NCBI GenBank assembly: GCA_973895155.1
Contig: OZ316892.1
Span: 3,785,223-3,849,222 of the forward strand
Direction of reading: 5' to 3'
Source: Marsupella aquatica
Taxonomy: Eukaryota > Plantae > Marchantiophyta
DNA: 64,000 bases
Shown here: one piece after another, positions 1 to 64,000 of the stretch
How positions within the stretch are numbered: the stretch's first letter is position 1
Layout: every line of letters starts with the position of its first letter
Program-made: the position numbers and the translations under genes
The notes under the pieces: model-generated
What the model saw: only the letters and a program-made list of their open reading frames with translations
Databases searched by the model: none
Told to the model about the DNA's origin: nothing

Positions 1-1363
1 GGCTCTTCTTGCCATCCATGATTTGGAGGCTCATTCATGGGATATAGTCACTGTTTTTCTCAATGCTCTGATACAAGATGGTGTGCGTCTTTTTGTTCGC
101 CCTCCGCCTGGCTATGAGACTTACGATGCTCAGGGGAATCTCTTGGTCTGGTTATTACTTCGGGCACTCTACGGGTTAAAACAAGCTCCTCGCCTTTGGT
201 ACCAAGAACTCACCACTTTTCTTCTCTCTCATGGGTATCATCCTCTTCCATTCGATCCTTGTGTATTCCAACATTCATCTGGGGATTTGCTCGTTCTCTG
301 GGTTGACGACATTATTGGGATTGCTCCCACCACTGCTCGCATCCAAGACATTCATCAGCTTCTCTCCTCCCGTTATGCCATTAGAGATCTAGGGGACTTA
401 TCTAAATATCTTGGTCTTTCCATCATTCGTGATCGACCACATCGTGCTCTCTATCTATCTCAGACTGCATATACAGAAAAAATTCTCGAACATTTTCATC
501 TCCAATCTTGCCTACCTGTCACTTCTCCTTCCACAGGCATTGACGTGTTTCCCGTTGCTCGCTCCCAACCCTCTCCTGAGCAACAGCACTATTATCAGGC
601 CATGCTAGGCTCTTTAATGTATCTTGCTAACTGGACACGGCCAGACATTGCTGAAAGATGTTCCCGACTTAGCCAATTCGCCCATTGCCCTGCTCCAGAG
701 CACGAAAGCTCACTTCGTCGCGTTTTTTCTTATCTTCGGGCTACTCCAACTCTTGGCCTCTACTTCAAACGCACCAATTTTGTTGGACTGGAAATTCATT
801 CTTTAGGATTTCATGGATACTCAGATTCGTCCTACGGAGACAACGTGTCTGATCGTAAGTCCACCTCCGGTTATTTGTTTAAACTCGGTGGCGGCCCCAT
901 CTCCTGGAAATCACGCAAGCAGCCAGTTGTTGCCACATCGTCCACCGAAGCGGAATACATTGCTTACTCTTTAGCATGTAAAGAGGCCTTATGGTTGCGA
1001 CGTCTCCTTCTGGAATTACGTTGTTCTTCTTCAGACATTCACCAAGTGTTGTTATATGGCGATAATCAGCCTGCTTTGGCTCTCACTCTTAATCCGGAGC
1101 ATCACTCACGGACCAAACATATCGACATTCCTTTTCATTTTATTCGTGAGCATGTCAAATTAGGCACTGTTGTTCTTAAGTATTTGTCCACTCAAGAGAT
1201 GCCGGCAGATGGTTTGACCAAACCTCTCTCTGGACTTCGTTTTGCCAAGTTCGTTTCTCTTCTGGGTCTGCAATTAGCGCCTTCCGTTTCTACCTCCACT
1301 GTTTCACTGTCGACTATTCCCGAGTGTACAGCCGATGGGGGGGGTGTGTCAGGAGTCACTTGA
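1..1363 (+). CDS. Ty1/copia Pol, 3' part (reverse transcriptase + RNase H), cut by the window edge
   Basis: Copia motifs ALYGLKQAPRLW, LWVDD, GYSDSSY, RKSTSGY, STEAEY, HSRTKHIDI, ADGLTK in ORF 23..1363. Confidence 0.95.
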   Translation, partial: ALLAIHDLEAHSWDIVTVFLNALIQDGVRLFVRPPPGYETYDAQGNLLVWLLLRALYGLKQAPRLWYQELTTFLLSHGYHPLPFDPCVFQHSSGDLLVLWVDDIIGIAPTTARIQDIHQLLSSRYAIRDLGDLSKYLGLSIIRDRPHRALYLSQTAYTEKILEHFHLQSCLPVTSPSTGIDVFPVARSQPSPEQQHYYQAMLGSLMYLANWTRPDIAERCSRLSQFAHCPAPEHESSLRRVFSYLRATPTLGLYFKRTNFVGLEIHSLGFHGYSDSSYGDNVSDRKSTSGYLFKLGGGPISWKSRKQPVVATSSTEAEYIAYSLACKEALWLRRLLLELRCSSSDIHQVLLYGDNQPALALTLNPEHHSRTKHIDIPFHFIREHVKLGTVVLKYLSTQEMPADGLTKPLSGLRFAKFVSLLGLQLAPSVSTSTVSLSTIPECTADGGGVSGVT

Positions 1364-1656
1364 CGCCTGTTCTTTTCCATCGGCTGACTGCTATCACATC
1401 AGAGTTTGTTTAGTACAGCTATCACATCAGAGTTTAGTTTGGCGGGACCTTCTCCTGCTCTGACTCCTGTTTTGATCTTAGCATGATCGTTCAGTTGCAG
1501 CGCCTTGTTCCACGTCTTGTTCCACCGCTGGCTTCTTGCTGGCCAAGTGGTGGTTTGTTTTACTGCCTCCCTTTCGGGGTACTATTTGATATTGTTTCCC
1601 CTCTTTGTTGAGGCAGGGATTGTTCATTCTTTTCTGTGTCACCAGATTGCATGTCA
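1347..1656 (+). mobile_element. 3' LTR of the copia element (about 310 bp)
   Basis: G8 polypurine tract at 1337-1344, then TGTCA...TGTCA; similarity to the paralogous host block (8030 onward) begins just after 1656; internal duplication gctatcacatcagagttt. Confidence 0.75.
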
Positions 1657-3319
1657 TAGGAAGCCGTCACATTTATATATTGTAACTACACGTGGAATCT
1701 GAGCACTTACAGTAGTACTTCCCTTAGCCGAATACAGGAGACGATCTGGGTTAATTTAATTATCACAATTGCCCAAGAGTAGATATGGCATTGATGAGGT
1801 CAAAAATACTTCAGGTAGCTATAGACATGATCATCTATATGATTAGTGCATGATCGATCTATCTAGCTATCCAAGCCATGGAAGATTTCTTATGACATCT
1901 AATGCGTGTACATTGACTATATATGTTGCCTATTGCAGGGAGAAGGCAATGAGATCCCTTTGCATGATGTCATCATGCTGTCTCGTACACACCTTTTGAG
2001 AATTTGCTTTTGTTGAATATTGCTAAGGGGCAATTTTTCAACGTTATAGGCAATCTGCGAAAATAGTAGTTTCATACACACTCTGCGCTTTGCCCTAGTT
2101 CTTTGCTTAATTATCCTGGAAAACAGCAAATTATATAAGTACAGGCGCGCCATTTTCTTGGGTACAAGACCATTTTACCTTGTGGATATGATTGATTTAT
2201 AATCTCTAAGATGAAAGTTATCACTACTTATGTAGTGTAGTTATCATTCTGCAACGGGTACATCGATTATGACGTACTATTTGTGTGGTAAATATGAGTG
2301 ATTTGATGATATTGATGATAGTGAGATTGATTACCTACATTGAGATTCATATGACTCTCATATATATATATATATATGGTCAGATATGTGATGAGTATGA
2401 GTCACCATGAAGGGGATCACGGGAGGGGGAGTTAATTAACTTATTCAAGTATCCCTGTAGTGTTGGTGTGGTGGCTGTGTTTTGGAAGAGGGGATCAAGT
2501 ACTGGCGCTTCATGAGAGTCCACAACTCGGCCCCGTACTTTGTGCCACCTGATGGGCCACTCTTTGGGGAAATGGGACAATAGAGATTACTTAGTCTAAC
2601 AGAAAGCAGATCAAAGTCATAGAGTGACTGCTGAATCCCAACAGAGCACATCAAAGCCAATGAACTATTAGAGAAACGTACTCCATGGTATGTGCAAGCA
2701 TCCTAATTAACACCTCTAGCTATTAACCAATTCTTGATTGGACCCAGTTCTGTGCTTCAAGCCAAGTTGTGGAAAGTGTCATAGTGCAGGCCAGCTCTAG
2801 TTTCAAACCACTAGTGTTGGCCCACTTTTGTATTGCTGTCTCCACCTATCGATTCAATTTAATGAATTATCTCTGGCATGAAATGGATTGCATCCCGTTT
2901 GGACATAGCTTCTCATCAACCACTTTAACATGCGCGCACCATGCCAACGACAGCGTTTCCTTTAATTTGGGCATGTTGGTGCTCTTTAGCTAGAATGTGG
3001 TCATATTCAAGAGTTTGGACGGGATATGTCAAGTAACTTCAGAAATTAACCTCCTTCGGATGAGTAGTGTAATTAATCACCCCTGTACACTACAAAATAA
3101 GCAATGAAAATTGTCAGGTTTCATAGCCCACAAATAATCCATCCGGGAATCCATCATCACCAAGCCCATATATCTCTAAGCCTTGTTAGAACCAATAAAA
3201 TAGTTCCCCACTTGGAGACGGGCTTGGAGGGGCCCTCTAACTACCTACATGGGAGTTTAGGCAGTATAAAGATTTTGCACTCTCCAACTTTAAATTAACC
3301 TACCATACTTGGGGCATTT

Positions 3320-3618
3320 CTCGGGGGCCTCAATCCAAGGGGTGTCCCATATCACGCTCAAAGTTTTGGGGAAATAAACACCCTAAAAATTAAGTCAATA
3401 AAGTTTTTTTAAAGAATTGTTTTACCTCTAATTTAATGAGAATATTTCAATATTTGATTTTAAAAACCCTATGATTCTTATAATTCTCAAAATTTGATTA
3501 AACTATATAACCCTAATGTTCTTCAACAAAAATTTAAAAGTATTTCATTGAACCCAATAAAAAAACCCTATACTTATTTTTGCGTGATGGGTCGGAAGAA
3601 AAGAAGTGAGGACCCCGG
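3320..3618. mobile_element. MITE (CTCGGGGG-ended family), copy 1
   Basis: Ends ctcgggggcctca / tgaggaccccgg; apparent 8-bp TSD gggcattt; absent from the paralogous site at about 9310; similar to 40201-40497. Confidence 0.75.
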
Positions 3619-4036
3619 GGGCATTTTTGTTTTCCCATCATAAGAAATCCACATTGGAAAATTATTTTGCCTACTTCAAGTTAGGATTATTGAACCCCCA
3701 CATAATCCCAGGGAAAATGACCGCTTACAAAAGAAAGTTTACAAATCCCACAAGTGAGACAAATTTGCCTTGTGATATATGCTGGTATTGATCTCCTTGC
3801 ATTCAATCATCCTATTCCTTTACTGCATCATTTGTTGAAATGTCTTGTGTTCATCCGTTAAGTTAATAGTACAAAAGAAAAAGGGCCCAATCATCAATTT
3901 TGAGTTCAGGGGTCATCCATACAGAAGGCTATAGTATGGCTGCACTTACCTAGATCAGAAAATAAGGAAAATTTAGTCAGAAACTTATATTGAGCCTTGT
4001 CAGTGTTAATGATATATACATCTGGTGTGACCAAAC

Positions 4037-4445
4037 TCAACTCAAGGAATTACAAAATGTAACTTTGAAAGAAACTTAAACATGTTTTGATGTGATTTTT
4101 TTTTGGTCCGAACCAATGAAATGGGTTTTTAAATACAAGGGTCTTCAACCAGATTTACCAGCTGTTAATTTTGACACAAAAGTATCTTGGAGAAGTTCTT
4201 AGGCTCATTGAAAGGGTATTTTGATCAAATTCTGAATTTCCAGACATGATACTTTATTGCTCAAACTAGGCAAACAGTTTTTTTGAAAGCACACCCAAGT
4301 CACCTAGTTGATATATTGTAACAAATACTTCATGAAGGCTAGGGTTCCCCAGGCCAGAACAAGATCGACTCAGGGTAGATGTTATTTTAGAGCTTATCTA
4401 GGGGAATGAGGGTTTCTAAGGATTTCGGTTTTGGATATTTTCCTT
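4037..4445. repeat. Dispersed repeat fragment (related pieces at about 12945-13080 and 51600-51710)
   Basis: Shared strings tacaaaatgtaactttgaaagaa...tacaagggtcttcaacca and ttggagaag..ggctcattgaaagggtatt; absent from the paralog at about 9690. Confidence 0.6.
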
Positions 4446-5333
4446 ACTTGAGGTCTAAAAAATCTGATACATGGTATTGGCAGACCATGCTTTTATAATT
4501 TTTGGGTAGTGCATGTGTTTGGCACGTGGCAAAGCCTATTTGGTTCTCACTACAAATTCTTAAAAAAGAAGGGTAGCCTGGCTCGTTAAAAACAACTGAT
4601 AGTGGTGTGATTTATGTATGAGTTGGGAATAGTTCTGCTTTGTTTTGGGGGGATTAGGATTTAGAGGTTTGATAATTATGGTTTTTTTGAGACCCTAGGG
4701 ACTTTGTTTCTTTCCATAACAGTTATGATGGACCATAGACCATCATGGTTGTCATTCCCCTCTTTATTTGCTAGAAAAAACAGTTTTCCAAGATAGGCTT
4801 TTTGCGTTAAAAAAACTTCTGCTATGGGAAAGGTATAAAGTCTCAAGCATTGAGATGATGATTTAGGAATTATTTGTAGAATTGATGCATAGGAAAACAA
4901 GTGGTTAAATTTGAGACCTTTTTCCTGAGATGGTACATGCAGAACAAGCAAAGCTAGTGCAATTCCAAAATAATTCACCTTTTATATATGCTTCGATGAA
5001 CATGAAAATGCAACATCAATATGCATTGGCATTGAACAATCTGAACCTACATGTCATTATAACTTTCAAAAAATTACAGCTATATTAATTCACTATATAG
5101 GTATGCAACTTTCTAATAGCAACAGTTTGCCGAGCTTGCCGAGTTTGCGGAGTAACGTTAATCCTGGGCCAATCTGAGCAAGGATAGGGGAAAACGGACT
5201 CTGCACACTGACAAACAGCTAGCTATACAAATGATAAACCACTGGAAGTTTGCTATGGAGCACCATCTTGTTCCCTTACATCACGTAGTTGGCTCTTTCG
5301 CCAAATTTGGGACTTGCTGGCAACTATAATTGC

Positions 5334-6500
5334 TCAAAGCAAAACGGGACAAATGCCAAGAAAAAGGCTTGGATCAACCGGGAAAGAGTGTGGGATTCTC
5401 TCCCATGTAATTTCTTTGGTATCCGTTCCAAGTCCTTTGCTTTGAAGAAGCTCGTAGCCAGATTGCCGGCCTCTCACCCAACGGGCTATTGTGAGGACCT
5501 CCTTATTTACGGGGACCACAAAATTTGGATCAATTCTGAGATGATTGTGCGGGTCCCCTCCAAGTTCACCAGCGATTTCGTCACATGAAACAGAATGCCG
5601 CAGTGCCCATAATTTGGTGTTGGTATCTTCGACATAAATCATAGCATATCCACTTGTAGGGCTTGTCATTAGATACTTTTGGGTCTCACCGTTGACCCTC
5701 CTTGGGTCACCTGTGAACCACATTTCTGGAACTTCGTCCCAAGATAGAGGCTCAGAACTCTCTTCTAGTCTCCATGAATCAATTACACTCCACAAAGTGT
5801 TGAAGCGATCTGGGCACCAGTCTCCGTATCCTTGATGCAGAAATTCATGATGTGGCTCACCTTCTTCTTGGAACTGGCAATTAACTATGCAACGTGTCTC
5901 CTCCCCTTCTGGTCCTTGACTGTTTGTGCACTCTTTCCACATCCCTTGTCCTGTCAGATCGAAGACATGAACCTTTTCCTCTTCCTGGTCAAACATTTGT
6001 CGTCTTTCGTTGCCTTGCTGATCTGTGCTCTGTGGACTTTTGTATTTGTGAGAACAAACATATAAGTTACCACTGGATGCAATCAGCTGACAAAACCTTT
6101 CGTTATCACCAGGAAGATGTGGGATTGGAGGAAGTTCATAGAATTGTTTCTCTCTCATTGAGTAGAGAGAAATTGCGTTCCTGTATGTGCAGTCATGGTG
6201 TAGCACATCATTACATTTCACTTCATTGCTGTGCTTGAGAGCAAGAAACTCTTCCAGTGAATGGGACCTAATCCTCTCATTGTAGACCTCTCGGGTTTGA
6301 ATTGCCTCTTGCCAATTCGGGCTCACTGACTGCAGTTCATGAAAATCTGTCCAGCGCAACTTTGTGGCAATGTGGGTCAAAGTAACATCGTCTGGGATGC
6401 CTGGAAGAAGCTCTTCAAAGAAAGAAGACATTTCGAGAGCATTCGATCCGTGAAGAATGTCTCGATCTGGATCAGCAAACCTCTGGAAACGTATGAGCAC
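5334..6500 (-). CDS. F-box protein with degenerate kelch-like C-terminus (first in-frame ATG at 6431)
   Basis: F-box-like ELLPGIPDDVTLTHIATKL...SVSPNWQEAI...EVYNER; kelch-like LYSMREKQFYELPPIP...FCQLIASSGNLYV and VHVFDLTGQGMWKEC; open 388-aa frame. Confidence 0.8.
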   Translation of the reverse strand: MLIRFQRFADPDRDILHGSNALEMSSFFEELLPGIPDDVTLTHIATKLRWTDFHELQSVSPNWQEAIQTREVYNERIRSHSLEEFLALKHSNEVKCNDVLHHDCTYRNAISLYSMREKQFYELPPIPHLPGDNERFCQLIASSGNLYVCSHKYKSPQSTDQQGNERRQMFDQEEEKVHVFDLTGQGMWKECTNSQGPEGEETRCIVNCQFQEEGEPHHEFLHQGYGDWCPDRFNTLWSVIDSWRLEESSEPLSWDEVPEMWFTGDPRRVNGETQKYLMTSPTSGYAMIYVEDTNTKLWALRHSVSCDEIAGELGGDPHNHLRIDPNFVVPVNKEVLTIARWVRGRQSGYELLQSKGLGTDTKEITWERIPHSFPVDPSLFLGICPVLL

Positions 6501-6903
6501 ATTAAATCAGTACGTTTAGGGAACTCAGATAATCTCATTCGACGTATATGAAATGTCATATATTCCATCTGCCCTTCAAGTACAGTAGGTACATATAGGT
6601 GCTGCGATGCCAAACTACAAGGACATGGAGAATTGAAGAGCTTTTCGGCTAGAGCAACGGAAGTCAAAAAACGTATACATATAAATCTACAAGTGCGATA
6701 ACAACGCAAAAAACTCTGAGCGTGGCAATATGGTATCAGAAACTGCTGTACAGGCTATATAGCTTTGGCCAGAATGAAATATCAGGGAATAATAAACCAC
6801 GTTTCTAGCTAGCTTCCTAGCGAAACAAACGAAAAGCAGTTGGAATGTTTCAGAATTAACAGAGAACAAAGGAGAGCAACTGCGTAGAGGTCGATCATGT
6901 AAA

Positions 6904-6924
6904 AGAGAGAGAGAGAGAGAGAGA
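6904..6924. repeat. (GA)n microsatellite upstream of the F-box gene
   Basis: Direct reading. Confidence 0.9.
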
Positions 6925-7220
6925 GTGCACCTGAATATATATATTGAAGAGATGTGGAGCCCAGTGTTGAGGCGATGAATAAAATGGGTGCCGGGATTGA
7001 CGGTTGTCCTCCAACTCTGCCAAAAACAACACGATATGCTTCTGCTAGTGCACTCCTCGATCTCCAGCCTTTCCTGTACGTATGTACTGGCTGCTGCTAG
7101 GAGGTAAGCACGAACTATATTTCAAGTTTACACTACAGCTCTAAACTTTGTTAGAATATATAGGAGTTGATGGGCAATGCAAGGATGTGATCGATGCTAT
7201 CGGTGGGTGGGCTGTCCCCG

Positions 7221-7362
7221 AGCTAGAGAGAGAATTGTGGGAGAGATAGAATGACAAATAAGTCCCTGGAGAGAGCTAGAAGTGTGGGAGAGACAGAATG
7301 ACGAATAAGTCCCGAGAGAGAGCTAGAAGTGTGGGAGAGAGAGAATGACGAATAAGTCCCCC
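7221..7362. repeat. About 46-bp tandem repeat, 3 copies
   Basis: agctagaagtgtgggagagacagaatgacgaataagtccc repeated; only one copy in the paralog at about 54500. Confidence 0.85.
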
Positions 7363-9997
7363 AGACCCTAGTTATATACTTTGATGGGGCGGATCCAGAG
7401 GGGAACTGATCAGAACTGATCAATGACTCAGAAAATAAGTGCATCTCCTAACCAGGTTCCCTGGACCAGGTTGAAGCAAATACGCGCGAACCAATGACAG
7501 GCTGACTAGCAACAACAGGCCGCTTATAATATTGGGGCAGCATTTGAATAGCTAGTCAATTCCCAGGTGACACCGTGAACGTACAGCTGGTAAGATAGAG
7601 GCTTCAAGGCTCTGCAAGCATTAATCCTGCATTACTCAGCGAGACCAACACAGATTTTCATCTCCGTGTCATATTAATGTCATAATAGGGCTTCCTGTCA
7701 TCAGTCAGTCTTTGTTTCAATAATTCATAACTAGTTGCAACACCATTTCAGGAGCTACGTCTCCTTCTTTTGTTAGTTACTATTTGCTTGCTTCAATTTG
7801 TTGCAGCAACGTGCTGCATAGCTACATGAGATGCATTGTTTGTTGAGTCATTGGTCTGTTTTCCGTCCATCAATCTGCTGGAGTTTACAATATGAGATGC
7901 GAGCTAGCCCACAATCGCTCTTCCCTCAGTTTCTCTCTCTTCCCGCCAGGCCATCCGTATTCAGGGCGGGCAGTGACTCACCCAGTGCATGAGTTGATCC
8001 CTAGCCTGAGCATAGAAGTTTTGCGATTGGGGACGCCTTCACATTTATATATTGTAACTACACGTGGAGTCTGAGCACTTACAGCAGTACTTCCCTTAGC
8101 CGAATACAGGAGACGATCGATCTGATTTTAACTATCACAATTGCCCGAGAGTAAACATGGCATTGATGAGGCGAAAAATACTTCAGGTAGCTATAGATAT
8201 GATCATCTATGTAATTAGTGCATGATCGATCTATCTTGCTATCCAAGCCATGTAAGATTTCTTATGACATCTACTAATACGTACATTGACCATATATGTT
8301 GCCTATTGCAGGGAGGAGGCAATGAGATCCCTTTGCATGATGCCAATCAACCATGCTGTCTAGTACGCCTTTTGAGAATTTGTTTGTGTTAAATATTGCT
8401 CATGGGCAAGGTTTCAACGTTATAGTCAATCTGCGAAAATAGTGGTTTCACACACACTTTGCGCTTTGCCCTAGTTCTTTGATTAATTATCCATTGTCTT
8501 GGCTACAGGACCATTTTCCCTTGTACGTCAGTGGATATGATTGATTTATAATCTCTAAGATGAAATACATCACTACTTATGTAGTGTAGGCTAGTTATCA
8601 TTCTGCAATGGGTACATCAATTGTGACGTACTATTTGTGGTAGAAATTAGTGGTTTGATGAGAGTGATGATAGTGAGATTGATTATTTACGTACATTGAG
8701 ATTGGGTTTAGTCTTGCATATCTCTCATATATGTTGTGGTCAGATATGTGATCAGCTAGTATGAGCCCCCGTATGAGTCAGCATGAAGGGGATCACGGGA
8801 GGGGGAGTTAATTAGCTTATTCAAGTTAATTAGCTTAGTGTTGGTGTCGTGGCTGAGTTTGAAAGAGGGGATCAAGTTTGAACTGGCGCTTCATGAGAGT
8901 CTACAACTCGGCCCCATACTTTGTGGCACCTGATGTACGTGCCATTCTTGGGGAAATGGGACCCGAGAGGTTAGTCGAACAGAAAGCAGATCGAAGTCAT
9001 AGAGTGCTTACTACATGGTATGTGCAAGCACCCTAATTAACACCTGGCTCTATTAACCAATTCTTGATTGGATCCTGTTTATACAATGCGTTCGATTCAC
9101 AATCGATTCAATTTAATTAATTATCTCTGGCATGAATTGGATTGCATCCCGTTTGGACATAGCTTCTCATCAACCACTTTAACATGCGCGCACCACGCGC
9201 GGCGAGGACAGGGTTTACTTTAAATTGGGCAAGTGTCCTACATGGGACTTTTAATTAGGCAGTATAAAGATTTTGCACTCTCCAACTATAAATTAACCTA
9301 CCATACATGGGGCATTTTTGTTTTCCCACACAAGAAATACACATTGGAAAATTGTTGTGCCCCTCGCATAATCTCAGGGAAAATGACCGAAGGAAAGTTC
9401 ACAAATCCCACAACCCAGTGAGACAAATGTGCCTTGTGATATATGCTGGTATCTCCTTGCATTCAATCATCCTATTCCTTTACTGAATCATTTGTTGAAA
9501 CGTCTTGTGTTCATCCGTTAAGTTAATGGTACAAAAGAAAAAGGGCCCATCAATTTCGAGTTCAGCGGTCATCCATACAGAAGACTATGGTATGGCTGCA
9601 CTTACCTAGATCAGACAATAAGGAATATTTATTCAGAAACTTATATTCAGCCTTGTCAGTGTTAATGATACATCTGGTGTGACCAAATCCAGATACTGAG
9701 TCTAAAAAATCTAATACTATCAGCAGGAACTCTTCACTTAGAAGAACACTAATTTAACAACGTAACTAACGCTCTCCTCTAATGCGCCTGGCCAACTGCA
9801 TGTCCTTGGGCATGATGGTCACCCTCTTTGCGTGGATTGCACACAAATTGGTGTCCTCAAAGATACCAACGACATATGCCTCTGCTGCATCATGCAGGGC
9901 AAGAACAGCGTGGCTCTGGAAGCGAAGGTTCCGTCATGAACTCCTGAGCTTGTTAGAAATGAGCCTCACTCGAACTGATGAGGGATGCAGGCATCAA

Positions 9998-10068
9998 GGG
10001 CCTGTAGCTCAGTGGTAGAGCACTACGATGTACACTGGAGGTCCTAGGTTCAATTCCTAGCCGGTACG
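9998..10068 (+). other. tRNA-like sequence (A and B boxes) inside LTR1
   Basis: TAGCTCAGTGGTAGAGC (A box/D arm) and CTAGG-TTCAATT-CCTAG (T arm/B box); anticodon arm does not pair, so not a functional tRNA. Confidence 0.85.
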
Positions 10069-10208
10069 CCGGTACATGCTGTTGACAATTCGAGCATGGT
10101 ATCAAAGCCAAAGAACAGGCCAGGAGTTTCCCTTGTAGCAAGTGTGGCTCAAGGGAGGGTGTTGGAAATGAGCCTCACTCGAACTGATGAGGGATGCAGG
10201 GGCATCAA

Positions 10209-10279
10209 AAGCCTGTAGCTCAGTGGTAGAGCACTACGATGTACACTGGAGGTCCTAGGTTCAATTCCTAGCCGGTCCA
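10209..10279 (+). other. tRNA-like sequence inside LTR2
   Basis: Same D and T arms as in LTR1, ending CCGGTCCA. Confidence 0.85.
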
Positions 10280-10390
10280 TGCATGCTGTTGACAATTCCA
10301 GCAGAGCTATCTCACGAACAAGTAGCTGGAAGGGAAGCTTGCGAATGAGAAGATCGGTACCCTTCTGGTATTTACGGATCTCGCGGAGTG

Positions 10391-10572
10391 CCACTGTTCC
10401 AGGCCTGTATCTACGAGGCCTCTTCACTCCTGACCTGGTTGTAGTTGAGTTGGAGGCATTCATGCACAGGGCCTTGGTGGCCCACTGTTCCAGGCCTGTA
10501 TCTACGAGGCCTCTTCACTCCTGACCTGGTTGTAGTTGAGTTGGAGGCATTCATGCATAGGGCCTTGGTGGC
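10391..10572. repeat. 91-bp tandem duplication within the H3 tail/core coding region
   Basis: 10391-10481 matches 10482-10572 with one visible mismatch; 91 is not a multiple of 3. Confidence 0.95.
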
Positions 10573-13500
10573 AAGCTGTTTGCAAGGCCCCTTTCCCCCC
10601 TGTGGACTTACGAGCAGTCTGCTTGGTACGAGCCATACGTACTTGCTCCTAGCTCTCTTCCAGATAGGGAGAGCAAGAATGAATATATATACACCCGAGA
10701 ATCGAGTATCTGCAAGGTTACACACTACAACAAGCTTGGATGCCAGTGACTAAGTACTCAGAAGGGACCCAAGTACTAGCCTCAGAAGGATTCCTAGGTG
10801 CAGTTTGAGATGATGAGCAAGACTCGGTAGCTGATTGTCATAACTAGGCGTGAACCAAGCACTCCCCAGTATTATGACATATATTGTTCTTGTTGTTCAT
10901 GGTCAGTCCAGAATAATTTGTTTGCTCCACTAGCTTGCACATGGATCGATGGAGACGAAATGGATGGCTAGTTAGCTAGTAGACAAGTAACAAGACTAGT
11001 TGCAGCAGAGGTTACCATAGCTAGCTGCAACTGACTATCGATGGGAACCTTGTCTAGCTAGTTGGAGAGGACGGGTGACCTGCAGCATTGCTAATAGTGT
11101 TCCCGATTCTGTCCTTGTAGTCAAAGTACAAGAGTCCTAACCTGGACAAATGAAAATTGGAATCATCTATGTCCAGGCTTCTATTTGGGACAGGCAGATT
11201 GAAGAAACTGTATATTATTACTCTGTCTAGAGTCCTGACTAGCCCAGGAACAATTCGATCAATGCTGGTCACCCACCCTTCTTCTCCAACTCGTCAATTG
11301 AAAGCTCCCATCCTTCGTCAGTTGCAACTAGGTAGTTCTCATATAAATGCGGACCAAATTAGCGGGGTACGTACCGTTGTTAGTCAATTAATTTTTTTCC
11401 TGTTGTTGGTTGTTTAATATTTGCGTCAATTACCTGATCCAGGGAAAAAGGTCGATGCACTTGCTTTTTGATCGTTGATCACTTCTGATCGGTTCCCCTC
11501 TTCAACTTGCTTTCCCTGGGCCCTCACTCTTACTATATTAAGTGAACCCCCTTGAGAACAGACACCCCCCATGTACCCCTTCTTAATATTTTTGTTCACA
11601 AAAAAAATCTCCTTGTTAATGTAAAAATATTAACTTTTCTATTAAATTTTATCCTTTTGTAAATTATAATAGAGTTTTTCAAGGAATTGAAAACACCCTT
11701 GAATTTTTAAAATTGCAAATATCATACTGAAATAGATGAGACTGCATAGGGGACTTGTATGGCTGTTACGCCCAATGTTCAGGATACATATTTTATATAG
11801 ATGAACAAAATTAATACACTACAAGAATAGTTCTTCCTATAGTATACAAACAGACATGCACTCTCCTCTTAGTGTTTGCAACAGTGCTTCTAAACTTCTG
11901 GTTTCATGAGTACTATATGTATAATCGAGGGATAATACTCCAAAGTCTGAACCAACTATAACAAGCATTGGTTGAGCACCCGATACCCCCCTACACACGC
12001 AAACACATCTAGCCTCATACCTGGCTGTTTGATTCAAGAGAATTCAAAAGTAATCTTGTCCGTCCATGTGGGGTTGATCCATGAATCCCCATCAATCCCA
12101 GATTCCCAACATTTACTCAACTCCCGACTTAACTCCTAAACATGTGGGTAAACATGTCTACCCAAAACCATTTGTCCCACCATAAAGGGTCCCACAAAAC
12201 TAAACTTGCCTTAAGACAACAAATAATTAAATGTCTGATTTACTATATGAACACGTGTGCAAATGAGGTGATGACTGTATGTGTCCCAACCATATAGTGA
12301 CGCGTGTACTTGGCATTTTGGGTACCCTTGCGTAAGAATAATGTGACATGTATTTGATAAGAGCCTTATTACTAATATTGTGATGAATGTATATAAAGGG
12401 ATGTTGCCTACTTTAAAAATTATTATTAAAATTTGTTTGTATTACATTAAAAATACCCTTGCGTTGTTTGCACGTCCTCCCTGTATTAGTAATGCTGAGG
12501 GCCCAGGGCTTGCTTTACAACATTGTCTTTTACAAAAGTGTTCCGTGCAAAGTTCTTTACACCAAACTTTTATGTAAATGGATGTCATGGGCAACCAATG
12601 TAGCAAATGTGTTGTCAATTTCACAAGACTATCTAACGTAAGCAAAAGCTTTCAAAGGTTACTGCATTAGTATGTGGAAGTCTTCATGGGTCCCTCATTC
12701 TCTTAATTGTGTGGAGTTGGATGATTTTGAACATGCCCAATGTTTGTGATGAGCCTTGAGTGTTTTCTAACTCCAAAGTTGGGTCCCTCTAAGGTTGCTA
12801 CCGGATTGACCATCAAAATTTTGACTAAGATTGAGCTGAATGTCTTTTTTTATAAATAATATAAGTTTTTCATTCCTCAATATGATGGCCTTATGTCCAA
12901 TTTGGCATGTTATGTTTGGTTTAGTCCACTTAACTCTTGTACCTTGCAACCCAAGGAAGTACAAAATGTAACTTTGAAAGAACATTAAACATGTTTTTAT
13001 ATGATTTTTTTTGGTCATAACCAAATGTCAAAATGGTTTTTTAGATACAAGGGTCTTCAACCAAACTAGCCAGCTTTTAAGGATTTATATTACATACTTT
13101 CTAATTAGCTTTTAATAAAATTAACAACAAGTTTATGATCTTTTAAAATAACTTTTTAGTATCAGTACTGTCCCCCCAAATTGAGCTAAATTACTAAGAT
13201 CAACCAATTCGTTAAAACTGGAATTTGAATTCTCCAAAACTTGTAATGAATATTCCAAAAATAATGTCAAGAAATTCCAAAAAATGTTATTTAAATTTCC
13301 AAAATTGATTTAACAAAATTCCAAACATGTTATCAAATTTGATAGATGTGCTTGTGATTCTTCAAAAATTCAGCCATGTTGGGATGTAGGTACAAGTTTA
13401 ATTTATTATTTACTATCTTAGTAAAAAACCATCAGTGCGACTACTATATTCAAAACATCATTCAAATGAACAAGTATTCTTGCGTAGTTGTGTTTGAAAA

Positions 13501-16500
13501 TCAAATACATAGTGCTACTATTCACTACATGATCAAAATGAGGGTCAAAATAGATCATTCAAGGGAATCACAAAGTTTAAAATTTTAAAGAAACCAAATA
13601 TTTATATATAATTGAGTTGCACATTGAACTTTGTCTACTCTATCTAATGGCGCTCGGCCAAGATTGAAGAAAATTGAACTAAAGGACACTCTGAACAATG
13701 CTTATTTGAGCATGTTCCTAATTTTCCCTGCCTATCTACTTCTCTATCACGATTAAAACCATCTCGAGTGTGCAAGTTTTTAAATTTTGAAGAAAGATCT
13801 CGTGTCATTTGAACCAACGACAAAAACCGTATGGGATCATAAGCATGATCAGTATGCCAACCGCGCATTCCAAGATGTTTTCCAATCTTGCAAACCCACT
13901 AGTAGAAACCGGGGTAATTTAGACCATACCTTATAGGACTAAGCCCACTAAGTCCTTCTTCCATACTTTAAATGACTCGCATCCATTGCCAAGGTTTTGT
14001 TAAAGACTATAAAAGACTTTGAGTGTTTTCCGGTTTAGTTAAAGACTATGAAAAGTAACCTTGCTACTTTGTGAAGGGTGAACACTCTAGGACATCATGG
14101 GTTTTGTTCTTGGAATCACTCTAAAGGTCCACACAAAGACTAGTATAATACAAAGTCTTACAAGGGTTCATGATAAGAGTATACTTAAGAAGGACCGGCG
14201 ACATGCTACTTTTTGGCCTAAGTGCTTAAGGACATGCCTTGTATATATCACCAACCTTAACTAACATTGCACCGTAAATATCCATGTAACGGGTACTTTT
14301 CATAACTTAGGGTACAACTGTACTGGAGGGCTTAGGGTGGTTTCTAACCGGAACCGGAACTAATGCATCACTATAACCCTAGCTAGGTACAACTCCCACA
14401 CCATGATATATTCCGCATTGCCAACTAGTGTCATTTTAATAGGGTCATGGCCACTAATTGGCACAATGAACAGTCTAGCCCATGATTGATTTTAGTCTAA
14501 ATGATGGTGCCTTTTGATCCAAGATTAATTCCACAAGGGGGGGGGGAGGGTTAGGGTGGGGCACAACTAATTAAGTGGCCATGACTTTGTCACCAAAGGA
14601 TTTTATTTAAAGTTATCCTTAACTCGTGTTAGTTTTGTGTCTTTTGTTGCCTAACACTCTGGCGCGGACGTACTTATTATGCTCAACGGGTCACCTCAAC
14701 GGAAACGAGCTTACATGACTGCTTGCACTAAGTCTTGGGTTAGGGTGACTGTGCTTTGGTCATCATAGCAAATTAGGAATATTGCATTTTAGGACTGGAT
14801 TTAATGTTGGGCAACCTTAATCCTGATTATGGCACAATAGAATGCCACTATGTGCCGACCATGTATGTGCAAATATGACCATTCATTGCCTTCTTAGGGT
14901 AATTTGCCAGGCCATTTTTGCCTTGTTGGAGTCCACTAGTGTTTACAGAACATATGCTTCTGTGCTCAACGGCTCACCCCAACGGTTAGGGTTTTTCATT
15001 GACAATGAGCTTTCTCGATCAGTCCAAGCGTCATGCTGCTCTAAGTGTATACACTCTTGCCATCCCGAGCACCTCACGCGAGTTGTGAGCAGTTGCATCC
15101 TCCTGTTGTAAGTGCATTGATCTGCCAAGCGTTCAAATGCAAAGCTGCTAGCGTCTACTCCCTGTGCTGGTTGAATGTGTAGCGCTGTCTTGTGACGATT
15201 GAAGATTGCCCCTTACCTTTTACCGCCATCGCTGAATGCAGGATTGACCCGAATATAGCACCTGTGCAGAGGCATTGGGTGAACATAGTGAATGCCGTTT
15301 GTGTCTTGTGCAAGGTTGTGGGCCTAACGTTCGTGAGTCGTGAGCTGTAGACTACATGCGACTCCAAAGGAGGCATTGGGGAGGACACGGTGAAGCAACA
15401 AGGAGCGGCGCGGGAGCTTAGAGTGGGCCAACGCTAGCTGAATCCAATCCAGGAGATGTTGCGCTAAGGTGAGACTCTGAGTTTAGGGTTGCTTCAGTGT
15501 CCACGTAGGTTTTCTGTTTGCGTCGGCAGCTAGAAGGTAAGCTCGGGGGCTTTACAAAGGGTTAGTGTTGCAGACTTTCCCTCCTGGACGTTGCGTGTCT
15601 TCATTTGCAACTTGTTTGTGGACCTGTGATCCTGAGACTGTCAAAATTGTTGTGGCTGCACCGACAACTTGACGACGCATTTTGTGGATGCACCGTTAGT
15701 AATCGCGACTATAGCTCTCCAATGATTGCACTTACCATTTTTGACCACCTTGCATGATGTCCATCCGTGGGCTGGACCCTAGGGAGTAGATTTTGGTACA
15801 TTTCGGTAGATTTTGTCTATGCCCCCGGTCCTCATTTTGTGCAATGTCCGCCTGGCACTTGGTTCTTGATCCCTACATTGTCGTCTGCCGCTCGGCTGCT
15901 TGCAGAAGGGATCGAACAGATTGGAGGTCACTGTGGACTGACATTCAGGCCTGGGTCAAGCAAGGAGGTTAGAGTTGAAGTCGCCTATGCTTGGCCTTCT
16001 CTATTTTCTCTGCTTGCCACTGCCTCTATTGTTGCTTACCATTTGCAGCTGGTGAAGCTGCATGCGGGTTGCATCTATTCTACGGGCGCGCTACGGGTAT
16101 TTTATGGATTGTGGACTTTATGTGGTGCGAGAATCGGTAACAACATGAACCGGACTTTTTTTACAGTCTTGGAATGTGCGTGAGCTATGAAGGTTGCGCT
16201 TCAGAGCTGATATTCCTGTCGCCGCCTACTCCCATTGTTGTGTGTTCGTAACGTTGTGCATCGTAACGTTGGAACTCGGAGCTGAGCTGCGCACTGTCAA
16301 CCATCAAGCGCTGTTGCGCGTTGTCAACCAAGAGGAGATGCCGCATCCCACATTGAGTTGAACATTCAGCTAGGGACCTGAGCTGCGCACTTTCAACCAT
16401 CGAGCAACGACCAAGCTTGGCAGCGCTCTAGGATTTATCGGCCACATTGACAAAGCGGAAGACAGAGGTGAGTGTTTGTGCACCATTAGAGTAACCGCGA

Positions 16501-18736
16501 GTACTCTATTACATGCCTTGTTGTTCTCTATTACATGCCTTGTTCTCCCGTCCACTGTTTCCTGCGATTTTCTTTCTTCCAGAAGATAATGGTGATTTCT
16601 TCTTCAATCAAACAAAACCCCACCCAACCACCACCCAAGAACGTGGGGTGTGCGCTACTTAATCCTCCTCAAACTGGCCCATTGTTCATTGAAACCCCAT
16701 ATATTACCCCCCGGCACCAAGGGACCAGTCCCAACCTGTCTTCCGCTTGCCACCCTCTTCACTCTCTCGCACATCTATCTCCCGATATTTCACGCGTAGC
16801 CGAGCCCACCGAAAGCTCTCTCCCTACAATCCCTCCCAAATCAACTTTCTCGTTTCCTGCTGCTGCTGATGTATGTTTGTTCTCCCCTATTTTTGGTTAC
16901 TGAATTTGGTCTCTCCACACTTCTTGCTTGACATTACTGTTTTGCTCCTCCCTGGATCCAAACATGCCTTGTGCCCCGTGCTCCGACTTGCATCCTTTTC
17001 TTTACTAAGGGGGGGACCATAGCCTCCAGCCATACCTTGGATGTCGGGCCTGGTCAAGACGGTGGTCGGTAGCTCGTTTTTGCTTTTTTCTCTTTTGTTT
17101 CCCAAGCTTCTGGGCAAGGGCATTACCATTCTGGATTCTCCGCGAGGCGCCACTAGCTTTTTTTCTCGGTTGCCTGTGTGCCTGCCTTCTTAGTTTTGTT
17201 TTTTCCTCAAGTGACCGGGCCATCGCTGTATGCAGATTTTTCTTGTTGTATTCATATACAGTATTTTATTGTTCTATCTAGGCTATGGCAAGCCAACAAA
17301 CTGTTGACAACCAACATGGAATAACAACTATGCAGTGCAATGGCAGAGGACACTGTCCAATACAGGAATGACATGGTTATGTTTTCAATTCCCTGCTTGG
17401 ATGAGGCGTGGTGTTGCTTGTAATCATGTATTTCTTCACACTAGAAAAGCAGTTTGTCAGATGAGGTTGTCGGGATTGTCTGTGGGTCAGTCATCTTACG
17501 GACACCTAGCAACGTCAAATGAATGGCGGAAACGGGCCATGTTGTCATTTTGAAATTTGTCTTTCCTTTTGCCATGCTACCCAATCATTTTGTTAGTCCA
17601 TGAGTCATAGATTCATAGATTCTATGTTTTGTGCTTTGTCTAGAATGCTATGGCGCCCATGCTACAATTTGTGGTTTTTGTCTAAGCACAAATCCTCTCT
17701 GTGCCTGGTCTCTGTGTCCCGTCATTTGGATTGATTGTGCATACGTTTCCTCTTCTCCCAGTCCTTGTCATCCACCAGCCAAAGCACATTGGATTGTTTT
17801 CAAAGGAGGGCTGTGTAGTTTGGAGGGTTTGATCTATGCAGCGGATTTGAGCAGATTGGCGGTTGTTAGTTTCTTCTTGTAAAACCTGTCTGTCTTTTCT
17901 GCTTTTGGCCATGCTCCTTCACTTCTTGCTGCAAGCTCAATGTGCTTCAGCTATGGCAATATTCACTTACCCTATCCCAACGGCACTACCGTGAGCTGTA
18001 GGACAGCCAACAGAAGCAGATTGTATCGATTGCATGTAAGTCAGGGTATTTTATGTATTGCGGAACAACTGTCCAAGTATGCTGCAATGGTCGGTCTTGC
18101 GCAGCTGAATGAGCCAATTTCATTTTCCCTGTGCACTTCTATTTCTCAGAGAATTCCCTGGTCATGCTCATTTCCCCCAGAGTTAGAAAACAAAGAAGAA
18201 GAGCTGACTAATTGTAATTCCAATCCATATCCTGATCGGTCAAGGATTGTTCACTACATTGGCCTTGTCATTGGCCGAGGTCACCAAATTTTGCTTGTTT
18301 TCATTCCTGTGGAGCACTGCTGTGATGGATTTGTCGTAGCATTCTGCAAACTCTCACGGTTTGCTTATGGCCATTATTTGCAATTTGCTGCTACTAATAT
18401 GTCTTCTTCTGAGCAGCATACACCAGAAGTAAGCAATAGTGGAGGTTTAACTGCACATCAACACATCTAGTGAACTACCTCTCTGCTGCTCACTGGAGGG
18501 TGAGACTTTCACTCTTTCTGGATATTGTAGTTTGTAAGCAAGTTGATTAGGAGTGTTTCATGCTATGTTTACACTGTGACCCCTAGCTGGAACCAATGGA
18601 ATGACACAGTGAGTGGGAACTGATAATTTAAGGTTGGTTGTTGTTGGTGAGGCAAGTACAGCTCCTGCTCACCTTGCTGATCGAAGGTGCTTATCAGAGG
18701 ACGTGAACACACGACATCTCCACAAAAGCAACACTT

Positions 18737-19186
18737 ATGGTGAGGACCCGCAACGCTGAACATGTGCGGCTTGCACGCAAGGCAGAGATGTTGCGCCTTG
18801 AGTATGTTAGACTTGGGATCCTTCCAGCCCAGTCTGCATGGTACTTTGAGTACCCAGTTGTTGCCAGGAACAACTACAGCCGGCCTGTACCTGCTTCTCC
18901 ACCCTTCCCAACATCCTTGGTATTTCTGTCTCTTGTACATGACCCGCCACAAATTAGGGCCCAAGGGTGTGTGCACAGTTGCCAATATGACTGTCCTGCC
19001 TGTAGGGCTTCTGGCCTAGAGTTGGATGACCGTTCTCTTGGATGTCGGTTTTTTCACAGAGCACAATGTATCATCTGGAACCACTCGCCATCCTGCAGTG
19101 TGCCTGGCGATGTCACTTGTCCTGCCCTCCCAGACCCCACCACCGGTCACTTTGGTGTCTACACATGTTTGGATCACACGCTCTAG
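18737..19186 (+). CDS. Small Cys/His-rich ORF of unknown function inside the CACTA element
   Basis: 149-aa ATG ORF starting MVRTRN with CVHSC, CPAC, C...H...C...H clusters; no family recognised. Confidence 0.35.
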   Translation: MVRTRNAEHVRLARKAEMLRLEYVRLGILPAQSAWYFEYPVVARNNYSRPVPASPPFPTSLVFLSLVHDPPQIRAQGCVHSCQYDCPACRASGLELDDRSLGCRFFHRAQCIIWNHSPSCSVPGDVTCPALPDPTTGHFGVYTCLDHTL

Positions 19187-19855
19187 AGGACCACTTGTCA
19201 CACCGCATGCACAAACCAGAGACCATTGACCTATAACTTAACACTTTGACTTGAACAGAGAGGATATTTACTTAAGATTTTGAATTATGACCAATTTTGG
19301 GTCTAGGGTTTAGGGTCAACAGTACATAACTTATCCTATTATGGCTGCACTAAGTACAATATGCTAATTTAAGAGGCTAGCAAGCTCACTTAAAAGTCTC
19401 CTTTCAAAGACTGGAATTAATGGGCCATGTGATAACCTGGAAAAAGTGATTTATGCCTAACTTATTTGTCTCATTCACTATCATAGCCTATTTAGGATGT
19501 ATAAATTACAACCCTGATCACACTGCTTGATACCAATCCTGTTCAAAAAATGCCTGTTTTACATGTCACGACTGTTATATGTGATTCAAATGCATTAAAT
19601 CTTGTTGCAGATCTCCTTTGGTGAATCATAGCCACAAAATTGAGGTGTAGGTGGAGCTATTGTACGAGGGGATCAGTTTTTAGTGTGGGCTCAACAAACC
19701 AAAAAGTATGTCTACTCTGCACATGTGTGTGAACATTTCATTGTAGTAGCAATTGCCACTCTAGTCTATATGCTACACTGTACTTTTTGTACACTACACT
19801 AAATTGTATTGTCTGTGCACTCTGCTAAATTGTACTATCTGTCTCATGCGTAGGC

Positions 19856-20535
19856 ATGGCACACCCTAAAATCCGAGCCAAGAAGCGGGGGACAGAGGTG
19901 AGCAACACAGGTGTAGTTGGGCCAGATGGTAGTAACTTCTCCGCAAGTCAGATTTTCCAGAAGGCAGCTCATTGATGTGCCATTTGTGACGATGGTGGTG
20001 GCTTAGCCATATGTGAGGGCCCTTGCATGAGGCATTTCCACCTCAACCCGGAGTCTGACCTTGCTGCAGAAAACAATGTCCAGGGGTGGGCCTCCCGTCA
20101 GCACACCAGGGAGGCTGGATGTGCACTGATTGTTTGGAGAAGCAGGCTAAGTGTGCACAGTGTGGGAAGTTGGGGTCTTATGAGGGCTCTGTTGATGCTC
20201 CACCACTTGTTAGGAAATGCCCTGACAGATATTGTGTGAGGTTCTTTTGTTTTTCATGTTTGCCCGATCTTGCCACAGCTTGCCCACTTCATAAGTGCAA
20301 GGCATGTGGTCAGCACGATGAAGATTTCTGGGTGGACATAGTCCACTGTGTTAGGTGTCCCACCATGTGGCACTTTCATTGTTTGAAGGAGCGTCAAGCA
20401 GAAGGCTATGCTTGTGACAGACACATCTATGATCACTCAGCACATGGTGTTGATCGATGGATCTTCTATTGTCATCGCCATGCCATAGATCCTACTTTGC
20501 ACACTCCCATGAGAGATCACATTTCTTGGCTTTGA
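19856..20535 (+). pseudogene. EDM2-like atypical PHD-finger module (CACTA cargo)
   Basis: CAICDDGGGLAICEGPCMRHFH...CTDC...CAQCGKLGS...CPLHKCKAC...CVRCPTMWHFHCL...IFYCHRHAIDPTLHTPMRDHI follows the EDM2 PHD region; one stop near 19974 and one frameshift near 20077. Confidence 0.8.
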
Positions 20536-21133
20536 ACCTGAATAATGTACATGCATAGTGCACCTGATGTGGATACCTTGGAGATTGCAGACATTCCAAT
20601 TTTGAGAAGAAGGACCTCTGTAGGAGAGGATGCTTAGGCAACAAGTACCCTAAGTTCATTACTTGTTCCTGGGTACATGCCTTCAAAAACTCCCCTTAAG
20701 CCTTCTAGGAACTTTTTTAACTCTGCAATCATTTTGATCACGACTTACATGACACTGCTTAAATTAAATCAGGACTTCTCATTATGAGCATATAAGTTAC
20801 AAGGCTATTTAATTTGCGAGAATTCCCTTAAAGTGTACCAACATTTTGTATTCTCATTGAATGTCTGCCCATTTACAACATCTGTATGTGGCATCACAAA
20901 ACAATTGCACTTGTCACCTTCAATATTGTGAAGGCACATATTCAAACTATGAGGTGCATGCTTGTAGGTGTCTAGTACGTTTGTCCCAATATTTCTCCCG
21001 TTTGGAATCGGAGCAGAGACTCACCAGACGACTGGACTGGACCAAGTTATAAACGCAGCATTTTAAGGGCCCTCCGATTATCAGGTGAACGCATTATCTT
21101 CTGGTCTGCAGTGATTAGGTGGCCCGTGTGTAC

Positions 21134-21981
21134 ATGGCCTCTAGGAAATGTACAAAGGTTGACCACCCGCCTCTGTTGGCTGGAATCAAAGCCATTTTGA
21201 TTCCTGGCCACTATGGGTTCACCCAAGTGAGTTGGCCAATCGTACAAAAACGATTCTCAGAGTTCCATGGGACTGAAGTCAAGGACATCACTCCACAGAC
21301 TACACATGTTGTTGCGGGGACATGGCTAGATGTGATGAACAAGTGGTCATGGTCCTTCATTGATTCTGCCATTACCAACCAAGGTCTAAAAGTAGTTGAA
21401 GTCTCTTGCTGACCAATTTTGTTAAACATAGGTGTGTACAGAGTACTGAGCAATATGAGTTGTGGGAGAGTGAGGAGGCCATTGTAGAGGCTTTGGCTGA
21501 AAAGGAAGCCTATGAAGCAGCGGCAGAGAAACCCAACTTTGCTTCTGTCCAATATGGACCTGTTGTCAACATAGGACACCATCCTATGCGTGCAGATGCT
21601 ATATTGAATGAGCATGGCAAGGAGAGAAATACCATTATGAAGGGGTTCAGTGTGGTATTTGCAGAAGAAGGAATTGGGGAGACTAAGTGCAGACTGTACA
21701 AGTCCATAGTTGTTGAGCTAGGTGGGACAGTGGAGGAGAGTCTAACAGAAACCTCCACTCATGTTGTAGGTCTGTCATACATGAAAATATGCAGAAAATT
21801 CTTTAAGACAATAGTGCGTGATTTTGTCATGAACAACAATCTTTGGGTGCTTTCCCCTGATTGGCTTCTGGAATCAGCAGCTAGAGGGAAGCGACAGAAT
21901 GCTTGGGACTTTGATATTTTTGAGGCCTGGCCCTCCAAGATTCAACGGAGATGTATGCTTAGCAAAGGTGGGAGAGAGTGA
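21134..21981 (+). pseudogene. Tandem BRCT-domain protein (CACTA cargo), frameshifted near 21407
   Basis: BRCT2: KGFSVVF...ELGGTVEESLTETSTHVV...VLSPDWLLESAARGKR; BRCT1: LAGIKAIL...FHGTEVKDITPQTTHVVA...LKVVEVS(W)LTNFVK. Confidence 0.75.
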
Positions 21982-22121
21982 GGAGTAGGAGTCCCTCATA
22001 TTTTTGTATAAATCACAATTTTGTAATAAATGTGATCCTTGAACTAACTCATCTTGTCATGGTTGGTCGCAGTTGAAGTGATTGTTGTTTCCTGCTGCAT
22101 GGGGTGTGACTGTGAATCTAC

Positions 22122-22691
22122 TTGCTGGGCTCTGTTTGGCTGAAGACTTTGGTGGGCATGCTGCCTCTTCCAGACCGTCAGGCCCTATGTAGGGTCCTCC
22201 TACGGGTTGCATCGTGCATGGCTACTGCTTGGGCTTACTTGTGTGGATTGGTAACCAGACAGAGTGTAGCTCCATCCGAGATAATGCCTGCAGACCTTGG
22301 ATGTGTTGTGAATGTTGTGGTGAATGAGGATGCACAGTCGGAAGAGGACATTTACTTTTCAGCAGATGAGTTAGACAAGCACGATGCTGTAGGTGGTTCC
22401 TTGTTGCCTGATTTGGCAGATGATATAGTTCTTACACAAGTCTGGCCGAGGGTTCTTGTGGTGTCTGGCGCACAAGATATCTGCAAATATAGACTAATTA
22501 GTACCCAGTGGAGGGACTTGGTAGCAACATGTGCACCATGGAGGGCACTGCTGCCACTGCTTGTAGGCACGGATCGAAGACCACCATGGCATGAGCAGGG
22601 TTTAGACCTTGATGACTTAATGTACATGCCTGAGTACCTCAGGGCTGAGTGGCATCGACAACAGGATTGGTATCCGTATTTGATGTGGTAG
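22122..22691 (+). CDS. Small F-box-like protein (CACTA cargo)
   Basis: SLLPDLADDIVLTQVWPRV...ICKYRLISTQWRDLV...WRAL. Confidence 0.6.
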   Translation: MLGSVWLKTLVGMLPLPDRQALCRVLLRVASCMATAWAYLCGLVTRQSVAPSEIMPADLGCVVNVVVNEDAQSEEDIYFSADELDKHDAVGGSLLPDLADDIVLTQVWPRVLVVSGAQDICKYRLISTQWRDLVATCAPWRALLPLLVGTDRRPPWHEQGLDLDDLMYMPEYLRAEWHRQQDWYPYLMW

Positions 22692-23016
22692 TAAGATGAG
22701 GACATCTCACACCGGTCTCGCACCTGGCACCTGTGTCTATGACTATACATGATTGGACTCTGATATGGTCATGGATGTACGTGCAGAGGCAGTACATGTG
22801 AGGACAGTGGAGGAGTTGACACCCTCAAACATTTAGGAATTTTGTCTCATTCACTTGAGAATAGGTACATGACTCAGGCACCTATATTTTTTGTTTTTTT
22901 GTTTTTTTGGAACGTTACGTATTTTGGCAAGTACAGTCGGGGTGAAATCCTTAACAGGAAGTGTATTTTTCACTTGCATAATAAACTGACAGGGTGCTGA
23001 GTGCGTGTGTATAGTG

Positions 23017-26000
23017 ATGGCTCCAAGGTTGCCTCTTCACAACCCATTTAGGATTAGGCATCATGATTCTAAATTGTGGATGCGTGAACAAGCCCGGGCC
23101 GCCCAAGGTAGGAGTAGGAGGATGAGATGCCCATGCACACAGTGCCAAGGATTCAAGTCGTTGAGTTTGAACACTGTGCACCTTCACCTACTGCGGCATG
23201 AAAGGCACCCTCGGTGGAGGGTTTGGAATGTATCAGCAGAAGAAGACTCCTCTGATGAAGAGTGGAGAGCTGACTTTGTGGATTCTAATACAGCTAGGCG
23301 TAGAGACTACGTAGAGCAGGACATAGACTGTGCAGAGGATGGTCCTGGGGTCCAACATGAGAACGTGGATGACCAAGATGGAGATGCAGAGGCAGTCACT
23401 GAGGACGGTGGGATGGATGTCCCAAGAATGGTTCAAGAGATTTTTGAAGACCTTGATGCTTTTTACGACACAGTGGAATCAGAAGAGGACAATGAACCGC
23501 AGCCACACATTGGCGACGGCCAAGCTGAACCTAACTTTGACATTGGGGAAGGTGCAGCAGAGAGGGAGTGGGTGTTTGGGGGCCCAAAACACATCAAAGA
23601 AGCTTGCATTCCTATCTACGAGGGGTCGAACTGCTCCAAGCTGGGTTTTATTGTGTTGTTGTTGAACATCTGTGGCAATCACAATGTTCCCAATATATTT
23701 GTGACAGAGTTGTTGACCTTCCTGCGCCGAAATGTGTTACCAGATGGTAATTCAATTCCAAAAAATATGTACGAGGCTAGGAAATTGATGTCTAACCTTG
23801 GGCTGAACTATGTGTCTATTGACGCATGCCCTGATGGGTGTGTTCTCTTTCGCAAAGAGCATGCAGATAAATTGACATGCCCTCATTGTGGTAAGCACAG
23901 GTACAAGAATGTAGGGAAATGTACACACCCTGCCAAGGTTCTTTGTCATTTTCCTCTCATTCCTAGACTACAACGTTTGTTTAGATGCCCTGCCATTTCC
24001 AAGCTGATGACATGGACTCCTGATAACAAGAGCAGTGATGGCCTGCAGCGTCACATTGGAGATTCCAACCATTGGAAATTTGTTGATGAGAGGTGGCCAC
24101 AGTTTGCTGCAGAGAAGCGGAACTTTCGATTTGGTCTATCACTGGATGGAGTAAACCCATTTGGAGACAAAAACAACCATTATTCATGTTGGCCGGTTAC
24201 GCTGCTAAATTACAACCTTCCCCATGGATGACTACAAAGAGGTTTTTTGTCATGATGGTGCTGTTAATCCCTGGACCAGCTTCTGTGACCAAGCAATTCA
24301 TAGATATCATGTTGGCTCCAGCAGTGGAAGAGTGGAAGACTTTGTGGATAGAAGGGGTGTTAACCCATGATGTTCTGAAGGGGCTTCTTCGACCCAGCCC
24401 CTTTAGACTGCATGCAATTTGTTTGCTGGATATAGCAGATTACCCAGGCCATGGCATCATATCTGGATGAGTGACAAAGGGCTATGTGGGGTGCACACCA
24501 TGTGGGAAAAATGTGACAAGTGAGTGGTCGCATGCCCTGCACAGTATGAAATTTCAGGGGCATAGAAGGTATCTGCCTGTTGATCATCCTTACAGGCACA
24601 CACGGTCTCAAATTGCACACTTCAACAACAAAACAGAGCTTCATGGCCCACCACAGAGGGTCACCAGAGAGCAAGTCCTGAGGTGGGCAGCCAGGAAGGC
24701 TGATTGGGACAAGAGAAGTGCCACTGATCGAGAACCTGAGGATCCAGTGGTGAAACACGGTGTGAAAAGACAGACCTTGATGGACTTGGAGTTGGAGTAC
24801 TGGAGGGTAATGTACTTAGCCTCCAGCCCCTGTATGATTGCAATTTTAGATTGGAGCAATGGTGGATTGATGTTGGTTACAATCCTCCTATGTGGTTAAT
24901 TAGTGTTTCTGTTGTTGAATTCTTTGCTTTGTGGAGTGCAGGAATTCGAGCCCAGCAAACACAATGTGGACGTCATGCACATTGAGAAAAATATTTGTGA
25001 GAGCTTGCTGAAGTTCTTGTCGGGTGAGAAAGATACAGGAGCAGTTCGAGCTGATATGCAACAGAAGGGGATTCGCCCTCACCTTTGGTTGAAGCCCCAT
25101 GCAAGCAATCCCAATGTACTTCTCAAGTTCCAAGCTCCCTATGTGTGCACACAGGATGAATGGAAGACATTCTTGTATAGATTGAGCTGTCTGAAAGTGC
25201 CCTCTGGCTATGCTGGTGCCTTCAAGAAGCATATTACAAAGAATAAACTTGGCAGTATGAAAACACATGACTACCATTTGTTGATGCAGCACATTCTGCC
25301 CCTATGCCTCAGAGGTCTCATGCAGAAACCAGTCCGTAATGTCATTCTTCGACTGTGCAATGTATTTCGCCGTATATGTGTGAAAGTGTGGGATCCCCAA
25401 GGATTGGAGCAGTTGAAGCAGGATGCTGCTTATGTCCTCTGTGACTTGGAGATATACTTCCCCCCTGCTTTCTTTGATGTTATGACTCATCTCCTAATCC
25501 ATGTGGTATAAGAGCTAGGGCAGTATGGGCCAGTCAGTACCAGATGGATGTACCCTATGGAGCGATACATGAAGTTGTTGAAAGGTCATGTGAGAACATA
25601 CTACAGGCCAGAGGCTTCCATGGCATTGGGGTACATTAAGGATGAGACGTTGGGATTCCTAACAGAGTACATGGCTGGGTCTGGTGAAGCTATGACAAGA
25701 GTTTGGAAATCTGGTAAAGATGATGGAGTGAGTGGCGAGGTTGTTGAAGGTGTGGGACGTGCTATTCAGCTGCCTGTTGCGATTTGAGACAAGGCTCATT
25801 CATATGTGCTGGCAAACACAGAGCCTATGCAACCATGGTGGAGGTGAGTGATTGAATTGACTTGCCTTTGTTGTGATGCTTCTTGTCTGTTCCAAGGGTG
25901 ATCTTAGGTTGTCATGTGTTGTTTAGACCTAACTATGCCTGTACCTCATATTGCAGGGAATATGATATGCAAAAAGCTGCACACTCTGGGCAGCAGGATC

Positions 26001-26716
26001 CCTTGCCACAGTTTGAGCAGTGGATTCAGGTGACAATTCGAGAGCATAGTAGACATCACCCAGATATGGAGAAGGATTTGTATCTTCTATCTGTGCCACC
26101 ACGATTGTCTATTCTGACCTACAAACGGATGAGAGCTTATGGAAATCATTATCGAGTGAGGGATGAGCAGGGTGACCATTGTGTATCATATGATTGTGGT
26201 TTGATTTCTGTGTTTGAGCAGAGAACCTCTGAAGAACAGAGGGGGTGGATGAAGATGGGTTACGTGGGGGAGTTGACTGACATTTGGGTGTTGAATTATG
26301 GTAACACAAGTGTCCCAGTGATATTGATGAAGGGATCATGGGTGAAATCAGAGTGGCAGAGACCAAGGGCCACCATGAAGCGTGATCATGATGGGTTCTT
26401 GTTGGCCAATTTTAGGTCCAGAGTACCAGAATGGTCTGAGCCTTTTGTTTTCCCTAGCCAAGTTGAACAGGCTTTCTTTGCAGATGTGGAGGAGTCACAT
26501 GGCTGGAGGGTGGTATGCCATAGCCAAGCACGGAACAGGCGGATGGATGGAAGTAAAGTAGAGTTCAGTTTGGATGACCATGCTACATTCGAGCATCCTA
26601 GTCATGAGACTGTACTTCCAACTCGGGCAGGGACTGACTACATCCCCTTAACATTGAGAGAGACATATGATGAACCTGGGCAAATGGAATATGATGAGGT
26701 TGATGATTTGCAATAG
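23017..26716 (+). pseudogene. CACTA TnpD/TNP2-like transposase with stops and a frameshift
   Basis: CPCTQC, IDACPDGCVLF...CPHC...RY, FPLIPRLQRLF, LSLDGVNPF, SCWPV..NYNLP, DVMHIEKN, MKTHDYH, FPPAFFDVMTHL, WMYPMERYM, EPFVFPSQVEQAFF; introns about 24807-24941 and 25843-25956; lesions near 24222, 24468, 25509, 25785. Confidence 0.95.
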
Positions 26717-26893
26717 GCAACAGCTGGCGATTGGCAAGTATGAGGTTGAGGATGACTACCTGCACAGAGTCACAGAACGGGAATTGCTGCCTGGAATGAT
26801 GTTTAGGATAGTTGGATATGCATGAAATTGATTGATACTTTGAATTTAGTGTGTTGATTCTCCCTGTTTGGTTGTGGGTGCTGTGCAGAAGCT

Positions 26894-29800
26894 ATGGGGG
26901 AAGAGGGTGATGACATGGAGACAGACATGGGGCTTGGAGAGTGGGGTGAAGAGGAAAGATTGGATATGGATGGAGACCCAGATGCAGGGGGCTCACAGAA
27001 AAATGCACCTGTGCAGGATGCACAGGGCCCTCATCAAGTCCCAGGTAGGTGGGCAGCTAGAGAGAAATCACATAATCCATACCCTAGAAGGAGCCAGAGT
27101 TATTGGCAAGGGACGCCTGATAATTATGATGATGACTATGATGGAGCAGAAGATGGATGGGATGAATATGAACACCCAGAGCGTGGTAGAGACGGGTATA
27201 GAGGGCAATGGAAAGGTGAGGAGGATGATTGGACAAGTAAGTGCCTTGTGCTAGTGATTTTGTGATGGTAGTAGAGATTTAGCTCAATATATGGACTTAT
27301 CTGATGTGTAGCTAGGGCAAAGAGTTTATCTTACAGGTCCATGAGTGTGGCATGTACCTGTTGGTATGCAGACTCTGATTGGGACAATCACGAAAACAAC
27401 AAAGGCCATCCACGTTCAGATAGGAGGCAATCATTCACAGGCGGGAGAAACGGCCCTAATTCATCAAGACAAAGCAATAGGACAGGTGGTCCAGAACCAT
27501 CTATGCGCCAAGGGAGAGGTAACTTGGTCATTGCAGAATTGCTCTGAAGTCCAATGTATATTGGCAGCAGGATTTATGATTCATACTTACCTAATGTAAG
27601 TGACTGTAAATGGATCCTGTAAATGTGCAGGGACTCCAGGGAGGTTTGGACAATGCAATCCAGGCCGTGGGGGGAGATCAGGCCGTGGAGGGACCCCAGG
27701 CCGTGGGGGGACACCAGGCCGTGGAGGGACACCTAGTAGCGCTTCAGGGAGTACCAAGGCAGGAGACAGTAACAAATTTGGTAAAGTAGAAGTGAATTCC
27801 GAAGGTTGGATAACTCCCACATGTGATGGTAAGAACCGTTGGCATTCTGACCTAAGAGGAGAAGTATTGCGTTGGTTAGATTTGAGCATTACAGAGTTTA
27901 GGAGTCAGAACAAAGCTGATTGGGCTGCTATCTGCAAGGACATTCTTGAACGGTGGGACTATGTTGGTAATGATGGTAAGGGCCCAGTTGAAGATTGCAT
28001 ATCAGATTATGCAATGAGGATTTTGAAACAAGAGAGGCATAGGTTGAAAAGGATGTGGATAGACAATGGTTCTAACAGGAGAATGCCACCACCCCCATCA
28101 TTGGAACTGGATCAATGGACACAGTTAATCAAAGGGTTCATGTCGGAGGCTGGACAGAGCAAGAGTGAACTGATGTCAAATGCTCGAGGCAAAGTGAAAC
28201 ACCTTTCATAGGCTGGGAGAGGAAGTTATGCTCCAGTGAAAGAACAATTGGTAAGGCAGTGACATGCCTGATAGTAAGCCTCAAACTTATCATCTTGCTA
28301 CCATTATTACATTTTCATTGACAATCAACACTTGGTTTCATTCATATGTATGTTGATGTGGACTGCAGAAGAAATTGACAGATGAATCTGAACCATCAGC
28401 ACAAGAAGTGAGAGAGGAGTTCATGAAACAAAGGAGTGAGGTGACAAGTGTGACTTCCAAACAGGTGATTATGTTGTAATTCTGTATGTTCTGTGACTAT
28501 TTGGCCTTGAGCATCAGAAAGAAATGTAGTAGGAAGTAAGCAACCAGTTCTTGGGGACAGTTATCTGAGATATGTAAGCTGTGTTATGACAGGGAACTGT
28601 TACAACTCTCACAGAGATGTGTGAACGGTTGAAGTCATTAGAGTGTGGACTCCCTCGAGTGGAAAGTAAATTGGCTGATCGTTTGGATATTATGGAGGCA
28701 TCTGTAGCAAACCTTCTTGCATCAGTGGAATCTAATTTCAAGCTTGTGATTGAAAAATTGGGTGGTTCCCAACCAAACAATGAGGGCAACATTGTACAAA
28801 GTGTGCCCTTGTTAACAAAAAAGGGAATTGGCAAATCTGACACAGGTATGGAAATGACACCGGCCCATTGTTCATTGTGTCCTATGTTCAAATGTTAGAA
28901 GTAAGTTTTCATGAATTGAGTGAATGGTTTGAATGCAGGAAGAGTGGAGGCAGAGAAGGACCCTGTAATCAGTAAGCAGAAGGGCAAGAAGGTTGCTGAG
29001 ACAGGTAACCTGCTATGATCCAGTACATTACATTTGAAAAGTGCATGGAGTTTTGTGAAGCTTAAGCCGGTTGGAGGTAATCTTTTCTATAAGAACTGGT
29101 TGGATGAACTGGGATCTGAAGTGACATCATGATTGATGTATCAGGTGATTCAAAGAGCAATAATGAAGAAGATGTGCCCAGTGCCTCAGTGACCATAGCC
29201 AAGGAGGTATCAGGTAAGCTGATGCTTTAAATTCCTCTATATGAATGTTGAGCAACAATTCAGTGGTTAATAGATTCAACGTGAATATTGTGGTGTGTTT
29301 ATTGATCAACAGAAGCAGACATGGAGCATATGGCAATGGCAAAGAAGGGGAAGAAGGCTGTTCATAATGGTAAGGAGATAGTGACAACTTTGTGGTTGGT
29401 GACATGTACATTTAGCACATGTGATGAGTGATTGACTTATGTTGGACATGACACTGAATTGTAGTTGATGCAGAGTTGACAGACTCTCAACCAAGTGGGA
29501 GCAGGGTGAAGCGACGTCGAAACTTGGGAGCAACATTGGATGCAAGTAAGATTGTAGATGCTTCAATTGAAGCAAGTACAATGTTGGCAGATACTGAGAT
29601 GATGTCGCAGGGAAATCCTGCTACACAATCAGAAGTGTCAAATATGGATGCAGATTCTTTGAAGAAGAGTGTAGCCAATTCTCGATCACCAGCACAAAAC
29701 ACTCGTGCCAAAGTCATGACTCGCAACCAAGGTATGAATAATGTCATGTATAAGCCACCCAGGAAAGCCAAGAAAAACAGCCAGGGTAAGGTGGAGGTGA

Positions 29801-30069
29801 TAGCCACAGCAGAGCCAGTCCATAATCTTCTATCATGGGAGGATGACTCGCAGGTATGTGTGGGTACAGGCATTTTGCGACCGGATCATGCAAAATTCCA
29901 TGGCAAAGTGGTCCCGGATGACCATGTAGTAGTATTGTTGACTACAGTGATTGTATCTGATTGTAATTTGCCATTTCCGAATAGAGACGATGATCCACCT
30001 CAGGAAATAATTGCAGATGCAGTAGGATCTCTTGTGCTCTGGCCATCAGAGTGTGTTAGTCTGCAGTGA
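26894..30069 (+). pseudogene. CACTA ORF2 (TnpA-like), multi-exon, decayed
   Basis: Lies after TnpD; acidic and GRGG-rich exons, a helical region (W..I...W...RHRLK...PP...W..L), a coiled coil, and a C-terminal FHG..V...V.L..V....LPFP...DAVGSLVLWP domain; stop at about 28209. Confidence 0.75.
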
Positions 30070-33000
30070 CTGAATGCAAGTGTAGATAGAATCATGTGAA
30101 TTGTGTCACATTTTGACATTGCCTTAGAAAGATCCAAGAAATATCTGTACCAATTTTTCCATTTGGTAAAGAGGATGAAGGAGCCGTTGTGTGTGACATT
30201 GATATTTCTGAATTCTGTATATATGAAACAAGTGATTGATGTCAAACTATGGCTCTATGGTGATTGTCTATGATACTTGAATCTATTTTATCATTTCAGT
30301 ATTAGTGTGTATAGTATAGAGGAATACTTTGTGACCTTCTTTGTAGTCTATGATGTTTGAATCTGTGAATTCATATTAGTGTACATGGTATAGAAGATGG
30401 CTTTCTAAAACTATGTATTCTAATGTTAACATGATGAATGGTGAACTTATAGAGTGAGTTCATTCCAAGTACACAATAAAACATGAATGCAATATGTTAT
30501 TTGTGCACAAGAGTGGGTTCATTCCAAGTAGTATAGTGGGGTCTTCATCACTCATATCCAGTTGACATGAAAGACTTATACATACCCCACAAAGTATATT
30601 TAAAGACTACCCTCCATACCCTTTTTAGTCGTTCCCAACGACTCATCATCGCAGCCCATAAAAGACTGAAAACGACTCACCAAAGCTACCCACACAAAGA
30701 CTAAAATAGACTGAAAATCCAGTCTATTAAACGACTTATAAACCAGTTCTAAAAAGGACTCAGTTGATTATAGTAACAAAACATACGACTCGCAGTCCTA
30801 TAAAGGACTGGAGTCCTTCCCAGTCGTTTCCAAGTCCTATACGGTACTGAATAGTCGTTTAATGGGGTCTAAATACCCCCTGGTTTCTACTAGTGACCTC
30901 TTCATAACTCATTTTATCAACAGCTCCCATATTTGTGACCAAGTGCTTCTGGCCCCAACTGATCTCGTATTGAGAAATGTGCAAAACATCAGCGTATTTG
31001 ATCATCTGTGGCGGTGTAAACTTTTTCAAAAGACCTCTTCTTTAAAGCTGAAGATAGATATGAGCATTGATTATCTCATCTTGAGATGCACTCTCCATGG
31101 ACCATTTTGGCTCATTTAATTGAAGATATGCACGGATATCACAGGCCATTTCCATTTTTTCCAAACAAGGCCATAAAATTTTCAAAAGAAAATTGTCTTT
31201 TTGATTTCCATCATATGTAGGTGGAAATAACGCTGAATGAGAAGCATTTGTTGAAGTTCTATAAGGTAAGTCATCTATCAACACAGTGGTCTTGTCATCC
31301 CAATACCTATGTTCTTCCCAAATGAACTTTGATATGTTCTTCAAAAACACAGGTCCACCTTTGCTATTCTTGAGCCCAAGAATTTCTTGAACATGATGTT
31401 GATTTTTGATAAAAAGAAATTTTTTAATTTCTTCGGGTCCAAAGATAGTCTTGACTTGAATCTGGACTTCTTGATCAGTTCCACAACTCCATATTCCTAT
31501 GTCAAACTTTGAGAAACACTTTTGCAAAAATTCATGAATTTGTGGTCTTATTGTCCACATGTTACCACGCCATGTGTGCACAGTTGCCGTTGATATTGAC
31601 TTGGTGCATATTGTTTTTCCGAGATATTGCGATCGGAAAAATAAACCACTAAGATCAAAAATTAGTAATTTACGATCTCGGGCTATATTTTCTGGCAGGT
31701 AAGACCAAACGTGACATGGATCAAGATCGTGTTGACCTGTTACAAATGCAATTACAAATAAATTAGAACTTTGTAAAATAAATGTACAACAACTAATTTC
31801 AAAATTCTATATAAATATGAACACAGATAAAAGATAACAAAATCTTTACCTTTTGGTGCTAATGGAAATATTCCAGCAGGCAATCCTTCTTCAGATGATG
31901 AATCACTCCAAAGGGGTGACTCAATAGATGCAATTCCAGGTACTCTTATTTCTGAATATGAATCATTTTGTCCTACTTCTTCTTGTAAATTGTCAAGTGG
32001 TGACATTTCATTGTGAGAAATGCTTATGATAGTTGGCTGATACAATCATTCAAAGGAACAATCGTATTAGCATTTTTTAAATACAAGCTTTTTGTGTACA
32101 TATTTGGGGTACAAATATCACTCATAAACCTCACGATAATCATGAGGTTTGCATCAGTGAAAAATCTGAAGTCAATAAAAAGTACATATATATACTTGTC
32201 TTTTCAAGGAGATGAGCATGTTTCTCAAATGGCAAGCATGATCCATGCTTGAATTCAAATTATCATCTAATATAAGTTGCTACCTGGTACAGAAAGTATT
32301 TAATTTCCAGTATTCTCATTTTGAGAAGAACCTGCCTGGCCTAATTTGATATCCTCCAGCTCTATTTCGACTACCTCCATAGTCTCAGTTTCAACAATAC
32401 TTGTAATTTCTTCATTCCTGCAAGCATTGGTCTATTTTGACCCAACAATTCCAACATAAGATTATATTCACATATATATAAATACCTCATACGTAAACTA
32501 CAAATAAAATGAAGAATAGATGTTTACCTGTGAAGGACTTGCAAGGTTAATCAAATCATTTTGGCTTCTCATTGTTGATGAAGATTTGTTCAAACTTGAA
32601 GATTGTAAGATTTTTTCAATCAAAACAGAAGCTTGATGTTGATTATCCCGTGGAATACCAACAACAGGCGACCCTTCCTCAAATCTAGAAAGATCTTCAT
32701 CTTCGTCATTATCGTCAATAATTGCATACTCAACAATAACTTCTGAATCTTCAAGAGGATCACCACGATTGATCTTTCCAACCTTCTCCCAAAATTTGTT
32801 AACTCCAAGAATTGTTCTCAAAATATTTGGATATAATTTCAAGAATTCAGACTCTTTTTTTGAGTCTGAATACACAAAGCATTCTCTTCCAAGCTCGAAT
32901 GCACTTTTTAAAACTGATCCTCCAGAAAAGAAATCAAAAATTGTAGCGCCACGTGCAGAAAATTTATGAATGATGTTGTTGAGCACACGAGAGGGCTTGC

Positions 33001-34432
33001 AATCAGGATTAACTAAACCTCCAAGTTGATCCAAAAATGAATAACGAGGAGCTCTATTTTTTAGCGTCTTGAATGCTTCTTCCCTCAAGCGTTCCTCTCG
33101 ATCTTCTTTAGACTCATCCACTGGAATAGATTTTGGATTAGTCTTCCAAGTTTTGGAAAGGTAATCTCGATCATTTTCCTCATCAAATTGGTAGTTCATA
33201 TCTCCTTCAGGAAACATGTCAACCCAATCTTGTTTTGCACTGTGTGAAACGGCTGCCAAAAAACACTAAATGATCAGTAAACTTACTAAGTTCAAATAAA
33301 TTTAGATTCTACAATTAGTGATAATTCTAAACCTCACGATCATTGTGAGGTTTTCTCAATGTATCATAAACCCAAACCCAAACACAAATTTCAAATTTAC
33401 ATACCTGCAATAATTATTTGTTCCCGCTCATTTTTGAAAAACCTCCCAGGATGTATGTAGCCATCGGCTCTCTCAAATGATCCAAATTCAAAATGTAAGT
33501 GAATATCGGGCAAATTGTAAAGTGCAGTTAGCACGTTGGAGTAAAGATGACCATGGAATAAAAAAATGACAATCATTATTGCATCATTTTTTGGTGTTTC
33601 CACAATGTACTTAAAAAACACCTCCAACTGGGATACTGACCACTCTTTTTGGTTTCGTTTTCCAAAATCCACAATGGCAAGAGGAACAAAAGGAGCTGCC
33701 TCTTCTAAAGCACCAGGCTCACATGTTGTCATTAAGTTGTCAGTGAAAAAAGTTAGAAATGGCTCTAATCTCTTTCTCTGGCTTCCACCGAATGCATCAT
33801 AAAATAGTTGATTTAGTCTTGATACTAAACCATGCGGAATATTTTTCTCACGTGCAATATTCCGAGAAGTACAAGATATCAAGTACTTGGTACCAGCCAC
33901 TTCTCTGCATCTATCCAATTCCCTAGCATCAATGAGAATTTTATCATATAGTTCCTTCCAAGTACATTTATCAGGAAAATGGTCTGAAAAAGTGATTTGA
34001 TAATATCCAATAATTATCTCCTTCAGTTTGGAGAGAACTTTTGTTGTTTTGGCAAGCTCTTCCATAGATTGCATGTCACCTTTGTAAGAAGCATCTTTCT
34101 TAAGGAGAACTCCACCATGTTCGACCTCTTTGAGAATGGCTATGATATCATCATCTTGCAAGCCTCCCTCCAAACTCCGGAAATTTGAAACTGTTAGAAG
34201 CTTAGACTCTTTTTTATTTTCAGTGATGATACCTTGTCCATCTGGAAGCTCTCCCTCAAGCCACTTGTTACACACTTCCTTCCACAAACAATACAACTTC
34301 TCAGATGCAAAAAGTATCCAATGTACTTCAGTAAGATGTTTCTTCTCCATGGTCAGTTTTGCTGTATGCTCAAATTCCTGCACATGTCAAAAGAAACTAT
34401 ATCTTTTCAATATGAGTAGTTGACCTCACGAT

Positions 34433-36329
34433 TGTAAGTAGTGGGTAATTCCAAAAGCATGAAGAAACTGATTTTTTTTTTAATTTTTTACGGTGTTTAG
34501 ACTGCAATTATTGCTAACTGTAACTAAAACAACATTCAAAGTTACTAAGTTCCTAAGTTACGAGTAAACTCAGTTTACGAGTTTACTAGTTCACTACTTT
34601 ACGAGTTACACCTTAAGATTTGGCGACCCTGTGATCGTGACATCTTACAACTAGTTCAACGGGACTCCACAACGGATGAAGAGCTCACCTTGAAAGGGAA
34701 GGAATGCAAGACATAGGCGCTCATTACTGACTTCTCTTCCACCTTACCTCTCAAACTCTGCCCAGCTTCAACCGGTATTTCAGAGATGTCAAATGGAGAC
34801 TTCGACCCTTCTATTCCAGGATGATGAGTAGTGATGAGTTCCTGTTTCATTATCCTCAAGTGTATGCTGCTACCTGCAACAACTATGATGTGATCGGGAT
34901 GTACAGAGAAGCCCTTCGTATTGATTCATGTTATTTGATGAAGATAATGCCTTTGATGTACCCTGAGAGACAACTGAGGTGCCTACCATACTCCAGAGGA
35001 TCCCCACGCCAAGCTGAGCTGATAGAGGTTACTCAGAACCGAATTGTTACCCTTGTGGAGTTGCTGGAACCAGACGACATCCGACAGCAAGCTTGAAGAA
35101 GTCTTTAAGTGTTTTTAGTTAGTTTTTAGAGTAGTGCATCTTATCTGATTTTTAGAAATGTGTTCTAGAGCTTTAAAAGCTGTCATACTTATTTAGCATG
35201 TAGTCTGTACCTAGGAAAACCTCCTGGAAAAATCTCAGAGTTTTCTGACTTATAGTTAGGAAGTTAAAAATAGTTGAAATTTCCAAGTCATTACTTCTGT
35301 CGCAATTACGAGTTACGACTTAGCTTTTACTAGTTTAAGAGTTACTAGTTTCCGATTACGAGTTCCGATAGACAGCCGATTACGAGTTAATAGTTACTAG
35401 TTACGAGTTCATACTTAGCCATTTTTCCGGCTTTTCACTTACTGAATCGCCATTTTAAAATTTTGAGGGGTATGAAGAGGCATGTCTCTTCGACCCTGTG
35501 ACCTCTCACTCAGTAGATTTTTACTATAAGACCCCTCTACCACTAGTGTAGATGATGGTAAAGTTTAGTAATTTCTGCCTTTCCTTGGTGTTCTGCCAGT
35601 TGATCATGAATGTTAAGAGTTCGAGATCAAGCTTGACACCAGGAGAAGACTTTCCTCCTTCTTGTGATTTAATCCTTTGAATAAATCATGGGAAGTAAAA
35701 TTCCAGTTGTGTAAATCTTTTGAGTTGTGATGACAGATTCCTCTTTGGGTGACTCATTATAATCTCCTGAGTTCTTAGAGTTAACTCACTGAGTTTAAGT
35801 CTTATTTGAAAGTGATGGATTTTCTTTCATGTTGCTTAGTACCATCTAAATGTTGAAGTAGTCACTCTTTTAGATTTTATCTGAGTACCACTTAGAAAGA
35901 AAGGATAAGACATGTTGACGGCATTTTAAAAGAGTACTCTAGTAAGCAATTTAGATCTGAAAAGCAATATGGATTTGAATCCTTAAGTCTTTTCATTTTG
36001 ACTTATGTCTAAGGAGTAACCTTGGTCTATTCCAGACTCCCTTAGCATACTTTGAGATATTTTTCCTTGTGTTTTGTTAATCATTCTTCTTTTCATTAAT
36101 TTATGGTTACATGATGCTGAGTTGTCATTAAAAACCACTCACCGCTGTGGAGCGATCTTCAAAATACCTTAGTAAAGTAATCAATCCTGATTACTATGTG
36201 TTAAAGAGAGTCTTTAAATTCTCATTTGTGTTTTTATGTATCAAATCAACCCCATCTTGTTCTTTACGGGAACGAATACCGAGTTTGAAGACCTTTAAGT
36301 GTGTTTCTGGTTCTTCATAGCAAACTACA
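34433..36329. mobile_element. Solo LTR (about 1.9 kb) in an intron of the ParB-MTase gene
   Basis: TGTA...TACA ends; 5-bp TSD ACGAT at 34428-34432 and 36330-36334; removal restores the palindrome gacctcacgatcattgtgaggtt. Confidence 0.85.
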
Positions 36330-38259
36330 ACGATCATTGTGAGGTTGTTACTTAGGCATGGCATTCATGATTCAGAAAAATAACACAGTACAACAAACTT
36401 AAACCTTTTATGCAAGGCAAACTTACCTTGTAAATTGGACTTGCTATTTGTCCCGCCTCAGGCCGTTTTGGAAAACCAAAATCAGCGTACTGATTTCTTG
36501 CATGCTCCACAGTATCAATGAATGGAGATTTATAATCAGAAATCTTGTTCATCTCATTTGAGCTACTAGAGAACTCCAGCAAGATCTTTTTTGGTGTAGC
36601 TCCACTAAAAATGCGAGATGAACGTACTTGCAATTTATTTGCAAGCTCTCGAAGATCAGGTTGTTTTTTGGCATGCTCACAGATTCTTTGAGCGGCAAGT
36701 GCAGAGTGTTGTCCACTTATAGCAAAGAACTTTAACCTTGGCATCAATTTCTGAAATTGAGTCATGTCATCTTTTGCAAAACTCATTGGTTTCAAGGTCT
36801 GAGGGTTGTAGGGAACTAAATCAGCAGGATGAGGTTGCTGCTCGGGATGCAAGATCATCCCAGTCATTATCTCATCAACATGAGAAAGTTTAATTTTCCT
36901 ATAACACATGGTAGCAGGAGGTTGCGTGATATTCTTCACCGGAATCCCAAAATGTGTTCTAATTCCAAAAGGATAGTAATCTTTCACCTCTTGCAAAATC
37001 TTGTTAGATTTTTCAATCTCTTTGGCTCCAGGTAACTCACTCTCTTCATTGTCACCCACTTCTCGTAAGATTAGTGCTCCTTGTTGCACAAGATCAACAA
37101 CTGTATCCCTATTGCTATCTGGTTGCTTCCCCCAATGACTTCTTTCTTGTTGATGGCTTTCTCTTTGGTTGCACAATTGTTGGCTTGCTCTGTACATTGC
37201 CTCCTATTTGAAGTACAATGGGCTCAATCCTTTCACTTTGTTGTGCAAAAATCTCTTCCACGTTGTCCTCTTCTTGTGGCTGTTTTCTCTTCCTCTGCAC
37301 ATTTTGTGCCTTGGTGGTTGGCGGTCGTCTCTTTGGCTGAGAAACTACAAGCTTGGTAGCTTGTTTCTTCTTTTGTTGGACAATTCCAGGAATGCTTTGA
37401 ATTTGAGGCTCTACACTATCAAGCTTCTCACTTTGTTGTGGAGATGCTTCTCTACTGGGATCAATGATTGGTACCGCTTCTTCGTCAGCCTTGGCCCCTT
37501 CATATTCTGACATATCTACTCCCAAGTCATCTTCTAAAGACTTTGGCACTTCCTTCACCTTGTTTGCAACCAAAGTTTGCAAGTCAATCCAGTTGGAGAG
37601 TGTTTCTTTTCCAAATTTCTTATGGAAAAGAACAGCTGGATCAATATCAATGTTGGTTAGTCCACTTGTCTCAATGCACTGCTCCATCTGCAATGTCCTA
37701 CACAAGAAATGCTTCTTTCTTTTCAGCAAATGTAAGACTCGAGCATAACCAGATGCAATCTCCTGGTGTGAAAGTTGTCCTTGATCTGAACTACCTTTGA
37801 AACTAAAGTCCAAAGGAAAGAATGCCAAAGAAATAACATTGGCTGGCATATCATCAATCCAAGTTGTATTCAACCGCACTCCATATGTATTTGCATCAAG
37901 CAAGTATTGATACCATTTTTTTTCCGTGTAATTCTCTACAAGAACAGTTACTTGATCCTCAGAATGCATTTGCAAGTATGCAATTGGACCAACAATGTGC
38001 TGTCGCAATCGGTGTGGATCTTTTTTTATGTCAATCAAACACAACTGAACTTCTCCATCGTAAGGGTACATATCAATTGCCCACTCTTCTCCAATGTCAT
38101 AGCTGTATGTTAAACATACATCATTATCACAAATTTTTGGTGCAGATACTGGGTCCAAATCATGGTAATCATCTGCACAATAAACAAGTGAAGTCCATTA
38201 ATTAAATGAACAGATCCAATTCTTGAGAATAAACTAGGTGGAATGATGCAGAAATGAGC

Positions 38260-38872
38260 AAACCTCACGATAATCGTGAGGTTTTGACAAGCAAAATAGA
38301 ACTTGACAATTTCTATGGAAGCATAAAAATGATAAAATATGAGCTCAACCCTTGAACAAAACCATGCAAATAAATATGAAATGAAACAACAATTGTGAGG
38401 TTTGCTGCCAACAAAAATATTCTTGACACTCTCCCTGACCTCTCACCAAACCATGAAAATATGGCTAAACTTCACAATGATAGTGAGCTTTTCCAAGCAA
38501 AAATATCCTTGAACCTATTGCCAAACCATTAAAAAAGACCCTAATCCTCACAAATATCTGAAGGTGATCCACAGAAAAAAGATGTTACTATTCTCTATCC
38601 ATGCATGAAAATTTGAAACCTTGATCATCACCATTGTGAGGTTGAAAAGAAAAAATGTCCTTCACCCTCTCATGAAGCCATGAAATGATGACCCTTCACC
38701 TCACGATGATCATGAGGTTAGGCAAGTAGAAATGACTTTCCTCATCTTAGTTAGTCAAGCAAGAAAATGTAGAAACCTCACGATGATCATGAGGTTAACA
38801 AGTAAAAAAAATTGAAATTCTAACTTTAATCAAGCATTAGAATAGTCAAACCTCACGACAATCGTGAGGTTA
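38260..38872. repeat. Array of about 8 copies of palindrome AAACCTCACGATNATCGTGAGGTTT, mostly about 75 bp apart
   Basis: Copies at about 38260, 38384, 38467, 38543, 38616, 38696, 38773, 38848. Confidence 0.85.
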
Positions 38873-39111
38873 ACAAGCAAAAAACATGAGAATGTCAAAG
38901 AATACATGCCAAAATAACAGAAGTAGCAAGGTTGGAAAATGAAAAGTACCTGGAAGCCCAACATGTGCTTGCTTTGTCATCATTACCAGATCCTTCTTGG
39001 GCTTAGCCATGCCAAAGCCGTGCGCCTATCAAAGAATCTTAAAAGATTCTTTGCAGATACTCTAAACTTGCTTGTTCTGGTACACCAAAACTCAATCAAA
39101 GTTTATAATTT

Positions 39112-39312
39112 AGCAACTCAAACCCTAAACAATACAATGCAACTCAATCTCCTCAGAGCATACTCTGATAATAAGCGCACATGCCTATTGAACCAGTCAC
39201 AAAACTCATCATTTCTAATGTAGCAGCTCAAACCCTAAACAATACAATGCAACTCAATCTCCTCAGAGCATACTCTGATAATAAGCGCGCATGCGTATTG
39301 AACCGGTCATGA
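39112..39312. repeat. 110-bp-period tandem duplication upstream of the cargo gene start
   Basis: ctcaaaccctaaacaatacaatgcaactcaatctcctcagagcatactctgataataagcgc occurs twice. Confidence 0.85.
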
Positions 39313-39806
39313 AACTTATCAAATACAAATGAGAAAGCGCATTGAGCCGGTAAGGAGACTCATGACACCCATTAGTTCACGTTCAATTGAGAAAGAAGAT
39401 AATAAGATAACAACCCAAGATAAGATAAGGACAATGAGATACGCACCTCCTTCACCAGTCATACGTACAGTAGAGGGATTGTCTGGCCTGAGCAAGGCAC
39501 ATGTAGCTACCAACAATACAGAAAACACTAATGAATAGGCACCTCTAGTACAACAGAAATCTACTCCACTATTCCACATAAACATTGACTGTCGGTACCT
39601 TGGTGATTGTGCAGACAGTTATGACAGAGGTACTGTAGCTAACTTGAATAGTCCTCCCTCACATACTATGTACACAATTCTGAGGAATGAGTGCAGAGAA
39701 TTTTGAGTTTAAATAGATATGTGAGCATGAACAAGGAGAAGTCTTGCGGCTGATCCCTCACAAGGGCCTGCCAACAGTACTAGGGCGTGCCAGCAGTAGC
39801 GCCTGC

Positions 39807-40015
39807 CAGCCTTTCACCTTCCACTAAAAATACCCTGCATGCGCTCTTGCTACGGCTGTCCTCACAGCCTTTCACCTTCCACTAAAAACGCCCTGCATGC
39901 GCTCTTGCTACGGATGTCCTCACACTACGAATCATCCTCTTCTTGGCAGCTAGGGCCTCAACAAACGAGTTTTCAGGGCCTCAACAAACGAGTTTTCAGG
40001 GCCTCAACAAACGAC
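39807..40015. repeat. Short tandem repeats (58-bp x2; 22-bp x3) in the divergent intergenic region
   Basis: cagcctttcaccttccactaaaaa x2; agggcctcaacaaacgagttttc x3. Confidence 0.8.
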
Positions 40016-40200
40016 AGAGTTTTCTTTGGTGAAGTACCCCCGATAACTTCCCAATCGAGCTTCCGCCAACTCTAGCCGCCTTCTCCTCTTCACACGGAGC
40101 TGACACTTAGTAAGTCACATGACACCTTATACGGCATGCATCTATATATGGCTAATTATTTGGTACCAATTATATATTTGGTACCAAATCCTAACAACTC

Positions 40201-40497
40201 CTCGGGGGTCTCACTACATGGGGACCTCCCCATCACCTGCGACGTTTTTAGGCCTTGAACCCCCTAAAATGTAAGAAAAAAATATTATTTTTTAACCCCT
40301 AGAAAGTTGGAATATTCTTGGAATATTCCAAAAATTGGATTAAAAAGGCCCTAATATTCTTATAAGTCTCAAAATTGAATTTAAAAGACCCTATTGTTCT
40401 TCTACAAAAATTCTTAAGTCTTCCCTTACAACCAATAAAATGACCCTATCCTTCGTCGCACGTGATATGCCATTTTTGTGGAAGTGAAACCCCCGAG
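40201..40497. mobile_element. MITE (CTCGGGGG-ended family), copy 2
   Basis: TIR ctcgggggtctcact / agtgaaacccccgag; perfect 8-bp TSD AACAACTC at 40193-40200 and 40498-40505. Confidence 0.88.
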
Positions 40498-42493
40498 AAC
40501 AACTCTAATGTAACTGTGTCAAATTTACATTCGTCTTTGGCCAAAAATTTTAATCCATATTTTGGGGCCTCTAAAAAAATATTGAGAGATTTACACTTGA
40601 CCATGGCAAAAAAAGGCCAACTCCAACTACTCCACTAAAATCAAGTAATGTCCAAGAAGTTGGTGAAATTGGTGAGGTCAATGGGCCAACAAGCGTTGCT
40701 AAAAGGAGAAAAAGTACTAAGAAACGGATGACGGCTTGTTATTGCAAGAGAACAAGCCAAAATACTTAGCCACAAGGAAAACCTGAAAATTTTCAAATTT
40801 CAACAACACAAAAAAATTCTGACTACAAGGTTCCTCATCGTGCAAATACACTAGGCTGTACAATAATGGAGGAAAAATCGCAAAATGTCCCTCAGTCATC
40901 ATATTTTAAAAAATTAATGTGTTGAGCAAATGTCGTTTACTTGGAGTCTATTAATGCGAGCTAGTTGGCGAATCCCTCCAAAACTGGGCCAATGAGTGGA
41001 AAATTAAAAAAACAGAATGAATAGTAAGGATTTTTGAAACTCCCGTTTGATTCCATGTAAATACAGAGCTCTACAGTATACAGGAGGACAAATCCAGTAT
41101 GCAAAAGCAAAAGGTCTGTCGTCATTCTTTAAATATTAAAAATGTGCTAAGCAACTTTGTTTTTTCTTCATTCTTATTGATGAAAGCTGACAATTCCCTC
41201 CAAACCTGGGGCCAATGAGTCTTCGCCAATAAACTCAAACTCAGCAACATTAGTCAATCCATCTCACGCTGATCCATTGCTCTCAAAGATATATTTGCAA
41301 ACCCTGCCCAACACTTCCACATGTTCATTTTACTTCAGTTTCAGAGTTGTTTATTTTTCTTTTCTGCTACTCACACTTTTGCATTCTCTGTTTGTGCCCA
41401 CTCTTCTACAACTATTTTCTGAGGGAAGTCTAAGCATTTTCCTTCATTTAACCAATGAAAAGACCCTCCTCCTACTCCAACTCTCTTAGATCATGGTGGA
41501 CAATGCTGACTCTGCAGTTGAGTTTGAACTGACGTTTGATGAACATTTGGGCGTCTTCTAATTGATGAGGACGCATGGTGGCACTCTTATACTCTATCTT
41601 CACCACATGCGGCAAAGACATTTATGATTCTGAATTTTGGGTATGTTTCTTTTACTTTGTTTAAGTCGTTTGTGAGTCTTTAGCTTTATTTTTGTCTTGT
41701 GCACTAAAAGTAACTAATTATGACCATCAATTTGCATACTTGGCCAAGCTCAATATGACATAGGTCTACATATGTTTTGTTTTGTTCATTGAGATATAGA
41801 GGCATAAATTGTCATCCTCAAGATCATCTTGAGGTTGTAAGTTTTCCTGTGTGTGTCCATCATTCATATGGAAGTTACATGGACTAAACTATTAATATCA
41901 ACATTAAGAGAAAATAGTGAATGGATCATTTTTTAATGGGTTGTAAGAGTTGATTTCTCTCAACCTCATGAGATTTTTCCCAATACAAGCCTTTAAGTCC
42001 ATAGGTACTTCATTTTTATTCTCATTCATTTATTCATACTTCAGTCTTCTTGAAGCAAGAAATGAAACCTCACGACAATCGTGAAGTTCTACTGTACTTT
42101 ATTTTATGACCAATAATTCTCATTCTTTTGGGTTAAATTGAATCTCTTAGTAGGTCTTGTGAATGTATTCCGGCAAACATATTGTAGTCTAACATTCTGT
42201 CAGTCCACATCCGTGTAATTACTTGCGGACCTTCTAGACCACTATTATTTCTAACATTATTGCCTTATACCTACATAATGGACTTTTTAATGCAAAGTTG
42301 ACCCAACTATGCATGTTAAGCACTTGCATGGGACCATATTAAGTTTAACCACAAAAACTAGGTTTAGTGCCTGGATGAATTTCACTTTAGTATCCAAGTA
42401 GCCTGAAACCTCACGATGATATTGAGGTTTCTTCTGGACCCTGACAACCTGTCATCTTCAACTGATCTTGAGTAATTTTCTTAACAATTTTTT

Positions 42494-45400
42494 ATGCAGA
42501 TCATGACTACAACTCGGAGTGCCAATTTTTTGTTCTCCCAAGGGTCTGAAGTACTTCTTCATCTTGAGAATATATTGGTTGCAAGGGGGGTTGTGTTCAA
42601 GACCAATCCAGAAGACACTTGTCATTCTGAGGCATTGGGTAACAACCGCATGAGTGTTCTGGTGGTTGAAATCTTTGAGCCAACAAAACCTCTTCCTTAC
42701 CCAAATCCAGGAGCTGACACCACTGGGGAGGCTTTGCGTTCATATGTTATATGGGACTGTGCTAGTGCCATTTTGGCAAATGAGAACATCCCATTGCAGG
42801 TCCAAAAAGCATCCAATGATACTCCCAACCTTGTGAGACTTGAAGGAACTGATGATTCAAGAATTGTTGGAAACCAAGTCCCCAATTCCAACAATGAACC
42901 GGTTGCACCATTTTGTTCAGGAGATGATGTGCTATTGCAACTTACAAGCATTGTTGTTGCACGGGGAGAAGTTTCTAATACTCAACCAGAGGATACTTGT
43001 GGTGACATATTATTGGGACCAGGGCGTATTAGTGTCCATGTGGTTGAAGCACTTCATGGGGTGACTCAATTGCCATACCCCAACACTAACATAAAGACAA
43101 TTGAGCAGTCTGTAGGTAGTGTTGTTCTTTGGGATATAGTCAATGTATATCATGTTGGTGAGCAATTCAGTGGGTGTGAATCGATTGAGATTCAAAATGG
43201 CGGACTCAGTCAAGGACCACATGACAACTACAATTTGAATGATCGTTCCAAGTGGTACTTAAAAGATGTGGAGATTTATGCTGTTGATCAGGTGACATTG
43301 CTTGCAAGAGGATCAATCACAGCATGGCAACCCACAGCAGCAATAAACAATGAAGTGCTTGGTGATGGTCATGTTGGGGTGCTAGTTGAACGTGTGATTT
43401 GCAATATCCACATGCAACAGAAGGAATTTCCCACATTTTTAGTGGGAACCCCGTGCTTGGTAAAATGGCCGATTGCAACTTTGAAATTCTATCCTTCTGA
43501 CAAGTTTCTTGGAGATCTTCTGTCAGAACTTGAGGATGAACAGACTGTACATAAAGAGGGGGATAATGATGAGGATGATTTGTTCTCTTCTATGGAGTAC
43601 CAGCAAAAGAAAAGGCATTATTCCATGGGCGGGTTGAGAAAACCAGCCAACCCAAATGCACGCCAAGAAAAAAGAGTGGAGCAGAGAAGAAGTGTGAAGG
43701 TGGATGAGAACAAAATAGCTCAAGTGGGCATGAAGAAGTGCAAGTGTGGAATGGAATGTTGTCGGAACTTCCCCCGCACAGACATTGAAGAGGTCAAAAC
43801 TGAGTTCTATGGTTTGGACAGTGATAACAAAATCAGTCATATGATGAATGTTTTTGAAATGAGGGAGAGATCTATGGTTGAGCAAGGACAAATGGTTGTC
43901 AAAGGTCGCATTATTTGCAAAATGGCATTTGCAATTATATTTGGAATTTCTACAAGCACCTTCTACAACTATGAGAATCTATACAAGGGTGGTTGTAAAG
44001 TGGGGTTTCATGGCAATAAGGGCACCAAAAAACCAAGGATGACAACACAAGAGTTTCGTGCTCATCTTGACCGTGTAGTGAATACCCTTGGCGAGCCTAT
44101 GCCACATCTCAGATACACAGGGAAGAAGGGAACATCAAACATCATCTACAGATTACCATCTTGCTATAACAAAGATGCTATCTATGATGAGGTAGTTGAG
44201 AGCATGAAGGTGGAAGGGAGTTAGGGAATTACCATTGGGTCTTTCTATAAGATGTGGAGGGAGAACTATGCAAATTTTTCATTCCATGTGAAGAGTGCTT
44301 TTGCAAAGTGCACTCAATGCACCACTTTGAAGGAGTTGTTGATGAAGGAGAGAAGAACTGAAGTTCGCAAGCGGTACGAAGCAGCAAGGGAAAAACACAT
44401 GCAAGAACAAATGTCTCGTCGAAACCTTTACTATGCAGCTCGGGTGATGGCAAGAAGAAATCCAGAAGATCTTCTTTGCATTATTCATGATAAGATGGAT
44501 CAAAACAAGACCCAAATTCCTAAAATGGTTGATACACTAAAAAGCATGGCTAGTGGATGTCAACCACTACCAATGGCTTTGACTGGGATGTTGACACATG
44601 GTCGGGAACCTGGAGTCTTTGCCCACTTTAGTTTGACAGGGATGTGGCCATCTGATCCGGATTTTACTATTACCTCCGTTGCAAAGTGCCTGCATGATTT
44701 GGAAGCATATTCGGGGGATAAAAGTGGAGATCTTGGAGTTCATTCCCATCAGGCAACAAACCCCTTATTCAAGGCATTATTGGAAAAGCAAGCTTTTCAA
44801 ATTGGATATCTAGATGCCAACAATGTCACAACTGATCGATATCGTGGGGAACTTGTGGACAAGGATTGTGTCTCACCAATTGTGGCAAGCGGATTGGCAG
44901 AATGTCAGAGTAGTAGCACTACACTGTTCAAGAAATTGCCAAGACATCTACACTTACAAATGGACAACTCTGCAAAGGACAACAAGAATTGGGCCATGAT
45001 GGCATTCTGTAGTGAGTTGGTTCTGAGGGGACACTTTGAGAGTATTGTCATGTCTTTCCTTATGGTTGGGCATACACATGAGGATGTTGATGCAGTATTC
45101 TCTAGGGTAAGCACTCGACTTAAGCATCGTGAGGTCACAACCCTACTTTCACTTATGGCAGAGGTATGGGAAAGCGAAGCAATTCACCCAGTGCCCACAT
45201 TGATCCAAGAAGTGGCTAGCTACAAGTCTTATGTTAGTGCTTTTGTGAAGACTATTGCAGGGCACTCTGCACCAATGGCATTCCTATTTACAATGAAAAA
45301 TAATGTCCCTGTGTACCAAGTCAAGGAGAATATCAATGACTCATGGTCACCACCCCAAGGACGATGCATATGGGTTGAAGATGGAAGTAAAACACTTGTC

Positions 45401-46216
45401 CTTCCAATTGGAGAACCACTTGCCAAAACCCCAACTACACTTGTTCAGAAAGCCAAAGATGTTTCAGCCTACATCAAAAACTATATAGAGTGGATAGAGA
45501 AAACATGGAAGGATAAGACCTCACAGGGATATAAGGAAAGGTTTCCTTTAGTGCAATATTGGAAGACAGTTACTGAGCTTTTGCAAAAGCCCCTTTTGGA
45601 GATAGTGGATATTGAAGAGCAGCCGCTGGTGGATGGGTTTTGGCCTCGAACGAAACATGGTACAGGCTATAAAAGTGATCTTGGATCATTTGATGTGACG
45701 GGTTGGGAGAATCCTCCAGATATTGTTATCCTTCAACGTGAGGCTGATGAGGAAATTCTTGAAGGTCAAACAATATTTGTGGGTCCTCTTTCTGAAAGGG
45801 AAAGCAATCGGTTTGTTCCTCTCGAAGATATTGAAGCAGGCATTTTCATCATTATTCGTCCAACACAAGAATTTGAGGATAACAAGCCAGGATGCTTCTG
45901 GATGGGAAGAGCATTGAGCAAAGTTCAAATGGACCCTGAACTACCAAATTGTGGAGATTTTCTGTTGCAATGGTGGAGACCCAAAAGCACCAAAAAGGAT
46001 AGATCATTGTATGATCGATATGAAGGATGTTTGAAGAAGCAAAAACTTTGGGAATGTGATATTTTGCAGAAAGAAGAATGGTGTAACGCAACAGCAGCCA
46101 TGCACTTTTGGACATATCAAGGGAATAAAGCTGAACAAGGCATTCGAATCCCCAAAAAGAAACTGGAGGAAATCAAAGTTTATTTAGCAAGGATAGATAT
46201 AGAAGAGCAAAGGTAG
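42494..46216 (+). pseudogene. Sola-like DDD transposase (about 1240 codons) with one in-frame TAG at 44222-44224; probable upstream exon near 41493-41640
   Basis: ORFs 42494 and 44252 share a frame; CKC..CC, ICKMAF..IFGIS, HGNKG, KCTQC...H, IIHDKMDQ, LHLQMDNSAKDNKN, FLMVGHTHEDVDAVFS; splice acceptor at 42499. Confidence 0.75.
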
Positions 46217-46826
46217 ATATTGAGAGTGATATCATTTGTTTAGTAGGATTATATAGATTCAGTTAGTTGTTAAGTCTATACTATCAAAAGTATAAGGATG
46301 ACTTATTTTTTAGGTTGGTAATCTACTCTTATGTTTTGCCTGCTTGGCACTGAGTCTAAAATTGATTAGGCAAGGTAATTAGGGTACTTATGTCATTTCA
46401 ATTTTGGATTTTATTTATTTAAAATAATATGAAATATATATTACGTTTGTTAATGACTTCTCTTTGTGTGGTATTGAGGCTTTGTGCCCCCCCCCCCCCT
46501 TTCCCCCAAAAAAATTGACTTCACTTTAGAATGTCTTGGATGATACAAGGTTCATGGATTGTAAATACTTCTAGGTATTTTGACTTTGATATATTCATAA
46601 ACAAATATTACAAATCATGAAAAAAATTCAAAAATGTGTGTCAAGAAATTCCAAAAATTGGGTATTTAAATTCCAATTTTGGTTTTATAATATTCTAAAT
46701 AGAGATAAGCAATATTCCAAAGCATTGATAATTTTCCACTTTTAATGAATTGGTTGATTAAGTAACATGTACCCCCAAAATTATCTATATTTTTTACTAG
46801 GTTTCCCCCACACCTGCCCCCTTAAA

Positions 46827-49800
46827 CACAGTGACGGACCAAACGAGAAGTGTGACCACACTTCTCGTTTTTCCCGCGGCGGAAAAAATTTCTAAGGCAA
46901 AAAAGTCTTGGATACGGAATTAGTGTTCCCCCTAAAAACTAGTTTTTAGATTTTAAAAAATGGGAAATATTGACACGAATACGAAGATGGAATACGGCGT
47001 ATCCCATTTCGGATCCAATCGCGAAATTCCAAAAAAAATTAAACAAATGCAATAAAAGTGCCGATATTGGTTTACCCGTTAAGAATATTCCCAAACAATT
47101 CTTATCAACGGTAACATTTAACCGACTGAGATGCAACTGCAGTCAAAAACTAACCACGGTCAGGGAGAAAACTATAAATAGGAGATCCCCGCTTGAAAAT
47201 TTTCGCTCATTTTTTCTCGCTCCGTATCCTCTTCCTCTCGACAAATGCACACCGTCTATACAAATTCGTATTCCCTGAAAATCAGATTTGACTAACAGGT
47301 GAGAATCTTTATGGAAATGGCGAGGAGGAATCCCAAATGGGATACGGCGTATCCCGTTTGGGATTCACCCTCCAAATGTCCAGTTTTTATTTCTCTTAAG
47401 CTAAAAAAGGAGGTTGGATGCGAAGTGGGATACGGGGTATCCCATATCGCATCCAACCTTTGAATATGAAACTGCATTATAGTTTCCAAATATCAAAACC
47501 TCAACGTTGAATGCGAAATGGGATATGACATATCTCGTTTGGGATTCACCCTTCAAATGTCCAGTTTTTGTTTCTCTTTAACTAAAAAAGGAGGTTGGAT
47601 GCGAAGTGGGATACGGGGTATCCCATGTGGTATCTACCTAGAGTTTTCTTGAATGGAATGATGGGAAAAGTCTTATGGATTGCTGATTGTTTTGCAGGCG
47701 CAGTTTGACTAAACACGCACTGAAGCTCTTGCTGTCGTTTAGTGACGGACACCGATTCAAGCTTTAGCTTTCCTGGGAAAACAACATTTTCTCTTGTGGG
47801 TCTAATAGCGGTCCAGATACGGCGTATTCCATTTGGGATTCAATCTTCACAAATCCAGTTTGGGTATCATAAACGTGAAAAAATGAGGTTGGATGCGAAG
47901 TGGTATCCCACTTTGCATTCAACCTCTGAATATGAAGCATTTAGGTGCAAAATGCAAGATTGACTAAGATATGATTAGGTTAAGTTGTGGGGTGAAATTA
48001 TAAAATTACAAAAACTTAAGTTTGTACCCTCTCACGCTCTGGAAGCCATATCTTTATCGGTATTTATCCAAATTCCTTATAACTGATACCGTTAGAAAGA
48101 AGAGCTTGAGACTTTTCGGCCGCTTTACTCGGCGCTGCAAAAATAGAAAAAGAAAAAATCTGAGATCAGGCAAAATCTCGCAAAAAAATCAGATTGCATT
48201 TGAAAAAAGATCACAAATGATCAAAACTTCAAGAGGAATACCAAGTGGGATACCAAGTATCCCATGTAGTATTCAAACATGTTATTTCACAAATCTAGAA
48301 AGGAAAAAGTCATAAAACCTTGTATGAATACCAAGTGGGATCCATGGATCACACATTTGGTATAAGAACATGTTGTTTTATCCCATTTGGTATAAGAACA
48401 TGTTATTTTACAAATCAAGAACTTTACAAAGTGTGATAAGAATTTTACAAAGACCAAATGAAATCCAATTTCGTATTCAATTCAAATGTGAAAATGGATG
48501 AGTGACTTGTGACCGAGGGCCAATCCGGGACTTTGAATCTGAGGTGGGATCCACAAACTCACTTGGTATTTGCCTCCATTTTTAGGTAGGTCTGTTGATT
48601 GGTCCTACATATTTTGAAAGAGTAAAAAATGGATGTAATTGGGGTTGTGCTGAGGAAGGAAAAATCCAAAATTGTTTTGGAGTTGAATCAACAAATGGGA
48701 CTCATGGATCTGTGTCGGTATGGATCCGTGTCGGTATCCAAACCTCAATATTGAGGTGCGAGGTGTGGCAATGGCAAATTTTGGCAGGTGAATACCAAAT
48801 GGGATCCGTGGATCCGTGGATCCGTGTTGGTATTCAAACCTCAATATCAAGGTGCAAAGTGCGGCAAGGGCAAATTTTGGCAGGCGAATCCTTGGTTTTG
48901 AGTGGGTTATTTTTGGACTTGTTCAGAAAAATAGGATACGTGGATCCTTATTGGCATTCCCTGATTGGTTCGTGGAATTTTTAAAGTGAGAGTCTGTCTT
49001 TTCAAGGAATGCTGAAATTTAAATTGTAGATTTTTTAGGAAGTCGTCGTGAATCCCAGTTGGTCTTCAAACTAGAATATCAAGGTATGTGATGCGAAAAG
49101 TTCAAAATGTAGAAGTTGAATACCAGATGGGATCCATGGATCCCATCTGGTATTCATCCTCCTGTTTTCCCGATGAGTTTTTGGACTTGCCAAAAAAATT
49201 GGGATCCATGGATCTCAGTTGGTATTCATGTCGAAAGATCTCCTGATGCAAGTTGCAGGTGGAAAACATTGAGGTTGAATACGAGAGTGGATACTTGGAT
49301 CCCGTCTCGTATTCATCATGCATTATGGGCTAAAATATTTCCGAAGATGTCGTCAGGTTAACTTAACTAACTGTGTGGATCGACTGTAGTCCGCGGTCAG
49401 GATTTTGCAATTTTCAGTTTTACCGCAGTTAAAAATTCAAATATTTTAAACCCAAGGTTAAATGGAAGCGTCAAGAGAATGATTTGGTGCGGTTTTCGTT
49501 CACGTTCAACGGTTGAATCCGAAATGGGATACACCGTATCCCATTTTCAGTTTGCCATTTTGATTGCAAAAATGAAATCTTGTGTTTTTCTAGTTTTGTT
49601 TGACGCTCGGATTTAGCTTTTAGAAGGATCACCTGAAAAGCATTGTTTTTCTAGATTTTGGAATTTGCCATTTTTTTAGATGAAGTGTCTCAGAATTTTG
49701 GAATGTAACAATTCTTTATTTTTGTGTCGACAATATCTCGATTTGAAATCCGATGCTGGATGCGATTTTGGATTCATCCTCAAAATAGCATTTTTGATCT

Positions 49801-49889
49801 TAATTTTAGTGATTTTTTGCCGTTTTTTGCGAAATCAAAAACACACTTCGCGTTTGGTGGTCACACTTCTCGTTTGGTCCGTCATTGTG
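46827..49889. mobile_element. Non-autonomous TIR element (about 3.06 kb) with CACAGTG/CACAATG termini
   Basis: 33-bp TIR cacagtgacggaccaaacgagaagtgtgaccac (32/33 match); many internal palindromes tgggatacggNgtatcccat and ggatccatggatcc; no TSD seen. Confidence 0.8.
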
Positions 49890-50530
49890 TTCTTATTGTA
49901 TATATGAGACAGTTCCATTAACTATTTTAGTTCACCCAAGGTGATTTCTCATTGGTGGACTCAGGGTTGGACTAACACGTGGCGAGGCCATGCTATTGGC
50001 TCCCCATTACCCTGGCCGAGTTTACCAACACCCGACTAGCTCTTTTCCATTTTTTGCCGTTTTTTGCGAAATCAAAAACACACTTGGCGGTTGGTGGTCA
50101 CACTTCTCGTTTGGTCCGTCATTGTGTTCTTATTGTATATATGAGACAGTTCCATTAACTATTTTAGTTCACCCAAGGTGATTTCTCATTGGTGTACTCA
50201 GGGTTGGACTAACACGTGGCGAGGCCATGCTATTGGCTCCCCATTACCCTGGCCGAGTTTACCAACACCCGACTAGCTCTTTTCCATTTTTTGCCGTTTT
50301 TTGCGAAATCAAAAACACACTTGGCGGTTGGTGGTCACACTTCTCGTTTGGTCCGTCATTGTGTTCTTATTGTATATATGAGACAGTTCCATTAACTATT
50401 TTAGTTCACCCAAGGTGATTTCTCATTGGTGTACTCAGGGTTGGACTAACACGTGGCGAGGCCATGCTATTGGCTCCCCATTACCCTGGCCGAGTTTACC
50501 AAGACCCGACTAGCTCTTTTCCATTTTTTG
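49812..50530. repeat. 237-bp tandem triplication spanning the TIR and the start of the adjacent MITE
   Basis: Units begin at 49812, 50049 and 50286; identical small ORFs at 49990 and 50227. Confidence 0.93.
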
Positions 50531-50960
50531 AACAAGCCCTACACCAAACAGGGCTCACTGGCCCCCCCTCTCACAAGTTTCAACCCCAACCTCTGTGACC
50601 TGGCTGGGTGCTGCAATTTCCCTTCAAAATTGGGGTCACACACTCCATAGAGGACTGATGATCATCCTTGGGTCTCAATGATGCTACTCCCGCTTTTCTG
50701 ATGGAAAGAGGCCCCAAAAGTATAAACATGTGTAAACAAACCCACAGTTGGGCCTAGAGTCTTAATTGAGCTGGATCATGGGGAGTTATAACTCAAGAGG
50801 GGGACAGGCCAGCCCTGTTTGGTGTACTAGGGCTTGTTCAAAAAAAAAGGAAAAGAGCAAATTGGGTAAGGGTAAATTTGGCCAGGGTAATGCGGAGCCA
50901 ATAGCACTTTGCCACATGTCAGTCCACCAATGGGAAATCATCTGGGGTTAACTAAATTGG
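50396..50960. mobile_element. Foldback MITE with imperfect inverted arms of about 165 bp
   Basis: gctattggctcc.cattaccctggcc versus ggccagggtaatg.ggagccaatagc; aacaagccct..accaaacagggct versus agccctgtttggt..agggcttgtt. Confidence 0.75.
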
Positions 50961-51921
50961 CTAAGCTTGGGGGCTTCACCTTATGAAATTGTTGTATACC
51001 TTGTGCAAACTCCCCTATTTAATCACTCTCTCTCTAAAAGGAAAAGAAATTAATAGGGGGACAGGTTATTAAAAGGCTGACAGTTTTTTAAAAATCTTAG
51101 GTTGGAAAAGAAGAAATTAAACCAATGAAACTCTATATATGACTCAAAATTTTTGTTAAATGGGAAATCCAGGTATGTTTAAATTTTATTTATTTATTAT
51201 ATCCAACCTCAGGGTCCATATTAAAATGTAGACCCCTACCTTTCATACAAGAGTTGTGTACTTGGTGGGGGTACTCGGGAGGATGAATAAGCTATTAGGA
51301 GCAAAAGCAAGAAAGTAGGACTGTTGGCACGTCCACAATGGACTGTCATGCACATTAATCTCCTATTCTGTAAGCAAAAAGACAGTTCTAAATGTGGGAC
51401 TCCAAAGATCAGCGCGCGCTCTTGGACCAGGTAGTGCCAACTCTTAGTTGTGACATCCATTGGGAAATTGAGACTACAATGCCCTCACAAATGCCTCCAT
51501 ACTAGTCATATGCTCATTGGAGCCCCCTAGGGTGGGAGGTCTACAAATTGAAAGTATACATGAGGAGAGCGTGGAGGAGCCATGAGGTGCCTCTTGGTAC
51601 AAGGAGTTGTGGTTAATTCAACCAAAATGAGTTAATATACTTAACTTTGACTAAAAGTCTGTTGGAGAAGGTCTTGGGCTCATTGAAAGGGTATTGATGA
51701 GAACTACCTCCCCATGAACTCAGATCATTTGGTGGGAGTAGAAGGGGCCGCCCCCCTCTTCCTCCGTTGATACCCATACCCCGATATCTGGATGGGATGT
51801 GTTGGAGAAGTCAAGAGATAGTTATGGGGAGAAATCTGATCAGGAAAGCACTCCAAGCCATACACTTGCTCAGTTGTTAATTAGGTGGTTTTCCCCCGGG
51901 TTTGCCTCAAGCACTATCAAA

Positions 51922-52814
51922 CACAGTGACGGACCAAACGAGAAGTATGACCACCAAACAAGAAGTGTTTTTTTTATTTTGCGAAAAACGGCAAAAAATC
52001 ACTAAAATTAAGATCAAAAATGCTATTTTGAGGATGAATCCAAAATTGCATCCAACATCGGATTTCAAATCGAGATACTCTCGACACAAAAACAAAGAAT
52101 TGTTACATTCCAGAATTCCGAGACACTTCATCTAAAAAAAGGGCAAATTCCAAAACCTAGAAAAACAATGTTTTTCACGTGATCATTCTAAAAGCTAAAT
52201 CCGAGCGTCAACAAAACTAGGAAAATACATGAATGATTTCATTTTCACAATCAAAATGGCAAACTGAAAATGGGATACTGCGTTTTGGATCAAATCATTC
52301 TCTTGACGCTTCCATTTAACCTCGAGTTTAAAATATTTGAATTTTAACTGCGATAAAATTGAAAACTGCGAAAAATTGATTGCGGACTACAGTCGACCCA
52401 CACAGTTAGTTAAGTTAACGCATCGGGAAAAGAGGAGGAAAAATCATCGGGAAAAGAGGATGATGAATACCTGCAAAATGCAAAAATCCGTGGATCCACC
52501 AAAATCTGCCCTTGCCACACCTCGCACCTCAATATTGAGGTTTGAATACTGACACGGATCCATACCGACACGGATCCATGAGTCTCATTTGTTGATTCAA
52601 CTCCAAAACAATTTTGGATTTTTCCTTGCTTAGCACAACCCCAATCACATCCATTTTTAACTCTTTCAAAATATGTAAGACCAATCAACAGACCTACCTA
52701 TAAATGGAGACAAATACCACAAATACCAAGTGGGTTTCAATTGTGAATCCCACCTCAGATTCAAAGTCCTGGATTGGACCTCGGTCACAAGTCACTCATC
52801 CATTTTCACATTTG
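51922..52814 (-). mobile_element. Inverted, internally deleted copy of the right arm of the 46827-49889 element
   Basis: Reverse complement of about 49350-49889 joined to about 48480-48790; starts with the same TIR. Confidence 0.88.
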
Positions 52815-53867
52815 ATGAATCAACGGGGAAAGAGTGTGGGATTCTCTCCCATGTGATTTCTTTGGTACCCTTACCAAGTCCTTTGCTTTGAAGAAGCTCG
52901 TAACCAGATTGCCGGCCTCTCACCCAACTAGCTTTGGTGAGTACCTCGTTATTTACGGGGACAACAAAATTCGGATCAATTCTGAGATGATTGTGGGTGT
53001 CTTCTCCAAGTTCACGAGCGATATCGTCACATGAAACAGAATGCCGCAGTGCCCATAATTTGGTATTCGTATCTTCGACATAAATCTTAGGATATCCACT
53101 TGTAGGGCTTGTCATCAGATACTTTTTGGGCTCACCGTTGACCCTCCTTGGGTCACCTGTGAAGCACATTTTTGGAACTTCGTCCCAAGATAGAAGCTCA
53201 GAAGTCTCTTCTAGCCTCCATGAATCAACTACGCTCCACAAAGTGTTGAAGCGATCTGGGCACCAATCTCCGTATCCTTGATGCAGAAATTCATGATGTG
53301 GCTTACCTTCAGCTCGGAACTGGCAATTAATTATGCAACGTGTGTCCCCTTCTGGTCCTTGACTGTTTGTGCACTCTTTCCACAGCCCTTGTCCAGTCAG
53401 ATCGAGGACATAAACCTTTTCCTCTTCCTGGTCAATTAATTGTCTTCTGTCGTTGCCTTGCTGATCTGTGCTCTGTGGACTTTTTTGTTTGTGGGAACAA
53501 ACATATAAGTTACCACTGGATGCAATCAGCTGACAGAACCTTTCGTGATCACCAGGAAGATGTGGGATTGGAGGAAGTTCATGGAATTGTTTCTCTCTCA
53601 TTGAATAGAGAGAATTTGCGTTCCTGTATGTGCAGTCACGGTGTAGCACATCATTACATTTTACTTCATTGCTGTGCTTGAGAGCTAGAAACTCTTCCCG
53701 TGAATGCGACCGAGTCCTCTCATTGTAGACCTCTCGACTTTGAATTGCCTCTTGCCAAATCGGGCTCACTGACTGCAGTTCATGAAAATCTGTCCAGCGC
53801 AACTTTGTGGCAATGTGGGTCAAAGTAACGTCGTCTGGGATCCCTGGAATTCGAAGAAAGAAGACAT
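52792..53867 (-). pseudogene. Second copy of the F-box/kelch-like gene, frameshifted and 3'-truncated
   Basis: Highly similar to 5334-6431; 7-bp deletion near 53849 disrupts the F-box start; last codons replaced by TE-derived SNVKMDE*. Confidence 0.85.
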
Positions 53868-55538
53868 TTGTGGAGACTTCGATCCGTGAAGAATGTCTCT
53901 ATCTGGATCGGCAAACCTATGGAAACGTATGACCACAGTAAGTCAGATTAGATAAAGTCCGATAATCTCATTCGACCTATACTAAATGTCATTTATATAT
54001 AGCTTCAAATCAATTTCGTCTGTTCTTCAAGCAGATACATATAGAGTGCTGCCATGCCAAACTACAAGGACATGGATGGAGAATTGAAGAGCTTTTTTGG
54101 CTAGAGCAACGGAAGTCAAAAAACGTATACATATATATCTACAAGTGCAATGACAAAAGCAGTTGGAGTGTTTTGAAACAGATCGAGAACAAAAGAGAGC
54201 AACTGCGTAAGGGCATGGAAAAGTCTTGCAGATATGCATCACCATATATACTTAAAGACCGCACCTGAATTGAACAGATTTGGAGGCAAATAAAATTGTT
54301 GCTGGTCCTCCAACTCTGTCAAAAACGACACGGGACGTTTCTTCTAGTGCACTGCTCGATGTCCAACCTTTCCTGTATGTGCTGCTTCCTGCTAGTAGGT
54401 ATATAAGCACGAACTAAATCTCAAGTTCACAGTACAGCTCTAAACTTGGTCATAGAAGTTGATGAGCAATGCAACAATGGGTGGGCTGTAGCCGATCGAG
54501 AGAGAAAAGTGTGGGAGAGAGAGAATGACGAGTAAGGCCCAGAGATCCTACTTATATAATTTGATCAGGGCCGGATCCAGCAAGAGGGGAACTGATCAGA
54601 ACTGATCGATGACTGAAAAAACAAGTGCATCTCCTAACCTCGTTCCCTTGACCAGGTAGTCCAAGCTAATACTAACCAATGACAGGAAGGAAATTGACTA
54701 GCGCGCAACAACAGGCCGCTAATTAGGGCAGCATTTGATTAATTAGTCAATTCCCAGGTGATCATGTGATTAGCTGGTGAGATAGAGACTAGCTTGCTAG
54801 TGAGCGCAAGAAACCAGATCTGAAGGCTTTGCAGGCATTCATGCATTACTGAGCGAGACATGCATGCATAGATTTTAATTGATCTACGTCCCATAATATC
54901 ATAACATCGCTTCCTGTCATCAGTCGTCTTTGTTAATCTCATTTAATAACTAGTTGCAACACCGTATTCAGGATCGAGCTACGTGTCCTGTCTTTCGTTG
55001 ATTTGTTAGTAGTTGCATGCTTCAATTGGTTGCAGCAACGTACTGACTAGCTACGTGAGATACATTGTTTGTTCAATCATTGGTCAGTTTTACGGTCGAT
55101 CAATCTACTGGAGTTTAGAATAGACGATGCTAGCCTATTAGTATCGCTTGTTCCTTAGTTTCTCTCTCTTTCCATAGTCAGGGCCGGCAGCTACTCACCC
55201 TTGTCCATGAGTCGATCGATCCCGGCCTATGCATAGAAGTTTTGCTGATTGAGGCAGCCGTAACATTTATGGATGAGTCTAGCGTACGTAGGATACACGA
55301 GAACGAGACCGTCTCTTGTTATCACAATTGCACGAGAGTAGATATGGCATTGATGAGGCGAAACATACTTCAGGTATGAGCATAGTTCTGATTACTAAAT
55401 GATCGATCGATGTAGCTAGACCTTGAAAAAGGCTTCCAAGCCATATAAGATTTAATTTCTTGAAATTTGTGACATCTTACACATTGACTATATATGTTGC
55501 CTATTGTAGGGAGAAGGCAATGATCCCTTGGCATGATA
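52815..55538. repeat. Segmental duplicate of about 5370-8345
   Basis: Colinear gene and upstream region ending at gaaggcaatg..atccctt.gcatgat. Confidence 0.9.
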
Positions 55539-56479
55539 CCTTCGCTACTCTATTGCGCGCCTTGCCGGGCGCTATTGCAAGTGACATTGTAGCTGAGGGA
55601 GGCGGATGCACAAACGTGTTTGAGAGAATATGCATTTTGAGGAGGGTAGAAGCTTTCGGATTTCGCCGCCTTGTAGCATGTATACTAAGTTGGAATGATT
55701 GATGTGTGTACGTGGAGGAGAGCTTCAACGACTTGCTATTCTAGTAACGCCTAGGTTATGTGCACAAGGTCGTGGTTCAGTTGTGAATGGCATGATTTGA
55801 TTTCCATCGGAAGGCCAGGGCGGTTAAATTCGGGGGTCACCGGCCCCTCGACATGCCCCCTCATCAAGTCGCGAGGAGAGAGCAAGAAATACGTATTGGA
55901 TACTTTGAGTCTAGTAACTCACTGAGACAAATCCATGTATTCTCATTAAATGTGACTCCCTTCTCCCCCACTGCCTATCAGAAACCCCCCACTGCGTGTT
56001 AAGATTAACATTTTTGGCTCAGGTCCTTGTTCCAGATTATTAACCTTGTTCCAGATTATTAACATTTTTGGCTCAAGTCCTTGTCACTTTTTTAGGCCAG
56101 ATTTTTTCTCCGAATGCTGCCATTGCCCATGCCCGCCCTTCAATTACTTGGATTAACTTTGAACATTTATTTTCACATTTCACTTGTACTTTTTCACTGG
56201 GGCATTTTAAATTTCACATTCATCATTGTGTCACCCGAACCAGATTGACTTTCATTCTTTGCTTCCTTTGTTGGAAAATTGTCGCTGCCATTCAAACACA
56301 ATCCTGCCTGAAATGTTTATCGGGATGAGCATGCTAGAGATCTCAACAAACTCTGGGACAAAGACATGCAAGGGCAAAAGATTAATACACAAGAGGGGAT
56401 AAGATCAAACACTTCTCTTCAAACACATTGCACTGGAAAAATGTCCTGACTGAGTTTTCAAATTTTAGTATAACTACCT

Positions 56480-56654
56480 ACTCTCCTGGACTGCCCCATC
56501 ATTGAACACTACCTCATATAAACTAAACTCTATTTCTTCAAAACTTCAATGAGACATACCATGAGTACTCTCCTGGACTGCCCCATCATTGAACACTACC
56601 TCATAAGAACTAAACTCTATTTCTTCAAAACTTCAATGAGACATACCATGAGTA
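56480..56654. repeat. About 87-bp tandem duplication
   Basis: actctcctggactgcccc...gagacataccatgagt occurs twice. Confidence 0.9.
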
Positions 56655-58099
56655 AAGGAATGAGGATAGTCCATTAGTCCTGTGTCAGATATGTACTCTA
56701 CTCTGACTTTGTGAGGATCATAATGCAATGAGCATTCTGTCAATTCCGTTGCTTTCTTTCCGGAGTTTTTTCTTCGTGTCTGCTTCAATTGTACATTTAT
56801 TGAGTGAAATGAGACGATGGAATACAAAACTAGATACCTCGTGACTGTCTGGTTTGTACATTTATTGATTGAAATGAGACGTTGAATACAGAATTAGATA
56901 CCACTTGTAGTCATCTTGCCTTATTGCCAGATATAAATTTCTTACAGGGCGGGGTGTGGAGACTGTGGTGATGTCAGTTTTTGCCTGGCATTGTGCTTTT
57001 CAAACAGTCTAGAATTTGCACTTGACAACATAGCTGCAACAACCCCAAGATCACAATGCAACCTTGGCTACAACGTCAATATTTCCACGCACAGGCATTG
57101 GGCAGGCCATTTTAGTTAATAATAATTAAATAAGTACTAATCACTCTATCCATTTAAAGTATTTGAATTTGAAAAGGTGGGCCTAACAATTTTTTTCCCA
57201 CTTTTTTCCTGTTTTTCTTTTGCTTATAATTCTTTGAAATTATCCCTACATTTTGTAACCTAAATGAACACTTTCTCACCCAAATTAATGCTTAACTGAT
57301 ATATTAAAATCAAGGTATTTAATTAAACTTAAAAGATAACATTAATTCAAATGCCAAAGGGAATACTTGTGAAACTTCTAAGCAACATCTAATTAAATCC
57401 AGTTAAAAATGTCTAATGTCTGGTATCAATTGTATAGACCTAGCTTGGGGCCACTAAGTATGTTCTACAATCACCTACCCGAGATCATGTAAAGTTCTAT
57501 ATAACCCATGGGTGCTTGCATGACATTACAATATAATCAGTGTTGGCGTAATGTTGGACATCTACTACTAATAATGAATCCCGCCTGTTTTGGTCCATCG
57601 TCCCGTTACAAAAGTGGAAAAAGGAGGGAACAACGCTCAACTGTCAGATATTTTCTAGAATTATTTAAGGCTCTAACTTGGATTGAGTGAGATGGGTACC
57701 TAAGATTGGTTCTAATTTATAGTACAAAGGAAGTATACTATGGAGTAAAGTATAGGGTACTTGAATATGTTTTTCAGCTGTAGTTTTGTAGCTTGGTTAT
57801 AGTACTTTTTGGCATGGAGCATTAAAGTGGAAGTTGATTATTTTATGGTCTATTTAGAGTACATATATATATTAGCATGGAGCATTAAAGTGAAAATATT
57901 GACTTGAGATAATGTTTTCCATTTGTTTAACTCCTTTTTAAATCTTTTTAATGGTGTTAAAGGGAAGAAAAAGGGGGAGGAGGAAGGACGCGGCACTAGA
58001 AGGGCAAGAGGGAAAAAGAAAGAAAGGGAGAAGATGGGAGAGAGCTAGAGGGGGGCGGGAGCAAATAGGGAGGCGCTGGTCGTTATCTCATGACCCCAA

Positions 58100-58722
58100 C
58101 TTTTATGTGCAACGCATAGGTTATTAAACACCACCATATATAATAACTTTACCAGCCCTTACTTGACATCTTTCTCTCATCTTGCCATTTTTGTCACATT
58201 AACATTTGTCTCTCTGTCACCACGATAGTTTGTCACCTTTGACATATTTTCTCTCCTTGACATCTTTTCTCACCTGGCTTCCTTGACATATTTTTCTCAA
58301 CTCGACATCTTACCTTTTGCTCACCTTGACATCTTTATCTCACTGCAATATATATCTTTCCGTCGCCCTCAACATCTTTTCTCTCCTTGACATCTTTTAC
58401 TCTTTTAAATATTTTTTTCTCACCTTGCCATCTTTTCTCTCCTCAACCTCCTTTTTTCACCTTCATTGACTTCTTTTCCTCACATCAACATCTCTTTCTC
58501 TTATCAACATCTTTTTTCAACTCAACATCTTTACCTCACCTCCTTATCTTTGCCTCTCCTTGACATCTTGCCCTTGCCTTGACATCTTTCTCTCACTTCC
58601 CTATCTTTTTCTCTCCTTGACATCTTGCCCTTGCCTCAACATATTTGTCTCTCCTTGACATCTTTCTCTCACCTCAAAATCTTTCGTGCAGCGCACGGCC
58701 ATCCCGATGGACATCTTTCTAG
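58100..58722 (+). mobile_element. 3' end of a non-autonomous Helitron with a ttgacatcttt minisatellite (5' end not fixed)
   Basis: Hairpins cgtgcagcgcacg and ccatcccgatgg followed by CTAG|T at 58719-58723; degenerate tandem ccttgacatcttttctct over 58160-58680. Confidence 0.65.
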
Positions 58723-59639
58723 TGCTTCATATATTGTCTCTTTGACAAATCAACCACTAAGTATAATCCCGCCAAAATGAATTTTTGTCCAATAACAAAC
58801 TGTTTTTTGGAGGAATCTAGAGAGGAATCCTTGACAACTTTATCCTCTCAGTTTTTGGGTTGTGGAATTACCTGAAAATGGGACAGGATATAAATTTAGA
58901 CAAATGTATAGAAACAAGTGTCAAAAGTGAGTGAATACAATGCACATGACTGCATGAGGTACAACAAGGTGCAAGCTATACAGTTATAGCCTATGCTCAT
59001 AATTAGTTTCATTGGGGGTATGACAACTAGCTGAGGGGGAGAGAAAGAAAGACGAGCAAGGAAGTGTTATTTCCCCATTTTTGAATTTTTTTCCCTTTTA
59101 ACTAAATGTTTCTCTTTTCCCCTTTTATTTATTTATTTACCGCACATGTCTATTGAGCGAGTTTATCATAATCATTTTTGCAGTTGTTTAGACTCAGGCT
59201 TATTTTGGCTCTTTCATTTTGCAGAGGTTTTCACCCCTTTATTGAGTCTTTTGCCGTTGGTATCCTGTTTCCTGGTTTGACATTTTTTGTTCTTTGGAAA
59301 TGTGACATATACATTCTCTTTCAACCAGATAATTCTTGTTTGGGTTGAAATCTGAGACATTTAGTTTATTGCAACCAACAAAAGAGACCTCAATGCAATC
59401 ATACTCTTTTTGCATGGCATCCTTGAATTCCTGCCTGAAATTTATGTTTGTAGGGAGGGTTTTTATTAGTTCTTCTTGCCATTGGTGGCAATTCTCTCCC
59501 TTATTTGGCTCTTTGGTCTTGGGTTTATTCCCATGTTTCAAACTTTCAAAATACAAAGGAAATCTGACAAACGACCACCTAGGGAGCAGGCCAGAGAACC
59601 CATTAAAAAAAGTATAGAAATAAAGGGGCTACCTAATTA

Positions 59640-60330
59640 AAGCGCAGCCCGGTTTGGACTTGCCCGGAAAATAGAGCCTTTAGAGGCCGTTGACTGGCAA
59701 GTCGTCACCCGGACTGTCCCGGCCTGGACCATGACTACTGCCTGGCCCTTCCCGGCCCGAGCCGGCTGCCCCGCCCCGAGTACTTACCTAGGGCTCCCGG
59801 CCACATGCCCCGGTCTTCCCTTCCCGAACTCCCCTTCCCCGGCCCCATCCCCCGGTCTCCCCTTCCCAAGCTCCCCTTCCCCGGGCCGGGCCGGCAGGTT
59901 CAGGAGGAGGGGGAGTTTTGGAGGGGGAGTTTGGGAGTTTGGGAGGAGGGGAGGGGAGGGGAGTTGGGGAGGAGGGGGGTTCGGGAGGAAGGGGACCCGG
60001 CCCAGGGAATAATTAGGATCTGGCAAATAGAGCCATTTTGGTCCGGCAAATGATGAGTTTACGTGCCGGGCAACTCAGCAACTTGCCTGTCACTCCAAAG
60101 CAACTTGCCTGGCACTCCAAACCCTGAGCGTGAGGTTTTAAGGGCAAGACATGGGATGGGCAGGGGCAGCCAGGGGACCAAAAAAGGGGACCAAAAAAGG
60201 CTGGCCTGAAAATTGAAGTGGGACCCAAATGAGGAGAGTTTTCCAATCGGGTGTGGAGGAGAGTGGAGGAGAATCGGGTGTGGAGGAGAACAGGGAAGCG
60301 TCTCCCACTCTCCCTGAATAGTATAAATGG
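59640..60330. repeat. GC-rich island with a C-rich/G-rich imperfect inverted repeat (probably TE-derived)
   Basis: ccggtcttcccttcccgaactcccc (about 59810) is the inverted partner of gggggttcgggaggaaggggacccgg (about 59975). Confidence 0.55.
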
Positions 60331-63300
60331 GCTCTTGTTCCATCGATTTCCCTTTGACCAATGGTGTCCTTGTGAGCTTCCTTGCCCCTTCAGTTCAGCA
60401 GTCGGATTCTATCAAGCTGTCATCACAGATGGCACAATATGAAAATTGTGAGAGTACAAACGGCCAATGGATGTAAACTGCATAATTCGTTTGTACAAAT
60501 GAGGTACAAGCTGGCAGTCCACAAGGGGACAAGGCTCATAGTGGGTGGACTGGCTTTTCCTTTTCTATTCAAAGATGCGCTGCAGCTTATTCCTTCTCTT
60601 GCGGTCCTCTTGACACTTGGGCCAGTCTCTTTGACACTTGTGGTCCCTCTTGACTATTGGGTCAGTCGCTTTGACAATTGGGTCCGTCTTTGACAATTGG
60701 GTGGAAATACCCTGCTAACCGGGGGAATGCTCTTTACACAAGAAAGGTTTTGAACTGCAATCAGCCATAAATGCAAATGACCGTCAATCCCTACGTGCAC
60801 ATCTTAATTATCCAGATTTCTTTCTAAAGGCTAGCATTAGGGATTGTCACGTGCACCCTGGTCAGCTCAAGGTAAGTGTTCACAAATTGAAATCTGCAAC
60901 AGCTGCCCCATCTGGCAAGGAATTATGAGAGAGGATCTGTGTGACATTCACTCTTAGCACTGACGAGAGAGGTAGGAGGTGGTGAGCCCATCAGTGATGA
61001 ACACAGAAATTGCAACCTCCGTATCGAAGAAGTGTCTCCTGCATTCCTCATTCTGTTTCTCCTGAGGAACTGTAGTGATGAAAATCCTTTGTGGCAAATG
61101 ATCTGCAGCAACAAAACGACACTTCTTACCTTGCAAAATGTAAGCAGACAGCATAGGAGTCGATTGAAGTACTTTCAGTCCAATGCACCAGGTTTTGTGA
61201 GGGAAAGTTGGCGCCAGGTCTGCTCAAGATTCACAGTAACCTCTGCAAACGCAACAAACCCTCTACAGTTGCAATTCGTGCCGCGAATCACACTAATCGA
61301 TAATTGCGGTAAATGAAACTAAGGTCTCTGACTGAACTAATGGAAGAGTCGAATAATTGGATAACTGCAATTTTGAACGTACCCACTTGGGATGGCACTT
61401 AGGGAGGGATGACCAGAGTACCCAAATCTTTGATTACTCTTGAAAAAATTCTCAGCCTCTCAGCCAGACTCATCAAAGACTCACGCAAAGGGCCCTACGA
61501 GTCACAGCTACTCAGAAGATCAGAATCCTACAGGACAGTAAACATCCTTTTCTCCATTGAAGCTCAATTGTTCGTGCCACTCTACCGTAGCGGGAGGGAG
61601 GTGAGCTCGAATGCGGAGTTCTCAAATGCTGTTTAGATTGCTCGGTTGTTGTGCTGATTTGTCCCATCTCATCTTTACGTGTTCCCCGTCAATCTGGGCC
61701 AGCAGCTGCGAGAAGAGAAAGCCCTAGCAGGTGTCGTGAAGCGAGCTCACAGGTGGGCTACGTTTCCATTTTCTAAATTATACTCGGATTGCTGTTTGCT
61801 GCGACCTGTTTCTAATGTTAGGGTTTCCCCATGGATCCGCCCAGCGGTGCTCCCGACTTCATCGATCAAGTTGAAAACGACAATTGGAATCATCGATCAT
61901 CGTGTGTATTTCAATCCCATTTTTGGTTTGTATCTACGGGCTCTGCTACTGCGTTTTACTTAGGTGTCCTGGCACAGACCGCTATGTACTCTAATGAGAC
62001 ATGAATGTCCTGTTGAGACAAAATTGATAGTGGCAGCAATTCGAATTCAATGACCTGCAATTTCTTGCTGCGGGCAGTCAGCTCACGGGTGGCAGTGGGA
62101 TAGAATCCTTCCACCGTTGCCCTCACTCGCATCAAGACTTTGGGACCTAGACCTGGCAAGGGTGGAAAGGCACTGCAATCCTGGCAGTAATTATCTCAAC
62201 GGCAGGCGCAACGTAGAGCGAATCTTTTCCTTAATCTGTGACTATCGCGTTACAAGTATAGACAATTCACATCTAGTTCTACGTAGAAGCAATCACAAGT
62301 AGCACAGTTCTAACTTACTTCACATTACCTATTGAACTAGTTCCTTTGATCACAATCCAGCAAGAACCCACTCCCAAGAGTTGACGTTGTGAGCGTCCGT
62401 AATCAGCTGGCCCAGGTAGACCGTTTCACTCGTGAATTTGTGACAAACATGTGTAGCGGCAATCTAACTATTGCCCGAAAACCAGACCACCTCTCAACGA
62501 AAAGAGATCTGCATATGCTTGGAAACCAATTGCTCATGGCAGTTTGTGTAGTCCATAATTGGTGAATGACCTGGACCACGGTGAACAGGGGACTAGATCA
62601 AACCTAATTCGAAGAGAGCTCATCCTGAACCAATTCGACAGAAATTCCAAAACGCAATAAATGACTCACGTCCGTGCTCGTACATCCAAGATACTTCAGG
62701 TTCCCTTTCATTTATCTACTAAGACGAAGAAAGCAGCCACAAAAGGTGCTACTATAGTTACCATACAGAGCAACCACAAGTGCTAATCCATGCGTATCCT
62801 TCGAGCCGAAACTTCGGCAAACATGATATGTAGATTTAAGCTGCGATCTACCTCCGGCTACAGATATGTGGATGTGGCAACTAGTCCTCTCCCCCCCCCC
62901 CCCGGATCCTCTTCTCTCCAGCCTTCGTTCCCCGCACTGCCATCAATCTCTACTACAGGGCCCAGATTAATAAGCGTGTCATCGACTTCCATTCCTGTGG
63001 TACCTTCGCGTTACTCGTTTGGCTTCAATAGAAAATAACAATTTAGATGCAGCATAGTGACGATCTGACCATGTTCCCGTTTGCTTTTGATGTTTTCAGG
63101 TTTGTATGCTAGTCCCTACTCGCTGGAGGGTCTGCGACCAGTTCGGAGACTTTCTCGGAAGATGTCACCTCGTCTGTTACAAATTCGGCAGAACAAGGGA
63201 GCGGTTTGACAAACTCTGCTTCATTTTCGCAAGAAGGACTGAGTTCCTACTTTGGAGAAAGGTTCTATAATACCCTCAGCCGCTCCTAGACAATTGCTCT

Positions 63301-64000
63301 GCTTGCACTGCATGAGCCCTTCCGTGAGTTCCAGTCACGTTCGAAGGAAGGGTGGAAATCGACTCAGTGCTCTCTCGTTTATGCACTGTCGTTTTCTCTC
63401 ACTCATGAGAAAGTAGCCACATACAGTGTAGAAGTTTCTGAGCATATTTGGTTAGACTTCTCGTACAAGAGGAGTATTATGCACAAGTGAACTTGTCCAT
63501 TGAGCGATGAGACCGTGAGTTAGGGTCCCTCACAGTCATGTCAGATTGACGACAAGAGCCAGCTGCATAAACGGACTTTGTCCTTATGCGCTAAGCAGCT
63601 AGTCGGGCTTTGTCCCTATACACTAAAAGGGTAACAGCAACACTAATTAGCTACTCAGAGAAGTCGGCTCACTAGTTGAGCTCGAATGTCAACTTGATTG
63701 TGGGAGAACACGAGGACAGTGTTTCTGTCCTAATCTCCAAAAGTGAAATGCAAGTCTGGTTGGTCCCATCACCCCAGCTCTCTTCCGGGAACCAACGCTG
63801 CCCCTCCCCCCTGTAGTCGAATTGGACCGACTCATTGTTTTTGGAAGGTACTAAGCTGGGCCCAATTCTCCCTCGTTGAATCACTTGTCCCATTCCAGTT
63901 TTTTCTTGTGCGCTGGGTACCTGCCAGGCGATTGAAATAAATGACGACATGGGAGTGCACTGCGCTACGATGGTCGGTGCTTGACATAATCAACGAGAAC

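What the first reader, a model, noticed from the sequence alone, without database searches (positions are those of the whole stretch)
32498..37197. Intron-containing plant gene encoding a ParB-like domain fused to a bacterial-type N6/N4 DNA methyltransferase fold, linked to a transposase
Seen: in-phase exons encode FAISGQHSALAA (36691-36730) and, downstream, NPDCKPSRVLNNIIHKFSARGATIFDFFSGGSVLKSAFELGRECFVY (motif I near 32918-32935), with LAIVDFG (33661-33684) where motif IV would lie. Known: the first resembles the ParB/Srx GxHR motif; the second follows the HPxxKP...S..G..V.DPFxGSG...A...GR consensus of beta-class amino-methyltransferases (motif IV before motif I). ParB-MTase fusions are typical of phages and bacterial mobile elements, and horizontally acquired N4C MTases are known in Marchantia (MpDN4MT1) and bdelloid rotifers (N4CMT). 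Inference: a prokaryote-derived ParB-MTase module has become spliced cargo of a plant DNA transposon, possibly marking or shielding the element's own DNA. DPPY/SPPY and FxGxG are degenerate here, so it may be a non-catalytic binder.
Basis: partly seen in the sequence, partly recalled or inferred. Interest (0 to 1): 0.88.

Follow-up and report, generated by a model that had tools for sequence, protein, structure and literature searches.

The report
Liverwort Sola transposon's ParB-methylase helper
A 14-kb DNA transposon, likely of a liverwort, carries beside its transposase a spliced gene whose protein is predicted to fold like a bacterial ParB domain plus a DNA methylase but lacks the usual catalytic motifs, so it likely helps the element by binding its own DNA rather than by methylating it; genes of this kind are already reported from algal transposons.

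Summary
It lies inside a Sola-type element at 13199-46758 (25-bp inverted ends, 4-bp target duplication), 14.2 kb once nested insertions are removed, head-to-head with a DUF7869 transposase. Public contigs show several near-identical copies with different flanks. Models match the ParB/Srx fold (Z 8.3) and beta-class amino-methyltransferases (Z 17.9). In Riccia sorocarpa 6 of 22 relatives lie within 3 gene numbers of a related transposase (0.5 expected). The odd motifs are family traits, not decay: motif I DFFSGG is near-invariant, motif IV keeps its Asp (42 of 43) but none of 159 proteins has PPY, and the ParB arginine is mostly Ser. Eleven 25-bp palindromes lie only in the element's introns, and an FCP1-like phosphatase domain follows. 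This copy is dead. The kind is known: Ectocarpus Sola1-1_Ec32 carries a ParB + N4/N6-methylase gene in the same arrangement. New here are the land-plant host, the family-wide loss of the catalytic motif and a candidate target site. Best reading (0.45): a non-methylating self-binding helper, like VANC.

The parts
13199..46758 (.). Whole Sola-type DNA transposon; 33,560 bp here, about 14,240 bp without nested insertions
   Evidence: TIRs and TSD; contig depth step and mixed flanks at 13199
13199..13223 (+). Left terminal inverted repeat, preceded by TSD TAAG (13195-13198)
   Evidence: 23 of 25 bases match the right end; contigs begin at 13199 with different flanks
46734..46758 (-). Right terminal inverted repeat, followed by TSD TAAG (46759-46762)
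38950..39010 (-). Predicted first coding exon of the cargo gene (ATG, phase-1 donor)
   Evidence: splice sites and phase only; no RNA
36427..38172 (-). Exon A: unnamed N-terminal domain, charged linker, ParB/Srx-fold domain (about 36984-36529, SGQHS at 36717-36703); frameshift in the G run 37129-37133
   Evidence: one X2 contig has a 1-base gap somewhere in 36330-37454
33405..34377 (-). Exon B: about 200-residue helical region, then first half of the beta-class methylase fold; motif IV site reads VDFG instead of DPPY
32528..33252 (-). Exon C: target-recognition region, motif X (NPDCKP), motif I (DFFSGG), acidic tail
30896..32036 (-). NIF/FCP1-like HAD phosphatase exons (32036-31850, 31736-30896); first motif reads DLSGL; can join exon C in frame or be a separate gene; frame continues beyond the CACTA at 13895-13644
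   Evidence: PF03031 E 2e-13; phases; fused Riccia model P0121
42500..46216 (+). DUF7869 (Sola-type) transposase, divergent from the cargo gene; in-frame TAG at 44222-44224 in this copy
   Evidence: PF25273 E 9e-44; 228 homologues; homologues read through the stop
32126..42430 (.). Eleven 25-bp palindromes (AAACCTCACGATnATCGTGAGGTTT) at 32126, 33329, 34419 (split by the solo LTR), 38260, 38467, 38696, 38773, 38848, 41813, 42065, 42406; all in predicted introns
13897..30895 (+). Nested CACTA element (TSD ACC) inserted in the NIF reading frame; not part of the Sola element
   Evidence: contigs continue from 13896 into sequence like 30899 onward
34433..36329 (.). Nested solo-LTR-like insertion (TG...CA, 5-bp TSD) in cargo intron 2
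   Evidence: contigs of all four runs skip 1902 bp here
40201..40497 (.). Nested MITE (8-bp TSD) between the two genes
   Evidence: skipped in contigs of 3 of 4 runs

Best explanation
The gene is the accessory gene of a Sola-type cut-and-paste transposon, and its protein likely works as a non-methylating DNA-binding helper of its own element. Shown: it lies between the element's ends, head-to-head with the transposase, travels with it in several copies, and relatives sit beside related transposases in Riccia. Predicted by models: a ParB/Srx-fold domain, a helical region and a beta-class methylase fold. Shown by alignment: the SAM-side motifs are kept and the catalytic PP(Y/F/W) is absent throughout the family. 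Inferred: the methylase fold still binds SAM and reads DNA; the protein, probably as a dimer, binds the 25-bp palindromes in the element's introns; and binding keeps the element expressed or competent to move despite host 5mC silencing, as VANC does for VANDAL elements. The window's copy is dead and would depend on intact sister copies.
For: Ends and TSD. Mixed flanks at 13199 and a depth step. Cargo and transposase both at about 2-7 and 2.5-12 times flank depth (contig depth is only a rough guide). Riccia linkage 6 of 22 within 3 tags, P 2e-5, shifted controls at most 2. Folds: PadC Z 8.3, rmsd 3.1, 99 aligned, top 8 rows all ParB/Srx; CcrM Z 17.9, rmsd 3.4, 216 aligned. Motifs: motif I residues 35-39 of 40, motif X Lys 41 of 42, motif IV Asp 42 of 43, canonical motif IV in 0 of 159 proteins, ParB His 65 of 65 followed by Ser in 61 of 65. 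The X1 contigs have the same motifs I and IV as the window (all their differences are listed and fall elsewhere). Palindromes: 10 intact copies in the element, 0 in the other 49.6 kb, all in introns. VANC21 binds introns and other non-coding parts of its element (PMC5735166). Self-binding was proposed for the algal proteins.
Against: Nothing here shows that the cargo protein, rather than the transposase or a host factor, binds the palindromes. The one homologous intron seen in another lineage has no such palindrome (L001). CpG positions in the palindromes are changed more often than other positions (10 of 40 against 14 of 200, P 0.002), and CpG is depleted in the exons (o/e about 0.3 in exons A, B and the transposase), so the element has not escaped host 5mC. 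14 of 22 Riccia relatives are not within 6 tags of a listed transposase (only 120 of 228 hits were listed). Strong conservation of the motif IV Asp, motif I and the ParB pocket fits a working enzyme as well as a binder.
Confidence: 0.45

Rival explanations
1. It is an active DNA amino-methyltransferase with a non-standard motif IV (D-F/L-x-R). It would write 6mA or 4mC on its own element, perhaps at the palindromes, and so block or mimic host marks.
For: Asp at the motif IV position in 42 of 43 rows; motifs I and X conserved at 20-30% overall identity; closest folds are active enzymes; the Ectocarpus authors predicted 4mC or 6mA for their protein.
Against: No PP(Y/F/W) in 159 proteins. Motif I is one residue shorter than in M.RsrI. 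The acidic residue after the next strand varies (Asp in 16 of 39). From general knowledge, the prolines and the aromatic residue of motif IV hold and activate the flipped base.
Confidence: 0.2
2. It is a transposition co-factor, like CACTA TnpA or the Harbinger Myb protein (recalled): it, or the transposase itself, uses the internal palindromes to bring the ends of a long element together, with no effect on silencing.
For: Divergent two-gene layout, short 25-bp TIRs on a 14-kb element, palindromes internal to the element; ParB folds act as DNA clamps (general knowledge).
Against: The palindromes lie in introns kilobases from the ends, and none is subterminal. Many Riccia transposase hits have no known cargo neighbour (93 tags against 22 cargo tags looked up).
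Confidence: 0.2
3. The three enzyme folds (ParB/Srx nucleotide-binding fold, SAM-binding fold, HAD phosphatase) together make or remove an unknown DNA base modification on the element.
For: All three domains have altered canonical motifs but conserved pockets; ParB/Srx relatives include kinases (SerK, SbnI); a methylase + NIF fusion is annotated in Riccia.
Against: No product or pathway evidence; the ParB arginine is Ser in 61 of 65 rows; NIF was seen fused in only 1 of 51 proteins scanned.
Confidence: 0.1
4. It is a host gene or a neutral passenger that happens to lie next to a transposase.
For: This copy decays neutrally (14 non-synonymous, 4 synonymous differences from contigs, plus a stop).
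Against: It lies inside matched TIRs with a TSD, is multi-copy, is linked to transposases in Riccia, and Riccia holds at least three separate, well-supported lineages of it.
Confidence: 0.05

Closest known systems
Accessory gene of Ectocarpus Sola1-1_Ec32 (Dinatale et al. 2025, PMC12477816; passages and supplement rows seen)
   Same: Giant Sola1 element with 4-bp TSD; accessory gene on the strand opposite the transposase; ParB-like plus N4C/N6A methylase domains in a protein of similar size (1104 aa against about 1170 here); self-binding proposed.
   Different: Brown alga against likely liverwort; 282-bp against 25-bp TIR. Here motif IV is lost across the family, a NIF domain follows and the introns carry palindromes; none of these is mentioned in the passages read. 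Sequence homology was not tested, as the FASTA supplements could not be read.
Plavaka accessory genes PAG2 and PAG3 of red algae (bioRxiv 10.1101/2025.02.11.637652, section 8 read)
   Same: Methylase and ParB domains carried by giant DNA transposons, with inverted-repeat arrays proposed as ParB targets.
   Different: The domains lie in separate genes (methylase + SET; ParB + 2OG oxygenase) of EnSpm/Plavaka elements; the repeats are tandem arrays beside the gene.
Beta-class DNA amino-methyltransferases (CcrM, M.RsrI, M.PvuII, M.MboIIA; Pfam PF01555)
   Same: Fold, motif order (IV before I), motifs X and I.
   Different: No (D/N/S)PP(Y/F/W); motif I shorter by one residue; fused to ParB and helical domains; spliced.
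ParB/Srx superfamily N-terminal domain (PadC, KorB, Noc, sulfiredoxin, SerK)
   Same: Fold.
   Different: G-x-x-R reads G-Q-H-S; larger insert; no ParB-type HTH was identified. The motif recalls DGQHR proteins (recalled, no NCBIfam hit).
VANC anti-silencing proteins of Arabidopsis VANDAL elements (PMC5735166, abstract and section 7 read)
   Same: Works-like comparison: transposon accessory protein with short target motifs in the element's introns and non-coding DNA.
   Different: Unrelated protein and superfamily; VANC function is shown, this one is inferred.
Marchantia MpDN4MT1 and bdelloid N4CMT (passages)
   Same: Eukaryotic beta-class amino-methylase folds; N4CMT matches at Z 15.3.
   Different: Those are active host enzymes with SPPY and no ParB domain; this is transposon cargo without the motif.

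Membership tests
Sola DNA transposons | 4-bp target site duplication | tested here: met
   TAAG on both sides; feature from PMC10741241
Sola DNA transposons | Terminal inverted repeats | tested here: met
   23 of 25 bases; the end is confirmed by mixed flanks
Sola DNA transposons | DDD transposase of the Sola type | tested here: inconclusive
   DUF7869 E 9e-44; invariant Asp in MD, DN..NKN and GHTHE.D motifs. No Sola reference was available; the Sola1 label rests on recalled motifs and the Ectocarpus parallel.
ParB + N4/N6-methylase accessory genes of Sola1-1_Ec32 type | Inside the element, on the strand opposite the transposase | tested here: met
ParB + N4/N6-methylase accessory genes of Sola1-1_Ec32 type | ParB-like and N4/N6-methylase domains on one chain of about 1100 aa | tested here: met
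   In-phase exons give about 1168 codons; 7 of 160 profile hits carry both on one chain
ParB + N4/N6-methylase accessory genes of Sola1-1_Ec32 type | Sequence homology to the Ectocarpus protein | not testable with these tools
   FASTA supplements could not be read
Beta-class DNA amino-methyltransferases (active enzymes) | Permuted Rossmann fold, motif IV before motif I | tested here: met
   Model of homologue P0002, pLDDT 92: CcrM Z 17.9, M.RsrI E 6e-8
Beta-class DNA amino-methyltransferases (active enzymes) | SAM-binding motif I and motif X | tested here: met
   DFFSGG residues 35-39 of 40; Lys 41 of 42; one-residue gap against M.RsrI
Beta-class DNA amino-methyltransferases (active enzymes) | Catalytic motif IV (D/N/S)PP(Y/F/W) | tested here: not met
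   0 of 159 proteins; the site reads D-F/L-x-R/H
Beta-class DNA amino-methyltransferases (active enzymes) | Methyl transfer to A-N6 or C-N4 | not testable with these tools
   needs a biochemical assay
ParB/Srx superfamily | ParB N-terminal fold | tested here: met
   Window exon model pLDDT 88.7; PadC Z 8.3, KorB Z 8.2; top 8 VIA rows and top Foldseek rows all ParB/Srx, best PDB E 3e-3, best viral E 3e-5
ParB CTPases proper | G-x-x-R phosphate-binding motif | tested here: not met
   G-Q-H-S; Ser in 61 of 65 rows, Arg in none
ParB CTPases proper | HTH domain that reads parS | tested here: inconclusive
   The helical region (model residues 1-200) was barely tested by the fold search
MpDN4MT1 family | TSPPY motif, no added domains | tested here: not met

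The most novel reading that the evidence does not exclude
Liverwort Sola elements encode a self-targeting DNA-modifying machine with new chemistry: a ParB-fold nucleotide-binding domain, a SAM-binding methylase fold with a D-F-x-R active site and an FCP1-like phosphatase act at palindromes in the element's own introns and write a mark, other than plain 5mC, that licenses the element. It would be the first transposon-written DNA mark in a land plant.
Probability: 0.15. Interest if true: 0.9.

Novelty: new variant of a known kind. Interest (0 to 1): 0.5.

Why it matters
Transposon-encoded proteins that act on their own element's chromatin are proven only for VANDAL/VANC (as stated in the Bostrychia preprint). 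ParB + methylase accessory genes were proposed as a second class in algae, untested. This element extends the class to land plants and argues, from family-wide motif loss, that the simple 'writes 4mC/6mA' idea is probably wrong for this branch. It also offers what a test needs: a young family with near-identical copies, exact ends and a candidate 25-bp target, in a lineage with a genetic model (Marchantia). A programmable or site-specific anti-silencing protein would be useful for epigenome work.

Tried and rejected
No whole genome was held for the window, so copy number and ends come from public contigs. No RNA holder was listed, so splicing is predicted only. Linkage to the CACTA transposase was rejected: it is a nested insertion with its own TSD. 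Sequence searches for ParB gave nothing in Pfam, PDB, PHROGs or NCBIfam. Pattern scans: metagenomes 0 of 110 stretches with the ParB patterns and 1 of 38 with motif I, a 1.8-kb contig too short for linkage; viral contigs 0 of 79; GTDB genomes 0 of 32. These scans need exact short patterns and do not exclude distant prokaryotic relatives. One search covered only proteins of 1578-4505 residues and found none, which says little. The one prokaryote-looking hit (P0148, JGI, 1.56-Mb contig) fails the family profile and was dropped as spurious. Co-divergence of cargo and transposase in 8 Riccia pairs was inconclusive: one pair agrees (53% and 86%), one disagrees (70% and 39%), many do not overlap. 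The methylase tree did not finish, and the ParB tree is a quick tree. An RNA-hairpin role for the palindromes is not favoured: substitutions do not keep pairing on the transcribed strand (read). Bao et al. 2009, the Cell 2025 version of the Marchantia paper and a third Sola reference were not held.
Full report
Observation. The motifs are at the stated places on the minus strand. Exons A (38172-36427), B (34377-33405) and C (33252-32528) have GT-AG borders and compatible phases; a small predicted ATG exon lies at 39010-38950. Together they give about 1168 codons if one base is removed from the G run at 37129-37133. One X2 contig has a single 1-base gap in 36330-37454, which fits an unbroken frame in sister copies. 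No RNA run was listed, so splicing is predicted.

Folds. Exon C hits PF01555 at E 8e-5 and M.RsrI at E 0.01; a 62-sequence profile hits M.RsrI at E 2e-8. A model of the matching 491 residues of homologue P0002 (pLDDT 92) matches CcrM (Z 17.9, rmsd 3.4, 216 aligned), M.BceJIV, M.MboIIA, M.PvuII and rotifer N4CMT; the top 20 rows are all amino-methylase folds. The window's own exon A segment (pLDDT 88.7) matches PadC (Z 8.3, rmsd 3.1, 99 aligned), KorB, a ParB-N domain, SerK, sulfiredoxin and SbnI as the top rows. Foldseek agrees weakly in the PDB (best E 3e-3, Noc) and better among viral ParB proteins (E 3e-5). Z 8 alone is modest; the case rests on one superfamily filling the top of three searches.

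The element. A DUF7869 transposase (E 9e-44) lies head-to-head at 42500-46216 with one in-frame stop that homologues lack. Laying four public runs on the left side shows contigs that begin at 13199 with different flanks (3 in X3, 2 in X4) and a depth step from flank to element (X1 48 to 130, X2 14 to 64). The first 25 bases from 13199 match the reverse of 46734-46758 at 23 positions, and TAAG flanks both ends. Sola elements have 4-bp TSDs and can exceed 15 kb (PMC10741241, passages). Three insertions are nested and absent from sister contigs: a 17-kb CACTA with TSD ACC, a 1.9-kb solo-LTR-like piece and a 0.3-kb MITE. Without them and a 110-bp duplication the element is about 14.2 kb. Cargo depth is 2.0-7.3 times flank depth and transposase depth 2.5-12.3 times. 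The tool warns that contig depth is no copy number, so I read this only as 'a few copies'. The long contigs differ from the window by about 0.5%, so the family is young. This copy is dead: frameshift, stops in the transposase and in NIF, the CACTA inside the NIF frame, and 14 non-synonymous against 4 synonymous differences among the listed variants (only 40 of 460 variant rows were shown).

The family. A full HMMER search found 174 clusters at E 0.001, of which 150 were listed. The best named hit of the ParB exon is Calypogeia fissa at 67%. The transposase's named hits are also liverworts, so the host is likely a liverwort; the range beyond liverworts is unknown. In Riccia, 6 of 22 cargo gene numbers lie within 3 of one of 93 transposase numbers (expected 0.52, P 2e-5; shifted controls at most 2) and 8 within 6; 14 do not. 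Only 120 of 228 transposase hits were listed, and gene numbers give no orientation. Riccia rows fall in at least three supported clades of a quick tree, as expected of an old, diversified transposon gene. The intron after the ParB domain is shared with L001.

Motifs. Across the profile alignment (rows are not independent) motif I reads DFFSGG in 35-39 of 40 rows per position and the motif X Lys is in 41 of 42. The motif IV Asp is in 42 of 43, followed by F or L; none of 159 proteins contains (D/N/S/H)PP(Y/F/W). The ParB motif is SGQHS, with His in 65 of 65 and Ser where ParB has Arg in 61 of 65. The X1 contigs carry the same motifs I and IV as the window, since all their differences are listed and lie elsewhere. 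So these are conserved family traits and not damage. The NIF domain downstream (E 2e-13) reads DLSGL where DxDxT is usual (recalled). It can join exon C in frame, and one Riccia model has methylase and NIF fused.

Palindromes. Ten intact copies of a 25-bp palindrome lie in the element and none in the other 49.6 kb at up to 6 mismatches; an eleventh is split by the solo LTR. All are in predicted introns, in 5 of 6 introns, and none is in the promoter region or near the ends (P 2e-4 by copies, 0.02 by introns). Their CpG positions are changed more than the rest (10 of 40 against 14 of 200). The single homologous intron of another lineage lacks the motif.

Mechanism. Shown: cargo status, conserved SAM-side motifs, lost catalytic motifs, intronic palindromes. 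Predicted: the folds. Inferred: SAM and DNA binding without methyl transfer, binding to the palindromes, and help to the element against silencing, as for VANC, which binds introns and other non-coding parts of VANDAL21 (PMC5735166, abstract and section 7). I give this 0.45; an active non-standard methylase 0.2; a transposition co-factor 0.2; new base chemistry 0.1; passenger 0.05. Against the main reading: no binding evidence, and CpG loss shows that the element is still methylated by the host.

What is known. Dinatale et al. 2025 (PMC12477816; passages and supplement rows) describe a 1104-aa ParB-like + N4C/N6A methylase gene opposite the transposase in Ectocarpus Sola1-1_Ec32 and propose a class of self-modifying accessory proteins. 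The Bostrychia preprint (section 8) describes methylase and ParB accessory genes with inverted-repeat arrays in red-algal Plavaka elements. Iyer et al. 2016 (PMC4738411, passages) list ParB-HTH methylase fusions in chlorophytes and chytrids, in a different methylase group, and inactive methylase domains in DIRS elements. I found no paper on a liverwort or land-plant case, and the Riccia genome paper does not contain the words Sola or methyltransferase. The library lacks most subscription papers and Repbase, and the Ectocarpus FASTA supplements, which bear on homology and on motif IV, could not be read. Unchecked notes of this scan report similar genes in other plants and an animal, so the class may be wide.

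Verdict. Real and well delimited; a new variant of a known kind. Interest 0.5: the class is in print, but the land-plant element, the family-wide loss of motif IV and a candidate target make the open question of its function directly testable.

Noticed in passing
window 13897-30895: The nested 17-kb CACTA carries extra ORFs besides its transposase: NSD-type PHD fingers (20059-20532), a BRCT domain (21400-21978) and a weak F-box-like ORF (22116-22688). It is very high-copy in the runs.
   Followed up: partly
window 1-1360: Copia reverse transcriptase/RNase H frame, open for 453 codons, with little CpG loss (o/e 0.76); it looks unlike the rest of the window and recalls fungal Copia elements (recalled impression).
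   Followed up: no
window 5337-6506 and 52795-53898: Two copies (92-94% alike) of an F-box/kelch-like ORF without Pfam hit, with shared flanks, probably cargo of another element.
   Followed up: no
window 10152-10572: Histone H3 gene fragments in a short duplication.
   Followed up: no
window 11514-12508: High-copy element of about 1 kb with mixed flanks at both ends, just left of the Sola element.
   Followed up: partly
window 46824-52815: A repeat begins 65 bp after the Sola right end; large inverted duplications (48482-49891 against 51920-52815) and three 237-bp tandem copies at 49812-50530.
   Followed up: no
window 37600-38172: The cargo protein's N-terminal 200 residues form a conserved domain of no known family (22% identity to P0043, E 7e-10; also in P0001, P0026, P0030). 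It was not folded.
   Followed up: partly
window 42500-43500: The transposase N-terminus has three Tnp1/EnSpm-like repeats (weak PF03017; PF26133 in homologues); a similar domain ends the CACTA ORF at 29458-30066.
   Followed up: no
window 32300-32417: An exon-like stretch between exon C and the NIF exons that stops at once in phase with exon C; its role in splicing is unexplained.
   Followed up: partly

Follow-up and report, generated by a model that had tools for sequence, protein, structure and literature searches.

Fourteen copies of a 25-bp palindrome, 13 of them whole and one split by a solo LTR, were found in one DNA transposon with a DUF7869 transposase in the window, which is the whole 64,000-nucleotide stretch of Marsupella aquatica DNA analyzed here (Table 1). 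The pattern of conserved letters supports the view that the palindromes behave like a sequence-specific double-stranded site, and reading them as self-recognition sites seems likely. On balance, we favor the idea that they are operators for the element's own cargo protein, a predicted dimer, which would bind them, thereby labeling the element as self and preventing the silencing of its two divergent genes.

Distribution of the palindromes in the element

The site census, which combined a looser consensus scan with a half-site matrix, recovered 14 sites, in agreement with the first-pass annotation, which had claimed about that many. Seven places lie within three mismatches of the consensus (none in 100 dinucleotide shuffles), and with the half-site matrix the 13 whole sites score 12–40 bits against a top score of 8.3 bits outside 32126–42430, a gap that is partly circular because the matrix was derived from the same sites. 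In the ~50 kb of the window outside 32126–42430, including the nested CACTA element and the flanks, this matrix found no whole palindrome. The confinement to the element that the annotation had proposed holds within the window for whole sites. Outside the site set, 11 lone half-sites score at least 11 bits, including one at 45126 inside the transposase frame. The cargo gene holds 11 of the 14 sites, and the remaining three are immediately 5' of the transposase frame; the sites flank the divergent promoter region on both sides and run along the cargo gene. All seven independent loci are non-coding (p ~0.001 under the analysis's own gene model), as had been claimed for every copy. The further claim that the sites occupy four cargo introns and the first transposase intron stands for cargo introns 2 and 3, which homologues cross without a change of frame (4 and 11, respectively, of 76 matching proteins); cargo introns 1 and 5, like the 5' intron of the transposase gene, are predicted from GT/AG signals.

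Table 1. Palindromes, genes, and insertions of the transposon, in positions of the window
Feature	Position	Strand	Remarks
Single palindrome	32126..32150		Cargo intron 5 (predicted), alternatively 3' non-coding DNA; 1 mismatch; intron from splice signals only
Single palindrome	33329..33353		Cargo intron 3 (33253-33404); 1 mismatch
Split palindrome	34421..36347		Cargo intron 2; left half 34421, right half 36336; interrupted by solo LTR
Palindrome array, n=8	38260..38872		Predicted cargo intron 1 (38173-38949); period ~76 bp
Single palindrome	41813..41837		Predicted transposase 5' intron; symmetric change in both arms, CAAGAT/ATCTTG
Single palindrome	42065..42089		Predicted transposase 5' intron; 3 mismatches
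Single palindrome	42406..42430		Predicted transposase 5' intron; 2 mismatches
DUF7869 transposase	42500..46216	+	PF25273 E 9e-44; 88 homologues; one in-frame stop 44222-44224
Predicted transposase 5' intron	41641-42499	+	GT/AG splice signals only
Predicted cargo exon 1	38950..39010	-	ATG and donor in right phase; no homology support
Cargo exon 2	36427..38172	-	Unknown N-terminal part followed by ParB/Srx-like region (ISGQHS); this copy carries a frameshift
Cargo exon 3	33405..34377	-	Helical domain and first half of methyltransferase fold; 70 homologues
Cargo exon 4	32528..33252	-	Second half of methyltransferase fold, DFFSGG
NIF/HAD phosphatase-like frame	31045..31736	-	PF03031 E 2e-13; last cargo exon or separate gene
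Solo LTR	34433..36329		1897 bp, TG...CA ends, 5-bp duplication ACGAT
High-copy MITE between divergent genes	40193..40497		8-bp duplication; depth >1000-fold above element
Nested CACTA element	13897..30895	+	CACTA...TAGTG ends, 3-bp duplication, Transposase_21; no whole palindrome
Candidate left terminal repeat	13191..13223		29/33 bases inverted to 46734-46765
Candidate right terminal repeat	46734..46765		Inverted partner of 13191..13223; ends candidate only

The transposase, which may be of the DDD type known from Sola transposons, has the conserved motifs HDKMDQ, QMDNSAKDNKN, and GHTHEDVD, and the copy of the element in the window is broken by a frameshift, a stop, and three insertions. The duplication at the solo LTR derives from the palindrome itself, and the empty-site joint of the MITE (40192 to 40498) is seen in sister copies. 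At the candidate ends of the element, only a 33-bp imperfect inverted pair was found, and no target duplication, whereas Sola transposons are described with terminal inverted repeats and a 4-bp duplication (PMC10741241). This inverted pair is a motif different from the palindrome, which bears on the alternative that the transposase binds the palindromes as internal enhancers, either for end pairing or for the activation of its own genes. Clustered motifs are described as binding sites of transposases and TnpA proteins, which activate cognate copies, and transposases themselves reportedly can act as sequence-specific activators; the three sites next to the transposase frame and the similar palindromes in a neighboring non-coding element would also suit such a role. 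However, the palindromes are 4–19 kb away from the candidate right end, and neither candidate end has one nearby; instead, both ends have a repeat of their own. Most of the sites also belong to the cargo gene, and together these points make binding by the transposase an unlikely explanation.

The element belongs to a young, multicopy family. Read depth over it was 56–70 versus 10.7 for a single diverged copy in read run X1 and 97–130 versus 20 in X2, ratios that indicate ~5–6 near-identical sister copies. These carry the array, and the sole difference inside its eight sites is the center base at 38860, so the palindrome is retained in the sister copies; a one-base difference at 37129 in cargo exon 2 occurs in X1 and X3. 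In one old decayed copy, the array length is unchanged and the differences are mostly C>T/G>A. Contigs on the array, three in X1 and two in X2, all belong to this family, although the mapping is blind to isolated 25-base matches. There is only a slim chance that the palindrome is a very small mobile element in its own right, or a binding site for a host transcription factor, that is concentrated here by accident. The six single sites do lack common flank homology, as such an origin would predict, but no target duplication of the kind expected of a MITE is consistent across the 14 sites, the ~50 kb outside them holds no whole site, and the array contigs point to this family.

Conservation, symmetry, and duplication of the sites

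The palindrome has a 12-1-12 symmetry, in which 8 of the 12 half-site positions are conserved in at least 24 of the 28 half-sites, the A adjoining the center is kept in all 28, and the central base is free (A in five sites, C in four, G in four, and T in one). The six single sites show a mean identity of 77% to other sites, while their flanks stay at the level of shuffled DNA (0.53 versus 0.53, 63 pairs), a difference that is inflated because the sites were picked by consensus match. In the five introns, 12 of the 17 CG dinucleotides lie inside palindromes, which make up 350 of the 2094 bases, although this count is partly circular, and CG in the surrounding DNA is at ~0.3 of expectation. CG has been lost from 16 of the 28 half-sites, and 11 of the 18 changes there are C>T or G>A, so protection of the sites has not been continuous. 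Asymmetric sites keep CG mostly on one side, with 9 on the left versus 3 on the right (p 0.054).

The eight clustered copies, which start at 38260, 38379, 38467, 38543, 38620, 38696, 38773, and 38848 (spacings of 119, 88, 76, 77, 76, 77, and 75), form a tandem array, a point that the annotation does not make, and, as judged from their sequences, the array is an old, true tandem duplication. Tandem Repeats Finder did not detect it, but spacer homology is found in 16 of the 28 pairs of array units versus none of the 63 pairs of single-site flanks. The best units have 20–22 of 24 palindrome letters in common and spacers that are 60–68% alike (shuffled, 52%), the spacers are as alike as or more alike than the palindromes in 8 of the 28 pairs, and the sites at 38379, 38543, and 38620 are decayed, with 7–10 mismatches each. 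The palindromes might be a neutral by-product, i.e., an old minisatellite whose palindromic part was corrected and copied by template switching and has no binding role. The tandem duplication is real, the site at 41813 changed symmetrically in both arms, several sites are decayed, and the side bias of CG is what copying in one orientation is expected to leave. Arm-to-arm correction, however, preserves symmetry while permitting the letters to drift, and the letters here stay; moreover, the independent loci are without exception non-coding and confined to one element, and the single sites are closer to the consensus than the array sites are on average. We consider a purely neutral origin quite unlikely.

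RNA hairpins that affect splicing, the alternative offered by the first-pass annotation, or that serve as a source of small RNAs are highly improbable. Every site does lie in a predicted intron, a weak match to MIR774 is obtained with two neighboring sites (30.7 bits versus a cut-off of 80), and intron 1 is more stably folded than shuffles (z -4.5), a score that arises from the palindromes themselves. On the transcribed strand, however, the mismatches comprise 5 G·U versus 9 C·A among 154 pairs, which gives no G·U bias, the innermost bases that would form the loop are the best kept, and the distance to the splice sites varies. The conserved letters, the free center, and the lack of G·U bias are more easily explained by an operator that a dimer binds on double-stranded DNA than by an RNA hairpin.

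The cargo protein and a possible mechanism

The cargo protein is predicted by modeling to have a β-class amino-methyltransferase fold, a permuted Rossmann fold with motif IV before motif I. A model of the homologue P0163, which is 36–43% identical to the window exons, aligned with CcrM over 223 residues (Z 17.8, rmsd 3.6; Foldseek E 1e-6), and cargo exon 4 matches PF01555 with an E of 8e-5, under the cut-off, and M.RsrI with an E of 0.019. The SAM-binding motif I reads DFFSGG in all seven covering rows and DFFSSG in one further homologue. The catalytic motif IV, (D/N/S)PP(Y/F/W), was found in none of the 32 family rows and nowhere in proteins P0090–P0167; its position is filled by DFxR/K, and cargo exon 3 has DFGK where DPPY is expected. 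The β-class enzymes CcrM (6PBD), M.RsrI, and M.PvuII, as well as the eukaryotic N4CMT (8S9N) and MpDN4MT1, share the fold and the motif order but carry the (D/N/S)PP(Y/F/W) motif, given as TSPPY for MpDN4MT1, whereas the cargo has a long N-terminal fusion and is transposon-borne. The methylase fold has likely lost its chemistry, which would make the cargo a pseudo-enzyme and speaks against the palindrome being a methylase target, the reading suggested by the annotation.

Bacterial parS is a 16-bp site with even symmetry, and ParB has a GxxRxxA or GERR arginine motif for CTP. The element resembles the ParB/parS system in that a repeated palindromic site occurs close to a gene that contains a ParB/Srx-like region, but it differs in the length of the site and its free center, in the absence of GERR, and in having no ParA partner. 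SGQHS or SGAHS stands in place of GERR in all five covering sequences, so a strict parS/ParB reading finds no support, and SGQHS aligns with DGQHR of DndB. The ParB-like region gave no match in Pfam, PHROG, PADLOC, or PDB; hhalign scored 0.7% against 28 ParB sequences, under the best shuffle, and 3.5% against 10 DndB sequences, above all 30 shuffles, and the ParB–DndB control failed as well. The region is poorly modeled (pLDDT 34 in a single-sequence fold), and, with regard to a helix-turn-helix that could read the site, the confident helical domain at ~257–456 of P0163 has weak fold matches (Z ≤5) in a list dominated by hits to the methylase domain. The cargo yielded no identifiable DNA-binding domain, and the NIF/HAD phosphatase-like frame is unmatched by cargo homologues. 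The ParB assignment is accordingly weak, and neither a parS-like CTP clamp nor an active methylase is supported.

In the mechanism we propose, a protein would read the letters of the palindrome on double-stranded DNA, and this reader would be the cargo, rather than the transposase or a host factor, binding as a dimer. It would write no methyl mark; by occupying the sites, it might keep their CG unmethylated or recruit activating factors, as VANC does. The array may have spread by tandem duplication and the single sites by short-patch copying, with both kept by selection on active copies. If the cargo does bind, an anti-silencing role is the one we would expect, self-repression is possible with a clearly smaller probability, and an unusual active methylase is less probable still. 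A more elaborate version, which we regard as doubtful, is that the cargo combines a nucleotide-gated ParB/Srx-type clamp with a methylase-fold reader or shield, and that the dimer loads on private palindromes, spreads over the entire element, and keeps it unsilenced, a bacterial-style system in a land-plant nucleus in which each family would have its own protein–palindrome pair.

Related loci, known systems, and implications

A single related genomic locus, L001, was recovered (43% identity, 1.8 kb); it has one intron placed as cargo intron 2, in which no such palindrome occurs. Homologues are also present in Riccia and Calypogeia. In a metagenome scan, 19 pattern matches led to one locus. With the transposase query, viral contigs yielded 0 of 59; in prokaryote genomes, the methylase part yielded 0 of 15 and the ParB-like alignment 0 of 401; and phages gave no match; the word-index search for longer proteins yielded none of 3768 candidates with the exon 3 query and one of 342 with the exon 2b query. 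One exact palindrome match in a phage lies within a coding frame and is unrelated, as are two single exact copies in bacteria, which sit between convergent genes with A/T runs and are terminator-like. A neighboring element, without a long reading frame, has its own 12-1-12 palindrome, which implies that dispersed palindromes need not accompany a cargo gene.

A design with a ParB-like cargo and inverted repeats has already been proposed for two algal elements. In Plavaka PAG3 of the red alga Bostrychia moritziana, a ParB-like accessory gene has adjacent tandem inverted-repeat arrays proposed as binding sites (bioRxiv 10.1101/2025.02.11.637652). That element is likewise a DNA transposon, and the ParB call there is also described as a weak profile match; its carrier is Plavaka/EnSpm, its second domain is given as a 2OG-oxygenase with the methylase in a separate gene, and its repeats adjoin the gene, whereas the second domain of the present cargo has a methylase fold that lacks DPPY and the sites are intronic and also dispersed singly. 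In Sola1-1_Ec32 of the brown alga Ectocarpus, a ParB and methylase cargo lies opposite the Sola1 transposase, and the methylase is predicted to write the mark; 'palindrom' is absent from the main text of that report (PMC12477816).

The comparison with VANC drawn by the annotation fits. The anti-silencing of VANDAL elements by VANC in Arabidopsis, both binding and demethylation, is reported from experiment (PMC5735166, PMC10398659), and VANC is an element-encoded second protein whose motifs are described in introns, other non-coding parts, and tandem repeats (PMC5735166), as is the case for the palindromes. The VANC motifs, however, are 8–9 bp and not described as palindromes, and VANC is carried by a MuDR element, while here a DUF7869 transposase accompanies a methylase-fold cargo with which no common domain was seen.

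Our literature search found such a system undescribed in land plants, although subscription journals, Repbase reports, and supplements lay outside its scope and may hold one. What is likely new is the land-plant version, the defined operator, and the probable pseudo-enzyme. To our knowledge, VANC-type and TnpA-type proteins are the only ones shown to let a plant transposon recognize and reactivate itself. The present element offers a defined operator, profiled position by position, and a young family of near-identical copies, and it makes the sharp prediction that a methylase fold binds without methylating. If the proposal is true, it would extend the ParB-like self-recognition proposed for red and brown algae to land plants, add an independent second path to sequence-specific anti-silencing, and supply orthogonal protein–operator pairs with a long, rare site.

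Confinement of the palindromes to the element within the window

Seven places in the window match the palindrome consensus with at most 3 mismatches, compared with none in 100 shuffles, and looser scans found 14 sites, all within 32126-42430, which confirms the roughly 14 copies claimed in the first-pass annotation. Its statement that the motif is absent from the nested CACTA and the flanks also holds, because a half-site matrix scan detected no whole site elsewhere in the window, though it did detect 11 lone half-sites outside the set; the matrix was derived from the sites themselves, and the separation from background is thus partly circular. A solo LTR of 1897 bp does interrupt one palindrome, and its 5-bp duplication, ACGAT, consists of the palindrome's own letters. 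The independent loci are non-coding, as had been proposed, in 7 of 7 cases (p about 0.001 under our gene model).

The host of these sites is a DUF7869 DNA transposon with two divergent genes. The transposase has 88 matches, the named ones mostly from Riccia and others from Physcomitrium, Ceratodon and two animals, and the named homologues of the cargo came from Riccia and Calypogeia (3 of 10 clusters looked up). From these matches the organism is probably a land plant without seeds. Cargo introns 2 and 3 are backed by homologues reading across in one frame (4/76 and 11/76), and splice signals predict cargo introns 1 and 5 as well as the 5' intron of the transposase. The window copy is broken by a frameshift in cargo exon 2 and a stop at 44222 in the transposase, and it has received three insertions: the solo LTR, a MITE and a 17-kb CACTA. 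An imperfect inverted pair of 33 bp, at 13191 and 46734, marks the copy's candidate ends, at which no target duplication was found; a C-rich segment is directly repeated just outside this pair (13160-13225 and 46734-46800), an unusual terminal layout.

Several other features accompany the element. Sister contigs skip a tandem duplication of 110 bp that lies upstream of the cargo (39102-39321). At the cargo 3' end is a NIF/HAD phosphatase-like frame (31045-31736) with DLSG in place of the expected DxD; the homologues of the cargo have another motif at their end, so the frame may represent either a gene of its own or an inactive domain acquired by capture. A short TNP1/Transposase_23-type domain, twice repeated in the transposase N-terminus (42500-43150), was also recognized by eye in the last frame of the CACTA (29458-30069), in which frames at 19976-22691 with NSD-type PHD fingers, a BRCT domain and a weak F-box are a possible chromatin-reading cargo. 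Histone H3-like gene fragments on the minus strand (9780-10580) appear by eye to be broken by a short repeated tRNA-like element.

Genes and selected features of the element and its neighbor
Feature	Position	Strand	Remarks
DUF7869 transposase	42500-46216	+	PF25273, E 9e-44
Spliced cargo gene	about 39010 to 32500 or beyond	-	divergent from transposase
MITE	40193-40497		between the divergent genes; 8-bp duplication; depth >1000-fold; absent from sister copies
Palindrome copies in element 46825-49891	46985, 47335, 47423, 47516, 47604, 48243, 49522		

Conservation of the sites

A tandem array accounts for eight of the sites, spaced 119, 88, 76, 77, 76, 77 and 75 apart, and its spacers are related (flank z >2.5 in 16 of 28 unit pairs, every one in a single orientation). 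As for all site-conservation figures here, the sites were chosen for consensus match; with this selection, mean identity in the array is 69% for palindromes, 60% for spacers and 52% after shuffling, and the palindrome is more alike than the spacer in 20 of the 28 pairs, the best units having 20-22 of 24 letters in common, while three of the eight sites are badly decayed. The six single sites show flank homology in 0/63 pairs (flank identity 0.53 vs 0.53 shuffled), and despite these unrelated flanks their palindromes are on average 77% identical. The A adjoining the center is invariant across the 28 half-sites, and the center base is free. That the palindromes are a neutral repeat is, in our estimation, unlikely.

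Four public runs from two studies, one possibly the source of the window sequence, contain 68-74% of the words sampled from 36400-42600. Contig depth over the element is 56-70 in one run (X1) and 97-130 in another (X2), whereas a diverged copy has 10.7 and 20, respectively; this indicates about 5-6 near-identical copies, provided that the diverged copy is single. Across the array, sister contigs differ from the window at four positions, only one of which lies within a site, at its center, showing that the array palindromes are kept in sister copies. Where it aligns, the diverged copy matches at about 80%, with mostly C>T and G>A changes and a decayed first site; its array is unchanged in length, so the array is older than the young family.

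The palindromes might instead be a micro-element or a host site, which we regard as quite improbable: no consistent target duplication flanks the 14 sites, and the few contigs covering the array (3 in X1 and 2 in X2, sister and diverged copies together) argue against a high-copy 76-bp unit, although the contig search did not recover the element's own single sites and would likewise miss scattered 25-bp copies. The RNA hairpin that the annotation had offered as an alternative is very unlikely, since arm mismatches on the transcribed strand comprise 5 G·U vs 9 C·A among 154 pairs, giving no sign of selection on pairing.

Palindromes hold 12 of the 17 CG in the five introns, a count that is partly circular, and CG is lost in 16 of 28 half-sites. 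Over all 14 sites, CG is intact in 9 left vs 3 right arms (p 0.054), and the CG-retaining side is identical in both oppositely oriented genes.

The cargo protein and its predicted role

Cargo exon 3 has 70 homologues. The model of one 1009-aa homologue (P0163), built from a 53-row alignment and confident over roughly residues 260-750, resembles beta-class amino-methyltransferases (CcrM, Z 17.8, rmsd 3.6, 223 aligned), with Foldseek concordant. The SAM motif DFFSGG occurs in 7/7 rows of the family, but a DPPY-like catalytic motif occurs in 0/32 rows, with DFxR/K in its place, which, judged from sequence, suggests that the chemistry has been lost or altered throughout the family. The arginine motif of CTP clamps, GERR, is absent from the "ParB" region, which instead carries SGQHS, in the ParB/Srx register and weakly aligned with DGQHR of DndB. 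Profile comparison gave this region 3.5% to DndB and 0.7% to ParB, where the ParB-DndB control failed too, and the libraries searched returned no match. A helical domain between this region and the methyltransferase fold is a candidate DNA-binding part. Of the earlier interpretation, the likeness to VANC-type self-recognition is supported, while the strict parS/ParB reading and the catalytic amino-methylase are not.

The palindromes are probably an operator bound by the cargo protein. A cargo dimer would bind them: eight sites lie near the 5' end of its own gene, another three are close to that of the transposase, and the other three are spread along the cargo gene. Since the catalytic motif is missing, the dimer would sit on the sites instead of methylating them and might keep the element open. 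Given such binding, anti-silencing would be the probable role, self-repression is a weaker possibility, and an unusual active enzyme is doubtful. A small point against the operator comes from the sole related genomic locus found in a metagenome scan (L001; 43% identity, 1802 bp), which has a 111-bp intron at the intron 2 position, free of a palindrome of this type, and no intron 3; a relative could rely on a different sequence or have its sites in other introns.

A neighboring non-coding element (46825-49891), with ends AACACAGTG...CATTGTGTT and a 4-bp duplication, CTTA, has its own 12-1-12 palindrome in seven copies with at most 4 mismatches, whose sequence is unrelated to that of the 14 sites. 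These copies may be another private site, with a protein acting on it in trans, or they may indicate that repeats of this sort arise in the absence of a cargo.

Comparison with known systems

In the accessible portions of the sources, VANC proteins bind short motifs that lie in introns and tandem repeats of the elements encoding them (PMC5735166; PMC10398659), and TnpA and transposases likewise bind motifs of their own elements (10.64898/2026.08.24.746577). Binding of the present palindromes by the transposase seems rather unlikely. The same portions describe, in Bostrychia Plavaka elements, a ParB-like accessory gene and inverted-repeat tandem arrays proposed as its targets (10.1101/2025.02.11.637652) and, in Ectocarpus Sola1-1_Ec32, a ParB-methylase fusion opposite the transposase (PMC12477816). 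The literature searched yielded no land-plant description of such a system, though supplementary material to the algal papers may cover the repeats or a representative from land plants. The element thus appears to resemble VANC-type self-recognition in its working and, as far as those portions extend, the algal ParB-cargo design in its appearance. That design is already known in algae as a proposal, being predicted there as well, and the land-plant element would be a variant of it.
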